Source: Chloroflexota bacterium (GTDB lineage Bacteria > Chloroflexota > Dehalococcoidia > Lucifugimonadales > UBA3495). Taken from it: DNA of 64,000 nt. Positions 1-64,000 of the stretch are shown piece by piece; within the stretch, counting starts at the first letter, position 1, and each line of letters starts with the position of its first letter. The DNA is taken from the NCBI GenBank assembly GCA_028875655.1, contig JAPPCX010000067.1, forward strand, positions 10,019-74,018, given 5' to 3'. Both the position numbers and the translations under genes were made by a program. Under the pieces are notes generated by a model. It was given only the letters and a program-made list of their open reading frames with translations, searched no databases and was not told where the DNA came from.

Positions 1-738
1 GGCATCGGGCATTGCCACCGGGCCGGGGGTGAGTACAACCGGGTCGCCGGGCGGCGCGGAAACCCGCTCGTGGAACTTGCCGGCGAACTCGACGCCAACG
101 TTGCCCACGGGCCGGTACATGGGCTGGTAGGGAGCGGATTCGTCGCCAACCACCGGGCCGAAGGGGATGAACCCGATGTGGCGGTAAAGGCGCTGCTGGG
201 ATACATGGCCCGACATCACCACGTAATCGTAGCCGCCCTCCTGGCAGTAGCGGGCCATCATGGTGAGGAGGCCGGGGAGCACGCGGGCGCCGCGCAGATC
301 GGGCCGCACAGCCAGCAGGCGCACCTCGCAGAGTTTCGCGCCTTCGGCCTGGGGCAGATGGTCCTCCAGGCGGCCGAGTTTCTGGTCCAAAGAGAAGGGC
401 CGGCGGTCGCGGACGCAGATCATGCCCAGCAGTTCCGGCCCACGCCGGCAGATGAAGTAGGTGTTCTCGTCGTGGAACTGGTCCACCAGGATCCGGTCGT
501 CGTTGGCGGGATGCTGGGGGACTTCCTCAACGAAAGAAGCGTAGTTCAGTTGGGAAATCCCTTCAAATTCCCAGGGCTCGGTGGCCTGCTTGAACACCAA
601 GCCGGAGCCGTTGGCTTCGGCTTCGCCGCCAAGCCTCCCGTCGCCGCCAAGGTTCCCAACAGTCGGCGACGGGTCGCGAATCGCCGTATTGAGTGGCGGA
701 GTGCCGGGGGTTGATGTATGTAGCGTAATTTCCGTCAT
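1..738 (-). CDS. GNAT-type N-acyltransferase domain protein, partial (C-terminus runs off the window and continues into a class-V aminotransferase-like LTPGPV segment)
   Basis: Absent from the ORF track because it has no stop in the window. My reverse-complement translation from ATG(738) stays open to base 1: MTEITLHTSTPG...LVFKQATEPWEFEGISQLNYASFVEEVPQHP...CEVRLLAVRPDLRGARVLPGLLTMMARYCQEGGYDYVVMSGHVSQQRLYRHIGFIPFG...VVLTPGPVAMPDA. The 70..714 + ORF is its antisense shadow. An alternative TTG start lies near 600. Confidence 0.55.
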   Translation of the reverse strand, partial: MTEITLHTSTPGTPPLNTAIRDPSPTVGNLGGDGRLGGEAEANGSGLVFKQATEPWEFEGISQLNYASFVEEVPQHPANDDRILVDQFHDENTYFICRRGPELLGMICVRDRRPFSLDQKLGRLEDHLPQAEGAKLCEVRLLAVRPDLRGARVLPGLLTMMARYCQEGGYDYVVMSGHVSQQRLYRHIGFIPFGPVVGDESAPYQPMYRPVGNVGVEFAGKFHERVSAPPGDPVVLTPGPVAMPDA

Positions 739-941
739 CAGCGACTCGCCGGAAATCGGTGGCTGAGATTAGCCCGGAAACTCAAACTGCCGGCACCCGC
801 ACATTATACTAACCGCGCAAATCCGGCAATACATAACATGGCTGCGGGTTTGCCTCAAAAGTGGTAATGCGCGCAATGGCCGGGTTGCGATATAATGCCG
901 GCAAGACAGCCACACGCAATTGAATTCAGGGAGGTACTGTC

Positions 942-1433
942 ATGGCTTACACACCCAAGCAGTTGGGCCATCTGGTTATCAAGGTGCGGGACATCGAGCG
1001 CAGCGTTGATTTCTACACCAACGTGCTGGGCCTGACCGTGATGACGGGACGGCCGGGCGGGATGACGTTCCTGTCCGCCGACACCACCATGTCCCACGAG
1101 CTGGCCTTGATTCCGCTGGGCATGGACGCGCCGGGCCCGGAGGACCGACGGGTCGGCATGGCGCACATGGCCTGGCAGATGAACTCGTTCCGCGACCTCA
1201 AGGAGTTGTACCAGCGCTGCAAGGAGCACGGCGTCAAGTTCAAGAGGCTGGGCGACCACGGCATTTCCATGGGCGTGTACATCTACGACCCTGACGACAA
1301 CGAGATCGAGATCTACTACGAATCGCCCGAGTCGGAATGGGGCAACAAGGACGGGTTCCTGTTTGAGGGCAACTTCCCCTGGCAGCTCGACCCCATTGAG
1401 GAGCCGGAACCGGCGGCCGTCGGCGACGACTAA
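942..1433 (+). CDS. VOC (glyoxalase/bleomycin-resistance/extradiol dioxygenase) family protein
   Basis: LGHLVIKVRDIERSVDFYTNVLGL...HMAWQM...GISMGVYIYDPDDNEIEIYY is the typical paired beta-alpha-beta-beta-beta VOC pattern. AGGGAGG-like RBS (gggaggtactgtcATG). Confidence 0.85.
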   Translation: MAYTPKQLGHLVIKVRDIERSVDFYTNVLGLTVMTGRPGGMTFLSADTTMSHELALIPLGMDAPGPEDRRVGMAHMAWQMNSFRDLKELYQRCKEHGVKFKRLGDHGISMGVYIYDPDDNEIEIYYESPESEWGNKDGFLFEGNFPWQLDPIEEPEPAAVGDD

Positions 1434-1463
1434 ACCCGGTCCGCCACACCCGTTGACCATCGT

Positions 1464-1487
1464 AGGGGCGAATAATTATTCGCCCCT
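1464..1487. terminator. Perfect 24-nt palindrome downstream of the VOC gene (hairpin, possible bidirectional terminator or REP)
   Basis: aggggcgaataattattcgcccct is fully self-complementary. No T-run follows it, so terminator function is uncertain. Confidence 0.35.
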
Positions 1488-1500
1488 ATTGGGATGATGG

Positions 1501-1660
1501 TTCGACAGGCTCAGGATGAGCGGGTCGGTGGTTTGGTGTTTCGATTGGCTTTCTCCTTTGGTCTTTCCGGTTTGGGTTGATGGGCGAGAGGCAGGATTTT
1601 TCCGCCAGAGGCGGACCTTTCGGCGCATCGTTGTCAGCATACGGCCGGTTGGGTACGCAA
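1501..1660 (+). repeat. Composite dispersed repeat, copy 1 (shares three blocks with 51041..51125 in inverse orientation)
   Basis: Shared blocks are ttcgacaggctcaggatgagcg (1501-1522), ggcgagaggcaggatt (1582-1597) and cgcatcgttgtcagcatacggccggttgggtacgcaa (1624-1660). They reappear as reverse complements at 51041..51125. Confidence 0.7.
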
Positions 1661-2240
1661 GCATTTTGGACGGTCGTTCCGTGGGCGCAAGACGGTGCTG
1701 CGACTGGCTCGTGGTTCGACAAGCTCACCATGAGCGGGTCATCACGTCCCCCACGCGGGCCCGAACGGTCCCGGTGATCAGAGTGGCCACCGCCGGTGAT
1801 GCAATAAGCGGACGTGTTGCCACCTGAATCGTTTGCGATTTTGAACTGACGGGTTTGGCCGTCGATGCGAAGAAACTGCCTCTCTATGGATGGTGATGAA
1901 ACGCGCGTTTTGCCTAGACATGATTAGGATATACGTTCGGCTGGGTGGTGTCAAGGGAGAATTTGGGATGGATATGCAGGTGAATGCCCGTCCCATCAAA
2001 GTGTTTGTCGGCGAAAGAGTGGGCGGCCGATTGCGGTTCCAGCGCAGGGAATGTCTGGATGTCCGGTGGCGCGACCCGCAAAGGATAAGGCCGGAAGACT
2101 TGGCTTTCGGGGGCGACCGAAAGGCCCTGCGGCTTTGGGCGGACATTAAAAATGGAACCGCCCAACCGGAAAGGGATTACACGGCTGGAGGGCGACGTGG
2201 TCGCTCCAGCGCAGAAAAGTCACGCAAACGGCAGAGGGCT

Positions 2241-2487
2241 ACGGCGCTGGTGGTCAAAGACGGCCGGTATCTGCTGGTCCGAGACAAGGGGCACGACAAA
2301 TATTCCCTGCTTTGATTACACCAATGAGGGAAGCTTCAATGACCATAAGGTCGTGTTGGTGTTCGCCGGAGGCAAGCCCAGGATTAACGACCGCGAGTTG
2401 GAATCCTTCCGGTGGTGGGACGGCAGAGAACGATTACCGCCATATCCCCACGTTACCAGCATCGTCTCTCGGTATGAGGCGTCGTAA
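2241..2487 (+). pseudogene. NUDIX hydrolase remnant (internal deletion/frameshift removes the Nudix box)
   Basis: One frame reads TALVVKDGRYLLVRDKGHDKYSL then a stop. The next frame continues DYTNEGSFNDHKVVLVFAGGKPRINDRELESFRWWDG. These are N- and C-terminal Nudix-fold segments without the GX5EX7REUXEEXGU box between them. Confidence 0.5.
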
Positions 2488-2715
2488 CCGTGTTGTCCTG
2501 TGGCTTTCTGAGGGAATATGCGATGGTTTCGCTAGGGTGTGTTGACAAATTCATTGCCTCACGAATACGGCGTAAGGATACACCAGCCTGCCCTCCAATG
2601 CGATGTGAACGGGTAGCTGGGAATTGCCCGCCGCCGGGTCCGTCGCTACGAAGCAGCCTTTATTCACACGTCCCTTGATGTACTGCGCTGCGTTGCGCCC
2701 CCGGCTTGGTCCAAC

Positions 2716-3110
2716 TCAAACCTCGTACTGCCCCAGGCCCAGCTCGACTTGGACAGGGCTTAGCGCGTCCAGCGTGATTGCATAGCGCGACCCGGTAACG
2801 CATATCCCTTGGGGGATAGGTTCCCATGCGCGACGGTCAAGGGAGAACTCGACCGCTAGGCGGATTTGAGGGTCGGTGTGGGATGCGGTACAGGACATCA
2901 TCACCCGTAGCGCCCCTTCCTCCGAACGTGCTCCTCCGCAAAGGGCTGCACTTGGTTGATGGGGTGCAGCAGCGAGCCGCCATACCCTCAATAGGTTCTT
3001 CCCGTCTGGGCGATTTCCCGCCGTTTCCTCTCTACGATGGAGTCCATCGATTCGCCGGAGTGAGGGCCTGCCTTCATAAACACGAAGGCGTCGGGTATCT
3101 GGATAGTCAT
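2716..3110 (-). pseudogene. Disrupted conserved hypothetical gene (in-frame TGA plus a frameshift)
   Basis: The minus strand from ATG(3110) reads MTIQIPDAFVFMKAGPHSGESMDSIVERKRREIAQTGRTY-TGA-GYGGSLLHPINQVQPFAEEHVRRKGRYG. It then shifts frame into ...MMSCTASHTDPQIRLAVEFSLDRRAWEPIPQGICVTGSRYAITLDALSPVQVELGLGQYEV (track ORF 2716..2991). Confidence 0.45.
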
Positions 3111-3150
3111 GCTTCCCTCTGGTCGGGATTACAAAGTGGCGGACTACGCC

Positions 3151-3516
3151 TCACAACGACTGGTCAGTAGGCAGGAGGCCGGGCTTCGCGTAATTCTCTT
3201 CAACCGAACGTGCCAAGCGTTCATAGCCTGCGGAAATGTGGCGGAGCAACTCCACGAACGCAAGCCGTTGGTCTTGGCCGAGAGCACGGGGCTTCCCCTC
3301 CTTTTCCCATTCGTCGGTCATCCTCACGTACCGCTCAAGAGCGCGGGGAAGCATTGGCGCAGCTGTAATCAAATCAATATGCACCCAACGGTCGCCTTCG
3401 CCATCTATGGGAAGGATGATACCTCCTCCGCCGTAGTCAAGGGGCGATACCTTTACCTCCCACGTCTCCGCCCTTTCCGCACTTGTCTCCCACATCTTCG
3501 CCGTCCAAATGGACAT
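3151..3516 (-). CDS. Hypothetical protein
   Basis: 121-aa ORF with non-repetitive composition (MSIWTAKMWETSAERAETWEVKV...DEWEKEGKPRALGQDQRLAFVELLRHISAGYERLARSVEENY). It lies upstream of and on the same strand as the disrupted gene. No family recognised. Confidence 0.4.
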   Translation of the reverse strand: MSIWTAKMWETSAERAETWEVKVSPLDYGGGGIILPIDGEGDRWVHIDLITAAPMLPRALERYVRMTDEWEKEGKPRALGQDQRLAFVELLRHISAGYERLARSVEENYAKPGLLPTDQSL

Positions 3517-3627
3517 CGTTCATCCCCTCCGTTGCCAGGTCAATTCTTCACGGGGCGAGGATTTTACCACACCCCGGCCACCAACTGGATGCGTGGCAAT
3601 CGATCCAAAGGACATACCATAGTGACT

Positions 3628-3846
3628 ATGCAGGCCGGGTTGTGGGCAGCGACTACACCCCTCAATTTTGAGGATGCCTTGGTAGCGTTGGTGAACTCCG
3701 GTGGCGACACAGACACCAACGGCGCGTTGGCCGGAGCAGTCTTGGGCGCGCGCTACGGGGCGTCGGAGATACCGCCGCGTTGGACCAGCCACGTATCCCA
3801 GAGAGAGCGATTGGCAGATCTCGCAGAACGGCTCGCAAGCTTGTGA
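3628..3846 (+). pseudogene. ADP-ribosylglycohydrolase C-terminal fragment
   Basis: MQAGLWAATTPLNFEDALVALVNSGGDTDTNGALAGAVLGARYGASEIPPRW matches the C-terminal metal-binding GGDTDTN/A.AGA..GA.yG motif of the DraG/ARH family. The N-terminal two-thirds of the domain are missing. Confidence 0.65.
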
Positions 3847-4026
3847 TGTGATTCTGGACGCGCGGTGACATCCGGCTGTTGACGCCGCTGCCGTTCACTC
3901 GTTAACCTGAACTAAATCAATCAACAACTGCCGGTGGGACTGACCTGATGCCGGGTCGGTTCCGCCGGCTTTTTGCTGGCTATGGAGACCTGATTCGTCA
4001 TCGTACCGGTACGTGAGGAGGTTGCG

Positions 4027-4677
4027 ATGATGAATGAAGGCCGGTGGCCCGACCTGGCGGACGACCGGGCGGTGTTGTTGCGGGCGTTGTCCGCCTACGC
4101 CTGCGGAATGGGCGACGCGCCGATGGTGTGCAAGTGGGGGACGCTGGCGGAAGTTACCCAGGGCGACCACGAGGGTGGCCCCTACCACGAGGCTGGCAAA
4201 GCATCCGGGGAATTGTCGAGCGGGACGCTGACGTTCGTAGCGTCCACGGGGGCGGTGGACCGGCACGGCGATACGGTCGCGCCGGAAGGTTGGCGGCTGG
4301 ACGCCTACCGGGAGAACCCGGTGGTGCTGTGGGCCCACGACTACCGCCGGCCGGCCATCGGGCGAGCGCAGTCGGTGTGGCGGGACGGTGGCGCGCTGCT
4401 GGCATGCCTGGAGTTCGCGGACACCGATTTCGCCCGTGAGGTGGAGGGCCTGTATCGCCAGGGTTACCAGCAGGGCGTGTCCGTAGGGTTCCGCCCGCTG
4501 CGGTTTGAGGAACGGCGGGACGCCCGGAGCGGCGCGTTCCTGGGCATCCGGTTCCTGGAGCAGGAGTTGCTGGAGATCAGCGCGGTGCCCGTGCCGGCCA
4601 ACCGGGGCGCGCTGCTGGCGCACCGGGGTGGAGTAGCGGCGGAGGTGGTTGGGTTGCTGCGGGGGTTGCGGGCGTAG
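4027..4677 (+). CDS. HK97-family phage prohead (maturation) protease, S78/U35-like
   Basis: GTLTFVASTGAVDRHGDTVAPEGWRLDAYRENPVVLWAHDYRRPAIGRA...GVSVGFRPL...LLEISAVPVPAN. It sits immediately upstream of the HK97-type capsid gene. The start is uncertain because the N-terminal ~60 aa are atypical. Confidence 0.85.
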   Translation: MMNEGRWPDLADDRAVLLRALSAYACGMGDAPMVCKWGTLAEVTQGDHEGGPYHEAGKASGELSSGTLTFVASTGAVDRHGDTVAPEGWRLDAYRENPVVLWAHDYRRPAIGRAQSVWRDGGALLACLEFADTDFAREVEGLYRQGYQQGVSVGFRPLRFEERRDARSGAFLGIRFLEQELLEISAVPVPANRGALLAHRGGVAAEVVGLLRGLRA

Positions 4678-4760
4678 GGGCGGGTTTCAAAGGCGCCCTT
4701 ACGATGCCTGACGAGATCGCCGCCCGACGAGATCGCCGCGCTGCGCTCGCGAAGATTCCT

Positions 4761-4785
4761 GGATTCCCGCTTTCGCGGGAATGAC
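4761..4785. repeat. REP family 1 copy (ggattcccgctttcgcgggaatgac palindromic unit)
   Basis: The same 25-nt unit recurs at 18609..18633, 29748..29772 (rc, variant), 29798..29822 (variant), 55317..55341 (rc) and 63250..63274. Confidence 0.85.
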
Positions 4786-4807
4786 GGGGTGGGAGCGGGA
4801 ATGATGG

Positions 4808-4871
4808 GATGAAAAGCGGGTACGACGAAGTGGAAAGCGGGTACGACGAAGTGGAAAGCGGACACGACGAA
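4808..4871 (+). repeat. Tandem ~21-bp direct repeat x3 (plus degenerate copies to ~4915) directly upstream of the capsid gene
   Basis: gatgaaaagcgggtacgacgaa / gtggaaagcgggtacgacgaa / gtggaaagcggacacgacgaa, then a degenerate ttggaaaaccggaaagagagtta... Confidence 0.8.
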
Positions 4872-4911
4872 TTGGAAAACCGGAAAGAGAGTTAGAAAGT
4901 CGGAATGACGA

Positions 4912-6267
4912 TTGGAAAAGGAGAAATGCGAATTTATGACCCTTTCGACGTGGGAACTGGAAACCATTAAGAACGAAGTGGCGGAGGCGCGGGATTTCTA
5001 CCGCCAGCGGCTGGACGCGGACATTCCGCCGCTGCAGGAAGAGCTGGGCCGCCTCAGCCGCGCCGTCGGCGAGCTTACCGAAAAGCAGCGCGCCGGTGAA
5101 CGGCAGGCGATGCTGGCGCGGTATGGCAATCCCGGCGACCGGCCCCGCGTGCCCTATGGCAAGTACCAGGGCATGGACGCGCTGGACCTGGCCTGCGTGC
5201 GCAGCGTGCTGGCGTCCCAGCAGCGCGAGCCGGGCGACGGCAACCCTCGCCTACTGGCTGACTGGCAGGCGAACCTGAAGGCCGCCATGGACAGCACCAC
5301 CGCCGGCAGCGGCGACGAACTGGTCCCCACCGGCGAGGCCGCCGCACTATGGGCGGACGTCAACGTGGACACGCACGTCGCATCGCTGTTCACGCGGGTG
5401 GACATGCCCACCAACCCCTTTGAGATTCCGCTGCAACTGGGCGACGTGGCGTGGTATCCAGGGGTTGAGAACACCGCCACCACGGAAACGGCGCTGACCA
5501 CGGCGCGGCAGACGCTGACGGCATATGAGTTGGTAGCCGAAGTGCCGTGGTCGCTGACGCTGGACGAGGACGCGGTGATCGCCATGGCGGCAGAGGTGCG
5601 GAGCACGCTGGTGCGGAACGCCGTGGAGGTGATTGACGACGTGCTGCTCAACGCCGACACCACCGTGACCAACAACATCAACGCCGACGGCGTGACCATC
5701 AGCGCGTCCATGGCCGGCAAGGCCCACTGGCTGCTGGGGTTTGACGGGTTGTTGCACCTGCCGCTGGTGGACAATGACGGGCAGGCCAACAACCACGCGG
5801 CCGCGCCCAGCGCCGACATGTTCAACGAGGCGCGGGGCCTGCTGGGCAAGTACGGGGTGCGCCCGTCGGAGCTGGCCTACGTCGCCGACGTGGGCACCTA
5901 CATCAAGTCCCTGGCCATCGACGAGTTCCGTACGCTGGACAAGCTGGGGCCGCAGGCCACGCTGCTCAACGGCCAGCTGGCCCAGGTGGACGGCATCCCG
6001 GTCATCGTGTCCGAGCAGATGGCGAAATCGGACGCCGACGGCAAGGTAACGGACGGCGGCAGCACCAACGCCAAGGGCCGGCTGCTGGTGGTGAACCGGA
6101 CTCAATGGCGTCTCGGGTTCCGCCGGGAGCTGATGATCGAGACGACGCGGGACATCCAGAAGCGTCAGAACATCATGGTGGTGAGCATGAGGCTGGCCTT
6201 CATGGAAAGGACGGGGAAACGGGCGTCGGCGACGCACACGGCGTTGCAGTACAACATCACGGTGTAA
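4912..6267 (+). CDS. Phage major capsid protein, HK97 family
   Basis: Coiled-coil delta-like N-terminus, then ...ELVPTGEAAALWADVNVDTHVASLFTRVDMPTNPFEIPLQLGDVAWYPGVENTA...LTAYELVAEVPWSLTLDEDAVIAMAAEVRSTLVRNAVEVIDDVLLNAD. It follows the prohead protease. An alternative start is ATG 4927. Confidence 0.9.
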   Translation: MEKEKCEFMTLSTWELETIKNEVAEARDFYRQRLDADIPPLQEELGRLSRAVGELTEKQRAGERQAMLARYGNPGDRPRVPYGKYQGMDALDLACVRSVLASQQREPGDGNPRLLADWQANLKAAMDSTTAGSGDELVPTGEAAALWADVNVDTHVASLFTRVDMPTNPFEIPLQLGDVAWYPGVENTATTETALTTARQTLTAYELVAEVPWSLTLDEDAVIAMAAEVRSTLVRNAVEVIDDVLLNADTTVTNNINADGVTISASMAGKAHWLLGFDGLLHLPLVDNDGQANNHAAAPSADMFNEARGLLGKYGVRPSELAYVADVGTYIKSLAIDEFRTLDKLGPQATLLNGQLAQVDGIPVIVSEQMAKSDADGKVTDGGSTNAKGRLLVVNRTQWRLGFRRELMIETTRDIQKRQNIMVVSMRLAFMERTGKRASATHTALQYNITV

Positions 6268-6291
6268 TTGGGCGTCCGAACCCCAAACATT

Positions 6292-6384
6292 CCCTCTCCC
6301 TTGATGGGAGAGGGGCAGGGTGAGGGTGAAAACCTCTGCAAAATACCCCCTCACCCCAGCCCTCTCCCACCAGGGGAGAGGGAG
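6292..6384. repeat. REP family 3, inverted pair (ccctctcccttgatgggagagg...gggtgagggtga unit)
   Basis: ccctctcccttgatgggagaggggcagggtgagggtga is followed by the inverted ccctcaccccagccctctcccaccaggggagaggga. Related copies lie at 48259..48296 and 52765..52803. Confidence 0.8.
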
Positions 6385-6401
6385 GAAATGGAGGAATCTG
6401 A

Positions 6402-7247
6402 ATGGTGAATGCTTACGCGGACCTGGCGACGTTGAAATCGGCTTCGGTCTTGAACGCGCCCGATGACGCCCACGACGCTCGGCTGCTGACGCTGCTGGAG
6501 GCGGCGTCCCGCTGGATTGACGGCTACTGCGGCCGGCAGTTCGGCGCGATGCACGGCGAGCGTCGTTTTGACGGCACGGGCAAAGCGTCGCTGACGGTGC
6601 CCGACCTGGTAGCGGCCAGCGAAGTGCGCGTGCGGGAAGCGTCGGGCGAGTGGATCGGCTGGCCGGCGGCGGACTGGCTGCTGTATCCGCTGAACGCCGC
6701 GCCGACGGAACCGGGCGGCCGGCCTTATACGCGCATCATGCTGGCGTCGGGCGCGCATCGCCGGTTTCCGCTCAGCCGGGCCGGCGTGGTGGTGAGCGGA
6801 GTTTGGGGCTACGGCGACGTGCAGGAGGATACGGCTTTGCGGACGAGCGGAAACGCGGCGGTTGATGATGAAACGGTAACCGTGTCCATGCCCGGCGACG
6901 GCTTCGTTGCGCTGTCCGCCGGCCACACCATCCGCATCGACGACGAGCAGATGTACGTCTTTGGCGCAGCTGAGGATGGGCAGGGTGCATTGACGCTGGC
7001 GGTGCAGCGCAGAGTCAACGGGACGGAGCCATCGGCGCACGCCGCGGCGTCTGCAATCACTGTGTACCGGTACCCGAAAGGGGTATCGGAAGCGTGCCTG
7101 CTGCAGGCCGCCGTCTGGTGGCGCGAGAGGTTGGGTGGACCTTTCGTGCCGCCGGAGGGCGATGGGGGAGACGTTGGGGGCGTCTCCCCCACGGTTCGGA
7201 CGCTGCTGGCCCCGTACCGCCGCCGCCACGCCGTGCTGGGGGTGTGA
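6402..7247 (+). CDS. Phage head-tail connector (gp6-like/QLRG-type N-terminal domain) protein
   Basis: The N-terminus YADLATLKSASVLNAPDDAHDARLLTLLEAASRWIDGYCGRQF is typical of head-tail connector/DNA-packaging adaptor proteins. It sits right after the capsid gene. It is longer (281 aa) than the usual ~100 aa. Confidence 0.6.
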   Translation: MVNAYADLATLKSASVLNAPDDAHDARLLTLLEAASRWIDGYCGRQFGAMHGERRFDGTGKASLTVPDLVAASEVRVREASGEWIGWPAADWLLYPLNAAPTEPGGRPYTRIMLASGAHRRFPLSRAGVVVSGVWGYGDVQEDTALRTSGNAAVDDETVTVSMPGDGFVALSAGHTIRIDDEQMYVFGAAEDGQGALTLAVQRRVNGTEPSAHAAASAITVYRYPKGVSEACLLQAAVWWRERLGGPFVPPEGDGGDVGGVSPTVRTLLAPYRRRHAVLGV

Positions 7248-7249
7248 GC

Positions 7250-7678
7250 ATGACCGGATACGCCAGCGCCGGCTACAGCTACGTGGCGGTGGAGGACGCC
7301 GGCGGCGCGCTGCGGGACCTGTCGCCCTGGGTGGAGCGGGTCGGCCCGCTGGGGCGGGAGTTGGCGGCTCACGACGTTACCGGCGTGAACGACACGGCGG
7401 CGCGAACTGCGGCAGGGTCGGAGGTGGCCCAGGCGTTCACGTTGTCGGGGCGCTGGGACGATACACCGGGCATCGGGCCGGACGCCGTGCTGTCGGGCGT
7501 GGTAGGTCGCGCCGTGCGGGTGGAATACGGGCCGGCGGGCAACGCGCCGGGGCAGCGCCGGGTGTCGGGGAGGTTCGCGTGCCTGTCCTACCGCATCAGC
7601 AGCAAGACCGGCGAGCCGGTGCGGTTCGAGGCGACGTTCCGGCAGGACGGGCCGGTGGAGTTGGGGGTGTGGCCGTGA
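7250..7678 (+). CDS. Putative phage tail tube-like protein
   Basis: ATG at 7250, 3 nt after the previous stop. MTGYASAGYSYVAVEDAGGALRDLSPWVERVG...GRFACLSYRISSKTGEPVRFEATFRQDGPVELG. The call rests on size, position and a beta-rich pattern only. Confidence 0.45.
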   Translation: MTGYASAGYSYVAVEDAGGALRDLSPWVERVGPLGRELAAHDVTGVNDTAARTAAGSEVAQAFTLSGRWDDTPGIGPDAVLSGVVGRAVRVEYGPAGNAPGQRRVSGRFACLSYRISSKTGEPVRFEATFRQDGPVELGVWP

Positions 7679-7682
7679 GGGA

Positions 7683-7991
7683 TCAGTTGTTTGCCGCGGC
7701 GACTTCCTCGGGGACGATGACCACCTGGCCGGCGTCGTTATGGTGGTGGCGCATCAACGAGCCGATTCGGTCCATCAGTCCGCTCACTCGGAGTTCAAGG
7801 GAGCCAACGCGTTCGGTGAGTCCATTGATTTGGTCTCCCAAGCTTACGAGCAATTTGTTCATGCCCTCAAGTTGGCCCTGCATTTTGCCGATGACGAACG
7901 ATAGCCGGATTACAGCCGTTACCAGCGTAGCCAGCAGCAGGCAGATGAACGCCAGAAAACCGTAGAGGACGTAAAGCTCGGCGGGTGTCAT
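7683..7991 (-). CDS. Small membrane-anchored coiled-coil protein (hypothetical)
   Basis: N-terminal TM helix (LYVLYGFLAFICLLLATLVTAVI), then heptad-like LEGMNKLLVSLGDQINGLTERVGSLELRVSGLMDRIGSL. It is AT-richer than its neighbours and is opposite in orientation to the phage module. Confidence 0.5.
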   Translation of the reverse strand: MTPAELYVLYGFLAFICLLLATLVTAVIRLSFVIGKMQGQLEGMNKLLVSLGDQINGLTERVGSLELRVSGLMDRIGSLMRHHHNDAGQVVIVPEEVAAANN

Positions 7992-8076
7992 TCAAGGATG
8001 CCTCGGTCTGATTTGCAGCACAATTATGGCAGAGCAAACCGGCGGTTGCAAACGTTTAACCGGATAAAGGATTGAT

Positions 8077-10092
8077 GTGGGTAGCATGACAAAGGCGTTG
8101 CGCTGGCAGGTTTGGGTGGATTGGGCTGGGGGTGGTTCCTGGGATGCGGGCGGCGCAGACGTTTCCGCCGACGTGCTGGGACTGCGCTGGCGGTGGGGGC
8201 GACGCGGGCTGCCGGTTCCGGAGTTCGCGCCGCCGGCGGAGCTGGAACTGACGCTCAGCAATCACGACCATCGCTACACGCCGGGTAATATCGGCGGCCC
8301 ATTGGGCGCCAACGTGCGGCCGGGTCGGGAGGTGTCGCTGCGCGCCGGCCGAATCCACGACGACTTTGACACCGGCGGTGCGGAGTCCGTTGACCTTAAT
8401 GGCCGAGCGGCGTCCGGGGGCGAACGGTGGGAAGTGACGAGCGTCAGCGGCAACGGTTTTTCCGTATTGGACGGAACGGCGACGGGTCAAGGCGGTGGTT
8501 GGCCGCCCTCGGATGCGGTGGCCGTGCTGGATGCCGGCGATCCGCTGGCGACGCTGACGGCGCACTACCGGCGCGGCAGCAACGGGCTGGGCGGGTTCGT
8601 GTTGCGGTGCGCCGCTCAGGACGACTGCCTGCGCCTGCGGTTCGCCAGCGACGCGACCGTCATGGAGCGGGTGTCGGGAAGAACGGTTACGCGACTGTCC
8701 GACGGCGGCTCGCTGGAGACGGGGGTGTGGCATGACCTGGAGATTGAGCAGACCGCGGACAGCGTGCGTGTTCACGCCACCGGACTGGCCCAACCGGGCG
8801 CGACGCGGCGGGAAATCCTGGCGGCCACTGCCATCGCCGAGGCGCCAGACTCGAGCCGGCACGGGCTGTGGCACGGATTCCGCAACGCGCAGGACCGTTG
8901 GGGAGAATTCGGCGTGGGGCGCAGCCTGTTCAGCGGGCATATCACCGACGTCAGCCCGGATTATGAAGCCGGCGTGTGTCGCGTCACCGCCGCCGACGTG
9001 ATGCAGCGATTGGACACCGTGCCCCTGCACCGCGCGCTGGCCGGCGGCCTGATGCGCTCCGGCAACGTGGCGGCGGCGATCCTGGGCTGGGCCGGGTTGC
9101 TCCCCGGCGACTACGCGCTGGACGACGGGAGGACGCTGCTGACGGGAGGGGCGCGCTCGGTGTGGGACGTGTCGGCCGGCCGGGCGTTGCGGCGGTTGCA
9201 GCGGGAAGAGCACGGGATGATCTACGCCGACGGGTTGGGCCGCGTCCGTTTGGAAGCGGCGTCGCGGCGAGCCGGCGTGCGCGGCCATGCTGATCCGGCG
9301 TCGCTGGCCAGGTTTTCGATAGGAGACACCGCTGACGGCGGCGGCCCTTACGCGACATCCATCCATCGGAACGACGGAGCGGACGGCGTGGAGGACGCGG
9401 TCACCTTCCGCTACCGCCGCTCGTCGGACGCAGGCCGGCAGCAGGTGTGGAGACTCAACGAGGCGCTGGAAATACCGGCCGGCGGCGAGCAGGCATTGTT
9501 AGTGGCAACCGACACCTGGGACGTGATTGACGGCATCGCCGCGCCCGTGGCCGGCACGGACTACACCGCGACGGATGATGCCGACGGCGGCGGCAACGAC
9601 GTTACCGACGACATCACCATCGAGTTGCTTACCGAGGCGCAGTCGGGCATCGCCGGCCGGGGACACGCGCTACGCATCCGCAACGGCGGACAGAATACGG
9701 CCTATCTGCAAAGTCTGGACCTGTATGCGAACCACAGCTGGCGGACGCAGACCTCCAGCGCCGTTCGCGCCGAATCCGCCAACGCCGGCCTACCCCTGGA
9801 TACTGGACGCGGCCGGCTGGTCAACTGCCGGTACGCCGACAACTACGCGGCGGCCCGGGGCGCGGCGGAGGCGAGGATGGCGGAGCGTTCCCAACCGCGT
9901 CCCCAGCTTGAAGCGACGCTGTCGTTGCCTGGCGTCGGCAATTCCCGCGCGGTGGTGGAAGGCCGCTTGTCGGACGTTGTGGAGGTTGAGGCGGAGAGCG
10001 AGGGCATCGCCGGCGCGTGGCTGCTGGAAGGCATGGAGGTCAACGTCGTCGGCGGCGGCGGAGAGGTGCGGTGGTGGCTGACGGGGGTGTAG
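8077..10092 (+). CDS. Phage tail protein (siphovirus distal-tail/minor-tail-like) with a central lectin/LamG-like region
   Basis: The N-terminus ALRWQVWVDWAGGGSWDAGGADVSADVLGLRWRWGRRG...ELELTLSNHDHRYTPGN...VRPGREVSLRAG is the usual Sipho_tail-type opening. The middle region reads GFVLRCAAQDDCLRLRFASDATVMERVSG...WHDLEIEQTADSVRVHATG. Confidence 0.55.
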   Translation: MGSMTKALRWQVWVDWAGGGSWDAGGADVSADVLGLRWRWGRRGLPVPEFAPPAELELTLSNHDHRYTPGNIGGPLGANVRPGREVSLRAGRIHDDFDTGGAESVDLNGRAASGGERWEVTSVSGNGFSVLDGTATGQGGGWPPSDAVAVLDAGDPLATLTAHYRRGSNGLGGFVLRCAAQDDCLRLRFASDATVMERVSGRTVTRLSDGGSLETGVWHDLEIEQTADSVRVHATGLAQPGATRREILAATAIAEAPDSSRHGLWHGFRNAQDRWGEFGVGRSLFSGHITDVSPDYEAGVCRVTAADVMQRLDTVPLHRALAGGLMRSGNVAAAILGWAGLLPGDYALDDGRTLLTGGARSVWDVSAGRALRRLQREEHGMIYADGLGRVRLEAASRRAGVRGHADPASLARFSIGDTADGGGPYATSIHRNDGADGVEDAVTFRYRRSSDAGRQQVWRLNEALEIPAGGEQALLVATDTWDVIDGIAAPVAGTDYTATDDADGGGNDVTDDITIELLTEAQSGIAGRGHALRIRNGGQNTAYLQSLDLYANHSWRTQTSSAVRAESANAGLPLDTGRGRLVNCRYADNYAAARGAAEARMAERSQPRPQLEATLSLPGVGNSRAVVEGRLSDVVEVEAESEGIAGAWLLEGMEVNVVGGGGEVRWWLTGV

Positions 10093-10146
10093 AGAGCGGA
10101 CGAGTTCAGAGTACTAAAACAAAGTCCCCTTGGCTTTGATAAAAGC

Positions 10147-10212
10147 CAGCGTCACTAAAGTTTGCTTGAATTACGCCGCTGGACAATAAAATATGGGCGT
10201 CCAATTTTTAAT
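10147..10212 (+). repeat. Imperfect ~66-bp direct repeat, copy 1 (AT-rich spacer upstream of fic)
   Basis: cagcgtcactaaagtttgcttgaattacgccgctggacaataaaatatgggcgtccaatttttaat versus copy 2 below, roughly three quarters identical by eye. Confidence 0.7.
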
Positions 10213-10368
10213 CGATGCCGCCGTTGTTTTACTTTGCGCCGATAAGGGAGTGAATCAAGTGAGTCAAATCTCTGACGATGGTTGACCTCGTCCGCAACGT
10301 GTCGGGTTCCAGTCAAGCGGCGGCCGTCTTTAACATCAAAGCTATAAGCTCTAAATTTTGATTACAAT

Positions 10369-10434
10369 CAGCGTCGCTAAAGCTTGCTTAAACGACGCCT
10401 GCTGTCATTAAAATATGGCAAGCAAAATTTTGAT
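10369..10434 (+). repeat. Imperfect ~66-bp direct repeat, copy 2
   Basis: cagcgtcgctaaagcttgcttaaacgacgcctgctgtcattaaaatatggcaagcaaaattttgat. It lies 222 bp downstream of copy 1 and ends ~50 bp before the fic start. Confidence 0.7.
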
Positions 10435-10483
10435 ACGGAGACGGGCTTTGAAATCCGTATACGCAGCAATGGGGTGTTGAACA

Positions 10484-11647
10484 ATGCGACGCGATAATAC
10501 CGGTTATTATGATGTATGGATGTCGGGTGGGGAGGAGATACGCGCCTTCGTACCGGTGCCCTTGCCGCCGGCTCCCCCGTTAGTGTTGGAAGGTTCCCTG
10601 CGGCAATCTCTCGAACAAGCTACTCTCGCGCTGGGTCGGTTAGATGGCATTGCGACGTTATTGCCCGACCCAGCCCTGTTCATATATGCCTATGTGCGTA
10701 AGGAAGCATTGCTGTCTTCACAGATCGAGGGAACTCAATCCTCGTTGTCGGACTTGCTGGAATTTGAGATTGACGACGCGCCAGGCGCACCAATGCACGA
10801 CGTGGTGGAGGTATCCAACTACGTTGCTGCCATGGAGCACGGGCTAGAGCGGCTGAACCATGATTTCCCCCTCTCTAACCGCTTGATTCGGGAAATACAC
10901 GCTATCCTCCTCTCGCGGGGCAGGGGTAGCGCTATGAACCCTGGCGAGTTCCGAACCTCTCAGAACTGGATCGGAGGCCGACGTCCCGGCAACGCGGTTT
11001 ACGTTCCGCCACCACCGACCGCAGTACCTGATTGCATGGGTGAATTGGAACGATTTTTGCATGCCACCGACGACGGACTTCCTACTTTGGTTCGGGCAGG
11101 GTTGGCTCACGCGCAGTTCGAGACCATCCACCCTTTTCTTGACGGCAACGGACGCACCGGACGCTTGTTGATCACTTTCCTGCTCTGCCATGCGGGGATG
11201 TTAAAAGACCCTCTGCTCTATCTGAGCCTCTACTTCAAGCAGCACCGGTCCGACTACTACGAATTGCTGAATGATGTGCGCCGGACCGGAGACTGGGAAG
11301 ATTGGCTTGACTTTTTCCTAGAAGGTGTTCGGGAAACCGCAAACGGTGCTTTTGGAACGACCCAACAGTTGTTGAAGTTGTTTGCTCAACATCGTGATCA
11401 AATACAGCAAACTGGACGCCGTGCGGGTTCGGCGCTACGCGTACATGAAAAACTCATGGCTCACCCGGTTCAGTCTATCTCCGGCGTAGCCGAAAGTACA
11501 GCATTGACATTTCCAACCGTTTCTTCCGCTATGAATCTTCTAATCAGCATGGGCATCGCCCGCGAGATAACCGGCCGGCGCAGTGACCGCCTCTTTGCCT
11601 ACGATGAATACCTCTCCATTCTCAGCGAGGGCACCGAACCGCTGTAG
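10484..11647 (+). CDS. Fic family protein (class II, Fic_N + Fic + C-terminal wHTH-like)
   Basis: Fic motif HPFLDGNGRTGRLL, N-terminal inhibitory-helix motif SSQIEG ([S/T]xxxE[G/N]), and a C-terminal helix-rich tail. Confidence 0.9.
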   Translation: MRRDNTGYYDVWMSGGEEIRAFVPVPLPPAPPLVLEGSLRQSLEQATLALGRLDGIATLLPDPALFIYAYVRKEALLSSQIEGTQSSLSDLLEFEIDDAPGAPMHDVVEVSNYVAAMEHGLERLNHDFPLSNRLIREIHAILLSRGRGSAMNPGEFRTSQNWIGGRRPGNAVYVPPPPTAVPDCMGELERFLHATDDGLPTLVRAGLAHAQFETIHPFLDGNGRTGRLLITFLLCHAGMLKDPLLYLSLYFKQHRSDYYELLNDVRRTGDWEDWLDFFLEGVRETANGAFGTTQQLLKLFAQHRDQIQQTGRRAGSALRVHEKLMAHPVQSISGVAESTALTFPTVSSAMNLLISMGIAREITGRRSDRLFAYDEYLSILSEGTEPL

Positions 11648-11717
11648 AGACTCATGCCTAACAGCCGGCGATGGTATCATCCACACGGGAGCGGCATTCT
11701 GCCCCGTGAGCGATAGC

Positions 11718-12044
11718 ATGGCTGACGAAATCCAGTGGTCCAATCCATTTGACGAAGACGGCATTGAGGAAATGGCCGACTGGATGGCGCCCCGTTTCAA
11801 GGAATCGCCCATGTACCACCTGGCCATCGACGCCGCCGACCCCGACCTGCTGGCCGTGCTGCTGGAACGGTTGATGAACGAGTACATGGAGTACCGGGAG
11901 CTGGACGCCCGGGTGCGCCGCGACCGCAACCTGGTGTACGTTTCCATTGGGGACGACGATGACGACGAGGAATCGGCGGTCAACATCAGCGTTCCGCTGG
12001 TGCGCGCGCTCATGCTGCGGCTGCGGGGTCCCGGTTTGTACTGA
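11718..12044 (+). CDS. Hypothetical acidic protein
   Basis: ATG at 11718. MADEIQWSNPFDEDGIEEMADWMAPRFKESPMYHLAIDAADPDLLAVLLERLMNEYMEYRELD... has a coding-like composition. No family recognised. Confidence 0.4.
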   Translation: MADEIQWSNPFDEDGIEEMADWMAPRFKESPMYHLAIDAADPDLLAVLLERLMNEYMEYRELDARVRRDRNLVYVSIGDDDDDEESAVNISVPLVRALMLRLRGPGLY

Positions 12045-12115
12045 AGCGCTGTGGTATCATCATCGCTGCAAATTCGCCTGCCGGTGAGCAGCCGGCCGGC
12101 TGCCGAGGTGCCACT

Positions 12116-13621
12116 GTGCCTGCTAATGACACTGTTTATGACGTTATCGTAGTTGGGGCCGGCAACGCCGCCCTGTCTGCCGCCATCGCCGCTCGCGAGC
12201 AGACCCAATCGGTGCTCGTGGTGGAGAAAGCCCCCGAGTATTTCCGCGGCGGCAACACCTACTTCACCGGCGGCATCATCCGCTTCGCCTACAACGGCCT
12301 GGACGACATCAAGGGACTCATCCCCGACATGTCCGAGACTGAGGCCAATTCCATCGAGGTGGGGCAGTACACCGAGAACCAGTTCTACGACGACATGATG
12401 CGCGTCACCCACGGCCTGTCCGACCCCGAGTTGGCCGAGATCCTGGTCAGCCAGTCGTACCCGACGATGAAGTGGCTGCAGGAGCACGGCGTCCGGTTCG
12501 TGCTGTCCTTCGGGCGGCAGGCGTTCCGCGACGGCGACAAGTTCCGCTTCTGGGGCGGCTTGGTGGTGGAGGCGGTGGGCGCCGGCAAGGGCCTGTCCGA
12601 CCAGCAGTTTGACGTGTGCGAAAACCTGGGTGTCGAAGTGCGCTACTCCACCGAAGGCGTGTCGCTGATCCAGGACCAAATGGGCCGTGTGGCCGGCCTG
12701 CGGGTCAAGGGCCCCGACGGGTTCGAGGACATTGCCGCCCGCGCCGTGGTGCTGGCCGCCGGCGGTTTCGAGGCCAACGCCGAGATGCGGTGCCGCTACC
12801 TGGGGCCCGGCTGGGAGACGGTCAAGGTGCGCGGCATCCCCTACAACACCGGCGACGGCATCAAGATGGCCCTTGACGTGGGCGCGCAGAGCTACGGGCA
12901 CTGGTCGTCCTGCCACGCCGTAGCGTGGGACATGAACGCCCCCACCTTCGGCGATCGCACCGTCACCGAGCTGTTCCAGAAGCACTCGTATCCCTTCGGC
13001 ATCATGGTCAACATCAACGGCGAACGGTTCCTGGACGAGGGCGCAGACTTCCGCAACTACACCTACGTCACCTATGGCCGCGCGCTGATGGACCAGCCCC
13101 AGGGCCTGTGCTTCCAGGTCTTCGACGAAAAGGTGAAGCACCTGCTCCGTGATGAATACTGGATTCCCCAGGCCACTACCGCCGAGGCCAACAGTATCGA
13201 GGAGTTGGCCCGGATGCTGGACATCGATCCCGTGGGATTGGCGCGCACCGTCGAGGAGTACAACGCAGCCGTCCGCAAGGACATCCCCTACAACGCCACC
13301 GTGAAGGATGGCCGGCGCACCGAGGGCCTGGCGGTGGACAAGACCAACTGGGCCGAGACCATCGACACGCCGCCCTATCGCGGCTGGGCGGTGACCACGG
13401 GCATCACCTTCACCTTCGGCGGCGTCAAGGTCAATAACCGGGGCCAGGTGGTGACCAACGCGCAGGATCCCATCCCCGGCCTGTACGCCGCCGGCGAGAT
13501 GGTGGGCGGGCTGTTCTACCACAACTATCCCGGCGGCAGCGGCCTGAGCGCGGGCATGGTATTCGGCCGGCTGGCCGGCAACAGCGCGGGCGAGGATGCT
13601 CTGGCGCTGAAGGACGTGTAG
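12116..13621 (+). CDS. FAD-dependent oxidoreductase (fumarate reductase/TcuA-like flavoprotein family)
   Basis: Dinucleotide-binding YDVIVVGAGNAALSAAIAARE, C-terminal PIPGLYAAGEMVGGLFYHNYPGGSGL. The 660-aa ORF on the opposite strand is an antisense artefact. Confidence 0.85.
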   Translation: MPANDTVYDVIVVGAGNAALSAAIAAREQTQSVLVVEKAPEYFRGGNTYFTGGIIRFAYNGLDDIKGLIPDMSETEANSIEVGQYTENQFYDDMMRVTHGLSDPELAEILVSQSYPTMKWLQEHGVRFVLSFGRQAFRDGDKFRFWGGLVVEAVGAGKGLSDQQFDVCENLGVEVRYSTEGVSLIQDQMGRVAGLRVKGPDGFEDIAARAVVLAAGGFEANAEMRCRYLGPGWETVKVRGIPYNTGDGIKMALDVGAQSYGHWSSCHAVAWDMNAPTFGDRTVTELFQKHSYPFGIMVNINGERFLDEGADFRNYTYVTYGRALMDQPQGLCFQVFDEKVKHLLRDEYWIPQATTAEANSIEELARMLDIDPVGLARTVEEYNAAVRKDIPYNATVKDGRRTEGLAVDKTNWAETIDTPPYRGWAVTTGITFTFGGVKVNNRGQVVTNAQDPIPGLYAAGEMVGGLFYHNYPGGSGLSAGMVFGRLAGNSAGEDALALKDV

Positions 13622-13626
13622 CGTAA

Positions 13627-14105
13627 ATGAGAGATGTTTTGGAGCGGATCGACCATTCGCTCGAAGAGATTGAGGATAGCCTCTACTCCATTATCGGCGT
13701 GCAAATCCGCTCTACGATTGGCCGCCATGCTGTGGCAATGGCCGACCGACTTGGGCTGCGATACCGTGAGCGTCTCATCGGGCAAGATATCATCGACTTG
13801 ACGCATAGCTGGGGTACCACCATATAGAACCGGTCAATTTGCGGAAATTGTGGCTCGCCAGTCTGGTTTTGGAAGCCGACGCGGCCGACGGAATGATGCA
13901 TTACGTCACCGTGGAAGCGAGTCACGTTGCAAGCCTGCGCGATACTCGACGGGCCATCCTCAATGCCGGATATTTGACACGCTTTACGAGCTATCCGGCC
14001 CACGCCGTGGTAGCGGCAAATCGGAAAGATCGGGAAATTCAACCCGTCATCGATTCCGGCCGGGTACTGTGGTATCCGCTCGATGAAGACAATGACCCGG
14101 ATTAA
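13627..14105 (+). pseudogene. Possible frameshifted PD-(D/E)xK-like gene (two abutting ORFs, 13627..13827 and 13839..14105, in different frames)
   Basis: The second ORF (LVLEADAADGMMHYVTVEASHVASLRDTRRAILNAGYL...AHAVVAANRKD) resembles the D...E-x-S/K core and following helix of small nuclease-fold proteins. The first ORF looks like the helical N-terminal part. They are 11 nt apart. Confidence 0.3.
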
Positions 14106-14375
14106 GTACTTTCAAATCAGCGGCAGCTGTTTCAACGCCGGCGAAAACTCACGCGGCGTTAAGGAGGCGTAGCAACGCAACAGCGATTCGTCACAATGTT
14201 GCCGTCGTGGCCAGTTTGGTGAATTGCTGCCAATCATTGCCGGTAAAACGAGTCGCTCGGCAGACGTATGCACGTTACTTGCAGTTTCCGCTACTTACTT
14301 CACCAGTTGCGGAAGCGTCATTACATGAGAATGGAACAGCGGATAACAAATTACCCACAGAATCGAAGGTTTGCA

Positions 14376-14663
14376 ATGAACTTCCGCACCAACACTACCC
14401 GATACTGGGCAACGGTGGGCTGGCGTTGCGACATATGCGGGGCATGGCACATTGATGGTGACGAGGACCCGGTAGGCGGTTGCTACTATTGCGGCCGAGC
14501 ACTGTGTCCCGCGACTGGCTATTCCTGTATCAGTTGCACTCGGGAAGCTTGCGAAAATTGCTGCCAGGCGTGCCAGGAAGACGATTGCGACGCCATCACC
14601 TGCATCGGCTGCGTTGACCGACACTTTGCTACAGGCCACCCACCGGAGGCAGTTGCGTTATGA
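14376..14663 (+). CDS. Cysteine-rich (multi Zn-ribbon-like) small protein
   Basis: MNFRTNTTRYWATVGWRCDICGAWH...GGCYYCGRALCP...SCISCTREACENCCQACQEDDCDAITCIGCVDRH has 18 Cys in 95 aa, many in CxxC spacing. Its stop overlaps the next start (ATGA). Confidence 0.5.
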   Translation: MNFRTNTTRYWATVGWRCDICGAWHIDGDEDPVGGCYYCGRALCPATGYSCISCTREACENCCQACQEDDCDAITCIGCVDRHFATGHPPEAVAL

Positions 14664-14908
14664 CCGACGACACCGCTGCCCGCGTCCTAGCGCAAGAAGG
14701 TTTGCGTCACATCGAGCAGGCTATCCTGATGCTGCTTGACGCGCATCCGTCGGGTCTGCGCAACTCGCAGATTGCCGACTTGTTGGGCCTGCGCTCGTCC
14801 ATCCGCGACGGCCAGCGCAACTACTTGACCTACTCAGTGCTCGGCGGCTTGATGGCGCGCGGTGAAGTCGTCCAAGATCAGGAAACTAAGTTTTTTACTA
14901 AGTCCTGA
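14660..14908 (+). CDS. Winged-helix DNA-binding protein (hypothetical)
   Basis: ILMLLDAHPSGLRNSQIADLLGL...YLTYSVLGGLMARGEVVQD is a wHTH-like pattern. It is translationally coupled to the Cys-rich ORF. Confidence 0.5.
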   Translation: MTDDTAARVLAQEGLRHIEQAILMLLDAHPSGLRNSQIADLLGLRSSIRDGQRNYLTYSVLGGLMARGEVVQDQETKFFTKS

Positions 14909-14956
14909 ACGCAGTCCTTCGAAACTGACGTGGATCAGTGATAAACCCACAGTAGG

Positions 14957-15322
14957 TCACAGCAGAAACGGCGGGCTGATTTCCCCTTCCGGGCGCGGCT
15001 CGATGCGCTCGTTTACCAGGTCAACCTTGAACCCCAGATCCTGCAACAGGTTGTAGCCTACCAGGGGGACCGCTGCCGGGACGACGCCGTTGACGAATCC
15101 CATACCTTCCAGCATACCGATGCCGACGTAAATCGGCGTGTGCATGACTTTGCCGTCGGCGGTCATCAGGGCGGCGCTGGCGTTGGGTACGGTGTCCAGG
15201 CCCAGGGCGTCGATGTCGTCCTGTGGGATGCCGACCCAGGTTGCGCCGGTATCCACCAGAAAATCGTATTCGCGATTTTCTGACTTGCCCGTGATGCTGC
15301 CCCTAGCGTAAGTGATTCCCAT
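14957..15322 (-). CDS. Retropepsin-like (clan AA) aspartic peptidase
   Basis: From ATG(15322): MGITYARGSITGKSENREYDFLVDTGATWVGIP... The DTGA catalytic motif and size (~121 aa) fit bacterial retropepsin-like proteins. Confidence 0.7.
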   Translation of the reverse strand: MGITYARGSITGKSENREYDFLVDTGATWVGIPQDDIDALGLDTVPNASAALMTADGKVMHTPIYVGIGMLEGMGFVNGVVPAAVPLVGYNLLQDLGFKVDLVNERIEPRPEGEISPPFLL

Positions 15323-15458
15323 GGCGATGACTCCCGCTGTTTGGTTGACGGTAGCATACGGCAACGAGCCTTTCAACTTGCGCCTGTGCCCGTCCGGGGC
15401 ATACAATCGCCGCATTCTGACGAACGGCAATCACGGCGCGGCACGGGGGATAGATACT

Positions 15459-16790
15459 ATGGCGGCCAGCAATCCGGCGCGTTCCGGCATGTTTTACGGG
15501 TGGTTCGTTGTCGCCACCTGCATGTTCATCGCGTTCCTCACCATGGGAACGCGCAACGCTTTCGGCGCGTTCGTGGTGCCCATGGAGGCCGAGTTCGAGT
15601 GGAACCGCACCGTGGTGTCCTGGGCCGCCGCGCTGGGGGCGCTGCTCAACGGCGTAACCCAGCCCTTCATGGGCTACCTGTTCGACCGGGTGGGCGTTCG
15701 CATCGTGGTGATTGCCGGCATTGTCGTCGTGGGAGCATCCACACTGCTGATGGCCGCCACCGGCAGCATCTGGTTTCTTATCGCCGTGTTCGGCGTGGTG
15801 TCCGCGATTGGACAGAGCGGGACCTCGCTGACCAATACCGGCGCGACCCTGAGCAAATGGTTCCGCCGGCGTCGGGGCCTAGTGATCGGGCTCAACGCCT
15901 CGGGCATGTCCCTGGGGGGCCTGATCCTGGTGCCATTCGCCGCCTTTCTGATCAGCCTCATCGACTGGCGCCTGTCGTGGATCGTGCTGGGCCTGATGAT
16001 TCTGTGCCTGGGCATTCCGCTGGCCTTCATGTTCCTGCACGACGACCCGGCCAAGAAGGGCCTGACTCCCGACGGCGACCCGCAACCTGCGCCCGGACCC
16101 GCCGGTTCTCCCGGAGTCGCCAACGCGCCGCCGCCGCAACCACTGTTTGCGGAAAACTGGCGGCAAGCGTTCAAGTCCCTCCCCATCTGGCAGATGAGCT
16201 TCTCCTACTTCATCTGCGGTTCCACCACGTTCATGCTGTCGGTGCACTTCGTGCCCATGGCGGTGGAGGAGGGCATCAACCCGCAGACGGCGGCGCTGAT
16301 CTTCGGGCTGATGTCCGGCCTGAACGCCCTGGGCGCCACCGGAGCCGGCTGGATTTCCGACCGCATCGGCGGACGCAAGAACTGGCTGACCGCCGTGTAC
16401 TTCTGCCGGGGCACCGGGTACGTGATCCTGGTGCTGTCGCTGGTAGTGCCGGAAATACCGATAATGGCGGGCTTGCTGATATTCGCCTTCGTCGCCGGCC
16501 TCTCGTGGATTGCCACCGCGCCGCTGACCACGTCGCTCACCGCCGAGGTGTACGGCCTGAAATCGCTGGCGACCATATCGGGCGTGGCGTTCCTGTTCCA
16601 CCAGCTGGGCGGATTCAGCAGCGTGCTGCTGGCCGGCTACCTGCGCGAGATGACCGGCAACTACATCCTGGCCTTCTCCATCGCCGCCGTGCTGCTGTAC
16701 CCCGCGGCCATCAGCGCGTTCACCATCCGCGAGCGCCGCTACTCGGTGCGCTACCAGCCGGCGCCGGCGGTGGGGGCGGCCGCAGACTAG
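15459..16790 (+). CDS. MFS transporter (oxalate/formate antiporter-like family)
   Basis: 12-TM pattern. YGWFVVATCMFIAFLTMGTRNAFGAFVVPMEAEFEWNRTVVSWAAALGALLNGVTQPFMGYLFDRVG. It is a paralogue of 29831..31303. Confidence 0.9.
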   Translation: MAASNPARSGMFYGWFVVATCMFIAFLTMGTRNAFGAFVVPMEAEFEWNRTVVSWAAALGALLNGVTQPFMGYLFDRVGVRIVVIAGIVVVGASTLLMAATGSIWFLIAVFGVVSAIGQSGTSLTNTGATLSKWFRRRRGLVIGLNASGMSLGGLILVPFAAFLISLIDWRLSWIVLGLMILCLGIPLAFMFLHDDPAKKGLTPDGDPQPAPGPAGSPGVANAPPPQPLFAENWRQAFKSLPIWQMSFSYFICGSTTFMLSVHFVPMAVEEGINPQTAALIFGLMSGLNALGATGAGWISDRIGGRKNWLTAVYFCRGTGYVILVLSLVVPEIPIMAGLLIFAFVAGLSWIATAPLTTSLTAEVYGLKSLATISGVAFLFHQLGGFSSVLLAGYLREMTGNYILAFSIAAVLLYPAAISAFTIRERRYSVRYQPAPAVGAAAD

Positions 16791-16825
16791 TCAGGATCTA
16801 TCGCTGCCATCGAGAGGGGTTGACC

Positions 16826-17422
16826 ATGACCACCACCGAAAGACTGCGCACGGGAACCCGGATGTCCCTCGACGAGTTTCTGGCCCTGGGAGAGGCCGAC
16901 GGCAAGTGGGAACTCGACGATGGAGTACTGTACATAATGGCGACTGGCAGCCCCGACCACCAGTTTTTGATGCGCTGGCTATGCCGGCCCATTGAGGACT
17001 ATTTCCTCCAATTTGACCAGCCTCCGGCTCAACTGATTCAAGAGATGACGACCATTCTGTCACCGGAACTGCAACGCGCTCCCGAACCGGACATAGTCAT
17101 TATCCTCAATGAGCGTCGGCACATCGTGAGTCGCGTCCGGGTTGAAGCCCCGCCGGACATAGTGGTGGAAATACTGTCCACCGACCGCAGCCGGGACCTG
17201 GTACGCAAGCGACAGATCTATGCTGAGGCCGGCGTGCTGGAATACTGGTTGATGGACCCGCGCAGCGATACCATTACCTTGTTGGAACTGCGCGACGGCG
17301 CATACGTGGAGCGGGCTGTGCTGAGCGCCGCTGACTCGCTGACGACACCGCTGTTGCCAGGCCTGGCGATACCGTTGGAGAGCATATTCCAGCACACGCT
17401 GCGTCCGCCGCGGGACGAATAG
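16826..17422 (+). CDS. Uma2 family (DUF820) endonuclease
   Basis: MSLDEFLALGEADGKWELDDGVLYIM...PEPDIVII...PPDIVVEILSTDRSRDLVRKRQIYAEAGVLEYWLMDP is the canonical Uma2 pattern. Confidence 0.85.
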   Translation: MTTTERLRTGTRMSLDEFLALGEADGKWELDDGVLYIMATGSPDHQFLMRWLCRPIEDYFLQFDQPPAQLIQEMTTILSPELQRAPEPDIVIILNERRHIVSRVRVEAPPDIVVEILSTDRSRDLVRKRQIYAEAGVLEYWLMDPRSDTITLLELRDGAYVERAVLSAADSLTTPLLPGLAIPLESIFQHTLRPPRDE

Positions 17423-17553
17423 CCGATCTCCATCGCCAGAACATGAAAAGACCTGCGCCATTGACAACGCGCCGCCTTTTGGTGTATCAAACTGCTACTG
17501 TAAGAGACCATCGATTTCCATGATCGATATCCTTGCCGATGGAGGAGGAAACC

Positions 17554-17814
17554 ATGCCCGACGTTTACTATGCCCGGCCCAGCAACTTCCTTTCCGATCC
17601 CCGTGACCGCACCGTCATCATCGGGGACTCAGAGGACGACGTGCTGCAGAAGATGGTAGCATACCTGAGCAGCGATGAAGCCCGTAGCCGATACCCGGAG
17701 GGTTACATAGAGGATCCCGCGGATCTGGAAAACAATATCCGCAAGTGCATCTTCAGGAAGGGCACCAAGGCCATCCACAACCGCCCGCCGGATGCCGATG
17801 GCGCCCACCACTGA
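17554..17814 (+). CDS. Hypothetical small protein
   Basis: ATG 17554 is preceded by GGAGGAGG. MPDVYYARPSNFLSDPRDRTVIIGDSEDDVLQKMVAYLSSDEARSRYPEGYIEDP... No family recognised. Confidence 0.4.
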   Translation: MPDVYYARPSNFLSDPRDRTVIIGDSEDDVLQKMVAYLSSDEARSRYPEGYIEDPADLENNIRKCIFRKGTKAIHNRPPDADGAHH

Positions 17815-17917
17815 TCTTCGGTCACACCATAGTGCAACCACGCCCCCGCCCAGTCCGGCGGGGGTTCTTCATTGGCAAAGTTGCTGAGTGTGCGGCCCGC
17901 CGCTATACTGCGGCATC

Positions 17918-18607
17918 ATGGCCCTCAATCCCGACGACTTTCCTCCAGACTCCTACACGGAGCTGCCGCTGTTCCCATTGAACAACGTGGTGCTGTTTCC
18001 TGATATGCCGCTGCCGCTGCATATTTTCGAGGAACGGTACAAGGCCATGATCGGCGACTGCGTCCAGCGCGAGGAACCTTTTGGCGTGCTGCTGATCCGG
18101 GAGGGCAACGAGGTTGGCGAGCCGGCCTCGCCCCACGCCGTCGGCACCACCGCCCGCATCGCCCAGGTGCAGCGGCTGGAGGAAGGCCGGCTGAATATCC
18201 TCACGCGCGGCGAGCGACGGTTCGAGCTGCTGGAAACCGTGCGGACGGTGCCGCACCTGGTGGGCCTGGTGCGCTATATCGAGGATGAAGAGGGCGCCGT
18301 TTCGACCACCACCGTGGCCGGCGTACGCGAGCAGTACATCCAGTTGCAGCGCCATCTCACGGCCATGGCCGGCGGCTGGGACCGGGAGGTCTCGGTTCCC
18401 GACAATCCGTCCGAACTGGCGCGGCGGTCGGCGGTGTCCCTGGCCGTCAGCCTGCCGCTGCCGCCGGACGTGCGCCAGGACCTGCTGGAAACCCGCACGG
18501 CGGGCCAGCAACTGGAAAAGCTGCTGACGCTGATGCGCCAGGCCAACCGCATCGTAGCGGAGCAGGTGGAGCAGAACACGCCGTTCAAGGGTGCGCGGCT
18601 GAACTAG
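17918..18607 (+). CDS. LON N-terminal (substrate-binding) domain protein
   Basis: LPLFPLNNVVLFPDMPLPLHIFEERYKAMI...FGVLLIREG...VGTTARI...RLEEGRLNILTRGERRF is the Lon N-domain signature, with no ATPase or protease part. Confidence 0.85.
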   Translation: MALNPDDFPPDSYTELPLFPLNNVVLFPDMPLPLHIFEERYKAMIGDCVQREEPFGVLLIREGNEVGEPASPHAVGTTARIAQVQRLEEGRLNILTRGERRFELLETVRTVPHLVGLVRYIEDEEGAVSTTTVAGVREQYIQLQRHLTAMAGGWDREVSVPDNPSELARRSAVSLAVSLPLPPDVRQDLLETRTAGQQLEKLLTLMRQANRIVAEQVEQNTPFKGARLN

Positions 18608-18665
18608 TGGATTCCCGCTTTCGCGGGAATGACAGGGTGGGAGTTCGGAGTGACGAAGTGATTGT

Positions 18666-19589
18666 TCAAGCGGCGTAGATTCGGCGGGCGCCCATTTCGG
18701 GGACCATGCCGGAGAACAGCTCCGGGTGGATCATTTCGGCCAGTATTTCCAGGCCGGTGACCAGGCGGGGGCCGGACCGGCTGGTGTAGTTGCTGGCGTC
18801 GATGGCGAACACCCGGTTGTTCTGCACCGCGGGCAGTGAATCCCAGCCGTCCTTTTCGGTGAGCAGGGGCACGTCCTGCAAGGCCCGGGGCACTTCAAAC
18901 CCGCAGGGCATCAGCACGATGACCTCCGGCCGGCTCTCCAGCACCGCGTCCCATTCCAGCGGGAACGACCCCAGCTCCTTGTCGCCGAAGCAGTTTTCGC
19001 CGCCGGCCAATTCCACCATCTCCGGAACCCAGTGGCCGCCGCACATCAGAGGGTCGGTCCATTCCAGGTGCAGCACGCGCGGATGGCTGCCAGCCATTTG
19101 AGAGCGTTGCGCAACCGCGTCGATGCGCTCCTGCATCCGCGCCGTCACGTCGTCGGCAACCGCGTCGGCTCCCGTGGCGCGGCCCACGCGGCGCACGTCT
19201 TCCAGCACGTCTCCCAGGTACTGAGGGTCCAGGGACAGCACCTCCGGCTGCTTGGTCATGTTGGCGGTGGACTCGGCAACCTGCCGAGAGGAAACCGCTC
19301 AAACCTCGCAGATGGCCTGGGTCAGCAGGAGGTCGGGGTTGGCCGCGTCCAGGATGTCCTGGTCGATGTGGTAGATGCCCAGGCCCTCCGCCAGCCGTTC
19401 GGAGATGACCCGGCTGATTTCGCCGCTGCTGGGATTGGTGCCCTCGAAAACGCTGCGGACCACCCACGGCTTGTTTTTAGCAGCCGCCGGGTAGTCGCAT
19501 TCGTGGGTCACGCCGTGGAGCTGGTCTTCCAGCCCGAGGGAGTACACAATCTCGGTGGCCGAGGGCAAAAAAGAGCAAATACGCATCAT
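18666..19589 (-). CDS. Cytoplasmic BtuF/TroA-like (class III periplasmic-binding-protein fold) protein with an in-frame TGA at 19299..19301 (candidate selenocysteine; otherwise a nonsense pseudogene)
   Basis: Track ORFs 19299..19589 and 18666..19259 are in the same frame. The joined reading is MMRICSFLPSATEIVYSLGL...HECDYP...DLLLTQAICEV-TGA-AVSSRQVAESTANMTKQPEVLSLDP...HLEWTDPLMCGGHWVPEMVELAGG...VIVLMPCGF...NRVFAIDASNYTSRSGPRLV. There is no signal peptide. Confidence 0.7.
19264..19301 (-). promoter_or_regulatory. SECIS-like stem-loop immediately 3' of the in-frame UGA
   Basis: Minus strand reads UGA-GCGGU-UUCCU-CUCGGCA-GGU-UGCCGAG-UCC-ACCGC. This gives a 5-bp lower stem, an internal loop, a perfect 7-bp upper stem and a GGU apical loop that starts 18 nt after the UGA. 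Confidence 0.5.
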
Positions 19590-19643
19590 GCACCTTACGG
19601 GTAGGCGGTTGGGTTCGCCGGCATTTTAGCATTTCGGGGGTGG

Positions 19644-21629
19644 CTAGTCGCCTTCCGACCGCTGCGGCTGGCGCTCTTCACTCCTCGACTGGTTGGGGTA
19701 GCGCAGGGTTGTGATGCGTTCCTCCAGGATGCGCCAGAGACCCTCCACCGTTTCTTCCGCATCGGCGGCGGCAGCAGGAGCGGCGAACCTGGCCGGCGGC
19801 CGGCCCACCGGTTCGTGCTGCCCGTCGTGCAATGCCGGAGTTTCCACGTCCACCGGCGTGAACACGTCGTCCTGCGCTCTGTCCGACGCCGGGGGGCGCG
19901 CCAGCGGCGTGGTGGGCGCAACGAAAGTCTCGTGGAACGCGGTTTCCAGTACCCGGTGGATATGAAAGCCAACCAATACCAGCAGTCCTGCCGAAGCCAC
20001 CAGCAAGATGATGGGCAAGGGAGCGGACAGGGAACCCAGCGCGAACAGCCGAATGATCAGGGGCAGCAGAGCCACCACGGCCAGCAGTAGCAGCACGGTA
20101 GCCATGCCGTCCTGCATCAGCGTCCGCAGGGTGAAACGCGCGGGTTCTCCGGACCTGGCCCACCGGTTCGCGCCAACGGTCAGGCGCGCGAGGATGCGCA
20201 GTTCCCGCCAGATTGCGATGCTCGGCGGGATTATCAACCCTATCGTCGCGCCGCCGAAAATCAGGCCCAGCAGGTCCTGGGACACCGGCATAATTCCGGC
20301 GAGGAACTCCGGCAGCGTGTACACGGCTATGGTTCCGATGGCGGTCAGGATGGCGATGATCAGGATGTTGATCATTATTTGCCGGACCAGGGTTTTCAGC
20401 ACGCGGCCGGTGCGACCGGGCAGCGAAAATGCCGACCAGAAGGTCCTGATGCCCAGGTGAACCGCCAGATCCATCTCCACTAAAGTCGGCGGAGCCTTGC
20501 GTTTCACCGAGTCGCAAAGGGGCATGGCCAGGCGCGAAGTCAGCGGCGCGAGCACCGAGGTGATGGCGGTAACTATCGCCAGAATCGGCGCGACGATGGG
20601 GCCGGCCACCGCGTCCGCCGCGCTCAGCCGGCCGATAGCCAGCGAGAACTCGCCCATCTGGGGCATGGACATGCCAACCCGCACCGCTTGACGGGAATCC
20701 CGTCCCGACAGCACCGAGCCGATGGTGTTGGCAATCATCTTGCCGGCCATGAACACGCCGACGATCATCAGGGCCGGCAGGATGAAGTCGTCCAGCGTGC
20801 GGTAGTCGAGCAGCATCCCTATGGACATGAAGAACAGCGCGCCGAACATATCCCGCACCGGGCTGACCAGCCGGGTCACGCGACCGGCGGCGTCGGTGTC
20901 GCCGATCACCACGCCGATCAGGAAGGCGCCGGCGGCCGCCGACAGGCCCAGGAACTCCGCGCCGATCGCCAATCCGAAGCAGCAGCCCAGCGAGGCGAGG
21001 AGCAGGGTCTCATCGGACCTGGTGCGGGACAGCAGCCGCATCAGGCGCGGCGCCAGCAGGGTGCCAAAGGCCAGCGCGGCTACTGAGAATATGGCCAGTT
21101 TTCCCACCAGCCAGCTTACGTCGCCCAGTTCCGCGGAGCCGGTGGTGGCGATACCGGCGAGGAGCGTTAACAGGATGACCGCCGCGAAATCCTCCACCAG
21201 CAGGATGCCGACAATGGTTTGTCCCCAGCCCGAACGCAGATTACCGCTGTCGCGCAGCCCTTTCAGCAGGATCGCGGAACTGCTGATTGCCATTGCTCCG
21301 CCCAGATACAGGCCGCTGGCGCCGGAAATGCCCAGCACTTTGTTGGCGATCAGCACGCCCAGCAGGGTCAGCGTGGTGATCTCCACCACGCCGATCACCA
21401 GCACCAGCAGGCCGATTTCTCGGATGCGTCGCCAGCCCAGTTCCAGCCCGATGCCGAACAGTAGCAGGATCAGGCCCAACTCCGCCATCAGTTCGATGGT
21501 GTCCAGGTTGCTGACGACGGGAGTGGGCAGCGTGAATGGGCCGATCAGCAAGCCGGCGGCCAGGTAGCCAAGCACCGGCGGTTGCCAGACCAGCCGGGCG
21601 AAAGCCAGCCCCGCAGCTGCAATGGCCAT
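19644..21629 (-). CDS. Cation:proton antiporter (CPA2/Kef-type) with a long low-complexity C-terminal tail
   Basis: QPPVLGYLAAGLLIGPF...ELGLILLLFGIGLE... and ~12 TM segments. The reading frame stays open ~130 nt upstream of the annotated ATG, but no canonical start lies there. Confidence 0.85.
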   Translation of the reverse strand: MAIAAAGLAFARLVWQPPVLGYLAAGLLIGPFTLPTPVVSNLDTIELMAELGLILLLFGIGLELGWRRIREIGLLVLVIGVVEITTLTLLGVLIANKVLGISGASGLYLGGAMAISSSAILLKGLRDSGNLRSGWGQTIVGILLVEDFAAVILLTLLAGIATTGSAELGDVSWLVGKLAIFSVAALAFGTLLAPRLMRLLSRTRSDETLLLASLGCCFGLAIGAEFLGLSAAAGAFLIGVVIGDTDAAGRVTRLVSPVRDMFGALFFMSIGMLLDYRTLDDFILPALMIVGVFMAGKMIANTIGSVLSGRDSRQAVRVGMSMPQMGEFSLAIGRLSAADAVAGPIVAPILAIVTAITSVLAPLTSRLAMPLCDSVKRKAPPTLVEMDLAVHLGIRTFWSAFSLPGRTGRVLKTLVRQIMINILIIAILTAIGTIAVYTLPEFLAGIMPVSQDLLGLIFGGATIGLIIPPSIAIWRELRILARLTVGANRWARSGEPARFTLRTLMQDGMATVLLLLAVVALLPLIIRLFALGSLSAPLPIILLVASAGLLVLVGFHIHRVLETAFHETFVAPTTPLARPPASDRAQDDVFTPVDVETPALHDGQHEPVGRPPARFAAPAAAADAEETVEGLWRILEERITTLRYPNQSRSEERQPQRSEGD

Positions 21630-21804
21630 TACGATGGCGAAATCCTGCAGGTGCAGAGCGGCCTCTTCCGAGAGGCCGGCTCCGAATATGGACAGGAGTA
21701 TGTCTATGGCGGCGCTATCCTCCGTGCTTCGGGCGAGGCCCGGCGACGAACTCGGCGGTCACGGAAGTGCTTGGGGTCGCCACGGCGACCGAACCGTAAA
21801 GGGG

Positions 21805-22164
21805 TCAACGCTTCTTCCAGGTGTCCACCAGGTAGTTGCCCTGGTCGTCATCCACGCCCCAGATCTTGAAGTGGATGCGGACGTCGGCGTAGAGGCTGAG
21901 GTCGCCCGGAACCGCGTCGGGGTCGCGGTAGGCTTCCGCCGAAACCTCCATGAAGTCCACCGGCGCGTCGTCGGTCAGCGCGATGCGCTCCACCATATTG
22001 ACCGCGCAGGCGGTGATGCCGGACAGGAAGTATTCGCCGGCGCCCACGTAGGCGCCGCCGCTGTCGTCGGCCACCCAGTGGTGATCCCGCGCGTTGCAGA
22101 TTGCCCTGCCGTGGGTGCCCGAACTGTACGTCTGCACCAGGTAGGTCCTTTCCAGTGTAGCCAT
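21805..22164 (-). CDS. OsmC/Ohr family protein
   Basis: 119 aa. ...GGAYVGAGEYFLSGITACAVNMVERIA... The size and the conserved Cys-containing helix fit the OsmC fold. Confidence 0.75.
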   Translation of the reverse strand: MATLERTYLVQTYSSGTHGRAICNARDHHWVADDSGGAYVGAGEYFLSGITACAVNMVERIALTDDAPVDFMEVSAEAYRDPDAVPGDLSLYADVRIHFKIWGVDDDQGNYLVDTWKKR

Positions 22165-22312
22165 GGCATCGCTCCTTGATGTGGTGTCTGCGGCGTTTTG
22201 CTCCCCGTACCGATGCGTTCAAACGCGGTTGAAGCAGGATGGTAGAATATACGAATCATAAACTATAGGCCCATTATCGCCAATCGGCGATACTTGTGGC
22301 TAGCGCGCTTTT

Positions 22313-23047
22313 TTGGAAACGTCCCAAGAACTACAGCAGACCGTCTCCGTTGACGCGGGCCTCGGCGTGGTGGTGGTCGCCGCCGGCCGCAGCACTCGCA
22401 TGGGCGGTACGGACAAGACCTTTGCTGACGTCCACGGCCTGCCGCTGGTGGCGCATACCCTGCGCCGGCTGGCCGGCTCCGGCTCCGTAACCCGCATCGC
22501 GCTGGTCGTCGCGGACAACGCGGTGGCGCGCGCCAGAGCCATGATTGCGGAGCGCCGAATCGACAAAGTGGCGGCGGTCTGCGCCGGCGGGGAACGCCGG
22601 CAAGACTCGGTGTATGCCGGCCTGCTGGCCCTGGGCGATTGCCGATGGGTTGCCGTCCATGACGGCGCGCGACCCTGCATCACCGGCGACGTGCTGGAGC
22701 GCGGGCTGGAAGCGGCGCAACGCTGGTCGGCGGCGGTGGCTGCCGTTCCGGTCAAGGACACCATCAAGGTGGTGGGCGATGATGACGTCGTCGCCAGCAC
22801 GCCGGAACGTTCCACACTGTGGGCCGCGCAAACTCCCCAGGTGTTCGACTACCGGCTCCTGATGCGCGCGCACCGGTCGGCCACGGCGGACTACACCGAC
22901 GACGCGGCGATGGTTGAGGCGCTGGGCCACGCGGTGCGGGTTTTCATGGGCAGCTATGAAAACCTGAAGGTCACCACGCCGGAGGACCTGGTGTTCGTGA
23001 GCCAATTGCTGGCCGGTCCGGACGGCAGCGGCGGGAAAATCCGTTAA
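22313..23047 (+). CDS. ispD: 2-C-methyl-D-erythritol 4-phosphate cytidylyltransferase
   Basis: VVVAAGRSTRMGGTDKTFADVHGLPLVAHTL...GGERRQDSVYAGL...HDGARP...VPVKDTIK...LWAAQTPQVF. The exact start is uncertain. Confidence 0.9.
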   Translation: METSQELQQTVSVDAGLGVVVVAAGRSTRMGGTDKTFADVHGLPLVAHTLRRLAGSGSVTRIALVVADNAVARARAMIAERRIDKVAAVCAGGERRQDSVYAGLLALGDCRWVAVHDGARPCITGDVLERGLEAAQRWSAAVAAVPVKDTIKVVGDDDVVASTPERSTLWAAQTPQVFDYRLLMRAHRSATADYTDDAAMVEALGHAVRVFMGSYENLKVTTPEDLVFVSQLLAGPDGSGGKIR

Positions 23048-23137
23048 TCGACATCCCGTTTCGCTAGCGTTAATGCCGTAGCGCCCGTATCATTTAGATT
23101 GGTAAGACAGCGTTTGTGAAGAAGTGGAGGTTGTCAG

Positions 23138-23578
23138 ATGGCCGCCAACAGCATCAGCCGTGAGCGGTACCAGGAGTATGCGCGTTACCTGCGCGCCAGC
23201 GCGGGCAACCTGAACTTGTCCGTGTCGCCCACTCGGCTGCGGCGTTTGCGTTCCCAGGTAAACGTGGAACGGAACAAGTTCCTCGTCTGGGAAGTGATCT
23301 GGGCTTTGATCGCGCTGGTCACCCTGGCTCCGATGCTTCTGCTCGCCGCGGTCGAGTTCGGTCTGGCGCTGCCGGCGTCCGTCGCCGGGCGTGCCGAAGC
23401 CCTCCATTTCCAGTTTGTCGCGTTGGAGAACGCCCTGGTGGTTGCGGCCGTCATCATGTCGGCGATAATGTTTCCCATCGCCGTAACTACGGCGTTTGCT
23501 CCGATTGTCGCCAATGCCGGCGCCATTGGCGACCTGGAAAACGCGCACCGGGCGCTCAAAGCGGTCGAAAAGCAATAG
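23138..23578 (+). CDS. Hypothetical membrane protein between ispD and ispF
   Basis: Two to three hydrophobic helices (VIWALIALVTLAPMLLLAAVEFGLALP; VVAAVIMSAIMFPIAVTTAFAPIV). No family recognised. Confidence 0.45.
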   Translation: MAANSISRERYQEYARYLRASAGNLNLSVSPTRLRRLRSQVNVERNKFLVWEVIWALIALVTLAPMLLLAAVEFGLALPASVAGRAEALHFQFVALENALVVAAVIMSAIMFPIAVTTAFAPIVANAGAIGDLENAHRALKAVEKQ

Positions 23579-23606
23579 CAGCTCGGTAGTAGCGTCGGAA
23601 AGCGAT

Positions 23607-24086
23607 TTGGACTACCGCGTCGGAACCGGAGCGGACGCCCACGCGCTGGAAGCGGGTCGCGACCTGGTCCTGGGCGGCGTCGCCATCCCTCACACCCACG
23701 GACTTGCCGGCCACAGCGACGGCGACGCGCTCAGCCACGCCATCATCGACGCGCTGCTGGGCGCGGCCGGGGCCGGCGACATCGGCAGGCACTTCCCGCC
23801 CGGCGAGCCGTCCCTGGCCGGAATCAGCAGCCTGCTGCTGCTGGAGCGCACCGCCGGCATCATCGCCGGCGACGGTTGGTGCATCGTCAACGTTGATGCT
23901 ACAATGCTGGCGCAGCGGCCCCGGCTGTCGCCTCACGTGGCGGAAATGCGCGAAAAAATCGCCGCCGCGCTGTCCGTCGAGCCGCCGCAAATCAGCGTCA
24001 AAGCCACCACCACCGACTACCTGGGCTTCACCGGACGGGAAGAAGGCATCGCCGCGACTGCGGTAGCCCTCATCTCCCGCCCCTGA
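23607..24086 (+). CDS. ispF: 2-C-methyl-D-erythritol 2,4-cyclodiphosphate synthase
   Basis: DYRVGTGADAHALEAGRDLVLGGVAIPHTHGLAGHSDGDALSHAIIDALLGAAGAGDIGRHFP...VKATTTDYLGFTGREEGIAA. I chose the TTG start at 23607 for a ~159-aa product. The track ORF begins at 23496 inside the previous gene. Confidence 0.9.
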   Translation: MDYRVGTGADAHALEAGRDLVLGGVAIPHTHGLAGHSDGDALSHAIIDALLGAAGAGDIGRHFPPGEPSLAGISSLLLLERTAGIIAGDGWCIVNVDATMLAQRPRLSPHVAEMREKIAAALSVEPPQISVKATTTDYLGFTGREEGIAATAVALISRP

Positions 24087-24092
24087 TTATCT

Positions 24093-25466
24093 ATGAAACT
24101 CTACAACACCCTGAGCGGACAGGTCGAAAAGTTCGTTCCCGCCGACGCCAACGAAGTCAAAATGTACGTCTGCGGCGTAACCCCGTACTCCGCAACCCAC
24201 GTCGGGCACGCGCTCAGCTACGTCGTTTTCGACACCCTGCGCCGCTACCTGGAATACAAGGGCTACCGGGTGCGCCACATCCAAAACTTCACCGACGTTG
24301 ACGACAAGATCATCCAGCGCGCCCAGGAGAGCGGCGTGTCCGAGGACGAGTTGGTCGAGGAGTTCATCGGCGACTACTTCAGCGCCATGGACGCGCTGAA
24401 CATCCAGCGCGCCGCCGAATACCCCCGCGCCACCCGTGAGATCCCTCGCATCATCGACGCCATTGCCGGCCTGATTGACCGCGGCCACGCCTATCCCACC
24501 GCCGGCGACGTCTATTTCCGCGTGACCAGCAAGGACGACTACGGCAAGCTCAGCCACCGCACGCTGGACAGCATGATCGCCGGCGCGCGCATCCAGGTGG
24601 ACGAAAACAAGGAACACCCCATGGACTTCGTGTTGTGGAAGGGCGCGAAACCCGGCGAACCCTCGTGGGAAAGCCCCTGGGGACCTGGCCGGCCCGGCTG
24701 GCACATCGAATGCACCGCCATGTCGCTGGAGTACCTGGGTGAGCAGCTGGACATCCACGGCGGCGGGCAGGACCTGGTTTTTCCGCACCACGAAAACGAA
24801 ATCGCCCAGAGCGAATGCTACACCGGCGCCAAGCCATTCTCCCGCTACTGGATGCACAACGGCCTGCTGCAACTCGGCTCCGACAAGATGAGCAAATCGC
24901 TGGGCAACCTGGTGTCGGTGGTTGAAGCGCTGGAACGCTACAGCCCAGACGCCATGCGGCTCTATTTTCTGAGCAGCCACTACCGCAGCCCCCTGGCCTA
25001 CAGCGACGAGGGGGCGGCCGCCATCGAACGCAGCCTTGACCGCATCCGCCACGCCCTGACGCCAAGCAACGGCTCCGGCCCGCAGGTGAACCCGTCCTCC
25101 CATGCCGCCCGGTTTGCCACCGCCATGGACGACGACCTCAACACCCCCCAGGCCGTGGCCGCGCTCTTCGACCTGGCCCGGGACATCAACCGGGGCCGCG
25201 ACGCCGGACAGCGGATTGACGAAGGGCAGGCCACCTTGCGCGAGTTGGGCGGCGTGCTCGGCCTCACCTTTGCCGAACGCGCCAGCAGCGATACCGAGCT
25301 GGCCGCCGCGCCGTTCATCGACCTGCTGGTATCCGTCCGCTCCGACCTGCGCGCCGCCCGCCAGTTCGCCCTGGCCGACCAGATCCGCGACGGCCTGGCC
25401 GAGCAGGGCGTGGCGCTGGAGGACAGCGCCCAGGGCACCCAGTGGCAATACCAGAGTCCGGACTAA
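24093..25466 (+). CDS. cysS: Cysteine--tRNA ligase
   Basis: MKLYNTLSGQVEKFVP...MYVCGVTPYSATHVGHA (HIGH-type), WHIECTAM, KMSKSLGN. Confidence 0.95.
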   Translation: MKLYNTLSGQVEKFVPADANEVKMYVCGVTPYSATHVGHALSYVVFDTLRRYLEYKGYRVRHIQNFTDVDDKIIQRAQESGVSEDELVEEFIGDYFSAMDALNIQRAAEYPRATREIPRIIDAIAGLIDRGHAYPTAGDVYFRVTSKDDYGKLSHRTLDSMIAGARIQVDENKEHPMDFVLWKGAKPGEPSWESPWGPGRPGWHIECTAMSLEYLGEQLDIHGGGQDLVFPHHENEIAQSECYTGAKPFSRYWMHNGLLQLGSDKMSKSLGNLVSVVEALERYSPDAMRLYFLSSHYRSPLAYSDEGAAAIERSLDRIRHALTPSNGSGPQVNPSSHAARFATAMDDDLNTPQAVAALFDLARDINRGRDAGQRIDEGQATLRELGGVLGLTFAERASSDTELAAAPFIDLLVSVRSDLRAARQFALADQIRDGLAEQGVALEDSAQGTQWQYQSPD

Positions 25467-25496
25467 CGGCTACCGACTGGACATACCCGCCCCACC

Positions 25497-26939
25497 GTGT
25501 CCGCGCTCCCACACCCGGCCCATCCCATCGACTGGCGTGACGTTGGCGACCAACTCGCGCAAATCGTCGGCGCGAAACACGTCCTGGCTGATCCCGATTC
25601 CATTGACCGTTACTCCGCCGACGCGCTCACGCCTTACCGCGCCTACTATGCCGACGCCGCCTTTGACCGCCTGGCCGACCTGGTCGTCCGGCCCGCCGAC
25701 ACCGAGCAAGTCGCCCGGGTTGTCGCCCTCGCCCAACAAGGCGGCATTCCGGTCATTCCCTACGGCGGCGGCACCGGCGTTATGGGCGGTATTCTCCCCG
25801 TGCAGGGCGGCATCATCCTGGACGTCAGCCGGCTTAACCGTCTGCTGAATGTTGACCCGCGGTCGCTGACCGCCGAAGTCCAGGCCGGCATGGTGCTGCA
25901 GGACCTCTACGACGGCCTGAAACCCTACGGCCTGATGCCGGGGCACGACCCTTACAGCGTGCCCATCGCCACCGTCGCCGGCGCCATCTCCACCAACGGC
26001 GTCGGGTACCGCGCCTCCGCATTCGGGCCCATGGGCGACCAGGTGGTGGCCCTGGAAGTCGTGCTGCCCGACGGGCGCGTCATCGAGACCCGTCCCGTGC
26101 CCAAGCAGTCCACCGGCCCCAATCTCAACCACCTGTTCATCGGGTCGGAGGGAGTTTTCGGCGTAATCACCCGGGCCACGGTCAAGGTATTCCGTCAGCC
26201 TGAGGCCAACGCCTATGCCACGGTGGAATTCGCCGATTTCGCGGACGGTTTCGCCGCCGTCTCGGAAATGACGGCGCTGGGCATCCGGCCGGCCCTGCTG
26301 GACTTGACCGAAGACGGCGAGGGCATCCTGCTGCACCTGCTCTTCGAGGGGTTCCGCGAGGGAGTGGACGCCGCCCGGCAAAGGACAATGAAAATCTGTG
26401 CTGCCGCCGGAGGGTGGAACGTCGGTCCGGAGCCAACCCTCGACTACTGGCGACACCGCCACGATTCCGCCCTGAACTATCGCGAAACTGCGCTGGGCCG
26501 GCCACGCACAGAACGCTGGCGGCGACAGTGGGGCCGCACCTTCGACTACCTCCACATGAGCCTGCCCACCGACCGCGTGCTGGAATACCGCCGGCAGGCT
26601 GACGAATTGCTGGCGGCCCGCAAAATCCACGTGGTTGAGTATTGCCTGTGGAGCCGGCCGGAGTTCTTTTCCATGCTGGTGGTGCCGGACGGCGACCGCC
26701 GCGTGAATGGGCGTGACGATTATGATGCCGACGTGCGCGCCAAGCTGGCTGCCGGCGTGGACGAGGTGCTCACGCTGGCCCAGGACATGGGCGGCGTCAT
26801 GGAGTACTGTCACGGCGTCGGCGTCAAGCTGCGCCACCTGTTAGAACGCGAACTCGGCGTCAGCCGCGATGCCATGCGGGACATCAAGCGCGCGCTGGAC
26901 CCCGCCGGGATAATGAACCCCGGCAAGCTGGCGCTGTAG
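25497..26939 (+). CDS. FAD-linked oxidase (GlcD/alkyl-DHAP-synthase-like, FAD_binding_4 + C-terminal oxidase domain)
   Basis: PADTEQVARVVALAQQGGIPVIPYGGGTGVMGG...GLMPGHDPYS...TVAGAISTNGVGY...EYCHGVGVKL...DPAGIMNPGK. Confidence 0.9.
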   Translation: MSALPHPAHPIDWRDVGDQLAQIVGAKHVLADPDSIDRYSADALTPYRAYYADAAFDRLADLVVRPADTEQVARVVALAQQGGIPVIPYGGGTGVMGGILPVQGGIILDVSRLNRLLNVDPRSLTAEVQAGMVLQDLYDGLKPYGLMPGHDPYSVPIATVAGAISTNGVGYRASAFGPMGDQVVALEVVLPDGRVIETRPVPKQSTGPNLNHLFIGSEGVFGVITRATVKVFRQPEANAYATVEFADFADGFAAVSEMTALGIRPALLDLTEDGEGILLHLLFEGFREGVDAARQRTMKICAAAGGWNVGPEPTLDYWRHRHDSALNYRETALGRPRTERWRRQWGRTFDYLHMSLPTDRVLEYRRQADELLAARKIHVVEYCLWSRPEFFSMLVVPDGDRRVNGRDDYDADVRAKLAAGVDEVLTLAQDMGGVMEYCHGVGVKLRHLLERELGVSRDAMRDIKRALDPAGIMNPGKLAL

Positions 26940-26968
26940 CGCCAGTCAATCAGTGGGCGTTGACGTCA

Positions 26969-26995
26969 GGGGTGGGCTGCGAACCCGCCCCTTTT
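26969..26995 (+). terminator. Rho-independent terminator after the FAD-linked oxidase gene
   Basis: ggggtggg-ctgcgaa-cccgcccc followed by tttt (one G-U pair). Confidence 0.6.
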
Positions 26996-27032
26996 GCATA
27001 CCCCAACTTTCGCCAGAATCTGCGATTGGCTA

Positions 27033-27060
27033 TTGACAGATCATAGTTAATGCATATAAT
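27033..27060 (+). promoter_or_regulatory. Consensus sigma-70-type promoter for small ORF 27106..27396
   Basis: TTGACA (27033-27038), 16-nt spacer, TATAAT (27055-27060). AAAGGAG RBS at ~27091, then ATG 27106. Confidence 0.6.
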
Positions 27061-27105
27061 TGTAATAACAAAGATTTGCAACACAGTACGAAAGGAGCCG
27101 ATCTG

Positions 27106-27396
27106 ATGACTATGACCTTGACCAGTGAACGCCAAGCCGATGCTACGGCTGTTGCAGCGATGCCCACTCCAGCCGTTCCGCCTGCCGGCCTGGACATCTC
27201 CCACATCCCGCCGACGCCGGATGATCTGTTCGCGCAGTGGAGGGCCTCCCGGCGGACCGCCTGGCGCGCTGCCGTGGCCGCCGTTTTGCTCTCAATCTGG
27301 GACGCGGTGACCGGGCCGCCGGCCACCGAGCAGGAGCGGCGGCGGCGCGAAGTCGCCGATGCCCGCGAATACTCGAAATATATGCTCCGCTGGTAG
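27106..27396 (+). CDS. Small conserved hypothetical protein, paralogue A
   Basis: MTMTLTSERQADATAVAAMPTPAVPPAGLDISHIPPTPDDLFAQWRA...LLSIWDAVTGPPATEQERRRREVADAREY. It is co-linear with 27600..27902. Confidence 0.6.
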   Translation: MTMTLTSERQADATAVAAMPTPAVPPAGLDISHIPPTPDDLFAQWRASRRTAWRAAVAAVLLSIWDAVTGPPATEQERRRREVADAREYSKYMLRW

Positions 27397-27522
27397 TTGC
27401 CTGCGCCGCAGCCACCATCCGTCGCACCGGGCCGCCGCATTGCTGCGGCGGCCCGCTTTGTCGGGGCAATACGGGCTGGTGCAATATCGCTATATTTGAT
27501 ATTGATTATACTAAAATATCTG

Positions 27523-27551
27523 TTGACGCAATACCAATCGAGGCATATCAT
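27523..27551 (+). promoter_or_regulatory. Sigma-70-type promoter for small ORF 27600..27902
   Basis: TTGACG (27523-27528), 17-nt spacer, TATCAT (27546-27551). AT-rich upstream tract, and AGGAGG RBS before ATG 27600. Confidence 0.5.
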
Positions 27552-27599
27552 TAATTCAGATAAACAGGGATTGACATTATCCGAACAGGAGGAAAAACG

Positions 27600-27902
27600 A
27601 TGGTCACTACACTGAACCGCGAAACCGAATCCGGCGCCGTTGTGGCCGCTCCGGTCGTTGAGCCCACCGCGGTCGCTCCCGCCTCCGCTCCGGTGGATAT
27701 CTCCACCGTCCCGGAAACCCCGGCCGAACTGCTTAAGCAGTGGAAGGCCCCCGCCCCCCGGCGTCCGCTGATCCACACCATCGTCTCGGCCACCCTGGTG
27801 CGCATCTGGGACGCGATCGCCGGTCCCGGCATGACCGAGCAGGATCGTATCCGCCGCGACATCGCTGAGCACGACGGCTACATTCGCGGCTCCCGCGTCT
27901 AA
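27600..27902 (+). CDS. Small conserved hypothetical protein, paralogue B
   Basis: MVTTLNRETESGAVVAAPVVEPTAVAPASAPVDISTVPETPAELLKQWKA...LVRIWDAIAGPGMTEQDRIRRDIAEHDGY. It has the same architecture as paralogue A. Confidence 0.6.
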   Translation: MVTTLNRETESGAVVAAPVVEPTAVAPASAPVDISTVPETPAELLKQWKAPAPRRPLIHTIVSATLVRIWDAIAGPGMTEQDRIRRDIAEHDGYIRGSRV

Positions 27903-28014
27903 GCGCCGCACACCGGACCTGATTGGCCCCCGCCAAAGCGCGGGGGCCTATTTTTGTCATCCCTTTCCCCGGTTACAATGTACGGAGCATCATACCATCC
28001 TACGGTGAATCGCC

Positions 28015-28995
28015 ATGCCACGCCCCAAAGCACTGGTCACCCGCACCCTCCTGCCTGACGCCCTGGACATCATCCGAGCGGTGGCCGACGTTGAGGTCTG
28101 GCCCGACGAAGCGCCGCCGTCCGCGTCCGAACTCCACGGACTCGCCGCCCACGCCGACGGCATCCTCACCACCATCATGGACCGGGTGGACGCCGCCCTG
28201 CTCGACGCCGCGCCCAACCTGCGCGTCATCAGCCAACTGGCCGTCGGCCTCGACAACGTGGACGTGGCCGAGGCCACCAGCCGGGGCATCCCAGTCGGCT
28301 ATACGCCGGGCGTCCTGTCAAAAGCCACCGCTGACCTGGCCTTCGCCCTGCTACTGGGAGCCGCTCGCCGCACTTCCGAAAGCGAGCGTTGGCTGCGCGG
28401 CGGCGGCTGGCAAATCCAGTTCCACCCGACACACTGGCTGGGGCAGGACGTTCACGAGGCTTGCCTCGGCATCGTGGGCCTGGGGCAGATCGGACGGGAG
28501 ATCGCCCGCCGCGCCCGCGGTTTCGACATGGATACCGTGTACCACTCCCGCACCCGGTATCCCGACGCCGAGGCCGAGTACGGCATCCGCTACGCGGAGT
28601 TCTCCGACCTGCTGGCCCAGGCCGATTTCGTGATGCTCAGCGTGCCCCTGACGCCGGAGACGCACCATCTCATCAGCGGCCCGCAGCTGGCCATGATGAA
28701 ACCGTCCGGCATACTCATCAACGTATCCCGCGGCCCCGTGGTGGATCCGGCGGCGCTCTACGAGGCCCTGCGCGACCGCCGGATCGCCCGCGCCGCCCTG
28801 GACGTAACCTCGCCCGAACCAATCGCGCCCGACGACCCGCTGCTGACGCTGGACAACCTGGTCATCACCCCGCACATCGGCAGCGCCGCCCTGCCCACCC
28901 GCCTCAACACCATGAAACTGGCCGCCCGCAACCTGGTGGCCGGCTTGCAGGGCGAGCCCATGGAGGCGTGCGCCAACCCGGAGGCGCTGGCATAG
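28015..28995 (+). CDS. D-isomer-specific 2-hydroxyacid dehydrogenase (glyoxylate/hydroxypyruvate reductase-like)
   Basis: LGIVGLGQIGREIARRARGFDM (NAD fold), ...LINVSRGPVVD...LDVTSPEP...ITPHIGSA (catalytic R/E/H triad context). Confidence 0.9.
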   Translation: MPRPKALVTRTLLPDALDIIRAVADVEVWPDEAPPSASELHGLAAHADGILTTIMDRVDAALLDAAPNLRVISQLAVGLDNVDVAEATSRGIPVGYTPGVLSKATADLAFALLLGAARRTSESERWLRGGGWQIQFHPTHWLGQDVHEACLGIVGLGQIGREIARRARGFDMDTVYHSRTRYPDAEAEYGIRYAEFSDLLAQADFVMLSVPLTPETHHLISGPQLAMMKPSGILINVSRGPVVDPAALYEALRDRRIARAALDVTSPEPIAPDDPLLTLDNLVITPHIGSAALPTRLNTMKLAARNLVAGLQGEPMEACANPEALA

Positions 28996-29070
28996 GCCGG
29001 GAAATTCCGGCAATGAAACACCCCGCTGGCTTTCACCGGCGGGGTTTTCAATCAGCGAGTTTGAGGCCGA

Positions 29071-29265
29071 CTAGCCCGGATTGTGCCGCTCCACGAAATC
29101 GACGATACGCGAGTCCAGGCCACCCTTCTGGTCGTCCAAGACGCCGGCGTCGGCGTAGGCCACCGCCAAGTGCGCGTCCCGTTGGATGTCTTCCCAGTCG
29201 GTCTCCAGCTCGAACTCGTCTCTCAGCTCTTCGAACAGCGCGTCCAGCGAATTCTTGTCGAACAT
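29071..29265 (-). CDS. Hypothetical small acidic protein
   Basis: MFDKNSLDALFEELRDEFELETDWEDIQRDAHLAVAYADAGVLDDQKGGLDSRIVDFVERHNPG has a coding-like composition. No family recognised. Confidence 0.35.
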   Translation of the reverse strand: MFDKNSLDALFEELRDEFELETDWEDIQRDAHLAVAYADAGVLDDQKGGLDSRIVDFVERHNPG

Positions 29266-29409
29266 ATCCGTTTGTTACCTCCTCCGGTTTGTCGGCAGCC
29301 TTGCGGTTCCCCTGCCACTGCCGGCGACAATAGCGCCGACCGCCGAAATCGCAGATCCCCTCGGAGCACTGGCGGCCAGCCAATAGCGACTATGGCAGCG
29401 CACGCTATC

Positions 29410-29706
29410 TTACTCCCTATCACCGCCGCCGGCAAGCATTTGCGAATCCTGTGCCGGCGCGGTTTCTGCGACGGCGCCCGACGACGCTCTGCCGCCCCGG
29501 GTATTCGCCCAGTACGCGACCACGATCAGTGCCGGTATGGCCAGTATGATGATGCCGATGATGATGACCACGGTCAGCTCGGTGAATCCCAGCGTGCCCA
29601 GCAGAATGTGGCTCAGGGCGGTCATGATCCACCCCAGCAGCGTTGGGTCCGCCTCCCCGTGGTGGAGGCCGGCCGCCAGAATGACACTGACAACGGTGTC
29701 TATCAT
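29410..29706 (-). CDS. Hypothetical small membrane protein
   Basis: Three hydrophobic stretches (MIDTVVSVILAAGL; LLGWIMTALSHILLGTLG; LTVVIIIGIIILAIPALIVVAYW). Confidence 0.4.
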   Translation of the reverse strand: MIDTVVSVILAAGLHHGEADPTLLGWIMTALSHILLGTLGFTELTVVIIIGIIILAIPALIVVAYWANTRGGRASSGAVAETAPAQDSQMLAGGGDRE

Positions 29707-29747
29707 GCTGCCACCGCTAACAAACCGGGCTTTTTCAGAGTTAATCC

Positions 29748-29822
29748 GTCATTCCTGTGAAAGCGGGAATCCAGCGCTGCGCCCAACAAAGACTTCTGGA
29801 TTCCCGCCTGCGCGGGAATGAC
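29748..29822. repeat. REP family 1, two inverted variant copies
   Basis: gtcattcctgtgaaagcgggaatcc ... ggattcccgcctgcgcgggaatgac. Confidence 0.8.
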
Positions 29823-29830
29823 GGTAGGGG

Positions 29831-31303
29831 TTAGTAGGCGCGTGGACCAGCTCCCGCCGTGGCCAGTTGCGGACCGCCGCCAGCCGGCAGGCTGTTGTAC
29901 CGCCCCGAATAGTGGTACTCGTTGATGCTGAAGGCCATGATTGTCGCCGGGATCAGCGTCAAGCCGGCGATAAAGAACGGCCAGAAGTAGCTCTCGTTGA
30001 ACCATACGTAGGCATAACCGGCGAACTGGATGCTGAAGAACGAACCGATCTGGTGCGCGAAGAACACCCACCCGCTGATGGTGCCCAGCGCCCGGAATCC
30101 GTACACGTCCGCCGTCAGCGTGGACGTCAACGGCACGCTGGCCACCCACGACATGCCCGACAGCAGCGCGAACAAGGTCAGCCCCAACATTCCATGACCA
30201 AACAGCGGCAGGAACACCAGGCACATGAACGCTACTCCGCGCGTGGCGTACACCACCGCCAGCACGTTCTTGCGACGGATCCGGTCCCCCAGGAATCCGG
30301 TGATGATGACGCCGGCCGCGTTCAGTCCCGTCATGATGCCGAAGATCAGGCCGGCAAATACCTTTTCGTCCCAAACGCCGCCCAGGAAATTAACCTGCGC
30401 CGGTAGCACGTCCTCGGCATACGGGATGAAGTGGATGCTGAGCAGCCCGGTGGTGATGCCGCACACCACGTAGGCGCCGGAGAGTTGCCACATCGGCGCC
30501 GTCTTGAAGCACTTGCGCCAGCTGTCCACCTCGTAGGCCCCCGTGGGCCTGGGCGCCGGCGCGGCGCCGGCCGGCGTGTCTTCGGGATTGGGGTCGCCGT
30601 CGGGGTTCAGGCCCATCTCCGCCGGGCTGGGCCTGAGGAAGAACACCGCCAGCGGGGCTGCGGCCACGACCACCACCATGCCCAGCAGGAACCACACCGT
30701 CCTCCAGCCCACCAACACCGAATCGCCCCACACGATGCCCGACGAGTCGATGACGCCCATCAGGTACGCGGCGAAGGGTATGGTCAGCAGGCCGCCGATG
30801 GATGTGCCGCACGACGCCAGCGCCGCGGCCTTGCTGCGCTTGCGCTGGAACCACCGCACCACCAGCGCCAGCATGTTCGTGATTGACGCCGCGCTGAGGC
30901 AGGTGTTGATTACGATGGAGAACACCGCGATGAACCACAACAGGTCCAGGGGAATTTGCACAAACCCCAGGTTCAGCGTTCCTTCCAGGTCGGTGATGAA
31001 CGCCAGGCTCATGATGGCCAGGCCCATAACCACCAGGCCGATTCCGAACACTTTGCGCGGGCCGTATTTATCGAACAGCGCGCCCATAATCGGCTGCATC
31101 GCCCCGTTGACCAGGAACCCGACCGAACCCACCCACGAGATGTCGGCGCGGTTCCAGCCGAAGGTCGGCTCCATCTCGGTTACGAACAGGCCGAATCCCT
31201 GCCGTCCCGGTATGGACAGGAACGCCACAAAAAAGCAGGTAGCGACGATGTACCAGCCAAAGTACAGCGAACCGCCCACTTGGGCTGCGGATTTGGTAGT
31301 CAT
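29831..31303 (-). CDS. MFS transporter (oxalate/formate antiporter-like), paralogue of 15459..16790
   Basis: YFGWYIVATCFFVAFLSIPGRQGFGLFVTEMEPTFGWNRADISWVGSVGFLVNGAMQPIMGALFDKYG, 12-TM pattern. Confidence 0.9.
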   Translation of the reverse strand: MTTKSAAQVGGSLYFGWYIVATCFFVAFLSIPGRQGFGLFVTEMEPTFGWNRADISWVGSVGFLVNGAMQPIMGALFDKYGPRKVFGIGLVVMGLAIMSLAFITDLEGTLNLGFVQIPLDLLWFIAVFSIVINTCLSAASITNMLALVVRWFQRKRSKAAALASCGTSIGGLLTIPFAAYLMGVIDSSGIVWGDSVLVGWRTVWFLLGMVVVVAAAPLAVFFLRPSPAEMGLNPDGDPNPEDTPAGAAPAPRPTGAYEVDSWRKCFKTAPMWQLSGAYVVCGITTGLLSIHFIPYAEDVLPAQVNFLGGVWDEKVFAGLIFGIMTGLNAAGVIITGFLGDRIRRKNVLAVVYATRGVAFMCLVFLPLFGHGMLGLTLFALLSGMSWVASVPLTSTLTADVYGFRALGTISGWVFFAHQIGSFFSIQFAGYAYVWFNESYFWPFFIAGLTLIPATIMAFSINEYHYSGRYNSLPAGGGPQLATAGAGPRAY

Positions 31304-31415
31304 AAGCCCCCTTGCTGCGCCGGTTCCGCATTAAATCGTCGGCAACCGCCGCGCATCATGCCATCATAGCAGGCCGCCACCCCAACCGCTACCGTCGATA
31401 TATCACCCCGGTTGC

Positions 31416-31421
31416 TATAAT
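31416..31421 (+). promoter_or_regulatory. Possible -10 box placed 9 nt before the modA ATG (near-leaderless transcript?)
   Basis: gttgcTATAATgcggcggttATG. No Shine-Dalgarno lies between them and no good -35 is seen. Confidence 0.3.
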
Positions 31422-31430
31422 GCGGCGGTT

Positions 31431-32270
31431 ATGATCGTTCGCTCCATTGTGGTTGCCGCCGCCGTCCTCGCGGCCATGCTGATTGCCCTGGCCTGCGCGC
31501 CGGCCGGCCGGAGTTCCGGCGACGCGGAAAGCACCCTGACGGTATTCGCGGCCGCGTCCCTGGCCGAGTCGTTCCAGGCCCTGGCCGCCGCTTTTGAGGA
31601 CGACCATCCCGGCGTCAGGGTCGCGTTCAACTTCGCCGGCAGCCAGACCCTCCGCACACAGCTGGAACACGGTGCGGAGGCCGACGTGTTCGCCTCCGCC
31701 AATTGGCAGCACATGGCGCAGGTCAAGGAGTCCGGCCTGCTGGGCAACGTGCCCGAGTATTTCGCGGCCAACCGCCTGGCCGTCGTGGCGCCTGCGGATT
31801 CCGACGCGGTGCAGAGTCTGACCGACCTCGCCCGTCCCGGCGTCAGCATCGCCATCGCCGCCGAGGAAGTGCCGGCCGGCGCCTATACCCGCGAGTCCCT
31901 GGCCCTCCTGGGAACCTCCGACGCTTTCCCCGGCGACTACGCATCCGTCGTGCTGTCCAACGTGGTGACCAACGAGACCAGCGTGCGCGGGGTGGCGCAG
32001 AAAGTAGCCTTGGGCGAGGTGGACGCCGGCATCGTGTACGAGACCGACGCGCTGGCGGCGCAGTACGCCGGCGCCATCCGCACGCTGGAGATCCCGTTGC
32101 AGTTCAATCCGGCGGCCCAATACCCCATCGCCGCGTTGTCCAGCACCGACGAGCTTGAAACCGCTTTGGAGTTCATCAAGTTCGTCCAGGGCGATTCCGG
32201 CCAGGCCATCCTGCGCGATCACGGGTTCGTCCCGCCGGCCAATATCACCTGCCCGTGCCACGCCGGATGA
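31431..32270 (+). CDS. modA: Molybdate ABC transporter substrate-binding lipoprotein
   Basis: Lipobox LIALAC. TVFAAASLAESFQALAAAFEDDHPGVRVAFNFAGSQTLRTQLEHGAEADVFASAN...GEVDAGIVYETD. Confidence 0.9.
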   Translation: MIVRSIVVAAAVLAAMLIALACAPAGRSSGDAESTLTVFAAASLAESFQALAAAFEDDHPGVRVAFNFAGSQTLRTQLEHGAEADVFASANWQHMAQVKESGLLGNVPEYFAANRLAVVAPADSDAVQSLTDLARPGVSIAIAAEEVPAGAYTRESLALLGTSDAFPGDYASVVLSNVVTNETSVRGVAQKVALGEVDAGIVYETDALAAQYAGAIRTLEIPLQFNPAAQYPIAALSSTDELETALEFIKFVQGDSGQAILRDHGFVPPANITCPCHAG

Positions 32271-32285
32271 ATCCCCGGACAACGA

Positions 32286-32311
32286 GATTGCCACGCTGCG
32301 CTCGCAATGAC
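32286..32311. repeat. REP family 2 copy (gtcattgcgagcgcagcgtggcaatc unit, here reverse-complemented)
   Basis: gattgccacgctgcgctcgcaatgac. Other copies lie at 40956..41046 (inverted pair) and 55387..55412. Confidence 0.8.
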
Positions 32312-32333
32312 ACGTTGTGCGAAGTAGGTACAC

Positions 32334-33179
32334 ATGAGGATGATGTTCCTATCTGCGGGCAATGGTAATCGTGGCGCGGCGCTGGGCGCGCTGGCCCCGG
32401 CCGGCGTCGCGGCCACCGTCATCTACGTGCTGTTCATCGGGCTGCCTATCCTGGCGCTGCTGGTGCGGGCCGGCCAGGAGGAGGGATTCCTGGCCGGGCT
32501 GACCGGCCCCCTGGTGCTGCAAGCCCTGCGCCTCACGGTGGTCACCAGCGTCATCAGCCTGGTCATCGTGGTGGTGGTCGGCACGCCTTTCGCCCTGCTG
32601 CTGGCCCGGCAGGGGTCGACCAGCCGGCTGCTGCGCGTCATCGACACGTTTGTGGAGTTGCCAATCGTGCTGCCGCCGATCGTGGCCGGCGTCGCCATGC
32701 TGATGGCCTTCGGGCGCAACGGCCTGCTGGGACCAGCCCTGGCGTCCGTGGGTGTCGCGATCCCGTTCACCACCGTGGCCGTCATATTCGCCCAGATTTT
32801 CGTGGCCGCGCCCTTTTACATCCGGGCCGCTCGCATCGGGTTCACCGGCGTTGACCCGGCGTATGAAGAAGTTTCGCAGACCCTGGGGGTCTCGCCCTGG
32901 CAGACTTTCTGGCGGTTGACCCTGCCCATGGCGCGGCCGTCCCTGCTGACGGGGGCGACGCTGGCCTGGGCCCGGGCGGTGTCCGAGTTTGGCGCAACCA
33001 TCATGTTCGCTGGCAACCTCACCGGACGCACTCAGACCATGCCGCTGGCGATAATGACCACCATGGAATCCAGCCTGGGTGCCGCGCTGGCGTTGGCCAT
33101 CCTCATGCTGGCGATTTCGGCCCTGTCCCTGGCCCTGCTGAGCTTCCTGCTCCGGCGGCGAGCGAAGGCATCGCCATGA
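32334..33179 (+). CDS. modB: Molybdate ABC transporter permease
   Basis: ...FIGLPILALL...LTVVTSVISLVIVVVVGTPFA...EEVSQTLGVSPWQTFWRLTLPMARPSLLTGATLAWARAVSEFGATIMFAGN (EAA loop). The start is uncertain. Confidence 0.9.
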   Translation: MRMMFLSAGNGNRGAALGALAPAGVAATVIYVLFIGLPILALLVRAGQEEGFLAGLTGPLVLQALRLTVVTSVISLVIVVVVGTPFALLLARQGSTSRLLRVIDTFVELPIVLPPIVAGVAMLMAFGRNGLLGPALASVGVAIPFTTVAVIFAQIFVAAPFYIRAARIGFTGVDPAYEEVSQTLGVSPWQTFWRLTLPMARPSLLTGATLAWARAVSEFGATIMFAGNLTGRTQTMPLAIMTTMESSLGAALALAILMLAISALSLALLSFLLRRRAKASP

Positions 33180-34279
33180 ACGACGCGGCGGTTAAGGGCC
33201 AATTCAGCGTCAGCGTCGGCGGCTTCGCCGTCAAGCTCGCTTTCTCAGTGGAGGCCGGCAGGGTGCTGGTGCTGTTCGGCCCGTCCGGGGCCGGCAAGAC
33301 CACGGCACTGCGAACCATCGCCGGCCTGGCGCGGCCCGAATCCGGTCGCATCGTCATCGCCGGCCGCACCGTGTTCGCTGACAACGACGGCGAACCGCCC
33401 TGCTGGGAGCCGCCCCATCGTCGCGGCGTTGGCTACGTTACCCAGCAGAACCACCTGTTTCCGCACCTTACGGTGGCGGAGAACATCGCCTACGGCTTGC
33501 CCGACCGGCGTAGCGACTCCGCCCACCGGCGGGTGTCCCACCTGATAGACCGCCTGCACCTGGCCAGCTTGGAGGACCGGCGGGTCTCGCAACTCTCCGG
33601 CGGGCAGCAGCAGCGCACGGCATTGGCCCGCGCGCTGGCCCCGTCGCCGGACCTGCTGCTGCTGGACGAGCCATTCAGCTCGCTGGACATGGAACTGCGC
33701 CGCGCGCTGGGAGTCGAGTTGCGCTCCGCCATCCGGGAGCTCAACGTCCCGGTCATCATGGTAACGCACAGCCGGGAGGAAGCCCTGGCTCTGGGCGACA
33801 CGGTGCAAATCTTGGAGGCCGGCCGGGTTGTCGCGGAAGGGCCTCCACTGCATGTGCTGGAGCAGCCGGGCCAGGGCCAGGTCGCCCGGCTTGTGGGCGT
33901 GGAGAACCTGCTCCGGATGCGGGTCGCCGCCCGTCTGCCCCAGGACGGCACCATGGTGTGCCAGGCCGGCGAACGAGCGCTGGAAACGCCGCTGGCCGAT
34001 GGCTGCGCCGTCGGGGATGCCGTCACCGTGGGCATCCGCGCCTCCGACATCATCCTTGCCGCCGGCCCACTGCCCCAGTCGTCGGCCCGCAACACCTGGG
34101 CCGGCGTGGTGTCCGCCGTCGAGCTGCGTCCGCCCGGTTACGAAGTGGCGCTGGACTGCGCCGGAACCATCCTGCGCTGCCACATCACCGGCGCGTCGCT
34201 GGACGCCATGGGCATCACCGCCGGGCAGCCACTGTGGGCCATTTTCAAGGCGTCGTCGTGTTTCCTGCTGAGCGAATGA
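33176..34279 (+). CDS. modC: Molybdate ABC transporter ATP-binding protein with a C-terminal TOBE-like domain
   Basis: Walker A GPSGAGKTT, signature LSGGQQQRTALARAL, Walker B LLLLDEPFSSLD, H-loop VTHSREEA. Confidence 0.9.
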   Translation: MNDAAVKGQFSVSVGGFAVKLAFSVEAGRVLVLFGPSGAGKTTALRTIAGLARPESGRIVIAGRTVFADNDGEPPCWEPPHRRGVGYVTQQNHLFPHLTVAENIAYGLPDRRSDSAHRRVSHLIDRLHLASLEDRRVSQLSGGQQQRTALARALAPSPDLLLLDEPFSSLDMELRRALGVELRSAIRELNVPVIMVTHSREEALALGDTVQILEAGRVVAEGPPLHVLEQPGQGQVARLVGVENLLRMRVAARLPQDGTMVCQAGERALETPLADGCAVGDAVTVGIRASDIILAAGPLPQSSARNTWAGVVSAVELRPPGYEVALDCAGTILRCHITGASLDAMGITAGQPLWAIFKASSCFLLSE

Positions 34280-34394
34280 GGGGCCGGTCTTTTTGCATGG
34301 ATGGACAGGATAGACAAGATGATATGCAGGGTTAGGATATAATTGCCCAGGATTTTCAGTTGGCTGCATCAGGCGTAAGGAGGCAGGCTCAGGA

Positions 34395-35057
34395 ATGGCC
34401 GGATATAAGGGGATTTTATTCGACATGGACGGCGTGCTGGTGGACAGCGAGCCACTGTTCCACAAGGCGGTCAACGTCATGGTTGAGCGCTGCGGCGCCG
34501 CCCCCATAACCGAGGAAGAAAACAACCGCTACCTGCTGGGCACCACTGTTGAGGAGACCTGGATTCGGGTCAAGGAACTGCGTGACGTGCCGCAAACGCC
34601 GGCGGAACTGCTGGCCGGCTACAACGAGGTGGTGAAAGAGGTGCTGCGGTCCGACCTGACCGCTCGCCCCGGCGTGCGCGCTCTGATCGCCGAGGCGCAA
34701 CGACGCGGCCTGCCCGTCGCCGTCGCCTCGTCATCGCTCCGTGAGTGGGTGGACCTGAAGCTGTCCGTGATCGGGTTGACCGACGCTTTTCCCGTCCGCC
34801 TGGGCGGCGATGACATCGAGAACGGCAAACCGGCGCCCGACATCTACATCAAGGCAGCCCGCCTCATCGGCCTGGAAGCCACCGAGTGCATCGCCATCGA
34901 GGATTCGCCCATCGGACTCGCCGCGGCCTCCGCATCCGGCGCCTACACCGTCTGCACCCTCACCGACTCAACTCGCCACCTGGACCTGTCGGCCGCCGAC
35001 GTGATCCTTGAAAACCTGGAGGAATTCGACTACGGACTGCTGGCGGAAGGCCCCTAA
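34395..35057 (+). CDS. HAD-superfamily hydrolase (beta-phosphoglucomutase-like subfamily IA)
   Basis: ILFDMDGVLVDSE (motif I), VAVASSS (II), K...GLEATECIAIEDSPIGLAAASASG (III/IV). Confidence 0.85.
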   Translation: MAGYKGILFDMDGVLVDSEPLFHKAVNVMVERCGAAPITEEENNRYLLGTTVEETWIRVKELRDVPQTPAELLAGYNEVVKEVLRSDLTARPGVRALIAEAQRRGLPVAVASSSLREWVDLKLSVIGLTDAFPVRLGGDDIENGKPAPDIYIKAARLIGLEATECIAIEDSPIGLAAASASGAYTVCTLTDSTRHLDLSAADVILENLEEFDYGLLAEGP

Positions 35058-35788
35058 CCCCGTCGCCTACGTCTCAGCCCTGGTATTCCGGGGAAAACCC
35101 CCTCCTGCAACACCCATTGCAGCCGCTGCATCAGCGCCCGCCCCTCCTCGGCGTCCAGCAGCGTCAGCAGTTCCGCCACGTCGCCGGTGGGCGCGAGCAG
35201 TTGGCCGCAGAGCCGGCGCAGGGGTTCCAGCAAGCGGTCGGGTATGGGTTCCTCGCCGAAGTCCCAGATCACCGTGCGGATCTTGGTATCGGCGTGGAAC
35301 GTCAGCCCCTGGTCGATGCCCCACAGCTTGCCGTCATATCCCCGAAGCACGTGGTTCGCCTTACGGTCGGTGTTGTTGGCCACCAGGTCGAAGCAGCACA
35401 TCATCCTGAGCTGGTCGGCGTCGGATTCGTCCAGGCTGTCCCTGGAGATCGTGTAATAGTTTTCCTTGGGGTCGTGGTCAACGAAAAGCTGGGCCGAACC
35501 AATGCCATGGGGGCCGTCGCGGATCACGGTCAGGGGGATGAAGTCCCAGCCCAGTATCCGGCTCAGCAGGTACGCCGCGCATTCCCGTTTGAAAAGCGTC
35601 CCGCTGGGAAAGTCCCAGAGCGGAATCTCGCCCTTGCGGGGTTTGTAGATTGCGTGACCGTTGCGCCCGTCCAGTTCCAGCTCAGCCAGGAACGTGTAGT
35701 TGGAACCGTGGGGCGTCAGCTCCCAACTGAGGAACTCGCCGCGGGACAACAGGTCAAGGTCGGAAGGTTCGGCTTCAGACACGAGCAA
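35054..35788 (-). CDS. SCO1664-family protein (PI3/4-kinase-like fold, conserved partner of DUF3090)
   Basis: LSRGEFLSWELTPHGSNYTFLAELELDGRNGHAIYKPRKGEIPLWDFPSGTLFKRECAAYLLSRILGWDFIPLTVIRDGPHGIGSAQLFV...NNTDRKANHVL. It is adjacent to the DUF3090 gene. Confidence 0.7.
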   Translation of the reverse strand: MLVSEAEPSDLDLLSRGEFLSWELTPHGSNYTFLAELELDGRNGHAIYKPRKGEIPLWDFPSGTLFKRECAAYLLSRILGWDFIPLTVIRDGPHGIGSAQLFVDHDPKENYYTISRDSLDESDADQLRMMCCFDLVANNTDRKANHVLRGYDGKLWGIDQGLTFHADTKIRTVIWDFGEEPIPDRLLEPLRRLCGQLLAPTGDVAELLTLLDAEEGRALMQRLQWVLQEGVFPGIPGLRRRRRG

Positions 35789-35806
35789 ACTATGCCGGCG
35801 TTCCGG

Positions 35807-36340
35807 CTAGCCGGTTTCAAATACCGCGTGGCCATTGGCGCGGACGCATTGGTGGCCGTCCGGGTCAATCGGCGCGCCACACAGGAAGCACGGCGGACGC
35901 CCTGAGGCGCAGATGCGCAACGCCGCGTCGGCCAGATCGGAGCACTGCGTCATCGTCATCCAGAAACTGACTGAAGTTTGCCCTCCGGCGTCCGGGTCGT
36001 CCTCATCGCCTTCAAAAGCGTGCAGGACAAAGCAATTCGCGTCCTGGTCATACTGCAACTGCATCTGGCGCGCGTGGAAGTCCTGCTCCAGCGGGTCGCC
36101 GGCCCACGGCGCTTCGCCGGGGGCGCTGACCTTGGATTGGGCGTCCTGCCCCAACTGCTTCACTGCCTGCTGCAGGTACAGGCCCAACTGAAAAAGCTGT
36201 TCCTTCTCCAGCCAGATGTAAGACTGCGACCGGCCGGCCTCGGCAACCAGCCGAAAGGTGCGCCGGCCGGGGCGACCGAAGGTTTCCACCGTCACCGATT
36301 GTGCCGCGCCAAGCTTGTAACGTGCTTCCCGCTCTGCCAT
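35807..36340 (-). CDS. DUF3090 family protein
   Basis: VTVETFGRPGRRTFRLVAEAG...SYIWLEKEQLFQLGLYLQQ... and the C-terminal Zn-knuckle-like CFLCGAPIDPDGHQCVRANGH. Confidence 0.7.
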   Translation of the reverse strand: MAEREARYKLGAAQSVTVETFGRPGRRTFRLVAEAGRSQSYIWLEKEQLFQLGLYLQQAVKQLGQDAQSKVSAPGEAPWAGDPLEQDFHARQMQLQYDQDANCFVLHAFEGDEDDPDAGGQTSVSFWMTMTQCSDLADAALRICASGRPPCFLCGAPIDPDGHQCVRANGHAVFETG

Positions 36341-36382
36341 GCCGCTATGATAGTCGGCAACCCACAGGCTGGCAAGGGCCGC

Positions 36383-36826
36383 CTAACTGCCTGATGAACC
36401 GTTGCGCTGGCTGGGCGGCGGCTCAGTGAACGGCTCACCGTTGGCATCGGCCTCCATCCTGCGCTGGTTCCAAGCGTCCCATTCGGCATCCCTCTCAGCC
36501 CGACCTTCCTCGCGGCCCTCCTCATGGCCTTCCTGTCGCTTTTTCTCCGAGTACAACCAACCAAAAACCATGACCGCTCCTTCCACCAAGATAGGACTGG
36601 CGAATAACCAGAAGGCGCCAGCCCGCGTCGTGTCGCCCATTATGGCCGATGGCGCTTTCTGCCAATCTGGGTTTTCGGCAAAAACCACATGGACGAAAGT
36701 ATAGAAAATCAGTGTGGCGACGAAGCAAATGCTGAACGTCCAGAAGTGCGGCCGCACCCGTTCCAGAGGAACACTTGGGAAGGACGTCCATTGCCGCTCG
36801 TCGTTGCTCCGGTTCCGTTGGTTCAT
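36383..36826 (-). CDS. Hypothetical membrane protein with a charged C-terminal tail
   Basis: TM helices (HFWTFSICFVATLIFYTFVHVVF; AGAFWLFASPILVEGAVMVFGWLY), then an EGHEEGREEGRAERDAEWDAW tail. Confidence 0.45.
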   Translation of the reverse strand: MNQRNRSNDERQWTSFPSVPLERVRPHFWTFSICFVATLIFYTFVHVVFAENPDWQKAPSAIMGDTTRAGAFWLFASPILVEGAVMVFGWLYSEKKRQEGHEEGREEGRAERDAEWDAWNQRRMEADANGEPFTEPPPSQRNGSSGS

Positions 36827-36868
36827 ATGCTATCCACGCCAATCTCTCTCTGCAAGTGCTGTACACGT

Positions 36869-38401
36869 TCAGCCCAACCCCCGGGCGCGGTATTGCAGGG
36901 CTTCCGCCAGGTGCGCAGGGCCAATCCGTTCCTCTCCCGCCAGGTCGGCTATCGTCTGCGCCACCTTGACCACCCGGTGCAACGCCCGCGCCGACAGGTC
37001 CAGGGTTTGCGACGCCCGCTGCAACAGCGCCTCGGTGTCGTCCAGCAAGGTGCAGTGTTCCCAGATTTTCGAGCCCGCCATCTCCGCATTTGAGAACGCC
37101 GCAGTTTCAGCATCCTTACTGAAACGCCGCTCCTGAATCGCCCGCGCTGCCAGCACCCGCTCCCGCGCCGCCGCCGACGGTTCCGCTTCCGCCTGCGCCA
37201 GCAGGCTGTCGTACTCCACCGGCGGCACTTCCACGAAAATGTCGATGCGCTCCAGCAGCGGCCCGCTGATCCGACGCTGGTAGCGCGCCACGGCCGACGG
37301 ACTGCACACGCACTGTTTGCGCGGGTGCGTGGCGTATCCGCACGGGCACGGGTTCATCGCCGCCACCAGCATGAAACTGGCCGGATACGTCACCGTCCCG
37401 CTCACCCTGGTGATGGTCACCGTCTTGTCCTCCAGCGGCTGCCGCAGCGATTCCAGCAGCGCGTGCCCGAACTCCGGCAACTCGTCGAGGAACAACACCC
37501 CTCGATGGCTCAGCGTAATCTCCCCGGGACGCAGCATCCGGCCGCCGCCCACCAGGCCGGCGTTGGATATGGTGTAGTGCGGCGCGCGGAAAGGCCGCTG
37601 GGCGATCAGCGGGCTGTCCGGCGGCAGGTTCCCGCTCACACTGTAAATCTTGGTAACCTCCAGCGCTTCGTCCGGCGTCAGGTACGGCAGGATGCCCGGC
37701 AGCGCCCGCGCCAGCAGTGTCTTGCCGGAGCCGGGCGGCCCGCTGAACAGGATGTTGTGGAAGCCGGCCGCCGCCACCTCCAGCGCCCGCTTGGCGTGGT
37801 CCTGCCCCCGGATGTGGCAAAGATCGGCGCTGTCGGGCGGGTTGCGGTTCCCGTTGAGATACACCCCGCTGTGCGGATACGGCTGTATCGTCGTCTCGCC
37901 CTGCAGATGCGCCAACAGCTGCGCCAGCGTAGCCACCGGATAGACCTGCATCCCGTCCACCAGTGCCGCCTCCGCCGCGTCCACCGCCGGCACGTACACC
38001 GCGCGGATACCCTGCTCGCGCGCGACCCACACCATGGGCAGGATGCCGGCGGTGTGGCGCAACCCGCCGTCCAGCGACAGCTCGCCCAGGAAGATCGCCG
38101 GCTCGGCGGGCGGCGGCGCCTGCCCGGTGCTGAACAGGATGCCGGCCGCGATGGGCAGGTCGTAGGCCGGCCCTGCCTTCTTCAAATCCGCCGGCGCCAG
38201 GTTCACGGTGATCCGGCGCATGGGAAACTCGCAGCCGCTGTTGCGCACCGCCGCCCGCACCCGTTCCTTGGCCTCCTGCACCGCAGTGTCGGGCAGGCCG
38301 ACGATGTGAAAGGCCGGCAGGCCCGGCGAAATATCCGTCTCCGCCTGTATGATCTGGCCGTCCAACCCGACCACCGCGCAAGTTTGAGCTGTTGCCAACA
38401 T
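36869..38401 (-). CDS. comM: YifB/ComM family Mg-chelatase-like ATPase
   Basis: MLATAQTCAVVGLDGQIIQAETDISPGLPAFHIVGLPDTAVQEAKERVRAAVRNSG...GPPGSGKTLLARALPGILP...GVLFLDELPEF...MLVAAMNPCPCGY...LSARALHRVVKVAQTIADLAG. Confidence 0.92.
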   Translation of the reverse strand: MLATAQTCAVVGLDGQIIQAETDISPGLPAFHIVGLPDTAVQEAKERVRAAVRNSGCEFPMRRITVNLAPADLKKAGPAYDLPIAAGILFSTGQAPPPAEPAIFLGELSLDGGLRHTAGILPMVWVAREQGIRAVYVPAVDAAEAALVDGMQVYPVATLAQLLAHLQGETTIQPYPHSGVYLNGNRNPPDSADLCHIRGQDHAKRALEVAAAGFHNILFSGPPGSGKTLLARALPGILPYLTPDEALEVTKIYSVSGNLPPDSPLIAQRPFRAPHYTISNAGLVGGGRMLRPGEITLSHRGVLFLDELPEFGHALLESLRQPLEDKTVTITRVSGTVTYPASFMLVAAMNPCPCGYATHPRKQCVCSPSAVARYQRRISGPLLERIDIFVEVPPVEYDSLLAQAEAEPSAAARERVLAARAIQERRFSKDAETAAFSNAEMAGSKIWEHCTLLDDTEALLQRASQTLDLSARALHRVVKVAQTIADLAGEERIGPAHLAEALQYRARGLG

Positions 38402-38525
38402 ATCGACTCCTTGTACGTCTTCGCGAATCGCATAGCGAACAAATTTTCCGAAACACTACCATACAGAACGTAAGAGCGCAATATGCGCATGGCAGTCACG
38501 CGTACCCAATTTGTGCCGGGGAAAC

Positions 38526-38634
38526 GTCAGAATCAGGATTCACGGGATTTTATGATTTTCAGGATTGAAAACCAGCCATCGCCGAACGACTACAATCCTG
38601 GCAATCCTCAAATCTTGAGAATCCTGATTCTGAC
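38526..38634 (+). mobile_element. MITE-like element copy A (109 bp, 15-nt perfect terminal inverted repeats)
   Basis: gtcagaatcaggatt...aatcctgattctgac. The internal region is related to copies B and D (aatcctg.aaatcct...). It ends 25 nt before the hsdR start. Confidence 0.75.
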
Positions 38635-38659
38635 AATTGTCGTGTGTTAGATTTAAGGC

Positions 38660-40933
38660 ATGACACCTGAGCAGCAAGCCAGACAGAAAATTGACGGGCT
38701 ACTGCTTCAGGCCGGCTGGAGCTATCGTACCGAGACGCACGCCACCGGCGAGGACCGAGCCGGCTTTGCGGACTACCTGCTGTACGACGCCGATGGAACC
38801 GCCATAGCGTTGCTGGAAGCCAAAGCCGCCGGTAAAGACCCGCTGGTGGGCAAGGAACAGGCGCGGCAGTATGCCGCCAGCCTCGGCGTCAATCACGTCA
38901 TCCTGTCCAACGGCGACCGGCATCATGTGTGGGATATTCGGGCCGGGGATCCGGTGCGAACGCTGGCCATACCCTCGCCGGCGACCGTTCTCGGCTCCAT
39001 GAACGCAGCGCCCCGCGACCGCTCCGAACTCTGGACAACCCACGTCGGCGCCAGTTACTTGCAGCAGATGGCCGATGCGGAAACGGCGTTGCGGGACTAC
39101 CAGGTTGCCGCCATCAACGCCGTGCAGGAAAAGGCCCAGGCCGGCGACGCCACCTTTCTGCTGGAAATGGCTACCGGAACCGGCAAAACCACCGTCGCCG
39201 CGGCTCTGTGCTTCTTGTACCTGAACACCGGCAATGCCCGACGTGTCCTGTTCCTCGTTGACCGCATCGAGCTGCGGCGGCAGGCCGTGGCCGGGATCAA
39301 CGCGGCGTTGAACGAGCAATACGTCGTGCGCGACTATTACGGCGACCCGGTCTACGATTGGGAGCGAACCCACATCACCGTTACCACCGTCCAGTCCATC
39401 GACGCCCTGATGCGCCACGGCGAAGTTATACCGGCAGACTACTTCGACCTGATCATCGCGGATGAGGCCCACCGCTGCATCAGCGGGCCGAACCATCGCC
39501 GGCTGTTTGAGCAGTTCCACGCCGAGAAAATCGGACTTACCGCCACGCCCCGAACTCTGGTTGACAACCTCGTTGCCGATGACGACGGCTCGCCGGCGGC
39601 CCAGGAACAGCGCGCGCTGCGCGATACCTACCTGGCTTTCGGCTTGCCGCCCGGAGAGCCTACCTACGCCTACACCATCGCCCAGGGCGTAACGGACGGC
39701 TACCTGGTCGGCCCCACCGCCGTGGACGTGCGCACCGAGGTAACCCGGCAACTGATGTCCGACGAGGGCTACCAGGTCACTTTGGCGGATTACGAGAGTG
39801 GCGGCGACGATTTCGAGCTGACCTACCGGGCCGGCGACTTTGCCAGAACGTTCCTGTCGCCGGGCACCAACGCCGAATTCGCCCGGGTGTACCTCGAGGA
39901 AGCCTTGCGCGAGCCGGAAACCGACCTCATCGGCAAGGGCATCATCTACGCCGTGAACCAGCGCCACGCCGCCGCTCTCACCCAGGCCCTCAACCAAGCC
40001 GCGTCCGCCCGCTGGCCCGGGGCTTACAACTCCGACTTTGCGGTGCAGGTTACCTCCCACGTGTACGACGCCAACATTTTCGGCGAGCAATTCAAGCACA
40101 ACTCACTGAGTGGCCAGCATCCGGAAACGCCCGGCTACGCCACGTCGAAAACGCGGGTGTGCGTTACCGTGGCCATGATGACTACCGGGTACGATTGCCC
40201 CGACCTGCTGAACATCGGAGTGTGCCGGCCCATCAAGTCGCCGGTCGATTTCACGCAGATCAAGGGCCGGGGCACTCGCCGGTACGACTTTCGCAACAAT
40301 TACACCGACCCGCTGGTGCGGGAGCAAATCGAGTCCCTCCCCAAGGCAAAATTCAAGATTGTTGACTTCTTCGGCGTGTGCGAATATCACCACGAAACCG
40401 ATTACTATGAACCGCGCATCTCCGCGCCAACTCCCGAACCCTCGATCTCTGATTCAGGTGACGGTGGCGACAGTACGGACGGCCCGCCCGTCGAACCCGG
40501 GACGCCTATCGAACCCGGCACTCCCACCGGCAAGGGCGTCTTCATTCGCTATGGCGCCGACCAGACCGAAAGCGCAACCCAGCTGACCTTTGAGGCGGAC
40601 AGCCGGCACATCGCAGAACGGCAGCCGCTCCTCGATCCCAGGGCCGAACTGCGCCGGCGGCTGGAAGCCACGAATCAAACCGTCGCCGGCGCTTTCACAG
40701 AGTACCTGGTGCAGCACCCGGTGGACGACGACCGCCTGGGAAACGTGCTGGCGCTGTTCGAGGCTTACGCCACCGACGCCGACGCGCGCGACGCCATCGA
40801 CGCCAAGCGTTTCGCCGACCTCACCGGAACCACCCTGCCGCTGAACCAATACATCGCCGTTCCCGACGAACACCGGGAGCGGATACCGGGCTATGTGCGC
40901 GCGCATCTGCTGGATGGGGAGCAGGCTGCGTAA
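38660..40933 (+). CDS. hsdR: Type I restriction enzyme R subunit (HSDR_N nuclease + SF2 helicase + EcoEI-R-C-like tail)
   Basis: MTPEQQARQKIDGLLLQAGW...ADYLLYDADGTAIALLEAKA (PD-ExK), LLEMATGTGKT (motif I), LIIADEAHR (DEAH box), TATP, ...QIKGRGTR (motif VI), and a C-terminal helical tail. Confidence 0.85.
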   Translation: MTPEQQARQKIDGLLLQAGWSYRTETHATGEDRAGFADYLLYDADGTAIALLEAKAAGKDPLVGKEQARQYAASLGVNHVILSNGDRHHVWDIRAGDPVRTLAIPSPATVLGSMNAAPRDRSELWTTHVGASYLQQMADAETALRDYQVAAINAVQEKAQAGDATFLLEMATGTGKTTVAAALCFLYLNTGNARRVLFLVDRIELRRQAVAGINAALNEQYVVRDYYGDPVYDWERTHITVTTVQSIDALMRHGEVIPADYFDLIIADEAHRCISGPNHRRLFEQFHAEKIGLTATPRTLVDNLVADDDGSPAAQEQRALRDTYLAFGLPPGEPTYAYTIAQGVTDGYLVGPTAVDVRTEVTRQLMSDEGYQVTLADYESGGDDFELTYRAGDFARTFLSPGTNAEFARVYLEEALREPETDLIGKGIIYAVNQRHAAALTQALNQAASARWPGAYNSDFAVQVTSHVYDANIFGEQFKHNSLSGQHPETPGYATSKTRVCVTVAMMTTGYDCPDLLNIGVCRPIKSPVDFTQIKGRGTRRYDFRNNYTDPLVREQIESLPKAKFKIVDFFGVCEYHHETDYYEPRISAPTPEPSISDSGDGGDSTDGPPVEPGTPIEPGTPTGKGVFIRYGADQTESATQLTFEADSRHIAERQPLLDPRAELRRRLEATNQTVAGAFTEYLVQHPVDDDRLGNVLALFEAYATDADARDAIDAKRFADLTGTTLPLNQYIAVPDEHRERIPGYVRAHLLDGEQAA

Positions 40934-40955
40934 AACCCTCACGCGTACCCAGTTT

Positions 40956-41046
40956 GTCATTGCGAGGAGCGCAGCGACGTGGCAATCTCGTTGACGAAGG
41001 GGTTGTTGCTCAGCCGGCGAGATTGCCACGCTGCGCTCGCAATGAC
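40956..41046. repeat. REP family 2, inverted pair between hsdR and hsdM/S
   Basis: gtcattgcgaggagcgcagcgacgtggcaatctcg ... gagattgccacgctgcgctcgcaatgac. Confidence 0.8.
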
Positions 41047-41081
41047 AACTCTGGCGAAAGTGAGCACGCCGTAACGAAACC

Positions 41082-43007
41082 ATGGAAGTGCAGGAAGTCA
41101 AGAATATCGTCAGCACCGCCCGCGACCTGCTGGTGGGCAAGGTGCCGCTCCCCGTGGACCAGTGCCAGGAAATTACGCGGGCGCTGATTTACAAGTTCCT
41201 CAGCGCCGAGGACGCCACCAGCGTTGATCTGGGCGGCGCACCCCGTTATTTCACCGGCCAACACGCTGAATGTCGTTGGGACGCCCTGATGAGCCCGGGG
41301 CAAACCGCCAACGAGGTGGACCGTCTCTACCGGGACGGCATGGCCTTGCTGGGCCGAGCCGACGTCATGCCGGCCATTCGCACCATCTACCAGGACGCCT
41401 ACATTCCCTATAGCGACCCGATAATTCTGCGCGACTTCCTGCGGGCCATTGACCGCTTTGACACCGACGACACCGAGAAAATCGGCGACGCCTACGAAAT
41501 GCTCCTGCAAGACCTGGGCGCCCAGGCGTCGGCCGGACAGTTCCGCACGCCCCGCCACGTCATCGACTTCATCGTCGCCGTCATCGACCCGCAGAAGCAC
41601 GAAACCATCCTGGACCCGGCCTGCGGCACCGGCGGTTTCCTGGCGTCCACGTGGGAATATATCAATCGAGCCGGCCGGCTGTCTGCCGCCGACCGGGGAA
41701 ACCTGGCCCGCAACCTGGTCGGCTACGACATCTCCCCCACCATGGCGATGCTGTCCACGGTTAACCTGTTCCTGCATCACCAGCAGCAGCCCGTGGTCAG
41801 CGTGTACGACACCCTGACCAGCGAGGAGCGTTGGAACGATCACTTTGACGTCATTCTGGCCAATCCGCCGTTCATGTCGCCCAAGGGCGGCATCCGACCT
41901 CACGGACGGTTTTTCAGCAACAGCAGACGTTCGGAAGTGCTGTTCGTGGATTACATCATGGGCCACCTGAACGAAGGCGGCCGGGCCGGCGTCATCGTGC
42001 CGGAGGGCGTCATCTTCCAGAGCCAGCGGGCGCATACGCAACTGCGCCGCCTGCTGGTGGAGACGGCGCTGGTGGCCGTAGTCTCGCTGCCGGCCGGCGT
42101 GTTCCAGCCCTATTCCGGCGTCAAGACCTCCATCCTGATCCTGGACAAAACGCTGGCCCGCCGCGCCGACGGCATCGCCTTCTTCAAGGCGGAAAACGAC
42201 GGCTACGACCTGGGCGCCCAACGCCGCCCCATCGACCGCAACGACCTGCCGGCGGTGCGGGCCGAGTTGTCCGAATACCTGCGGCGGCTGCGAGCCGGCG
42301 ACTCAGTTGACGACTTCGCGCCGGCGACGGGGCTGGTGGTGGCGAAGGAGCGGATTGCGGAGGGCGGCGACTACAACCTGAGCGGCGAGCGGTATCGGGA
42401 AAATGACAAAGTTTCAAACTGGCGGATGGTGCCGCTGAAAGAGGTAGCAAAGGAAATAAAGGCCGGCTTTGCTTGTGGTAAAGGCATCGTCAGCACTACG
42501 GGCATCCCGCATATCCGCCCCATGAATATATCGGAAAACGGACAATTTACATGGCAAGGGCTGAAGTGCATTACTGAGGAGGACTATGCCGGTAAGGAAA
42601 GCTATGCGCTCTTGCCGGGGGACGTGCTATTCAACAATACGAACAGCAAGGAACTGGTCGGTAAAACTTGCCACATAACCGAGTACATCGATGGGGGGTT
42701 CTCAAATCATATAACCAGGATTCGTGTCAATGACGAGCAATGTGATTCTGCATTTCTCGCGCATGTCCTCCATGCCGCATGGCGTAGTGGAACGTTCCAA
42801 GAACGGGCTAACAAATGGATTGGCCAAGCTGGGGTCAACACAAAGTCGTTGAGTGAGTTGCAGATACCTCTCCCGCCGCTGGAAGTGCAGCGCGAGATAG
42901 TGGCTGAGATTGAGGGGTATCAGCGGGCGATTGACGAGTCAAGGGAAAGCATCGTAGCATTAGAACGTAACATCGCAGACACGGTAGCACAGGTATGGCA
43001 CAGTTGA
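41082..43007 (+). CDS. hsdM: Type I R-M N6-adenine DNA methyltransferase fused to a single-TRD (half) specificity domain
   Basis: GQFRTPRHVIDFIV, DPACGTGGFL (motif I), ILANPPF (motif IV), GRAGVIVPEGV. After ~aa 440 there is a TRD (IPHIRPMNI...NNTNSKELVGK...SNHITRI) ending in the conserved HsdS helix LPPLEVQREIVAEIEGYQRAIDESRESIVALERNI. Confidence 0.85.
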   Translation: MEVQEVKNIVSTARDLLVGKVPLPVDQCQEITRALIYKFLSAEDATSVDLGGAPRYFTGQHAECRWDALMSPGQTANEVDRLYRDGMALLGRADVMPAIRTIYQDAYIPYSDPIILRDFLRAIDRFDTDDTEKIGDAYEMLLQDLGAQASAGQFRTPRHVIDFIVAVIDPQKHETILDPACGTGGFLASTWEYINRAGRLSAADRGNLARNLVGYDISPTMAMLSTVNLFLHHQQQPVVSVYDTLTSEERWNDHFDVILANPPFMSPKGGIRPHGRFFSNSRRSEVLFVDYIMGHLNEGGRAGVIVPEGVIFQSQRAHTQLRRLLVETALVAVVSLPAGVFQPYSGVKTSILILDKTLARRADGIAFFKAENDGYDLGAQRRPIDRNDLPAVRAELSEYLRRLRAGDSVDDFAPATGLVVAKERIAEGGDYNLSGERYRENDKVSNWRMVPLKEVAKEIKAGFACGKGIVSTTGIPHIRPMNISENGQFTWQGLKCITEEDYAGKESYALLPGDVLFNNTNSKELVGKTCHITEYIDGGFSNHITRIRVNDEQCDSAFLAHVLHAAWRSGTFQERANKWIGQAGVNTKSLSELQIPLPPLEVQREIVAEIEGYQRAIDESRESIVALERNIADTVAQVWHS

Positions 43008-43264
43008 CTGGCCAAATAGGTGGTGGAGAAATGGCAATCATCGAGTTCGCATTTCGGAACTGGTTCTGGCTGGGCTTCTTGGCACTAGTGGCTTTGGCGT
43101 GGGTTTTTATCGTCAACCCCTTGATGCCTGAAACACCAGCTGGCGATTTCAACGTTAAACTCCTTTGGGTTGGTTTGCACGTTGGGGCGAGTGTCAGCCT
43201 TGCCGGTATTGGCATTGCGACGGGCGTAGCGCTGTGGCGGTCGCTGTTGGGATTGCTGCCGTAG
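42995..43264 (+). CDS. Hypothetical small membrane protein overlapping the hsdM/S stop
   Basis: ATG overlaps the MTase stop (ATGGCACAGTTGA). Two TM helices (WFWLGFLALVALAWVFIV; LHVGASVSLAGIGIATGVALW). It lies in the AT-richer cassette. Confidence 0.35.
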   Translation: MAQLTGQIGGGEMAIIEFAFRNWFWLGFLALVALAWVFIVNPLMPETPAGDFNVKLLWVGLHVGASVSLAGIGIATGVALWRSLLGLLP

Positions 43265-43295
43265 TTGGGCTTGTAAGTGCTGCGGATCAACTACA

Positions 43296-43433
43296 CTGCC
43301 CCCGCTGGAAACCCAGCAGGCCATCGTAGCCGAGATCGAGGCGGAGCGGGCGCTGGTATCCGCCAACCGCGAGCTGGCGCAGCGCATGGAGGCCCGCATC
43401 GCCGCGGCCATCGGGCGGGTGTGGGCCGAGTAA
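43296..43433 (+). pseudogene. Orphan hsdS C-terminal conserved-helix remnant
   Basis: LPPLETQQAIVAEIEAERALVSANRELAQRMEARIAAAIGRVWAE-stop. It parallels the last 45 aa of the current M/S fusion, is in the same frame (both start coordinates are divisible by 3), and is separated from it by stops. Confidence 0.6.
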
Positions 43434-43435
43434 TC

Positions 43436-43544
43436 GTCAGAATCAGGATTCACCGGATTATGGGATTCACAAGATTACTACCTCTCATCGGCGCAACGGT
43501 CTCAATCCTGTAAATCCTCAAATCATGAAAATCTTGATTCAGAC
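43436..43544 (+). mobile_element. MITE-like element copy B (109 bp)
   Basis: gtcagaatcaggattcaccggatt...caatcctgtaaatcctcaaatcatgaaaatcttgattcagac. It has the same orientation and length as copy A. Confidence 0.75.
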
Positions 43545-43572
43545 GTAACCCAGCGCTTCCGCTACAGCCGTG

Positions 43573-43614
43573 CAATCCCCATAATCCAATAATCCAGTGA
43601 ATCCTGATTCTGAC
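43573..43614 (+). mobile_element. MITE-like element, right-end half copy (C)
   Basis: caatccccataatccaataatccagtgaatcctgattctgac. There is no matching left end. Confidence 0.6.
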
Positions 43615-43637
43615 AACACGTAACGCAGCGGAGCGCC

Positions 43638-44033
43638 ATGATGGTCAACGATGATCTTACCTACCGGATAATCGGCTGCGCCATGAAGGTCCACCGCACC
43701 CTGGGCGCCGGTTTCCAGGAGGTAATTTATCAACGCGCTCTCGCTATTGAAATGGGGCGGGCAGGTATCGACTTTGGGCGGGAAGTCGAGCAACCTATAC
43801 TCTATGATGGTGTGGAAATAGGTTCGCGGCGAGCGGACTTTATTGTTGCCAATCGCGTGGTGGTCGAGCTAAAAGCCCTTACGGCACTGGAGAATTTGCA
43901 TTTGGCGCAAGTGAAAAACTACGTGGTCGCTTACGGCCTCGAGTTGGGGCTGCTGCTGAACTTTGGCGGCCAAAGCCTGGAATACCGGCGAATATATGGC
44001 GGGAATCGTCAGAATCAGGATTATGGAGATTAG
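43638..44033 (+). CDS. GxxExxY protein (PD-(D/E)xK nuclease superfamily)
   Basis: LTYRIIGCAMKVHRTLGAGFQEVIYQRALAIEM...RADFIVANRVVVELKA...QVKNYVVAYGLELGLLLNFG. The last 8 codons and the stop lie inside MITE copy D. Confidence 0.85.
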   Translation: MMVNDDLTYRIIGCAMKVHRTLGAGFQEVIYQRALAIEMGRAGIDFGREVEQPILYDGVEIGSRRADFIVANRVVVELKALTALENLHLAQVKNYVVAYGLELGLLLNFGGQSLEYRRIYGGNRQNQDYGD

Positions 44034-44114
44034 GGGATTATCAGGATTGATCCTGCGACAGCGCAACCATCCCAATCCTGCAAATCCTGTAATCCGGTGA
44101 ATCCTGATTCTGAC
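44008..44114 (+). mobile_element. MITE-like element copy D (107 bp)
   Basis: gtcagaatcaggattatggagatt...caatcctgcaaatcctgtaatccggtgaatcctgattctgac. Confidence 0.75.
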
Positions 44115-44156
44115 AACAATTTTGCCATCCCCGCCAACCTAATCTATACTCAACGT

Positions 44157-45002
44157 ATGGACATACAGTTTGAAATCGGCGACCCGTCCCGACCCCGCGG
44201 CCACGCCCTGCTCTACTTCCGCGTGGACACCGAACCCGACCACGTTTACGGCACCTACATCGTCACCCTGCCCATCACCGCTGACCTCACCAAGTACGTC
44301 CCGCCCTTCCTGGCCGCCCACCTGGGTAGCGGCGACACCGGCCCCCTGGCCAACTTCGCCGCCTTTGCCATGCCGCCCATGTCCGAACTCGTCGAGGGCG
44401 GCTACGACCGGCTGGTCCAGCTCGCCAACCTGCGCAACGACGATCTGGTTTATGGCGGCAGCATGTTCTCCTACGACCTGCCCCGCATGATGGAAGCCGT
44501 CGCCGGCGCCGTGCAGGAATACTCCGACGCCTGGAACGAAGCCGCCGGCTCCACCGGCGCCGCTGCCACGTCCATCCCCGCCGATGACGCCGCCATCGCC
44601 CTGGGCGCTCCCGGCCAGCCCGCCGGCGCGTCCGATCCCGACGATAGCGACACCGGCGGTCTCGGCGTCAACGAAGTGCTGTGGAGCTTCATGAGCGAGG
44701 GCGACCGCCTGGCCGAGATGGGCCGCCTCCTCGGCCGCCTCCGCTTCGCCCAGGAAGGCAACGACGCCGCGGCCATCGCCGACGTCACCGCCGAGATGAC
44801 CGCCCTGGGCCGCCACCTGCCCGACGAGTTCAGCATCAACACCCTGGTCGCCAACGCCGGCGACACCGGCCCCGTCGCGGCCCAACTGGCCCAGCTCTAC
44901 CTTGACCGCTGCTATCGCCTGTCCTCCGGCGACACCGAGCAGGTGCGCCGCATCGAAGAAGCCATCCGCAACCTGGAACGCCGCGGCCACGCCAATCCGT
45001 GA
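44157..45002 (+). CDS. Hypothetical protein
   Basis: MDIQFEIGDPSRPRGHALLYFRVDTEPDHVYGTYIVTLPITADLTKYVPPFLAAHL... has good coding composition. No family recognised. Confidence 0.55.
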   Translation: MDIQFEIGDPSRPRGHALLYFRVDTEPDHVYGTYIVTLPITADLTKYVPPFLAAHLGSGDTGPLANFAAFAMPPMSELVEGGYDRLVQLANLRNDDLVYGGSMFSYDLPRMMEAVAGAVQEYSDAWNEAAGSTGAAATSIPADDAAIALGAPGQPAGASDPDDSDTGGLGVNEVLWSFMSEGDRLAEMGRLLGRLRFAQEGNDAAAIADVTAEMTALGRHLPDEFSINTLVANAGDTGPVAAQLAQLYLDRCYRLSSGDTEQVRRIEEAIRNLERRGHANP

Positions 45003-45143
45003 CACTCGCGTTCGACCTGCCTGCCGCTCGTGGTGAGCCTGTCGAACCATCCGCTGGCGGCGCGACTCCTTGACACCCCCGCGCCGCCGACTCTACACTC
45101 CCTCCGTTCCAACCCCAACATCAGCATCAGGAGGTCCTCCCCG

Positions 45144-46139
45144 ATGACCGAAGCTCGTCTCACGCACCCCCACGCCAAAGTCTCCGCCGCCATGGTGGAT
45201 TCCGCCCGCCGCTGGCTGGCCAGCCTGGACAGCGCCCAGCGAGACAAGGCCACCTATCACTATCTGGACGGCGAGCGCATCTTCTGGTACTACCCGCCGC
45301 TCAACCGCCACGGCCTGCCCCTGCGGGACATGACCGAGCAGCAGCGCGCGCTGGCCCTGGAACTCATGGCTACCGGCCTCACCGAAGAGACCAACCGCCA
45401 GGCCAACCTCATCATCGAGCACGAACTGGTCCTCGGCCCCCTGGAAGCCGAATGGGGCCAGGTCACCTTCTCCCGCGACCCGGAGCTGTACTACTGGACC
45501 GTCTTCGGCGAGCCGGGCCGCCACGACCCCTGGGGCTGGCGCGTGGAAGGACACCACCTGTCCGTTCACTACAGCGTCTGGGGCGACCAGGTCCTCGCCG
45601 TAACTCCGTTCTTCCTGGGAGCCAACCCTGCCGAGGTTCGCAAAGGCCCCAAGGAGGGCCTGCGCATCCTGGGCCGGCGCGAAGACCTGGCCATCGAGCT
45701 GATGGCCTCCTTGGACGCCGGGCAGCGCAGCAAGGCCGTGATCCACGACAAGGCGCCCTGGGACATCCTTGGCTACAACACCAGCAAGCAGCCCGTCCAC
45801 AACGATGAGGGCCTGGCCGCCCGCGACATGAACGGCGCTCAGCAGGAAATCCTGATGAACCTCATCGCCGAGTACGTCAACGGCGCTCCCGCCCCCGTCG
45901 CCGAGCAGCGCATGGCCGCCATCCGCGAGTCCGGCATCGACGACTTCCGCCTAGTCTGGGCCGGTGGCCTGGACCGCGGCCGCGACCACTATTACCGCAT
46001 TCACGGCGGCCACTTCATCGTCGAATTCGACAACATCCAGAACGAGGCCAACCACATCCATTCGGTGTGGCGCGACGTCGAAAACGACTTCGCCCAGGAC
46101 GTCCTCCGCGACCACCGCCTCATGTACCACGTCCTGTAA
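45144..46139 (+). CDS. DUF3500 family protein
   Basis: ...YWTVFGEPGRHDPWGWRVEGHHLSVHYSV...HYYRIHGGHFIVEFDNIQNEANHIHSVWRDVENDFAQDVLRDH. Confidence 0.7.
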   Translation: MTEARLTHPHAKVSAAMVDSARRWLASLDSAQRDKATYHYLDGERIFWYYPPLNRHGLPLRDMTEQQRALALELMATGLTEETNRQANLIIEHELVLGPLEAEWGQVTFSRDPELYYWTVFGEPGRHDPWGWRVEGHHLSVHYSVWGDQVLAVTPFFLGANPAEVRKGPKEGLRILGRREDLAIELMASLDAGQRSKAVIHDKAPWDILGYNTSKQPVHNDEGLAARDMNGAQQEILMNLIAEYVNGAPAPVAEQRMAAIRESGIDDFRLVWAGGLDRGRDHYYRIHGGHFIVEFDNIQNEANHIHSVWRDVENDFAQDVLRDHRLMYHVL

Positions 46140-46177
46140 GTCACCCGGCGCAATCACGAACAACTGGAGCGCATAAC

Positions 46178-46498
46178 ATGCCCAAATATCTATACCAGGC
46201 CAACTACACGTCAGCGGGAATGCAGGGACTGCTCAAAGAAGGCGGCAGCTCGCGCCGGCAGGTCTTCGCAGACCTCGCCACGGAGCAGGGCGGCACGCTG
46301 GAGTCGTTCTACTACGCCTTCGGCGGCGCAGACTTGTACATGGTGTTCGACCTGCCCGACGCCACCACGGCGGCGGCCGTCTCCCTGGTCATCACCGCCG
46401 GCGGCGCCCTCAGCATCAGCACCGTGCAGCTGATCACCCCCGAGGAAATCGACGCCGCCGTCAACAAAACCGTCAACTACCGCCCACCCGGCGCCTAG
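46178..46498 (+). CDS. GYD domain protein
   Basis: MPKYLYQANYTSAGMQGLLKEGGSSRRQVFADLATEQGGTLESFYYAFGGADLYMVFDLPDATTAAAVSLVITAGG. Confidence 0.75.
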   Translation: MPKYLYQANYTSAGMQGLLKEGGSSRRQVFADLATEQGGTLESFYYAFGGADLYMVFDLPDATTAAAVSLVITAGGALSISTVQLITPEEIDAAVNKTVNYRPPGA

Positions 46499-46526
46499 CG
46501 AGACGCACCATCATCAACGCGAGTAG

Positions 46527-46551
46527 GGGCGGGTCTTGTACCCGCCCTTTT
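46527..46551 (+). terminator. Rho-independent terminator after the GYD gene
   Basis: gggcgggt-cttgt-acccgccc followed by tttt. Confidence 0.65.
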
Positions 46552-46643
46552 CAATGACAGGCCGGGGGCGGTGTGCTATCGTAGGTTGCCCTGCTGATCG
46601 GCAGGATGCGGAACCACGAAAAACTACCCAGGAAGGTGTTGTT

Positions 46644-48254
46644 ATGCCCACCATGACTGGCGGCCAGGCCCTGATGCGTTCGTTGTACCTTGAAGGCGTG
46701 CGCGTAATTTTCGGACTCCCCGGCGTGCAGCTCTACCACGCCCTGGACGCCCTCAACGACGTGCCCGGCATCCGGTTCATCACCACCCGCCACGAGCAAG
46801 CCACCACCTACATGGCCGACGGCTACGCCCGCGCCAGCGGACAGGTGGGCACCGCCCTGATGGTCCCCGGACCCGGCCTGCTCAACGCCTCCGCCGGACT
46901 CAGCACCGCCTACTCCGCCTCGTCGCCCGTCCTGGTCGTCTGCGGCCAGATCGAGCGCGACCTCATCGGCGTGGACCGCGGCATGCTCCACGAGGTCAAC
47001 GACCAGCAGGACGCCATCCGCCCCGTCACCAAGTACGTCCGCCGCATCATGGCCACCGAGGAGGCCCCCGAGGCCGTCCACGAGGCGTTCCGCCAGCTCA
47101 AGACCGGCCGGCCCCGTCCCGTGGAGGTCGAGATGCCGCCGGAGACCATGGCCGACCCTGGCGAGGTGACGCTAATCGAGTCCGAGGGTTACGCGCGGCC
47201 CGCCGCCTCCGACGAACAGGTCGCCGAGGCCGCCCGCATCCTGGCCGGCGCGCAGCGTCCGCTGATCTGGGCCGGCGGCGGCGTCATCTCCTCCGAGGGT
47301 TCGCAGCCGCTGGTGCGCCTCGCCGAGCGGTTGCAAGCTCCCGTCATCACCACCGCCGAGGGCAAGGGCGCCATCGACGACCGGCACCCGCTGGCCCTGG
47401 GCGCATTGCGTCTGCGCAACGACCCCGTGGCCAAGACCGCCCCCAACTTCGACGTTATACTCGCCGTGGGCACCCGCCTCGCATTCCCGGCCTGGCTGGG
47501 CGGCCAGCGCGTCGTCCAGATCGACATCGACCCCGAGGAGTTGGGCCGCAACTACGAGAACACCTACGGCGTGGCCGGCGACGCCCGCACCGTCATGGAG
47601 CAGGTGGACGCTAAACTCGCCGAGTCCATCGCGCCGGGATCCCGCCCGTCCATGGCCGACGAGGTGGTGGCCCTCCGCAAGCGTCGCAGGGACACCGCGC
47701 TGACGCCCGAGCCCCAGGAGTCGCTGCTGGCCGCCGTCCGGTCCGCCGTGCCCGACGATGGCATCCTGGTGTCGGGCATGACCCAGCTGGGCTACTACGC
47801 CCGCGCTTTCTGGCCCACCTACGAGCCGCGCACCTTCATCACGTCCAGCTACTCCGGCAACCTGGGCTACGCCTGGCCCACCGCTCTGGGAGCCAAGGTG
47901 GCCCAGCCCGACCGTCCGGTGGTGGCACTGTGCGGCGACGGCGGGTTCCTGTTCAACTCCCAGGAGTTGGCCACGGCAGTGCAGCACGGCATCAACGCCA
48001 TCGCGGTGGTGTTCAACGACAACGCCTACGGCAACGTCCTGCGCGACCAGGTCAACCGCTTCGACGGCCGCGTAGTAGGCGCCGAACTGCACAACCCCGA
48101 CTTCGTAAAACTCGCCGAAGCCTACGGAGTAAAAGGCATCCGCGCCGAAGGCCCCGAAGCCCTCGAATCCGCCCTCAAAGACGCCATAGCCGCCGACGCC
48201 CCCGCCCTAATCGAAGTCCCGGTAAGCATGATGCCAACGCCGTTTGAGGGGTAA
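46644..48254 (+). CDS. Thiamine-pyrophosphate-dependent enzyme (acetolactate synthase large-subunit-like)
   Basis: MTGGQALMRSLYLEGVRVIFGLPG...HEQATTYMADGYARASG...LCGDGGFLFNSQELATAVQHGINAIAVVFNDNAYGN (TPP-binding motif). Confidence 0.9.
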   Translation: MPTMTGGQALMRSLYLEGVRVIFGLPGVQLYHALDALNDVPGIRFITTRHEQATTYMADGYARASGQVGTALMVPGPGLLNASAGLSTAYSASSPVLVVCGQIERDLIGVDRGMLHEVNDQQDAIRPVTKYVRRIMATEEAPEAVHEAFRQLKTGRPRPVEVEMPPETMADPGEVTLIESEGYARPAASDEQVAEAARILAGAQRPLIWAGGGVISSEGSQPLVRLAERLQAPVITTAEGKGAIDDRHPLALGALRLRNDPVAKTAPNFDVILAVGTRLAFPAWLGGQRVVQIDIDPEELGRNYENTYGVAGDARTVMEQVDAKLAESIAPGSRPSMADEVVALRKRRRDTALTPEPQESLLAAVRSAVPDDGILVSGMTQLGYYARAFWPTYEPRTFITSSYSGNLGYAWPTALGAKVAQPDRPVVALCGDGGFLFNSQELATAVQHGINAIAVVFNDNAYGNVLRDQVNRFDGRVVGAELHNPDFVKLAEAYGVKGIRAEGPEALESALKDAIAADAPALIEVPVSMMPTPFEG

Positions 48255-48258
48255 TAAT

Positions 48259-48296
48259 CCCCTCTCCCTCGATGGGAGAGGGCCAGGGTTAGGGTG
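48259..48296. repeat. REP family 3 copy
   Basis: cccctctccctcgatgggagagggccagggttagggtg. Confidence 0.8.
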
Positions 48297-48316
48297 TTCC
48301 CTTGGAGGATTGAGCA

Positions 48317-48523
48317 ATGAAACTGATGATAACCATCGACCGCGACGAAGATGGCGTCTGGATCGTGGAATGCCCATCAATTCCCGGATGCGTCAGCCAG
48401 GGCGATACGAAAGACGAGGCCATCGCCAACATCCGGGAAGCCATTGCCCTCTGCATCGAAGTCCGCGCCGAACAGGGTCTGCCGCTAACCATCGAAACAC
48501 GGCAAGTTGAAGTCGTGTTGTAA
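48317..48523 (+). CDS. hicB: HicB-family antitoxin (UPF0150-like), orphan
   Basis: MKLMITIDRDEDGVWIVECPSIPGCVSQGDTKDEAIANIREAIALCIE. Its stop overlaps an ATG (TAATG) that opens only a short stub (MPQLPT...). Confidence 0.8.
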   Translation: MKLMITIDRDEDGVWIVECPSIPGCVSQGDTKDEAIANIREAIALCIEVRAEQGLPLTIETRQVEVVL

Positions 48524-48552
48524 TGCCCCAGCTACCGACCTTTATGGTGCGG

Positions 48553-49533
48553 CTACAAACCGATTGGCGTGATTCGGACGCCCCAATCGTCAGCAAGAGA
48601 TAGCAATAAACTTTCCGGCAGAATTTCGGGCCACTGTGCTTGCAGCACGAATTTATTGGTCTCCAATTGAGACAGTATGACAAATAATTCTGGTTGCCAA
48701 ACGAGGGGGTTTGCGTTGTCGTCTCCTATGCGTCGGCCGAGCAACATTTGTATCTTATCGCTGTTGTTTGCAATGAAGTTGTCTATTGTTGCACCGACTA
48801 CATCCATGGAATCAGATATAACGTGTTCCCCAAGAAAATCCAGCACCATCTCTGAGAGTTCGGCATCGTATTCTTGACCAACGAATCGTTGATGATGCGG
48901 TAGTAGGATATTGAGTAATTGTGCCCCAAAGGTTTTAGGCATCGCGTCCAATTCCCTACGAGCGCGCTCCACCTCTAGGTCAAATAGTTCCGTTAGGCTT
49001 ACCAAGCGGTGGTAAATCCGCTGAATTTCGGGCGGGAGAGCTTCGGCTGATTTGTAGGATAAATCGTGGGTGGTATCGGCCCACAAACTTTCTGACTTGG
49101 TCATTACTTGGATTTCGCATTCCAAATCCCTGATGGCCTTCGGTGCCCTGGGGTGCTTGACTTGGAAATGGGTTGCCCGGTAGCCAAATCTGTCTGGCTC
49201 AGTTGCTACACGTTTGTCATCTCGTTCGAGTACGCAGAATAAAGACGCGATCATCTCCTCCAGATCATTCCGTTCCCAGGGAAAGTCAACTACGACCCGG
49301 ACGCCCGCCTTGTCGCCGATTTCGTCATACGGATCTGCGTACTTTTTCGTGAGGGCCTTGGCGACTAAAGATCGGACTTCCTTAGCCCTGTGTTCAACGT
49401 TGCATTTGAACTTCTTATCTCGCGCAGACTCCTCGATGATTTGACCTATCTGGCGAGCTAACCGCAGGTAATATGGGCACTCCGCAATGTAGCGGCGGCG
49501 CAATCCGTCGATGTCGATGGGGGTGCTAACCAC
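48553..49533 (-). CDS. RelA/SpoT-homologue synthetase-domain protein (small alarmone synthetase/toxSAS-like) with a ~135-aa C-terminal domain of unknown function
   Basis: All five synthetase motifs are present: HRAKEVRSLVAKAL (RxKxxxSxxxK), DKAGVRVVV (DxxGxR), GYRATHFQV, ECEIQVMT (EIQ), WADTTHDLSYK. GTG start overlaps the upstream stop by 8 nt (GTGGTTAG). AT-rich. Confidence 0.8.
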   Translation of the reverse strand: MVSTPIDIDGLRRRYIAECPYYLRLARQIGQIIEESARDKKFKCNVEHRAKEVRSLVAKALTKKYADPYDEIGDKAGVRVVVDFPWERNDLEEMIASLFCVLERDDKRVATEPDRFGYRATHFQVKHPRAPKAIRDLECEIQVMTKSESLWADTTHDLSYKSAEALPPEIQRIYHRLVSLTELFDLEVERARRELDAMPKTFGAQLLNILLPHHQRFVGQEYDAELSEMVLDFLGEHVISDSMDVVGATIDNFIANNSDKIQMLLGRRIGDDNANPLVWQPELFVILSQLETNKFVLQAQWPEILPESLLLSLADDWGVRITPIGL

Positions 49534-50581
49534 GGCCTTTCACATTCGTCAGACGATCGGTAATAGAAACTTCCACTTGACCATCATCTGTTAGGTTTGT
49601 CTTAACTTTTTCATCAAATGCATCGAGAGTACCTATGACCGTGAGTCCGCTCGCTAGGGTCATCGAGACCTTTCTCAATTGGGTAGCGATTAAGCCAGTA
49701 TCTTTAGGGAAAACCGTGGTTGGTACGCCGCGTTCATCGATGTACTCCACAAAGTTTTGTCGGTCTTCCGCGTCCAAGTGTTCCGTTGCGAACAAGTCAG
49801 GATCAATGGCGTCCACGTTGCGCCTCAACTCTGTCAAAATGGCAACCATGTAATCCGTTTGTTTGCTTGGATTCGCAACTTCCGTATTTGTCCAGTCCTG
49901 CGCGGCCTCTAGAAAATTGAGAGTGACTGTGGCTGGGTCATCCTGTAAACGGCAACCCAAGAACTTACGCAGGAAAAAATCTGCTACTCTCGCCCCCATC
50001 CCGCTGGCGATTTGATTGTCTGACGCTATCCCCTCGATATCGCTTAAGTCTGTCCCGAATTGCGTGAATAATGCCGCTTTGAACACGCGGGTCTTGCCAG
50101 TCATCATCAAGTCTTGCAAGTGTTCTACGTCGAAGGTGGGTTCGCCTTGGTGGTTTATAGGAAGGGCCCTTGCCCCTTCTTCGTGCTCTAACTTGACAAT
50201 GGCTACTGCCTGTCGCCCGTTAGCATCAACCTCGGCAACTGCCAGTATCCCTGGCGCGTTGCTCTTGGTCTGTACTGCGTACAGGTGCTGGGCCATAATT
50301 TGCGAGTCGCCTATGAAGCGTAGGTTGCCCATTGTCGTGATATTCAGCACTAATCCCGGTACCACGGACGTACTCTGGACATCGAACGCGACAGGATAAG
50401 CTCCATTTATCAGGGTAGCGACAAGCTTTTGGCGGAAGTAATTTTTGGCCCGGCTGTTTAGAGGGCTCTCAATCCTGCTCAACGCCAAGGAATGACCGTC
50501 ATCAGCAGGCCCAGACGGGACGCTGTGAAAAATTATTCTGCCAAGATCTATCCGGCTTACGTCTATAACCATGGTTCTCAC
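49526..50581 (-). CDS. Nucleoid-associated protein YejK/NdpA-like (NA37 family)
   Basis: RIIFHSVP..., ...GILAVAEVDANGRQAVAIVKLEH..., and especially GARVADFFLRKFLGC, which I compare with E. coli YejK GRKVADFFMDFLGA recalled from memory. Start is GTG 50581 or ATG 50572. AT-rich. Confidence 0.7.
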   Translation of the reverse strand: MRTMVIDVSRIDLGRIIFHSVPSGPADDGHSLALSRIESPLNSRAKNYFRQKLVATLINGAYPVAFDVQSTSVVPGLVLNITTMGNLRFIGDSQIMAQHLYAVQTKSNAPGILAVAEVDANGRQAVAIVKLEHEEGARALPINHQGEPTFDVEHLQDLMMTGKTRVFKAALFTQFGTDLSDIEGIASDNQIASGMGARVADFFLRKFLGCRLQDDPATVTLNFLEAAQDWTNTEVANPSKQTDYMVAILTELRRNVDAIDPDLFATEHLDAEDRQNFVEYIDERGVPTTVFPKDTGLIATQLRKVSMTLASGLTVIGTLDAFDEKVKTNLTDDGQVEVSITDRLTNVKGRG

Positions 50582-51040
50582 TTGTTTCGTTACGTGGGAC
50601 AGGGGGGCGAGGCACCGACCGGGGTTCGAATCCCATCGTGACTACCGATCATGATTATAGGGTATCGGTGCGAGATTGAAAAATTGAAAATGCGATCGCA
50701 TTTCCCTACCCGCTAGTAAAAACAAATTCTCTTCGATCCCGCCCATCCCCGCAAATCCAAAATCCAATGACACCGCCCCCATTGCGCCTAACCTGCCAGC
50801 CGGCCTATCCTAGTATCGTCTAGGCAAAACGTACGTTTCATCCCAATCCCAGAGAGGCAGGATTCCCACATCAACGGCCAACCCCGTCAGTACCAAAATC
50901 GCAACCGGCCCAGGTGGCAACCGCCGCTCAAAGACCTGACTCCTAACCGGCATCGCCCCACTGGTGTCCCCGGGACAGCCCAGCCCGCGCGCAGGTGCAC
51001 CTTACGGCGTGCCGAGTACACGAAAAAGTAGGTCAAATAG

Positions 51041-51125
51041 TTGCGTACCCAACCCGGCCGTATGCTGACAACGATGCGGGAATCCTGCCTCTCGCCAACC
51101 AAACGCTCATCCTAAGCCTGTCGAA
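51041..51125 (-). repeat. Composite dispersed repeat, copy 2 (shortened, inverse of 1501..1660)
   Basis: ttgcgtacccaacccggccgtatgctgacaacgatgcg + ggaatcctgcctctcgcc + aaccaaacgctcatcctaagcctgtcgaa. This is the reverse complement of the three blocks of copy 1, without its two internal inserts. Confidence 0.7.
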
Positions 51126-51191
51126 AGACAAAGGAGCGAAGCCCCGAAAACACGATAAAATACCCGGACAAACCGCCCAATTGGAGGCCCC

Positions 51192-51413
51192 ATGGTCCGA
51201 CAACTCACCGCGATCATCGAACGCGAAGACGATATGTACGTCGCCCTCTGCCCCGAGTTAGACATCGCCAGCCAGGGCTACACCGTCACCGAAGCCCGCG
51301 ACAACCTGAAAGAAGCGCTGGAGCTGTTTTTCGAGGTAGCTTCAGATGCTGAGGTCAAGGAGCGTCTGCACTCTGAGGTGTACGTGACGCAGGTGGAGGT
51401 TGCCGTTGGCTAG
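51192..51413 (+). CDS. hicB: HicB-family antitoxin
   Basis: MVRQLTAIIEREDDMYVALCPELDIASQGYTVTEARDNLKEALELFFE. Confidence 0.8.
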   Translation: MVRQLTAIIEREDDMYVALCPELDIASQGYTVTEARDNLKEALELFFEVASDAEVKERLHSEVYVTQVEVAVG

Positions 51414-51624
51414 GCTGCGCGTCATGTCTGGGCGCGAGGCTTGCGAGATACTAGCCGCGCATGGTTTCGCGGAGGTCAGACGTCGGAGCAGTCATATCAT
51501 CATGCAGAAATCGGAGGCTGGCCGCACCATCACGGTGCCAGTGCCCGACCACCGGGAATTGCGGATCGGAACCTTACAATCAATCATCCGACAATCTGAG
51601 CTTTCCAGGGTGCAGTTCGAGTAA
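51400..51624 (+). CDS. hicA: HicA-family mRNA interferase toxin
   Basis: (L)PLARLRVMSGREACEILAAHGFAEVRRRSSHIIMQKSEAGRTITVPVPDHRELRIGTLQSIIRQSEL. TTG start overlaps hicB. An alternative ATG lies at 51424. Confidence 0.8.
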   Translation: MPLARLRVMSGREACEILAAHGFAEVRRRSSHIIMQKSEAGRTITVPVPDHRELRIGTLQSIIRQSELSRVQFE

Positions 51625-51739
51625 AGTAGCAAATCTCTCGACCTCCCCCACCCTGTGCTATCATGCCCCCGGCGGCGACCCTTACCGCCGTCCATCCGGC
51701 ACCACGCGTTACGCATTGCATCCATAGTAGGAGGTAATC

Positions 51740-52726
51740 ATGGCTGGAAACTACACCATCAGCGTCGGCACCGTCGGCGGTGGGCTATCCGTCAGCCCCG
51801 ACGGCGGCGAATCCTGGAACCGCATCCGCGACCCGCTGCCCAGCGAGTGCAACATCCGCGCCCTGGCCGTCGATCCCAACCACAAGAACCGCATCTATGC
51901 CGGCTCCGACAACGGCCTCTTCCGCTCCAACGACAACGGCTTCACCTGGCAGTACATCGAGTCCCCCATGGACGACCTGCAAATCTGGTCCGTGGGCATC
52001 GACCCCGACGACTCCGACACCGTGTTCGTAGGCACCCGGCCCAACGCCTTCCGCTCCCGCGACGGCGGCGACACCTGGGAGGCCCTGGACCTGGGCGTCC
52101 GCATGCCCTGCCCCATCGGGATTCCGCGCACCACCAACATCATCGTTGACCCGCGCGACACCCGCACCGTGTGGGCCGGCATCGAGGTGGACGGCGTGTA
52201 CCGCAGCCTCGACGGCGGCGACAACTGGACCCGCCTGCCCGACCTGGGACCCGACCCCTTCCACGGCGACATCCACGGCATGGCCCTCAAGCCCGGCCCC
52301 GACGCCGCCATTTACTGCACCACACCCTTCGGCATCTCTACCAGCAACGACGAGGGCGAGAGTTGGGAGCTCCACGAGTTCCCCCGCTTCCACGAGTCCG
52401 ACATGCGCTCCTACTGCCGCGGCATGGTCATCAAGCCCGGCGAGGCCAGCACCATGTTCGTGGGCAACGGCGACACCATCCCTGGCGTGACCGGCACGAT
52501 CCGCCGCACCCAGGACGCCGGCGGCTCGTGGGATGAGCCTAGCCTGTCCCAGACCCCCAACTCGGTGGTGTACTGGTTCGCCGCCAGCCCTCACGTGGAC
52601 GACGTCATGGTCGCCGCCAGCATCTACGGCTACGTGTACGTCAGCACCGACGGCGGCGAAAACTGGGACAAGCTCCAGAAGGAGTTCGGCGAAATCCGCT
52701 CCCTCGCCCTCACCCCCAATGAGTAA
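51740..52726 (+). CDS. BNR/Asp-box repeat beta-propeller protein
   Basis: Seven SxDxGxxW boxes: SPDGGESW, SNDNGFTW, SRDGGDTW, SLDGGDNW, SNDEGESW, TQDAGGSW, STDGGENW. Confidence 0.8.
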   Translation: MAGNYTISVGTVGGGLSVSPDGGESWNRIRDPLPSECNIRALAVDPNHKNRIYAGSDNGLFRSNDNGFTWQYIESPMDDLQIWSVGIDPDDSDTVFVGTRPNAFRSRDGGDTWEALDLGVRMPCPIGIPRTTNIIVDPRDTRTVWAGIEVDGVYRSLDGGDNWTRLPDLGPDPFHGDIHGMALKPGPDAAIYCTTPFGISTSNDEGESWELHEFPRFHESDMRSYCRGMVIKPGEASTMFVGNGDTIPGVTGTIRRTQDAGGSWDEPSLSQTPNSVVYWFAASPHVDDVMVAASIYGYVYVSTDGGENWDKLQKEFGEIRSLALTPNE

Positions 52727-52764
52727 CCGTACACCCCGCTCATCCCGAGCTCGTCAATAGATGC

Positions 52765-52870
52765 TCCCTCTCCCTTGATGGGAGAGGGTTGGGGTGAGGG
52801 TGAGCCTCCCCCCGCTCATCCTGAACCTGTCGAAGGATAAAGGACGCCCCTCTCCTCAAGGGGAGAGGGG
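52765..52870. repeat. REP cluster: family 3 copy, family 4 (..ctcatcctgaacctgtcgaa..) copy and a cccctctcc/ggagagggg hairpin
   Basis: tccctctcccttgatgggagagggttggggtgagggtga (52765-52803), ccgctcatcctgaacctgtcgaa (52812-52834), cccctctcctcaaggggagagggg (52847-52870). Confidence 0.8.
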
Positions 52871-52925
52871 CTTTTGATGCTAAAATGCCACCATCAGGGA
52901 GCCACACCCGGCAGGCTGGTGCAAC

Positions 52926-53474
52926 ATGACCACAACCAAATTGATGACCGCTGATGAGCTTATATTGCTGCCCGATAACGGAATGCGGCAGGAGTTGGTG
53001 CGAGGAGAGTTGATTGAGATGCCCCCACCCGGCAAGGCGCACGGCGTAACGTCAACACGCTTTGGCGCTACCCTATTCAACTACGCCGACGCCAACGATT
53101 ATGGTACTGTCGGAGATAATCATGGCTATCGGTTGGAATCCAACCCCGACACCGTGCGCGCTCCTGACGTGGCTTGGTTTGCTCCAGGGCATCCGGCTGA
53201 ACAAACCGACGGTTATCCCGAGCGTGCCCCCGACCTGGTGGTGGAGATTAAATCACCCAGCGATTCGCCCCGAGATGTCGCGGAACGCGCTCAGATGTGG
53301 CTCGACTTCGGCGCGCAGGAGGTATGGTACGGCGACCCCCAAACCACCTCCGTAACCCGCTACCGTCCCGAACAGGAACCCGAAACCCTCAGCGAAGGCG
53401 ACATCCTCGACGGCGGCGACCTGCTCCCCGGTTTCAGCATCCCCGTTTGGCGACTCTTCCGCCGCCACCGCTAG
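52926..53474 (+). CDS. Uma2 family (DUF820) endonuclease
   Basis: MTADELILLPDNGMRQELVRGELIEMPP...VRAPDVAWF...APDLVVEIKSPSDSPRDVAERAQMWLDFGAQEVWYGDP. Confidence 0.85.
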   Translation: MTTTKLMTADELILLPDNGMRQELVRGELIEMPPPGKAHGVTSTRFGATLFNYADANDYGTVGDNHGYRLESNPDTVRAPDVAWFAPGHPAEQTDGYPERAPDLVVEIKSPSDSPRDVAERAQMWLDFGAQEVWYGDPQTTSVTRYRPEQEPETLSEGDILDGGDLLPGFSIPVWRLFRRHR

Positions 53475-53524
53475 CCTCCCTGAACCTCAGCATCATCAAC
53501 CCATATCCATCCTGGAGCCTATCA

Positions 53525-54394
53525 ATGCCTACCTTCGACTCCGATGGCGTGCAGATTTTCTACCAGTCCACCGGCGAAGGCTTCCCGCTCATCTGGAGCC
53601 ACGAGTTCGCCGGTTCCTACGAGAGCTGGGAGCAGCAGGTGCGCTACTTCAGCCACCGCTACCGCGTCATCACCTACAACGACCGCGGCTACCCGCCCTC
53701 CGAGGTGCCCACCGACCCCGAAGCGTACTCGCAGGACGTCACCCTAGAGGACCTGCGCCGCCTCATGGATCACCTGGAACTTGACCAGGCCTATATCGGC
53801 GGCCTGTCCATGGGCGGCAACGTGGCGCTCAACTTCGCCCTGCGCTACCCCGAACGCTGCAAGGCCATCATCGTGGCGTCCGCCGGCTCCGGCACCACCC
53901 ACAACGAGGCCTTCCGCACCGGCGGCGAGGCCATGGCCGCCCGCCTGCTCGCCGAGGGCACCCCTCCGGTCATGAAGGACTACGGCAGCGGCCCCACCCG
54001 TGTCCAACTCCAGCGCAAGGACCCGCGCGGCTACGAGGAATTCATGCGCCTGCTCTTCGGACACAACGCCCGCGGTTCGGCCTATACCTTCCGCGGCGTC
54101 CAGCTCAAGCGCCCCACTATCGACCAGCTGATTCCGCAGATGAACGCCTGCCAGGTGCCCACGCTCATCCTCGCCGGCGACGAGGACGACCCCTGCGTCG
54201 AGCCTTCCATCATGATGAAGCGCCACATCCCCAAGAGCGGCCTGGCGGTGCTGCCCCAGTGCGGCCATGCCATCAACCTGGAGGAGCCGGCCCTCTTCAA
54301 TCAGCTGGTGTCCGACTTTCTGTCGTCAGTAGAGGCCGGCAAATGGGCCGACCACCCCCTGGGCGACACCCCATATTCCACCGGTTCCCGGTAG
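53525..54394 (+). CDS. Alpha/beta-fold hydrolase
   Basis: MPTFDSDGVQIFYQSTGEGFPLIWSHEFAGS..., nucleophile elbow GLSMGG, ...LILAGDEDD...PQCGHAINLEEP. Confidence 0.85.
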   Translation: MPTFDSDGVQIFYQSTGEGFPLIWSHEFAGSYESWEQQVRYFSHRYRVITYNDRGYPPSEVPTDPEAYSQDVTLEDLRRLMDHLELDQAYIGGLSMGGNVALNFALRYPERCKAIIVASAGSGTTHNEAFRTGGEAMAARLLAEGTPPVMKDYGSGPTRVQLQRKDPRGYEEFMRLLFGHNARGSAYTFRGVQLKRPTIDQLIPQMNACQVPTLILAGDEDDPCVEPSIMMKRHIPKSGLAVLPQCGHAINLEEPALFNQLVSDFLSSVEAGKWADHPLGDTPYSTGSR

Positions 54395-54395
54395 C

Positions 54396-55298
54396 CTACC
54401 GCCCCCAGCCCACCGGTATCACTTCCCGGAACTCCCGCATCGCCTCGATGTGCTGGTCCACGGCGCTCAGCGGACCCCGCCGCGCCTCGGCCATCACGTG
54501 CGTGCCGCCCAGCGCCTGCCAGCCCTCAACCTCTGCCAGCCATTCCTCCGGCGACTTGTCGGGCATGCGGATTCGTCCCGCCAGCCCAAGGTCCTCAGGC
54601 TCGCGTCCCGCCTCGGCGATGTAGGTCTGCATCTTGTCCAACACCATGCGGGCATCGTCCCCCGGCGGAAAGCTCGGAAACCAGCCGTCGCCCATCCGCG
54701 CGATGCGCCGCAGCACTACGTCCCTAGGCACCGGACCCGCCGATCCGCCGGCCCCGAACCAGACGGGAATGGGTTGCTGCACCGGCAGCGGCTTGATGCC
54801 GGCCGAGCGCACCGTATGCCAGCGGCCCTCGAAGTCCACCACGTCCTGAGTCCACAGCGCGCGCATCAGGTCAATCTGCTCCTCCGAGCGGATGCCTCGA
54901 TTCGTAAAATCCTCGCCCAGCGCCTCGAACTCCACGTGGTTCCAGCCTACGCCGATGCCCAGCGTGAGCCGGCCTCCACTTAGCACGTCAATCTCGGCGG
55001 CCTGCTTGGCGACCAAAGCAGTCTGCCGCTGCGGCAGGATCAAGATGCCCGTAATCAGTCGTATCCTGGTTGTGATTGCGGCGATGAACGCCAGCGTCGT
55101 CAGCGACTCGTGGATCACGCTGTGGTGGGTGTAGTAGCTGCCCCGCACGTGCTCGTGGTGGGCCGGGTCCGCGCCCAGCACATGGTCGGCGATGAACAGG
55201 TAATCGAACTCCATACCCTCCACCGCCTGCACGTAGTCGCGGATGGCCGCCGGGTCCGGCCCGATCTCAGTCTGCGGGAAAATTGCGCCAATCTGCAT
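54396..55298 (-). CDS. Luciferase-like monooxygenase (LLM) class, probable F420-dependent oxidoreductase
   Basis: MQIGAIFPQTEIGPDPAAIRDYVQAVEGMEFDYLFIADHVLGADP...LTLGIGVGWNHVEFEALG. ATG 55298 is preceded by GAAGGAAG. The track start at 55313 is a GTG alternative. Confidence 0.85.
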   Translation of the reverse strand: MQIGAIFPQTEIGPDPAAIRDYVQAVEGMEFDYLFIADHVLGADPAHHEHVRGSYYTHHSVIHESLTTLAFIAAITTRIRLITGILILPQRQTALVAKQAAEIDVLSGGRLTLGIGVGWNHVEFEALGEDFTNRGIRSEEQIDLMRALWTQDVVDFEGRWHTVRSAGIKPLPVQQPIPVWFGAGGSAGPVPRDVVLRRIARMGDGWFPSFPPGDDARMVLDKMQTYIAEAGREPEDLGLAGRIRMPDKSPEEWLAEVEGWQALGGTHVMAEARRGPLSAVDQHIEAMREFREVIPVGWGR

Positions 55299-55316
55299 AC
55301 GAACTTCCTTCACACC

Positions 55317-55412
55317 GTCATTCCCGCGAAAGCGGGAATCCAGTGTGCCTTTAGTGAATCATAGATTGCTCGTCCCATCAGCGAATGTCATTGCGAGCGC
55401 AGCGTGGCAATC
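55317..55412. repeat. Adjacent REP family 1 and family 2 copies
   Basis: gtcattcccgcgaaagcgggaatcc (55317-55341) ... gtcattgcgagcgcagcgtggcaatc (55387-55412). Confidence 0.8.
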
Positions 55413-55415
55413 CCG

Positions 55416-56435
55416 TCAGCGCCGGTACTCGTCGCCGCAGTCGCCGATCATCCGGTACAGGTCGCGGGCGCCGGACGATACCTCGTCAATCGCCCGGTAG
55501 TCGTCCGCATCCAGTTGGAAGCTGAATATACGGGCGTTCTCCGCGATGTGCTCGGCCACACCCAGCCGCGCCCCGATGATCACGCCGGCCACGGTGTTTT
55601 GCTCCAGGATGTACCGCGCCGCCACGTTGGCAATGCTGACGCCGTGCTGGTCGGCGATGGCTCTGAGCGTAGCCAACAGACGTTGGAACAAATCCCAGCC
55701 TCCCCAGGCGTCCACCATTTGCTTGTACTTGCGCAGGCTGGCGGTGTTCAGCGCGCCGGCGTCCGGCTCCGGTTGGCCCAGGTAGCGGTCGGACAGCAGC
55801 CCGCCGCACAGCATGCCGTAGGGCAGCAGCCACACCCTCTGCTCCTCGCACACGGCCGTCATCTGCACCTCCGGCCGTCGGTCGATCAGCGAGTACTGCA
55901 CCTGGTTGGACACCACGCGGACGCCGTGGTCGGCGATGTCCCGCAGACGTTGGGTGTCGAAATTGGTCAACGCCACGCGGTGCAGCTTGCCTTCGTCCCG
56001 CAGTGCCGCCAGTTGCTCCAGCGCGTCCAGGTAGCGCTTGTCGGTGTACTCCCACCAGTGGAACTGCAGCAGGTCCAGCCGTTCCACGCCCATGCGCCGC
56101 AGCGAGATGTCAACGTTGTTCTCCACGATCTGCCGCGTCATCGGCCCCGGGCGCGGCACCCACTTGGTGAACGCCTGCATCTCCGACAGCGTGTCCACTC
56201 CGCGCGCATCGGCCAAACGCCGCCTAAACTCCCCGATAAAGTCCTCCGCCGGTCCGTAGTGGTCCGCCAGATCCCACGTGGTGAACCCCGCGTCGTGGTA
56301 GGCCAACATCGCGTCCAGCGCGGCCTCGGGATCAATCCGCCCATGAGCTCCCGACACCTGCCACATCCCGTTGAGCACACGGCAGATGGGCAGGCCGTCA
56401 ACAAAGCGGAGGCGGGATTCGGAAGGGAGGGTCAT
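55416..56435 (-). CDS. Aldo/keto reductase
   Basis: ...GFTTWDLADHYGPAEDFIGEF...LDLLQFHWWEY...GKLHRVALTNF...SNQVQYSLIDRR... is the typical AKR pattern. Confidence 0.9.
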   Translation of the reverse strand: MTLPSESRLRFVDGLPICRVLNGMWQVSGAHGRIDPEAALDAMLAYHDAGFTTWDLADHYGPAEDFIGEFRRRLADARGVDTLSEMQAFTKWVPRPGPMTRQIVENNVDISLRRMGVERLDLLQFHWWEYTDKRYLDALEQLAALRDEGKLHRVALTNFDTQRLRDIADHGVRVVSNQVQYSLIDRRPEVQMTAVCEEQRVWLLPYGMLCGGLLSDRYLGQPEPDAGALNTASLRKYKQMVDAWGGWDLFQRLLATLRAIADQHGVSIANVAARYILEQNTVAGVIIGARLGVAEHIAENARIFSFQLDADDYRAIDEVSSGARDLYRMIGDCGDEYRR

Positions 56436-56460
56436 CGTTGCACTGAAAGGATGCGCGAAA

Positions 56461-58164
56461 TTAACGAGGAGTGACTGCGCTGGACGCTATTTCGGCGATG
56501 GCATCCAGAACAGTGGTTACTTCTGGGTCAATTTCTTCCGGTTGGATGTACTCGACTAGGAAATGATAGTCGGATTTTGGCAATCTGACGGATATGCCCG
56601 TTTTTTCGGCAAAATCTCTAAACAGTAATTCAAAGAACCTTTCAGAGACTTTCATGTTGCCGTCCCATGGCGAGCCGAGGTTAGCCCGCTGCAACACGGC
56701 TTCAATTTCTTCAACGAGGTCAACCATGAAATCGCGGAATAGGGGAAACTGGGATGCAGCCCACCTTACCGGGACCTCTGCGGTGCAGAAATAATTTTCA
56801 ATCTCACGCTGCGTCCATGTATGTTCGTGCAAATCCACGTAGGTATCGGCGGGTAAGCCTCTTTCCAGGCGGTCGAACAAAGCGTAGGCCTTCAAGTGTG
56901 GGCAAGCCTCGCGCAAACCCCAAAAGTGCTGACGCGCCTGCATCGGTTGATTGCCTACATAGTGGACGAAAGGGCGTTCCAATGCGTTTAGAGCAGGGTG
57001 CTGGAGTTGACGCGCGAAAGCCTGCAATATGGACAGGTCGGTGGATCCCTCCAAGTATAAGACCCAGCCGGTAAGCTCAGCTTGCAAGTAATGTTCAAAG
57101 CCTATTTCTGCCAGTGCTTTGGCAACCTGATTGCCGCGACCATCAATACGGTGAGGCCGGCCCACGAACGCCGTCACCGAATGTCTCTCGCCGGCTTCGT
57201 TCAAGACCACCTCGGAGTGCGTCGCAATCAGCAGTTGGCTGTTCTGCTGCGCCGCGGTCTCGGTAATTGCTTGGTAGATTTGGCGTTGCCGCAGTATTTC
57301 CAAATGAGCATCCGGCTCGTCCAACAATATTATTGAATTCGGATGCAATAGCATGTAGACGGTTAGCAACAACGTTTGCTGAAACCCACGCCCCGATGAG
57401 GATAAATCCAGGTCCAGATTGGGCATATAAGCGTCTTTATATTGCAGCGTAATTTCGCCGCGTTCCGGGTTGTACAGCGGGATTAAAATGGTTGCGCCAA
57501 AGGTCTTTTCGATGCGCGGGACCAGAACCTCGTTCCACAGGTTGCGGTGGTTCAGGAACACGTCAAAACAGAGGTTGCGCAGCACCTCAGCGGTACGACC
57601 CTGCCCAAGCAATACGTTCACGGTGCCGGGTTGGAGCATCGCTTCCGTACTGGCCAGGCCAGACATGGGCGGGAGGAAAGCAACCTGCTCGTCGTATGCT
57701 TCGGATGGGATTGGCATCCTGGTCTTACCGTCCGGGCTCGTTCGCAAAGGTCGGCAATAGAATAATTCCGGATTGGCGTAATCGAATTCCAGTCCGCAAA
57801 CCCAATCTTTTCCACCTGTTGCAATTCCTTCAACAACGATCTCGATGCGGACGTTGGCAGTGCCACCCTCGCGTCGATTAACTTCGCGGGTTCTCAGTCC
57901 CCGCCAAAGCAGGTTGGCGTGGCCCACTGGTACAGACAATAAGTCCAACCGGTTGATGGACACACCCGGTCGCTGCAAATCGTCCGTTGGCACCATCCCC
58001 CAGCGTTCACGCCACCGCCGCAGCCCCAGTTCCCACAGCGCAAGCGCTTGCAAGGCAGTCGTTTTTCCAGAGTCGTTTGGGCCCACGAAAACCACGACGT
58101 TATCCAGTTCTACGGTAACGTCTTCAAACTGCTTGAAGTTGCGGACTGTCAGCTTGGTGAGCAT
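56461..58164 (-). CDS. ABC-type (AAA_15/21-like) ATPase fused to a DUF4435/Toprim-like C-terminal domain (fused PARIS AriA-AriB-like or class 1 OLD-like)
   Basis: MLTKLTVRNFKQFEDVTVELDNVVVFVGPNDSGKTT (Walker A), SSGRGFQQTLLL (signature-like), IILLDEPDAHLE (Walker B), IATHSE (H-loop). The C-terminal part reads GWVLYLEGSTDLSILQAF, YALFDRLERG, TQREIENYF. It is AT-richer than its neighbours. Confidence 0.7.
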   Translation of the reverse strand: MLTKLTVRNFKQFEDVTVELDNVVVFVGPNDSGKTTALQALALWELGLRRWRERWGMVPTDDLQRPGVSINRLDLLSVPVGHANLLWRGLRTREVNRREGGTANVRIEIVVEGIATGGKDWVCGLEFDYANPELFYCRPLRTSPDGKTRMPIPSEAYDEQVAFLPPMSGLASTEAMLQPGTVNVLLGQGRTAEVLRNLCFDVFLNHRNLWNEVLVPRIEKTFGATILIPLYNPERGEITLQYKDAYMPNLDLDLSSSGRGFQQTLLLTVYMLLHPNSIILLDEPDAHLEILRQRQIYQAITETAAQQNSQLLIATHSEVVLNEAGERHSVTAFVGRPHRIDGRGNQVAKALAEIGFEHYLQAELTGWVLYLEGSTDLSILQAFARQLQHPALNALERPFVHYVGNQPMQARQHFWGLREACPHLKAYALFDRLERGLPADTYVDLHEHTWTQREIENYFCTAEVPVRWAASQFPLFRDFMVDLVEEIEAVLQRANLGSPWDGNMKVSERFFELLFRDFAEKTGISVRLPKSDYHFLVEYIQPEEIDPEVTTVLDAIAEIASSAVTPR

Positions 58165-58302
58165 CTCTAAAGCCTTCCCTCGGGTAGGACAATTCCGATT
58201 GTACCACCCAGCGGCGAGCGCGTTCCGTCCCTGTGTTACGATGGCCGTACTTTACTGCCACTTGACCCAGCCATTCCGCATTGACCACAGGAGGCCCCCG
58301 CC

Positions 58303-59409
58303 ATGACCACCCAGCAGCCTATCAAGATCGGACTCATCGGCGCCAACATTCACGTAGGCTGGTCGCCACGCGCTCACTTGCCGGCCTTACAAGCTCATCC
58401 CGACTTTGACCTGGCCGCCGTCTGCACCACACGCCAGGAATCCGCCGACGAGGCCAGGGCCGCCTTCAACGCCGGCAGCGCGTGGGATGATTACAACCGG
58501 ATGCTCTCCGATGGCGACATCGAGGCCGCCACCATATCTTTGCGCGTGCCCAGCCACTATGAACCCACCACTGCCGCCCTGCGCGCCGGCAAGCACACCT
58601 TCACCGAATGGCCCCTGGGCCGCACCACCGATGAGGCCGTCGAGATGGCCGACCTGGCCCGACAGCAGGGCGTAAAAACCGCCGTCGGCTTGCAGGCCCG
58701 CGCCAATCCCGCCGTCGCCCACCTCAGCAACCTCGTCGCCGACGGCTACGTGGGCCGCGTCATGACCTGCCACGTCCGCCTGATGCGCGAGGGTGTCCTG
58801 TCCCGCGACTCCGGCCGCACCTGGCAACGGGACAACGAGCTGGGCGCTCACACCCTCACCATCGCCTGCGGCCACACCATCGACGCCCTGTGCAGCATCG
58901 TTGGTGAGTTTGCCGACGTGTCCACCGTCGTCAGCACACAGGCTGCCACCTGGCATGAGACCGATACCGGCCAGGACCTGCCGGTAACGTCACCCGACAA
59001 CATACTGGTCAGCGGCAACCTCCAGAGCGGCGGCGTGGCGTCCGTGCAGATCGGCAGCACTCCGTGGGCTGGCAGCGGCTACCGCATGGAAATCTACGGC
59101 GAGGAGGGCACGCTGGTCGCAGTATCCGTGGACTCGCCGCAGTTGCAGCAAGTCAGCATCCGCGGCGCCCGCGGGGGCAGCAACGAGTTGCAGGACCTCA
59201 CGCCGGCCGAGGAACTGCACCTGGCGCCCGAGATTCCCGGCGGCGCGGCCTACAACGTCGGCCAGCTGTACAGCCGGTTCGCCGCGTCCATCCGAGGCCA
59301 GTCCAACGGCGACGCCCTCCCCGACTTCGACCACGCCGTAACCCTGCACCGCTTCATCGACGCCATCCGTCAGTCCAGCGACGAGGGCCAGCGCGTTGCG
59401 GTGGCGTAG
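58303..59409 (+). CDS. Gfo/Idh/MocA family oxidoreductase
   Basis: IKIGLIGANIHVGW...AVCTTRQESADEA... and an EWPLG-containing N-domain plus a C-terminal alpha/beta domain. Confidence 0.85.
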   Translation: MTTQQPIKIGLIGANIHVGWSPRAHLPALQAHPDFDLAAVCTTRQESADEARAAFNAGSAWDDYNRMLSDGDIEAATISLRVPSHYEPTTAALRAGKHTFTEWPLGRTTDEAVEMADLARQQGVKTAVGLQARANPAVAHLSNLVADGYVGRVMTCHVRLMREGVLSRDSGRTWQRDNELGAHTLTIACGHTIDALCSIVGEFADVSTVVSTQAATWHETDTGQDLPVTSPDNILVSGNLQSGGVASVQIGSTPWAGSGYRMEIYGEEGTLVAVSVDSPQLQQVSIRGARGGSNELQDLTPAEELHLAPEIPGGAAYNVGQLYSRFAASIRGQSNGDALPDFDHAVTLHRFIDAIRQSSDEGQRVAVA

Positions 59410-59465
59410 GGTTGCCGCTGTCGCTGCTGTTCAACCACCCGGCCCGCATACCACGGTAGCGCCGG

Positions 59466-60089
59466 TCAGACGGCTTCCGCTACCGCGTCGCCACCGTCCA
59501 CCGGCATGCCCCCGCGCTCCTCAAGGTATCGCTGGCGACGGGCCAGTCGCTCCTCAACAGTGGCGTCCCAATCCTCGCGCAGCACTTCCATCAGGATGAA
59601 GTCGTGGGACATGCGGCGGACATGGCGCACCGGGTTGAACCCGGATCGCTCAAAACTCTTCTGCGCGCGGTGATTCCATTCCAGCGTGTGCAGGTACACG
59701 CGCTTCAGGCGCATATCGCCAAACATGTACTGCAGCAGCGTGACCACGGCGTCATATCCGTACCCGCCGCTCCAGTAGTCCTTGTCTCCGATCACGATGC
59801 CCAGTTCGGCCGCCTTGGCCAGGCTGTCCAGGTCGTAGTACATGCAGTTGCCGATGTACTTGCCGCCGGCCGCCTCGATTCCGAAGTGGTGCGAGCCCGG
59901 CGTCGGCCAGCGAATCTGGTCCTCGAAAAGCTTGAGGTACCGGTCGTATTTCATGGTCAGCGGATAAGCGGCGTCCAACCGCGCTATCTCGGGGTCGCTG
60001 CGCCAGATGTAGTCCTTCTCGGCGTCCTCCATGCGCTTGCCGCGCAGCAGGACGCGCACCCCCCGCAGCACCAGATCCTGCTTGCTCAT
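59466..60089 (-). CDS. GNAT family N-acetyltransferase (RimJ/RimL-like)
   Basis: LVLRGVRVLLRGKRMEDAE...AELGIVIGDKDYWSGGYGYDAVVTLLQYMFGDMRLKRVYLHTLEWNHRAQKSFERSGF. Confidence 0.85.
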   Translation of the reverse strand: MSKQDLVLRGVRVLLRGKRMEDAEKDYIWRSDPEIARLDAAYPLTMKYDRYLKLFEDQIRWPTPGSHHFGIEAAGGKYIGNCMYYDLDSLAKAAELGIVIGDKDYWSGGYGYDAVVTLLQYMFGDMRLKRVYLHTLEWNHRAQKSFERSGFNPVRHVRRMSHDFILMEVLREDWDATVEERLARRQRYLEERGGMPVDGGDAVAEAV

Positions 60090-60673
60090 GGCCCGCCGCT
60101 CTCCCGGTAAGTTTCAATGAGAGACCGGGCCGCTTCCAGTACGCTGCGCTCGTTGTCGTATTCCAGCAGCTCCAGAGCCTGGTCGTAGCTGCGCCATTCC
60201 ACCACGTCGAACTCGCCGTCGTGGTCCGACGTGCTGCCGCCGAGGGGTTCCATCAGGTAGAAATAGACCGTCTTGTCGTACCGCACTCCGTCGTCGTGGC
60301 CAACAAAGAAATACCGGATGCTGGTGATTGGAGCCAGCACGTTGACGTGAACGCCCGTTTCCTCCTGCACTTCCCGGCGAGCCGTTTCTTCCACCGTTTC
60401 CCCACGCTCCGGAGTGCCTTTCGGCAGGCGCCAGGTTAAAGGTTCGCCCTCGCCATGATAAACGGGCCGGGCCCGGGCGCACAGCAGCGTTTCAATCAGG
60501 TCGCCGGCCTGCCGGAACACCAGGCCGCCGGCAGACACCACCTTGGCGTTGGGACGAGGACCAGCGGGGTATGACACCGAGTCTGGCCCTGCCGCTTCCA
60601 CAGCCAGACCATGCCCGATGACGGCATTGTCTATGTGAGCGTCGTCATCAGATGGAAAACCGGGATTCGTCAT
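60086..60673 (-). CDS. NUDIX hydrolase
   Basis: Nudix box LPKGTPERGETVEETARREVQEETGV. Its stop overlaps the GNAT start (ATGA). Confidence 0.85.
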   Translation of the reverse strand: MTNPGFPSDDDAHIDNAVIGHGLAVEAAGPDSVSYPAGPRPNAKVVSAGGLVFRQAGDLIETLLCARARPVYHGEGEPLTWRLPKGTPERGETVEETARREVQEETGVHVNVLAPITSIRYFFVGHDDGVRYDKTVYFYLMEPLGGSTSDHDGEFDVVEWRSYDQALELLEYDNERSVLEAARSLIETYRESGGP

Positions 60674-60763
60674 AGATAAAACAGTAAACCGTTGGATGTG
60701 CGGCTATTGTAGCCGTAGGGCCGGGACGGGTCAAACGAACTGTCGGGCTTTACCCGCCGGCGC

Positions 60764-61027
60764 CTACCCGCCGCCGATGGCCGGCACGAAGTGGATTTCC
60801 GAGGTCTCGCTGATGCGCTGCATCAGGCCCATGCGGGCCACTTCGCCATCCACGTCCACGGCCAGGTTGGGGCGGATGTCGTCGTCTTCCATCAGCCGGC
60901 CGGCGATGCCGGGGAACAACTCGTCCAGCCGCTCGATGGCCTGCCGGACGTTGCGCGCCTCCACCTCCACCTCCTTCACGCCGCCGGTGGCGGATTGCAG
61001 CATCGTAGGAACAAACACCTTGGCCAC
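60764..61027 (-). CDS. MoaD/ThiS-family sulfur-carrier protein
   Basis: 87 aa, beta-grasp pattern, C-terminal ...IHFVPAIGGG diglycine. Confidence 0.8.
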   Translation of the reverse strand: MAKVFVPTMLQSATGGVKEVEVEARNVRQAIERLDELFPGIAGRLMEDDDIRPNLAVDVDGEVARMGLMQRISETSEIHFVPAIGGG

Positions 61028-61542
61028 GTCACACCTCCTGCGCCCTGAGCACCGTATCTGTGAGATTGCTGCCTATATCATAAGGCAAAAGTGGCGGGGC
61101 ATGTTGCTCACGCTGGCCCACTTTGGGAAATGGTTATGGGGATACCTCTGACGGGGGGTAGTTTGCATGGATGAACAGAATGAACAGGATTAGGGATTGG
61201 AGCACGTAGTGGCTATTTTGTCGAAATCCCGCTTATTTCCGCTCATTTCCTATCATTTGAGTAGGGCGTTTGGAGGGTCGTGGGGGTGTAATGAAGGACG
61301 GTGAGCATGGTTTTGGGCACGATGACGGGGGATTTGGCGCCTGGATTTGGGCAACCGGGCAGGTGGGGGTTGGCAGCGGTTAGGTGATGGTTAATATGGT
61401 AAGGATGGGTTGGGAGTTGGGGCAAGAGGGAAGGTGTCAGTAGATTGTCGTCCGCGAGAGGCAGAGTGACTTGCGGGCGGCGATTTCGCTGAGCGGGGTC
61501 TGCTACAATTTTGCCAGCCAGCATTTCTGCCGGAGCCTTGCC

Positions 61543-63195
61543 ATGACCGCCGACCAGTCTAGCGCCGATCCCAACCGCCTGTATTTTGGGGATAACCTGG
61601 ACATTCTGCGAGAGCACGTGGCCGAGGAGTCGGTTGACCTGATCTATCTTGATCCGCCGTTCAACTCCAACGCCACCTACAACGTGCTGTTCCGCGAACG
61701 CTCGGGCGAGGAGTCGGCGGCGCAGATCACGGCGTTCGAGGACACCTGGCACTGGGGCTGGGAGTCGGAGACGGCGTTCCAGGACGTGGTGACGCGCGGG
61801 CCGGAGAAGGTCGGAAGTTTGCTATCCGCGCTGCGGCAGTTCCTGGGCCAGAACGACATGATGGCCTACCTGACGATGATGGCGCAGCGGATGATCGAGC
61901 TGCACCGGGTGCTCAAACCCACGGGCAGCATCTACCTGCACTGCGACCCGACGGCGAGCCACTATTTGAAGCTGCTGCTGGATGCCGTTTTTGGGAACGC
62001 AAACTACCGGAATGAAATAGTATGGAAGCGGACAAGTGCCCATAGCGATGTTGAGCAAGGCGCGCGCCACATGGGCAGGATCCATGATGTTATCCTCATG
62101 TATTCCAAGGGGCCGCAGCCACAATGGAACACTGTATATGTTCCTTACGATCAACAATACATAGAGTCGGTGTACCGATACGTGGAAGCGGACGGTAGGC
62201 GGTACCAAACTCAACCGTTGCACGCTGCAAAGGCCGGCGGCGATACCCGCTATGAATGGAATGGCAAGCTCCCTCCACCTGGACGCTACTGGGCGTTCTC
62301 CAAAGAGAATATGGAACGATTAGACCGTGAAGGCCGTATCGCTTACAGCCGAACCGGAACCCCGCGCTACAAGATTTATCTGGACGAGAAAGAAGGGAAG
62401 CCACTTCAAGATTGGTGGGACGATCTTCCTCCAGTCCATGTGCAACCCAAAGAACGCCTCGGCTACCCGACGCAGAAGCCGGAGGCCCTGCTGGAACGCA
62501 TCATCAACGCCAGCAGCAACGAGGGCGACGTGGTGCTGGACCCCTTTTGCGGGTGTGGGACGGCGACGGTGGCGGCGGAACGGCTCAATCGCTGCTGGAT
62601 CGGTATCGACATCACGCACCTGGCCATCACGCTGGTGCGGCACCGGCTGCGGGACAGCTTCGGCGATGAACTGCGGCCCTACGAGATCGTAGGCCAGCCC
62701 ACGGACACTGCCAGCGCGGGGGCACTGGCCGAGCAGGACCGCTACCAGTTCGAGTGGTGGGCGCTGGGCCTGGTGGACGCCCGGCCGGCCAACGACCGGC
62801 GGCGCGGCGCGGATGCCGGCGTGGACGGCTACATCAACTTCTTTGACGACAACAGCGGCCGGCCCAAGCGCATCATCGTGCAGGTGAAGAGCGGCCACGT
62901 GAACCGGGGGATGATCGCCACGCTGAAGGGCGACATGGAACGGGAGAAGGCGGAGATCGGCGTGTTCATCACGCTGCAACCGCCCACGGAACCGATGCGG
63001 CAGGAGGCGCTGTCGGCCGGCATCTACACGCCGGAACACTTTCCCGACCAGCAGCATCCGCGCGTGCAGATTCTGACCATTGACGAGTTGCTCGGCGGCG
63101 CGAGCGTGGCGTATCCGCGGGGCGGTGCGCCGGCGACGTTCCGACAGGCGCCGCGTAGGCGGAGGGGGCAGGGGCGGCAGTCGAATTTGGTGTAG
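61543..63195 (+). CDS. Beta-class N4/N6 DNA methyltransferase fused to a C-terminal Mrr-like PD-(D/E)xK restriction endonuclease domain
   Basis: LYFGDNLDILREHVAEESVDLIYLDPPFNSNATYN (motif IV DPPF), ...YPTQKPEALLERII...VVLDPFCGCGTATVAAERL (motif I). Then ...FEWWALGLVDARP...GADAGVDGYINFF...RIIVQVKSG (D...VQVK nuclease core). Confidence 0.85.
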   Translation: MTADQSSADPNRLYFGDNLDILREHVAEESVDLIYLDPPFNSNATYNVLFRERSGEESAAQITAFEDTWHWGWESETAFQDVVTRGPEKVGSLLSALRQFLGQNDMMAYLTMMAQRMIELHRVLKPTGSIYLHCDPTASHYLKLLLDAVFGNANYRNEIVWKRTSAHSDVEQGARHMGRIHDVILMYSKGPQPQWNTVYVPYDQQYIESVYRYVEADGRRYQTQPLHAAKAGGDTRYEWNGKLPPPGRYWAFSKENMERLDREGRIAYSRTGTPRYKIYLDEKEGKPLQDWWDDLPPVHVQPKERLGYPTQKPEALLERIINASSNEGDVVLDPFCGCGTATVAAERLNRCWIGIDITHLAITLVRHRLRDSFGDELRPYEIVGQPTDTASAGALAEQDRYQFEWWALGLVDARPANDRRRGADAGVDGYINFFDDNSGRPKRIIVQVKSGHVNRGMIATLKGDMEREKAEIGVFITLQPPTEPMRQEALSAGIYTPEHFPDQQHPRVQILTIDELLGGASVAYPRGGAPATFRQAPRRRRGQGRQSNLV

Positions 63196-63249
63196 GGTGT
63201 TTGGCGATTGAGGTGTAATGTTCGGGGTAGCATCCTGCCTCACCCTCCT

Positions 63250-63274
63250 GGATTCCCGCTTTCGCGGGAATGAC
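63250..63274. repeat. REP family 1 copy
   Basis: ggattcccgctttcgcgggaatgac. Confidence 0.85.
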
Positions 63275-63336
63275 GGTAGTAGGCGGGAATGATGGATTAA
63301 CTCACGAATGTCGGACTAACTTTGAAAGGGCCCTGG

Positions 63337-63792
63337 TTAGCAGGCCGCCAGGCCTTGCTCGTCGTTGAAGATGCCGTTGGCCCGCTGCAACTCGCGGACG
63401 TAGCAGATTATCCGCTCAATGTCATCTTCTGCTACTTGTGGCGCCGGTGGCATATTGCCGAACTGCCAATGGTGGGCCTGCACGCCGTTCTGCACCGCGT
63501 TGCGGAACGAAAAGTCCTGGTGATGGTTCGGCTCGTAGATCTTGTGCACCAGCGGCGGACCCAGATTGGTGCCGGCGGCATTGGCCCCGTGGCACAGTGC
63601 GCAGTTGGCGTTGAACGCGATTTCTCCGGCCTGCGCTTTTTCAGACAGCGCGGGTACGGTCACGACAAGCGGGGCCGCGTCATCGCTGGAGGTGGCACCG
63701 TACTGTGGAGCATCCTCACTGGCGCACGCGGCTATCGTGAGGACCGCCAGGACAACGGCCAGCCATAGGGCTATATTTTTCGGCATCATCAA
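63337..63792 (-). CDS. Class I c-type cytochrome (lipoprotein signal)
   Basis: Signal/lipobox LAVLTIAAC, haem site NCALCHG, distal ...FGNMPP. Confidence 0.85.
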   Translation of the reverse strand: MMMPKNIALWLAVVLAVLTIAACASEDAPQYGATSSDDAAPLVVTVPALSEKAQAGEIAFNANCALCHGANAAGTNLGPPLVHKIYEPNHHQDFSFRNAVQNGVQAHHWQFGNMPPAPQVAEDDIERIICYVRELQRANGIFNDEQGLAAC

Positions 63793-63793
63793 G

Positions 63794-64000
63794 TCAGTCC
63801 TGGCGTTCTCGCATCAGAATGTACACGGCGAAGGCGCGGCGTTCTTGGGCAGGTACGGCACGGAAGTCTGAGATTATACTTTCGACTTGGGTAACGGCAG
63901 CCAAGGCCTCCTGTGGTGTAAAGCTCTCATCCGGGTCATAGTCGGCCTGGTGGCGGCGACTTTGAAAGAATACGAAGCGATCGGCTAATTCGCAAACCTA
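63794..64000 (-). CDS. Hypothetical protein, partial (N-terminus outside the window)
   Basis: Open minus-strand frame to the window edge: ...ELADRFVFFQSRRHQADYDPDESFTPQEALAAVTQVESIISDFRAVPAQERRAFAVYILMRERQD-stop. The stop lies 1 nt from the cytochrome c start. Not in the ORF track because it is edge-truncated. Confidence 0.35.

Follow-up and report, generated by a model that had tools for sequence, protein, structure and literature searches.

A conserved in-frame UGA with a SECIS-like hairpin in the gene of a BtuF-like predicted selenoprotein of Dehalococcoidia

Introduction

A "cobalamin-binding protein BtuF" was listed among predicted selenoproteins in a 2022 review, with a placement in cd01144, a CxxU motif, one selenocysteine (Sec) and RUA21600.1 as the representative (PMC9312934). 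The same predicted BtuF CxxU selenoprotein reappears as a row in a 2026 review, represented by MDE0719563.1 (PMC13188914). Both reviews originate from the Zhang lab and credit Peng et al. 2016 for the family; the main text and Table S3 of that study do not name a BtuF selenoprotein family. The two reviews provide a table row only, with no SECIS element, distribution, structure or function for the BtuF family. Sec has also been described in SaoB and SaoX, which are ABC-transporter substrate-binding proteins of the SAO system found in anaerobic Firmicutes, spirochaetes and Deltaproteobacteria (Haft and Gwadz 2023). A metal or organometallic substrate was suggested to be ligated in their cleft (Haft and Gwadz 2023). 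BtuM of Thiobacillus denitrificans binds B12 with a cysteine as axial ligand on the corrin cobalt and performs decyanation (PMC6072759). In BSepDB, MAGs of Dehalococcoidia rank among the genomes richest in selenoproteins (PMC13326102).

Here, we analyze a BtuF-like gene in a 64 kb stretch of Dehalococcoidia DNA, referred to in its entirety as the window. The encoded protein resembles the family of the two reviews in its BtuF-like Peripla_BP_2 domain, the CxxU motif, the single Sec, its occurrence among MAG proteins and the truncated annotation in databases. Domain and motif suggest that it is orthologous to RUA21600.1 and MDE0719563.1. The family is already catalogued as a predicted selenoprotein, and a claim of its existence adds little. 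New here are a well-defined and strongly conserved predicted SECIS with an fdhF-like apex, evidence on the lineage to which Sec forms are limited, and the testable proposal that four (seleno)cysteines form a site in the binding cleft. We consider it very probable that the gene encodes a full-length BtuF-like protein with residue 97 decoded as Sec (U97) via the SECIS, and we infer a (seleno)thiolate role for this residue in the cleft.

Gene structure and annotation

Translation of positions 19589..18666 on the minus strand yields a single frame of 307 codons, in which the sole internal stop is a TGA at 19301..19299 in the context DLLLTQAICEV-stop-AVSSRQVAE. The recoded gene spans 18666..19589, with predicted Sec at codon 97 and a TGA terminator of its own at 18668..18666. 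The open reading frames 19299..19589 and 18666..19259, which the original prediction had joined, indeed share the frame, with the TGA as the only interruption. The protein matches PF01497 (Peripla_BP_2) with E = 1.4e-20. Its N-terminus, MMRICSFLPSATE, forms strand beta-1 of the fold, and at most 12 in-frame codons lie upstream. All 29 full-length Cys-type homologues likewise begin with MRICSF, and the 143-member family retains Arg3 and Ser6 throughout. No export signal was found in the protein, which speaks against a periplasmic location of the BtuF type. The gene product is one cytoplasmic protein of 307 residues with a BtuF/ShuT-type fold (class III, Peripla_BP_2). The cytoplasmic class III binding-protein fold had been proposed from the outset, and the PF01497 match, the homologue model and the absent signal peptide all agree with it.

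A putative Shine-Dalgarno-like TAAGGTG, read from the sequence, is located at 19591..19597 (minus strand), 5' of two ATG codons. The frame as given here opens with the one at 19589, and translation may instead begin at the second, at 19586 on the minus strand. A scan of 18450..19800 for promoters and terminators found nothing.

Public records misannotate the gene systematically: some list a truncated "ABC transporter substrate-binding protein", others two separate ORFs. The database cluster entries MXZ91408.1, MYD48076.1 and MCE2501477.1 are all truncated proteins under this name. Once the Sec codon is recognized, marine and sponge-symbiont Dehalococcoidia regain the full-length protein in at least 89 species-level genomes.

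Conservation of the TGA codon

The TGA at 19299..19301 (minus strand) occupies the second position of the motif C94-E-V-U97, a column at which full-length homologues with 55-68% identity encode Cys. The homologues read Q-x-(I/L)-C-x-V-C-A at this site, with QAICEVCA in ten aligned full-length sequences. The Cys expected at this column recurs throughout the wider family, in 143 sequences that span many phyla. Among individual loci, the column is Cys in 56/56 of the Cys type and TGA in 90/90 of the Sec type. The 90 Sec-type loci comprise the window and 89 Dehalococcoidia/Chloroflexota loci from species-representative genomes, and they represent 87 distinct sequences. All 87 carry TGA at this codon, and neither TAA nor TAG ever occurs. 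The search for TGA-containing orthologues with a hairpin, as originally suggested, thereby found TGA at every locus together with a conserved upper hairpin. The pattern of TGA occurrence is far more than chance would produce.

A pseudogene created by a nonsense mutation, or a TGC or TGT misread during sequencing or assembly, would account for public gene calls that split the gene into pieces of 95 and 197 amino acids, as well as for databases that hold only truncated products of 196-220 amino acids for close relatives. The recurrence of the same TGA in orthologues from 89 species-level genomes argues strongly against this explanation, as does its presence in two further assemblies of the window's own strain obtained from different samples. 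Purifying selection is evident on both flanks of the TGA from dN/dS values of 0.03-0.35 upstream and downstream, with dS reaching saturation. A decaying gene or an error would also not explain why the stop is never TAA or TAG. We reject this alternative, which the original prediction had raised itself, and regard its probability as negligible.

A conserved and genuine stop at the UGA would generate an N-terminal piece of 96 residues and a restarted C-terminal piece, which together form a split binding protein. Both halves are conserved, gene finders call two pieces, and the window has an ATG 14 codons past the TGA. However, a conserved restart codon is missing: over the first 12 codons past the TGA, 44/87 sequences contain no ATG, GTG or TTG, and extending the span to 24 codons reveals an ATG in only 44/87. 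If the UGA were a plain stop, it would be expected to shift to TAA or TAG over time, but it is TGA in every sequence. The polypeptide would be interrupted within a loop-helix element of the N-lobe, exactly at the invariant Cys column, and a split would leave a SECIS-like hairpin with frozen synonymous sites unexplained. A split protein is hence highly improbable.

The sequence immediately surrounding the UGA is constrained as well. The preceding Val96 codon at 19302..19304 (minus strand) is GTT, which is shared by 82/83 of the Val-carrying Sec-type genes although GC3 is ~0.85. The base directly 3' of the UGA is always G in Sec-type genes, and the context GUU-UGA-G is fixed. Beyond simple pairs of adjacent genes, the TGA is the sole coding-like in-frame TGA junction in the window. 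No other coding-like in-frame TGA was found in the window, and none was conserved in the flanks of the 89 orthologous loci. A reassignment of TGA in the genetic code was considered and rejected, since TGA terminates 18/48 of the roughly called genes in the window, including the BtuF-like gene itself.

None of the refutation tests named with the original prediction, in so far as they were run, spoke against it. We regard it as almost certain that the TGA genuinely encodes selenocysteine and has a signal of its own in an mRNA hairpin. The evidence indicates that Sec forms are limited to one Dehalococcoidia lineage within a much wider Cys-type family without signal peptide. The second Cys of an ancestral CxxC would have been replaced by Sec within this marine and sponge-associated lineage.

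The hairpin downstream of the UGA

A conserved hairpin begins 10 nt 3' of the UGA, with a core at 19272..19288 (minus strand) and the consensus CUCGGC-AGGUN-GCCGAG. The upper stem pairs CUCGGC with GCCGAG over 6 bp below the apical loop (A)GGU(U). Counting the A-U closing pair, the stem has 7 bp in the window (CUCGGCA/UGCCGAG), and the GGU loop starts at the 18th nt after the UGA. The core hairpin alone has a folding energy of -9.8 kcal/mol. In the minimum free energy fold, the element extends over 19264..19298 (minus strand), with a lower stem formed by GCGGU (19298..19294) and ACCGC (19268..19264). The 66 nt around the UGA reach an MFE of -26.9 kcal/mol and z = -2.78 against 200 dinucleotide shuffles, of which 3/200 fold equally well. 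The originally predicted fold was exactly reproduced in the window, yet its 5-bp lower stem is clade-specific and only the upper stem-loop is conserved. Across orthologues, 98.4% of cells are paired in the upper stem (83 sequences) compared to 72.5% in the lower stem. Judging from the aligned orthologues, the lower stem GCGGU/ACCGC is particular to the window's subclade.

Synonymous sites under the arms of the hairpin are frozen. Ser+4 is encoded by TCT in 70/73 sequences, Arg+5 by CGG in 85/85, Gln+6 by CAG in 87/87 and Glu+9 by GAG in 85/86, with Ala+8 restricted to GCC and GCT. Variation is free at the loop base and in codons +1 to +3. In Cys-type genes, the identical peptide SSRQVAE is encoded by other codons, and the hairpin is absent. 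Covariation is thin, and the hairpin is conserved mostly through invariance. One pair alone changes on both sides, from G-C to A-U in 2 sequences, and appears as G-U in 3 others. Shuffle and slide controls were unremarkable on covariation measures.

Bacterial SECIS (bSECIS) constraints were applied as a loop of 3-9 nt with G at the first two positions, a stem of 4-16 bp, a distance of 16-37 nt from the UGA and an MFE <= -7.5 kcal/mol (PMC13188914). These constraints were passed by 84/87 Sec-type sequences vs 6/55 Cys-type sequences. The window falls within all of them, with the loop GGU, a 7 bp stem, a spacing of 17 and an MFE of -19.4. Rfam searches at gathering thresholds on the whole window returned no SECIS or tRNA-Sec match, and searches of 19180..19360 at E <= 10 returned chance matches only, with no family fitting the hairpin.

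The geometry resembles that of the E. coli fdhF element, as initially noted, and the comparison holds for both apex and spacing. The fdhF apex is GCA-GGUC-UGC at 18 nt, and the window has GCA-GGU-UGC at 17 nt. In both genes the hairpin lies inside the coding sequence directly 3' of the UGA, and both fit the bSECIS model. The stem of the fdhF SECIS has a bulged U, whereas the upper stem in the window is a perfect helix of 6-7 bp. A bulge is present in the divergent Sec forms L086-L089. The likeness does not extend to the lower stem, which is unconserved in the window's family, and the hairpin has no Rfam match.

The hairpin CUCGGC-AGGUU-GCCGAG would act as a bacterial SECIS 10 nt past the UGA. 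It would recruit SelB carrying Sec-tRNA(Sec) to the ribosome, such that the UGA is read as Sec and not as a stop. Elsewhere, including the gene's own end, TGA would remain an ordinary stop. The decoding step is probably SelB-dependent, as comparative evidence suggests.

Selenocysteine machinery

The window contains no tRNA-Sec, selA, selB or selD detectable by ARAGORN, Rfam, Pfam or tblastn. Pfam annotation of ~50 window ORFs did not find selA, selB or selD, and ARAGORN reported no tRNA in the window nor in the selA loci of related genomes. When the window and the related loci were searched by tblastn for SelA, SelB and SelD with the E. coli proteins as queries, only weak SelD-like matches emerged, which were traced to ThiL adjoining TsaE and were discarded. 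A genome scan with a SelA alignment identified selA in four MAGs with a TGA orthologue, i.e. B28T3L11, 286066b2, RHO1_bin_4 and 2f52b1ca. In 2f52b1ca, selA and the TGA orthologue are located on the same contig. The MAG 865023ef is a possible fifth case of such a pairing, with a less secure assignment. The selA products of the related MAGs share 44-48% identity with E. coli SelA across its full length. The genes selB, selC and selD were not found beside selA in these MAGs. A protein search that used a SelA from Dehalococcoidia as the query gave 120 matches, none of them on chromosomes carrying the BtuF-like gene.

The UGA might instead be read through without selenium, with a near-cognate or suppressor tRNA inserting Trp, Cys or Gly while the hairpin slows termination. 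Hairpins stimulate UGA read-through in other systems, and no gene of the Sec machinery was found in the window. The recoded column is however Cys in every homologue, which is a hallmark of Cys/Sec pairs. The hairpin also fits the bacterial SECIS model and nearly copies the SelB-bound apex of fdhF. Furthermore, selA co-occurs in genomes with the TGA orthologue, and other genes of the window's genome end in TGA as an ordinary stop. We consider selenium-free read-through improbable and favor Sec insertion at codon 97.

Fold and predicted cleft site

The fold was assessed with an AlphaFold model of a Cys homologue with 67-68% identity (pLDDT 90.4, pTM 0.89). The best PDB matches of the homologue model are RhuT, ShuT and BtuF (E 1e-17 to 1e-12). 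The protein shares the two-lobe class III fold with BtuF (E. coli 1N2Z/1N4A and V. cholerae 5YSC), with target-normalised Foldseek TM scores of 0.8-0.85 and an hhalign profile match at 96% probability. The motifs PxxTE, DYP, GGxN(I/C)F and SPR/GPR are shared with BtuF, and GHW is shared with V. cholerae BtuF. Unlike BtuF, the window protein lacks a signal peptide and btuCD neighbors, and it scores 32.5 bits against the NCBIfam BtuF equivalog NF002894, for which the cutoff is 234. It also differs by a 4-residue insertion with Cys94, in addition to three more invariant Cys/Sec residues. The cobalamin contacts of E. coli BtuF are Y50, W66, F162, F168 and W196 (PMC5662663). In the hhalign alignment, contacts of E. 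coli BtuF are not conserved, with Tyr50 replaced by Glu30 and Phe162 by Met182. Trp85 of E. coli BtuF, which we take to be a cobalamin contact, corresponds to Gln91 in the window protein.

Several Cys residues and a His accompany U97. Cys94 (codon at 19308..19310; all codons given here are on the minus strand) is the partner of U97 in the CxxU and is invariant in 143/143 family members. Equally invariant (143/143) are Cys31 (19497..19499), which is part of the motif H-E-C-D-Y-P and aligns beside the cobalamin-contact residue Tyr50 of E. coli BtuF, and Cys229 (18903..18905), which is part of M-P-C-G-F and sits in the loop following a C-lobe beta strand of the homologue model. The stretch Cys183-Gly-Gly-His186 (19032..19043) belongs to the motif M-C-G-G-H-W-V-P-E, and its aligned counterpart in E. 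coli BtuF is the Phe162 ligand loop. His186, Trp187, Pro189 and Glu190 are invariant or nearly so, and Cys183 is kept in closer relatives only. In the homologue model, the CxxU lies within residues 92-101, between a beta strand and the helix at 102-110. Based on the sequence alignment to BtuF and on secondary-structure positions, U97, Cys31, Cys94, Cys229 and His186 fall in loops whose homologous counterparts in BtuF bind the ligand. With U97, three invariant Cys and His186 in such loops, the role of these residues is most likely that of a predicted (seleno)thiolate-rich site in the inter-lobe cleft.

The cleft site would ligate a metal-containing ligand, which could be a corrinoid cobalt, a metal ion or a cluster. 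Alternatively, C94 and U97 would cycle as a selenenylsulfide. The CxxU motif of the original prediction is borne out as C94-E-V-U97, and the redox-type reading attached to it is one of two plausible chemistries. As a thioredoxin-like redox couple, the CxxU would act on a substrate thiol or disulfide, with the BtuF-like fold as a mere scaffold. The position of the CxxU between a beta strand and a helix N-terminus in the model is as in the CxxC of thioredoxin folds, and a redox function is assumed for most of the predicted selenoproteins with CxxU/UxxC (PMC13188914). However, Cys31, Cys229 and His186 are equally invariant in other cleft loops and in the other lobe, a pattern suggestive of a multi-ligand site more than of a couple of two residues, and the fold family is ligand-binding throughout. 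A pure redox function is possible, but we think that a ligand-binding role of the cleft is better in line with the conserved residues.

Comparisons with other proteins offer some guidance on what such a cleft might do. SaoB and SaoX likewise have a substrate-binding protein fold with Sec and Cys converging on the cleft, a convergence that is predicted in the window protein. SaoB is related to structures of the 3VVE/4ZV2 type and SaoX to those of the 4NMY/2X26 type, unlike the class of the window protein. Both have a CU motif, are secreted or lipoproteins and are encoded with a transporter, whereas the window protein has CxxU, no signal peptide and unrelated neighbors. BtuM is a mechanistic analogy only, given that it is a membrane protein of the ECF S-component type with an unrelated fold. 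By this analogy, a thiolate role of the BtuM type is of a kind that Sec could perform better.

A more specific proposal assigns the protein to the cytoplasmic handling of a corrinoid or other metal cofactor, in which U97 would ligate the metal, for example through a Se-Co axial bond, or attack it. An attack would lead to reductive dealkylation or decyanation, aided by Cys94, Cys31, Cys229 and His186. We regard this specific function as speculative and rather unlikely. If true, a class III binding-protein fold would for the first time be seen to serve as a selenium-dependent cofactor chaperone or enzyme, and a function would be assigned to a widespread four-cysteine family of Thaumarchaeota, Acidobacteriota, haloarchaea and Dehalococcoidia. 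Were the ligand a corrinoid or a metal centre, selenium would have an unusual role here beyond the classical redox enzymes.

Gene neighborhood

No transporter or cobalamin genes were linked to the BtuF-like gene at the loci examined. Neighborhood clustering of 78 non-Sec loci revealed no neighbor conserved across phyla. ModABC/XdhC adjoins three Cys-type loci, which is too narrow a basis for inference. In the window, the neighbors are a Na+/H+ exchanger, an OsmC-like protein and a Lon N-domain protein. The Na+/H+ exchanger family protein (PF00999; 19644..21629, minus strand) is located upstream on the same strand at a distance of 55 nt and provides syntenic context only. The same arrangement of an upstream exchanger on the same strand is found in 63/89 Sec-type loci.

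A probably recoded BtuF-like gene

The BtuF-like gene spans 307 codons of a single frame on the minus strand (19589..18666) and ends in a TGA terminator (18668..18666). The sole in-frame stop is a second TGA at 19301..19299 (minus strand), located within ...DLLLTQAICEV-TGA-AVSSRQVAE.... The original prediction had described one frame broken by one TGA, which is accurate; the observation is confirmed and its interpretation as a CxxU selenoprotein is supported. The gene product matches the Pfam domain Peripla_BP_2 (PF01497, E = 1.4e-20) and, weakly, the NCBIfam models for BtuF, IsdE and F420-0 binding proteins. The protein is cytoplasmic because it has no signal peptide and begins directly at strand beta-1 (MMRICSFLPSATE). 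A crude coding-potential scan of the window found one other TGA junction flanked by coding-like sequence, which was rejected as a recoding candidate as it represents two neighbouring genes, ispF and cysS.

Conservation of the TGA codon

Protein matches above ~80% identity are all shortened products of 192-220 residues beginning just past the TGA. Full-length matches (55-68% identity) all read QAICEVCA, which bears out the expectation that homologues carry Cys in the TGA column. Orthologous loci fetched from species-representative genomes have TGA at codon 97 in 80/80 cases. These loci all stem from Dehalococcoidia/Chloroflexota MAGs, many named after a sponge or sea water origin, at 68-95% protein identity. 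A second scan added nine TGA-type loci, including divergent forms (L-C-E-E-TGA-A-(V/I)-T-A-R-Q-V-A-E) whose identity to the Cys-type query P0014 is just 47-49%. Overall, TGA is found in 87/87 distinct Sec-type sequences, with TAA or TAG in 0/87. Two further assemblies from different samples have an identical local sequence including the TGA, and the gene is called there as pieces of 95 and 197 aa. The dN/dS ratio against eleven orthologues is 0.03-0.35 both for the 96 codons before and for the 210 codons after the TGA, with dS approaching saturation. Sec-type genes share no conserved restart codon downstream of the TGA, as a split gene would need. The conservation of the TGA, the dN/dS values, the independent assemblies and the lack of a conserved restart therefore exclude, for practical purposes, a split gene as well as the nonsense pseudogene or sequencing error named as alternatives in the original prediction. 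Reassignment of TGA in the genetic code was likewise rejected, since TGA terminates 18 of the 48 genes in a rough gene call of the window.

A SECIS-type hairpin downstream of the UGA

The hairpin in the window folds with an MFE of -26.9 kcal/mol (z = -2.78). Codon usage around the UGA in the 87 Sec-type genes is diagnostic. Counting codons from the UGA, Ser+4 is TCT in 70/73 genes, Arg+5 is CGG in 85/85, Gln+6 is CAG in 87/87, Glu+9 is GAG in 85/86, and Ala+8 is GCC (82) or GCT (5) and never GCG or GCA. Codons +1 to +3 vary freely and the third base of Val+7, which forms the loop, occurs as all four bases. The frozen positions coincide exactly with both arms of CUCGGC / GCCGAG. Across 83 distinct 66-nt sequences, 98.4% of cells in this upper helix are paired. 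At one position of the helix, A-U replaces G-C in two sequences, through Arg-to-Gln in one arm and a synonymous substitution in the opposite arm, and G-U replaces it in three. As conservation of the helix is mostly a matter of invariance, covariation statistics are weak. The fold and upper stem proposed originally stand, and other TGA-containing orthologues indeed keep the upper hairpin; the 5-bp lower stem belongs to the window's subclade (only 72.5% of cells paired).

The Cys-type genes are the decisive control for the hairpin. In seven close Cys homologues, a nearly identical peptide ((S/P)(S/A/T)(R/Q)QV…) is specified by other codons, and the hairpin is absent. The published bSECIS constraints (loop of 3-9 nt, stem of 4-16 bp, G at the first two loop positions, a distance of 16-37 nt to the UGA, MFE <= -7.5 kcal/mol; PMC13188914) are satisfied by 84/87 Sec-type versus 6/55 Cys-type sequences. 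No Rfam model matches the hairpin. The suggested resemblance to E. coli fdhF holds, with an almost identical apex: GCA-GGU-UGC at 17 nt from the UGA in the window gene compared to GCA-GGUC-UGC at 18 nt in the K-12 genome. The codon before the UGA (19302..19304, minus strand) is GTT in 82/83 Val-carrying orthologues, although G or C is strongly favoured at third positions in the genome (GC3 of ~0.85), and the base following the UGA is always G. The protein gives no reason for this fixed GUU-UGA-G context.

A divergent Sec-type subgroup of Dehalococcoidia MAGs (L086-L089) carries L-C-E-E-U-A-(V/I)-T-A-R-Q-V-A-E-A-C, with V replacing the final E in L086. The GGU-loop hairpin is kept on a bulged stem (GCCCGGC / GCCGAGGC), which is nearer to the architecture of fdhF, itself bulged.

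Comparison among orthologues shows a UGA at the Cys column that is kept by selection along with a SECIS-type hairpin. Very probably the TGA encodes Sec and the hairpin is its functional SECIS. With the UGA in the A site, the GGU-loop hairpin would emerge ~10 nt behind it and be bound by SelB carrying Sec-tRNA(Sec), and Sec would then be inserted at the UGA. If selenium is lacking, translation would yield a fragment of 96 residues.

Selenocysteine machinery in the lineage

The 64-kb window encodes no tRNA, selA, selB or selD. A back-translated SelA motif recovered a Dehalococcoidia selA gene, whose relatives were gathered and aligned to rescan the genome collection. Among the 80 loci listed, a sample lying outside the closest relatives of the window, selA occurs in at least four MAGs also carrying a TGA-type orthologue. 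These are B28T3L11 (orthologue and selA at L065/L311), isolate 286066b2 (L056/L318), RHO1_bin_4 (L050/L319) and isolate 2f52b1ca (L076/L328, both on contig CBDFLW010000004.1). Their SelA proteins share 44-48% identity with E. coli SelA over the full length. No selB, selD or tRNA-Sec was found adjacent to selA in these loci. In BSepDB, two Dehalococcoidia MAGs, each with 46-49 selenoprotein genes, are among the ten bacterial genomes richest in selenoproteins (PMC13326102). The co-occurrence of selA with TGA-type orthologues and the selenoprotein-rich MAGs thus support Sec machinery at the level of the lineage, rather than for the window's own genome. Weak SelD-like matches in some loci were rejected as ThiL (thiamine-monophosphate kinase). 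In one Sec subclade (L040, L044, L047, L050, L054, L055, L064), ThiL and then TsaE follow the Sec gene at a distance of ~1 kb, and ThiL produces the false SelD-like match at 26-28% identity.

Protein fold and a candidate cleft site

The AlphaFold model of the Cys homologue P0004 (67-68% identical; pLDDT 90.4, pTM 0.89) matches the periplasmic haem- and B12-binding proteins RhuT, ShuT, BhuT and the BtuF of V. cholerae and E. coli (TM 0.8-0.85, normalised to target), and profile searches agree. The protein nevertheless fails the tests for BtuF proper, as it lacks the export signal and btuCD neighbours and scores far below the cutoff of the BtuF equivalog model. In an hhalign alignment, Glu30 and Met182 stand where E. 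coli BtuF has its cobalamin contacts Tyr50 and Phe162 (PMC5662663).

The family alignment comprises 143 members, from Dehalococcoidia, Acidobacteriota, Verrucomicrobiota, Gemmatimonadota and others. Among its invariant residues are Cys31, Cys94, Cys/Sec97, Cys229, His186, Trp187, Glu30, Asp32, Gln91 and Arg275, with Arg271 nearly so (138/143). The second scan also turned up thaumarchaeal and haloarchaeal relatives, most thaumarchaeal loci falling outside this alignment. The four Cys/Sec residues all sit in loops after beta strands in the P0004 model. These loops align with the Tyr50, Trp85 and Phe162 loops of BtuF, which are walls of its ligand cleft, and the Trp85-loop counterpart holds a four-residue insertion bearing Cys94. 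The alignment and the loop positions in the model, rather than distances, suggest that the cleft contains a site rich in (seleno)thiolates. With lower confidence, U97 together with C94, C31, C229 and H186 might bind a metal-containing ligand or form a redox-active selenenylsulfide. BtuM, in which a Cys thiolate ligates the B12 cobalt and drives decyanation (PMC6072759), offers a precedent for such U97 chemistry by analogy only.

Relation to known selenoproteins

Our finding is a correct rediscovery of a catalogued, uncharacterised selenoprotein family, because reviews already list it as predicted. The family is represented by RUA21600.1 in 2022, in a table whose footnote uses italics where only a truncated form is annotated (PMC9312934), and by MDE0719563.1 in 2026 (PMC13188914). 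Both reviews cite Peng et al. 2016, where neither the text nor Table S3 mentions the family by name. SaoB and SaoX (Haft and Gwadz) are of another fold class and carry a CU motif, unlike the CxxU of the window gene. Public annotation still truncates members of the family (e.g., MXZ91408.1 and MCE2501477.1). The interest is modest and lies in what a cytoplasmic BtuF-like protein with four (seleno)cysteines might do, and in a very clean SECIS data set.

Gene neighbourhood and other features of the window

Gene order is kept in the Sec clade, with an OsmC-like gene, a Na+/H+ exchanger, the BtuF-like gene and a convergent gene for a Lon N-domain protein. No neighbour is common across phyla, and gene context offers no clear help on function. 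The BtuF-like gene directly adjoins ModABC-like or XdhC genes in three Cys-type loci (L161, L162, L164), a weak hint at a molybdenum or tungsten connection. The window itself has a ModABC-like transporter at 31431..34279 (plus strand) consisting of SBP_bac_11, a permease and an ATPase with a TOBE domain.

OsmC-like proteins are a known selenoprotein family. The window copy (119 residues, 21805..22164, minus strand), a weak Pfam match syntenic with the exchanger and the Sec gene, has no in-frame TGA; the gene is present in 57/89 Sec-type loci. Locus L171 (ENA ERZ25069412) shares the exchanger protein sequence and the local TGA sequence with the window. Downstream, fn3/CLIPPER-domain genes take the place of the Lon N-domain gene (17888..18607 in the window), which therefore indicates a strain-level rearrangement right after the BtuF-like gene.

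A prohead serine protease (PF04586) lies beside an HK97-type major capsid protein (PF05065) at 4027..6267 (plus strand). Next come two large ORFs that match no Pfam family and a Fic-domain protein (6402..10092, 10484..11647). A prophage remnant is one possible reading of this region; a different capsid-based element is another. Defence-like genes are scattered over 38660..43007, 48553..50581, 56461..58164 and 61471..63195. Restriction-modification is represented by a pair made up of a ResIII helicase and an N6 methylase that has a specificity domain. The other genes encode a small RelA/SpoT-domain protein adjoining an NA37 nucleoid protein, an OLD-like ATPase (AAA_15), and a fusion of an N4/N6 methylase with an Mrr-like nuclease domain.

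Follow-up and report, generated by a model that had tools for sequence, protein, structure and literature searches.

A YejK-like nucleoid protein and RelA/SpoT synthetase operon in a Chloroflexota bacterium, a probable divergent member of the type I PANGU systems

Two overlapping genes in a Chloroflexota bacterium, one encoding a YejK-like (NA37) nucleoid protein (NAP) and the other a RelA/SpoT synthetase (RSH), raise the question of what kind of system they form. The genes lie in the 64,000-nucleotide stretch of DNA analysed here, which is referred to as the window. The original prediction, made from the letters of this stretch, was that the pair is an undescribed toxin-antitoxin (TA) or defence cassette built on a toxic alarmone synthetase (toxSAS). 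A preprint of April 2026 (bioRxiv 10.64898/2026.04.06.716658) describes this pairing as type I PANGU, a phage-defence system that consists of the YejK-like nucleoid protein Pag1A and the GRel toxSAS Pag1B; its methods call the gene pair NA37 and gRel. The original prediction had itself named an already catalogued system as grounds for abandoning its claim of novelty, and on this point it is mistaken. No type I PANGU entry is present in PADLOC-DB v2 (2023), and the main text of Jimmy et al. 2020 does not use the term GRel. The window cassette is a new member of a described system and not a new kind of system, and we estimate at about 0.72 the probability that it belongs, as a divergent member, to the type I PANGU systems of abortive infection.

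The operon and its surroundings

The features of the cassette are as follows.

48553..49533, minus strand: RSH gene (pag1B-like), 326 aa, GTG start
49526..50572, minus strand: NA37 gene (pag1A-like), 348 aa with the favoured ATG start at 50572, or 351 aa with the GTG at 50581
49526..49533, minus strand: 8-nt stop/start overlap GTGGTTAG, read directly; translational coupling
49536..49540, minus strand: AAAGG, Shine-Dalgarno-like motif, read directly; 3-7 nt 5' of the RSH GTG, within the NA37 coding sequence
50654..50682, minus strand: sigma-70-like promoter candidate, TTTTCA + 17-nt spacer + TATAAT; consensus scan, 10/12 matches
50686..50705, no strand: 20-nt palindrome GGAAATGCGATCGCATTTTC, directly next to the -35 element of the promoter candidate
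49051..49512, minus strand: synthetase (toxSYNTH-like) alpha/beta domain, RSH residues 8-161; Foldseek match to B. subtilis SAS1 (5dec)
48943..49032, minus strand: long alpha-helical linker, RSH residues 168-197; a single helix in the model
48556..48942, minus strand: acidic all-helical C-terminal domain (CTD), RSH residues 198-326; helices 202-317 in the model

As originally described, the two minus-strand open reading frames form a tight operon with an overlapping stop and start. The junction reads ...GGC CGT GGT TAG / GTG GTT AGC..., and the AAAGG motif at 49536-49540 may function as a Shine-Dalgarno sequence. A length of 351 aa had been given for the NA37 protein. The open reading frame does extend to the GTG at 50581, but the ATG at 50572 is the favoured start, on the basis of the homologue alignment and of an independent gene call in locus L120. 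A 279-aa call for this gene in a protein database was dismissed as a gene-caller artefact; the open reading frame is intact. The promoter candidate lies about 80 nt 5' of the NA37 start; by consensus scan, sigma-70-like sites upstream of NA37 are no more numerous than in shuffled sequence. The adjoining palindrome is a possible operator.

With a GC content of 0.50 and a GC3 of 0.55, as compared with 0.66-0.69 and 0.84-0.93 for housekeeping neighbours, the composition of the cassette marks it as foreign and horizontally acquired. The counts first used to illustrate this contrast (19 G+C in the 60-nt line at 49561 vs 49 in the line at 47221) are exact. The cassette is mobile, and its surroundings are rich in defence genes. 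It sits between hic loci, as had been noticed, with a HicB-like gene at 48317-48523 on one side and a HicB/HicA pair at 51192-51624 on the other. A type I MTase-specificity fusion (41082-43007) and an AriA/GajA-like AAA_15/21 ATPase (56461-58164) are 5.5 kb and 5.9 kb from the cassette, respectively; that is, known defence genes occur within 10 kb. The locus is chromosomal, and its sequence is 99.8-100% identical across independent samples (three metagenomes).

Two possible traces of its history were rejected. With 3 copies of GCGATCGC in the window vs 4 expected, this site shows no enrichment of the kind that a HIP1 signature of cyanobacterial ancestry would leave, and candidate flanking direct repeats, considered as insertion scars, are short and resemble chance matches. 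Rfam and tRNA searches of the window gave zero matches.

Relation to type I PANGU

The pairs studied in the preprint are from F. futtsuensis (Ff) and P. aeruginosa (Pa), and the Pag1A-Pag1B complex has the PDB entry 9UFP. Genome scans for the Pag1B of these two species returned 0, 54 and 189 relatives, and neither species is among the loci kept. In the homology comparisons, E. coli-type NAP-linked RSHs served as stand-ins for Pag1B-Ff and Pag1B-Pa. Operons with a NAP gene followed by an overlapping RSH gene are found on an E. coli chromosome (L063) and on plasmids of Klebsiella (L060), C. botulinum (L064) and Ochrobactrum (L065). A DUF4231/SLATT gene precedes the two enterobacterial operons, and such a gene also precedes the operons of Cluster 1 of the preprint (bioRxiv 10.64898/2026.04.06.716658), which we infer to be represented by L063 and L060.

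The NAP criterion for type I PANGU is a match to the NdpA/NA37 (IPR007358) profile with E < 1e-10 and a length of at least 300 aa; Pfam NA37 was used here. The window NAP has a Pfam NA37 match of 51.6 bits (cut-off 24.6, E 1.2e-13), a length of 348-351 aa and a predicted YejK fold. Its AlphaFold2 model (pLDDT 88.6) has E. coli YejK (9be2) as its sole significant PDB match (Foldseek, E 1.1e-9, 346 aligned columns), and hhalign relates the protein to the Klebsiella operon-linked NAP at 99.8%. The motifs from which NA37 homology had been proposed are present (GARVADFFLRKFLGC at residue 196 and IIFH at residue 16), and the counterpart that had been quoted for E. coli K-12 YejK, GRKVADFFMDFLGA, is exactly what that protein carries. 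The window NAP shares its fold and the VADFF..FLG motif with E. coli YejK. However, the latter is encoded by a stand-alone chromosomal gene, and it has FLGA vs a near-invariant FLGC in operon-linked NAPs (FLGL in one aligned reference NAP). The NCBIfam YejK equivalog model assigns the window NAP 19.7 bits vs a cut-off of 341. Housekeeping YejK reaches only 13-15 bits against the clade profiles, and operon-linked NAPs score 71-205 bits across clades.

Residues 221-222 of the window NAP are Leu-Asn, and many relatives in both clades have basic Lys-Arg/Gln there (T-T-K-R motif). Few basic residues occur in the loop preceding the VADFF helix, and the probable DNA-contact loop is poorly conserved across the window clade. 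Because of the Leu-Asn pair and the basic-poor loop, DNA binding by the window NAP stays putative, by analogy with Pag1A. In the preprint, the DNA contacts of Pag1A are K200, R203 and K204, and the interface residues of Pag1B are R258, R306 and H314.

The RSH protein was expected from its motifs to be a competent synthetase. All of these motifs are present: HRAKEVRSLVAKAL (residue 48), DKAGVRVVV (74), GYRATHFQV (117), ECEIQVMT (138) and HDLSYK (156). The Pfam RelA_SpoT match scores 56 bits (cut-off 27, E 5.6e-15), so that RelA/SpoT homology, like NA37 homology, was borne out. The family-invariant residues R49, K51, S55, K59, D74, G77, Y118 (the G-loop Tyr), H122, E140 and Q142 have the one-to-one equivalents R51, K53, S57, K61, D78, G81, Y129, H133, E156 and Q158 in the E. 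coli-type clade. The number of the G-loop Tyr that aligns with window Y118 is shared with Pag1B-Ff, in which it is likewise Y129 (bioRxiv 10.64898/2026.04.06.716658). Judged by these residues, the active site of the window RSH is intact, the G-loop Tyr included. In the AlphaFold2 model (pLDDT 89), a synthetase domain that matches B. subtilis SAS1 5dec (Foldseek, TM 0.81 on target, E 2e-8) is followed by a linker helix and a helical CTD.

This arrangement corresponds to that of Pag1B, in which a helical linker joins a synthetase domain to an acidic C-terminal domain (bioRxiv 10.64898/2026.04.06.716658). In the window protein, helix 168-197, with the invariant residues R176, L177, E182, F184, D185 and E187, precedes an acidic helical CTD that is homologous to the CTDs of E. 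coli-type NAP-linked RSHs. An extra C-terminal domain had been noticed originally and left unplaced; it is real, about 130 aa long, and now matched. The CTD alone aligns with a 54-sequence E. coli-type CTD alignment at 96.7% (hhalign, E 3.5e-10; range 91.7-96.7%), mismatched-domain controls give 0.1%, and RSHs without a NAP partner lack the CTD match. Over its full length, the window RSH matches the Klebsiella NAP-linked RSH at 99.6%. The CTD has no match in PDB or Pfam. It carries a net charge of -12 (pI 4.28) and is net negative in 19 of 20 aligned family members, the window protein counted in. It is presumably, by analogy, the NAP-binding 'DMK' domain.

The synthetase domain is less informative. 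When this domain alone is scored against the window profile, RSHs without a NAP equal PANGU-type RSHs. The case for a common origin of the window and PANGU-type RSHs rests on the CTD and the NAP partner, because the synthetase scores do not discriminate. PADLOC PDC-S33 was rejected as a catalogue entry for the window RSH, in which only profile positions ~46-175 of 349 match (the synthetase core); the same core match is found in all PANGU-type and in most non-PANGU RSHs tested. The NCBIfam YjbM equivalog likewise matches the catalytic core only, at 47.3 bits vs a cut-off of 320.

The preprint requires of a PANGU operon that the genes for a YejK-like NAP and its effector lie fewer than 40 bp apart (bioRxiv 10.64898/2026.04.06.716658); the window genes are on the same strand and overlap by 8 nt. 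Conserved adjacency had been proposed as a check on the pairing, and of 58 window-clade loci, 57 have NA37 upstream of RSH in the same orientation, which argues that the pairing is not due to chance. A NAP is present in 49/54 reference-clade loci. In related loci, the two genes typically overlap by 1-8 nt or are separated by a very short gap. NAP and RSH distances are correlated (r = 0.96), which indicates that the two proteins co-diverge. The window clade includes Chloroflexota, Cyanobacteria, Actinomycetota, Armatimonadota and Dormiibacterota, with hosts such as Dehalococcoidia, other Chloroflexota, Solirubrobacterales, Streptomyces and filamentous cyanobacteria. Homologues are scarce (only 41-50 in 5.8 billion proteins) and patchy over the five phyla. 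The closest relatives of the cassette lie among IS elements and have different flanks; other relatives adjoin R-M, OLD+UvrD, Mrr or integrase genes, and some copies (L125, L209) are disrupted.

The window cassette thus resembles type I PANGU in its gene order (a YejK-like NAP gene, then an overlapping RelA/SpoT synthetase gene), its mobile, defence-linked setting, its co-diverging proteins and its conserved catalytic residues and G-loop Tyr. It differs in belonging to a separate deep clade, with HMM scores of 44-93 bits across clades vs 250-440 within the clade and identities to E. coli-type proteins of ~25% overall and ~19% in the CTD. Moreover, the members of its clade come from Chloroflexota, Actinomycetota, Cyanobacteria and related phyla, and those of the reference clade mostly from Pseudomonadota; the window cassette is without the SLATT/DUF4231 gene that accompanies some type I operons; and its CTD is more acidic (-12 vs -2 to -5 in the reference clade).

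Other known systems are less similar. Type II PANGU (the NAP Pag2A with Pag2B) relies on a NAP sensor in the same way, and its effector too has an acidic domain for NAP binding, but Pag2B is a transmembrane protein and the window effector is a nucleotide synthetase. The fused toxSAS toxin-antitoxin CapRel(SJ46), which also acts by abortive infection, combines a RelA/SpoT toxSYNTH fold with a C-terminal regulatory domain, and its structure 7ztb was weakly matched in profile and fold searches. However, CapRel is a single chain that keeps itself inhibited in cis, responds to a phage capsid protein and pyrophosphorylates tRNA, whereas the window pair has a separate NAP partner, an unrelated CTD and, by analogy, an expected (pp)pGpp product. 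The best sequence and structure matches, over RSH residues ~45-200, are the (p)ppGpp makers RelQ/SAS1 and RelP/SAS2, which differ in being stand-alone housekeeping enzymes without a CTD or NAP partner.

Proposed mechanism and alternative explanations

By analogy with the characterised pairs, the YejK-fold NAP would occupy long chromosomal DNA as long as the cell is healthy, and the synthetase alone would be catalytically silent. Degradation of the host chromosome by a phage would release the NAP, which could then bind the acidic, DNA-like CTD of the synthetase and thereby turn it into an active NAP2:RSH1 complex. This complex would move pyrophosphate from ATP to GTP, GDP or GMP to make (pp)pGpp; ATP and GTP would be drained, transcription and translation would stop, and the infection would be aborted. 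For the window clade, DNA binding by the NAP, its release on genome degradation, activation in place of neutralisation, the oligomeric switch and the (pp)pGpp product are inferred from the preprint only. There, the characterised synthetase homologue is a homotetramer, and Pag1B makes (pp)pGpp and does not label tRNA (bioRxiv 10.64898/2026.04.06.716658). The coupling of a nucleotide pyrophosphokinase to a partner that binds or senses DNA had been suggested as a plausible abortive-infection logic, and this is experimentally the case in the homologous PANGU pairs.

The original prediction also allowed a TA reading. In a classical type II TA system, the RSH would act as a toxSAS with constitutive toxicity and NA37 as its antitoxin, which stress would release or destroy. 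The gene order, with the putative antitoxin gene ahead of an overlapping toxin gene, the abundance of TA genes nearby (HicB, HicAB) and the fact that every toxSAS studied before PANGU is a TA toxin (bioRxiv 10.64898/2026.04.06.716658) all fit this reading. We consider it quite improbable, and the TA part of the prediction probably wrong, as the preprint reports that Pag1A alone, Pag1B alone and both together are non-toxic, that Pag1A is needed for activity and activates the synthetase without neutralising it, and that a DNA-binding-dead Pag1A renders the pair toxic (bioRxiv 10.64898/2026.04.06.716658). Also, an antitoxin of 350 aa that clamps DNA and has a conserved YejK fold would be unusual, and searches of Pfam, NCBIfam and PADLOC detected no toxSAS antitoxin of a known type (small alarmone hydrolase, Panacea/DUF4065, small antitoxin or fused cis-antitoxin), the sole partner being the NA37 protein, in agreement with the earlier observation that it is none of the known toxSAS antitoxin types. 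Activation, not TA neutralisation, is likely in the window clade, as far as the homologous pairs are a guide. A decayed cassette is scarcely credible: the GC content is foreign and some relatives have decayed, but in the window the open reading frames are intact, all catalytic and family-invariant residues are present, the promoter-like site and the coupled start are retained, and the sequence is nearly identical across the independent samples.

It is unlikely, though less easily dismissed, that the window clade has kept the NAP-sensor architecture and uses other chemistry (making (pp)pApp or some other nucleotide, or acting on RNA) or another trigger, such as phage DNA mimics or nucleoid remodelling in place of bulk chromosome degradation. 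Such a change would be in keeping with the deep divergence from the studied systems, with hosts in phyla whose phages are largely unknown, with the deviation of the window NAP at basic positions conserved elsewhere and with the variation of acceptor specificity among RSH enzymes (Jimmy et al. 2020). The synthetase core argues against other chemistry, as its residues are all one-to-one with those of the E. coli-type clade and its closest sequence and fold matches make (p)ppGpp. In addition, the synthetase domain has almost no net charge (-1, pI 6.5), which does not suggest tRNA binding. The (p)ppApp synthesis or tRNA pyrophosphorylation mentioned originally is not expected.

YejK-family proteins are abundant chromosomal NAPs and small alarmone synthetases are stress enzymes, and a non-defensive pair that serves housekeeping or the stress response, with the nucleoid protein adjusting alarmone production to the state of the chromosome, would suit a chromosomal locus that is identical in three independent metagenomes. 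We regard this as very unlikely given the foreign composition, the few and patchy homologues, the occurrence of relatives among IS elements, integrases and R-M systems with some copies disrupted, and scores far below both equivalog cut-offs (YejK and YjbM). A divergent type I PANGU system is our preferred reading. As such, the locus would extend type I PANGU to a deep clade in poorly studied phyla, and this clade would offer natural sequence variation for mapping the NAP-effector interface. A reading of raw sequence by itself recovered a real, recently discovered defence logic, namely a chromosome-bound sentinel paired with an alarmone synthetase.

Free-standing copies of the C-terminal domain

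Copies of the acidic CTD that are 27-38% identical to the window domain occur as free-standing genes on contigs of 433 kb, 32 kb (with a second copy on a 542-kb contig) and 65 kb. The copies reside in dense arrays of mostly Pfam-less genes that are all or mostly on one strand, and the arrays also carry tRNA arrays, a tRNA synthetase, RtcB, ART-PolyVal, MazG and DNA methyltransferases. These contigs appear to be huge-phage-like, with gene content typical of huge phages; GenBank phages, PHROGs and IMG/VR did not corroborate a viral origin of the stand-alone domains. One further candidate (P0097), thought to be a stand-alone domain beside 7-deazaguanine genes, was rejected, as it proved to be a NAP-RSH operon interrupted by one in-frame stop, on a contig of 2x coverage.

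It is conceivable, though on present evidence doubtful, that the window pair represents a distinct NAP-sensor defence subtype of Chloroflexota, Actinomycetota and Cyanobacteria whose CTD has also been captured as a free-standing gene. Phage counter-defence against PANGU is named as an open question in the preprint (bioRxiv 10.64898/2026.04.06.716658). The free-standing NAP-binding domains provide a lead on it, as candidate anti-PANGU decoys. Should they sequester NAP that has been set free, those in phages would be the first decoys against PANGU, and chromosomal CTD copies would act as built-in buffers that set the firing threshold. In some Solirubrobacterales, further CTD copies directly adjoin the operon.

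The NAP-RSH cassette and its proteins

The cassette in the window is best explained as an abortive-infection operon resembling type I PANGU and belonging to a separate deep clade. It comprises two minus-strand genes, which lie where the original prediction had placed them:

48553-49533, minus strand: RSH gene (RelA/SpoT-homologue synthetase), 326 aa, GTG start
49526-50581, minus strand: NA37 gene (YejK/NA37-fold nucleoid-associated protein, NAP), 351 aa

For the NAP, aligned homologues and a separate gene call favor an ATG start at 50572, giving 348 aa rather than 351. A shorter, 279-aa database entry for it reflects a gene-calling error, since every copy has an intact ORF. The genes are coupled by an 8-nt overlap (GTGGTTAG, 49526-49533), in which ...GGC CGT GGT TAG is read in the +1 frame as GTG GTT AGC..., and AAAGG occurs 3-7 nt upstream of the RSH GTG. 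What had been noticed in the sequence is confirmed in full: all quoted peptide motifs occur in the order reported, the YejK motif given for comparison is exact (E. coli K-12 YejK carries GRKVADFFMDFLGA), and so are the values of 19 and 49 G+C for two 60-nt lines. Both proposed homologies hold in Pfam, with 56 bits for RelA_SpoT (gathering cut-off 27) and 51.6 bits for NA37 (gathering cut-off 24.6). The cassette has a GC content of 0.50 and GC3 of 0.55, versus 0.66-0.69 and 0.84-0.93 for housekeeping neighbors.

In an AlphaFold2 model of the RSH (pLDDT 89), residues 8-161 form an alpha/beta domain, 168-197 a single long helix and 202-317 a domain made up entirely of helices. The N-terminal domain, whose catalytic residues are intact, fits onto B. 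subtilis SAS1 (TM 0.81), and the C-terminal domain has no match in the PDB. The synthetase domain is near neutral in charge; the C-terminal domain is acidic (net charge -12, pI 4.28), and 19 of 20 aligned family members, including the window protein, have a negative net charge there. For the NAP model (pLDDT 88.6), E. coli YejK (9be2) is the sole match. The probable DNA-contact loop of the NAP shows little conservation and low model confidence, and Leu-Asn is present at 221-222 where many relatives have a basic Lys-Arg/Gln pair.

Conservation and mobility of the gene pair

A word-indexed search of 5.8 billion clustered proteins retrieved only 41 homologues of the RSH and 50 of NA37, many of them from contigs that share the same length. 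In relatives with 67%, 45%, 37% and 34% identity, the NA37 gene is always directly upstream of the RSH gene, overlapping or abutting it, and the flanking genes are unrelated, among them BglII-type restriction-modification, OLD-TOPRIM with UvrD, Mrr, Abi_alpha, integrases and transposases. Scanning a single genome for each species yielded 53 loci, from Dehalococcoidia and other Chloroflexota, filamentous Cyanobacteria, Solirubrobacterales, Streptomyces, Micromonospora, Armatimonadota and Dormiibacterota. Adjacency extends to other genomes: 57 of 58 loci overall have a same-strand NA37 gene upstream, and in the exception (L057) the match is limited to the synthetase core. Pairwise distances of NAPs and RSHs co-vary (r = 0.96, 54 non-redundant loci), and the nearest relatives (74-80% identity) reside among IS elements with differing flanks. 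Given the conserved order, the correlated distances and the IS setting with varying flanks, we conclude that the genes form one mobile, co-evolving unit.

Some related loci are damaged. At L125 (4271-6008), a decayed operon has its NAP gene split by a DDE transposase. At L209 (821-1807), the RSH contains one in-frame stop, possibly a sequencing error given the 2x coverage. An archaeal metagenome-assembled genome (Methanomicrobiaceae, L117 3025-4980) carries a NAP gene followed by a fragmented RSH.

Relation to type I PANGU operons

The pairing had been thought undescribed, a view that is now outdated. The one directly relevant paper that a full-text search turned up is that of Li et al. (April 2026), who reported PANGU, bicistronic anti-phage operons around a YejK-like NAP (bioRxiv 10.64898/2026.04.06.716658). 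According to this preprint, type I systems, found in more than five phyla, combine the NAP Pag1A with Pag1B, a GRel-subfamily toxSAS composed of an N-terminal synthetase domain, a helical linker and an acidic, DNA-mimicking C-terminal (DMK) domain. The proteins are not toxic singly or combined. Without Pag1A, Pag1B is tetrameric and inactive; its DMK domain has nanomolar affinity for a Pag1A dimer, and the resulting active 2:1 complex uses ATP with GTP, GDP or GMP to make (pp)pGpp, leaving tRNA unmodified. Pag1A shows binding to 400-bp and 1-kb DNA but none to 200-bp fragments, and it detaches from the nucleoid during chromosome breakdown by T4 nucleases. Mutations in denA (EndoII) are a T4 escape route, and a DNA-binding-dead Pag1A renders the pair toxic (same preprint). 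Independently, DefensePredictor lists the YejK domain with newly validated defense domains. PADLOC-DB v2 has no entry for the pair; PDC-S33 was rejected as its identity because the match is weak, confined to the synthetase core and common to unrelated RSHs.

As stand-ins for the experimentally studied Pag1A and Pag1B, we used annotated proxies from an E. coli chromosome (L063) and from plasmids of Klebsiella (IncFIB, L060), C. botulinum (L064) and Ochrobactrum (L065), all with a NAP gene followed by an overlapping RelA/SpoT gene. The invariant G-loop tyrosine of the enterobacterial proxy RSHs is Y129, the same number as in the F. futtsuensis protein Pag1B-Ff. Cross-clade identity is low. In profile-profile comparisons (hhalign), the window family scores 99.6% against the proxies for full-length RSH (E 1e-23) and 99.8% for the NAP (E 1e-28). 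The C-terminal domain alone scores 91.7% against four sequences and 96.7% against 54 (E 3.5e-10, 106 co-linear columns), versus 0.1% for mismatched-domain controls, and HMM searches with this domain matched the other clade's RSHs and no NAP-less RSH. The reference clade of E. coli-type RSHs is large (54 relatives in one scan, 189 in a second). Of the 54, 49 have a NAP upstream; among the five that do not, two end at a contig edge and two match the synthetase core only. Housekeeping YejK is more distant, scoring 13-15 bits with either operon-linked NAP profile, versus 71-205 bits between the two clades, and has FLGA where FLGC is near-invariant in both NAP clades (FLGL in one aligned reference NAP). 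Ahead of both the E. coli and the Klebsiella operon lies a DUF4231 gene that weakly resembles SLATT/2TM effectors (L063 5854-6300, L060 2340-2813), as the preprint gives for part of its Cluster 1. Unlike these enterobacterial operons, the window and the inspected window-clade loci lack such a gene.

By homology, the window NAP would act as a chromosome-integrity sensor and allosteric activator, binding DNA until genome degradation releases it, and the RSH would be a latent enzyme that makes (pp)pGpp and drains NTPs, presumably activated by a switch from tetramer to heterotrimer. The low cross-clade identity, the altered basic pair and variable loop of the NAP, and the lack of a SLATT-type gene temper this reading. 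The main alternative is the toxin-antitoxin module originally envisaged, in which the NAP would neutralize a toxic RSH. We consider this improbable, because homologous PANGU systems behave in the opposite way and the cassette contains no known antitoxin domain. The defense logic of that proposal stands; its mechanism is probably wrong. The locus probably belongs to a separate deep clade of an already described system, and the free-standing domain copies described below offer a useful lead.

The following genes surround the operon:

41082-43007, plus strand: type I N6-adenine DNA methyltransferase-specificity (HsdS-like) fusion, 641 aa; PADLOC MTase_I, 304 bits
48317-48523, plus strand: orphan HicB-like antitoxin gene without adjacent HicA, convergent with RSH, 29 nt from its stop
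51192-51624: HicB/HicA pair, HicB divergent from the NA37 gene
56461-58164, minus strand: AAA_15/AAA_21 ATPase, 567 aa, resembling the defense ATPases AriA, NsnB and GajA

The methyltransferase fusion and the ATPase make the operon defense-linked under the preprint's 10-kb rule. The 3' part of the former and the latter lie in separate low-GC islets (the second at 56.2-57.8 kb). Genes for a Uma2-family endonuclease (52926-53474, plus strand; PADLOC candidate PDC-S03, 55 bits) and a PD-(D/E)XK_3 (GxxExxY-type) protein (43638-44033, plus strand) are also lower in GC than housekeeping genes, so the window holds several small foreign islets. Hic genes flank the cassette on both sides, as originally noted, and three metagenome contigs of independent origin (L120-L122) share the convergent orphan HicB-like gene. 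The 610 nt that separate the NA37 gene from the divergent HicB contain a 242-nt MITE-like element (50852-51093; 21-nt terminal inverted repeats, 20/21 complementary; fold z-score -4.6) that occurs once in the window. A perfect 20-nt palindrome, GGAAATGCGATCGCATTTTC (50686-50705), lies next to a candidate -35 element of the operon and may serve as an operator; GCGATCGC, contained in it, shows no enrichment within the window.

Additional copies of the RSH C-terminal domain

Searching 1.84 billion representatives exhaustively with the C-terminal domain (phmmer) found only 143 proteins, about two-thirds of them RSHs of ~320 aa and about a third short. Some short matches proved to be truncated RSHs, and in P0097 an in-frame stop interrupts the RSH. 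Three proteins are genuinely free-standing (121-141 aa, net charge -11 to -12) and retain the motif NP.IWQPE...LE..F.L..W..LP:

P0092: L207/L208/L210 (gene 10001-10423 of L210); 32-kb contig, second copy on a 542-kb contig
P0104: L212 10001-10366; 65-kb contig
P0095: L211 10001-10426; 433-kb contig, name tagged '_c' (possibly circular)

No NAP or synthetase domain occurs within 10 kb of them. They reside among tightly packed small genes with 31-42% GC, most of which lack a Pfam match and all or most of which share a strand. Neighbors include a three-gene tRNA-Ser array, a tRNA synthetase, RtcB, RNase H, a DHH phosphoesterase, ART-PolyVal, MazG, DNA methyltransferases, HNH and an integrase, and several match PHROG families. 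This looks like huge-phage content, and the three proteins are candidate anti-PANGU decoys. The 20-kb views contain no structural genes, and the domain itself has no match in GenBank phages (INPHARED), PHROGs or IMG/VR, which do not corroborate a viral origin.

An extra free-standing copy directly beside the operon occurs at seven window-clade loci, which lie on six distinct contigs; five of these loci, on four distinct contigs, are from Solirubrobacterales. The window has none, and the preprint (bioRxiv 10.64898/2026.04.06.716658) does not mention such a third component. We hypothesize that operon-adjacent or free-standing copies may act as a decoy or buffer. Each operon-adjacent copy is a small gene with homology to the C-terminal domain of the RSH (E 5e-19 to 2e-10), directly downstream of RSH or, at L029, upstream of the NAP:

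L021 6969-7367
L020 6966-7349
L017 7013-7462
L029 4266-4874
L040 about 7000-7415
L004 9043-9492, on a contig shared with L016 6989-7438
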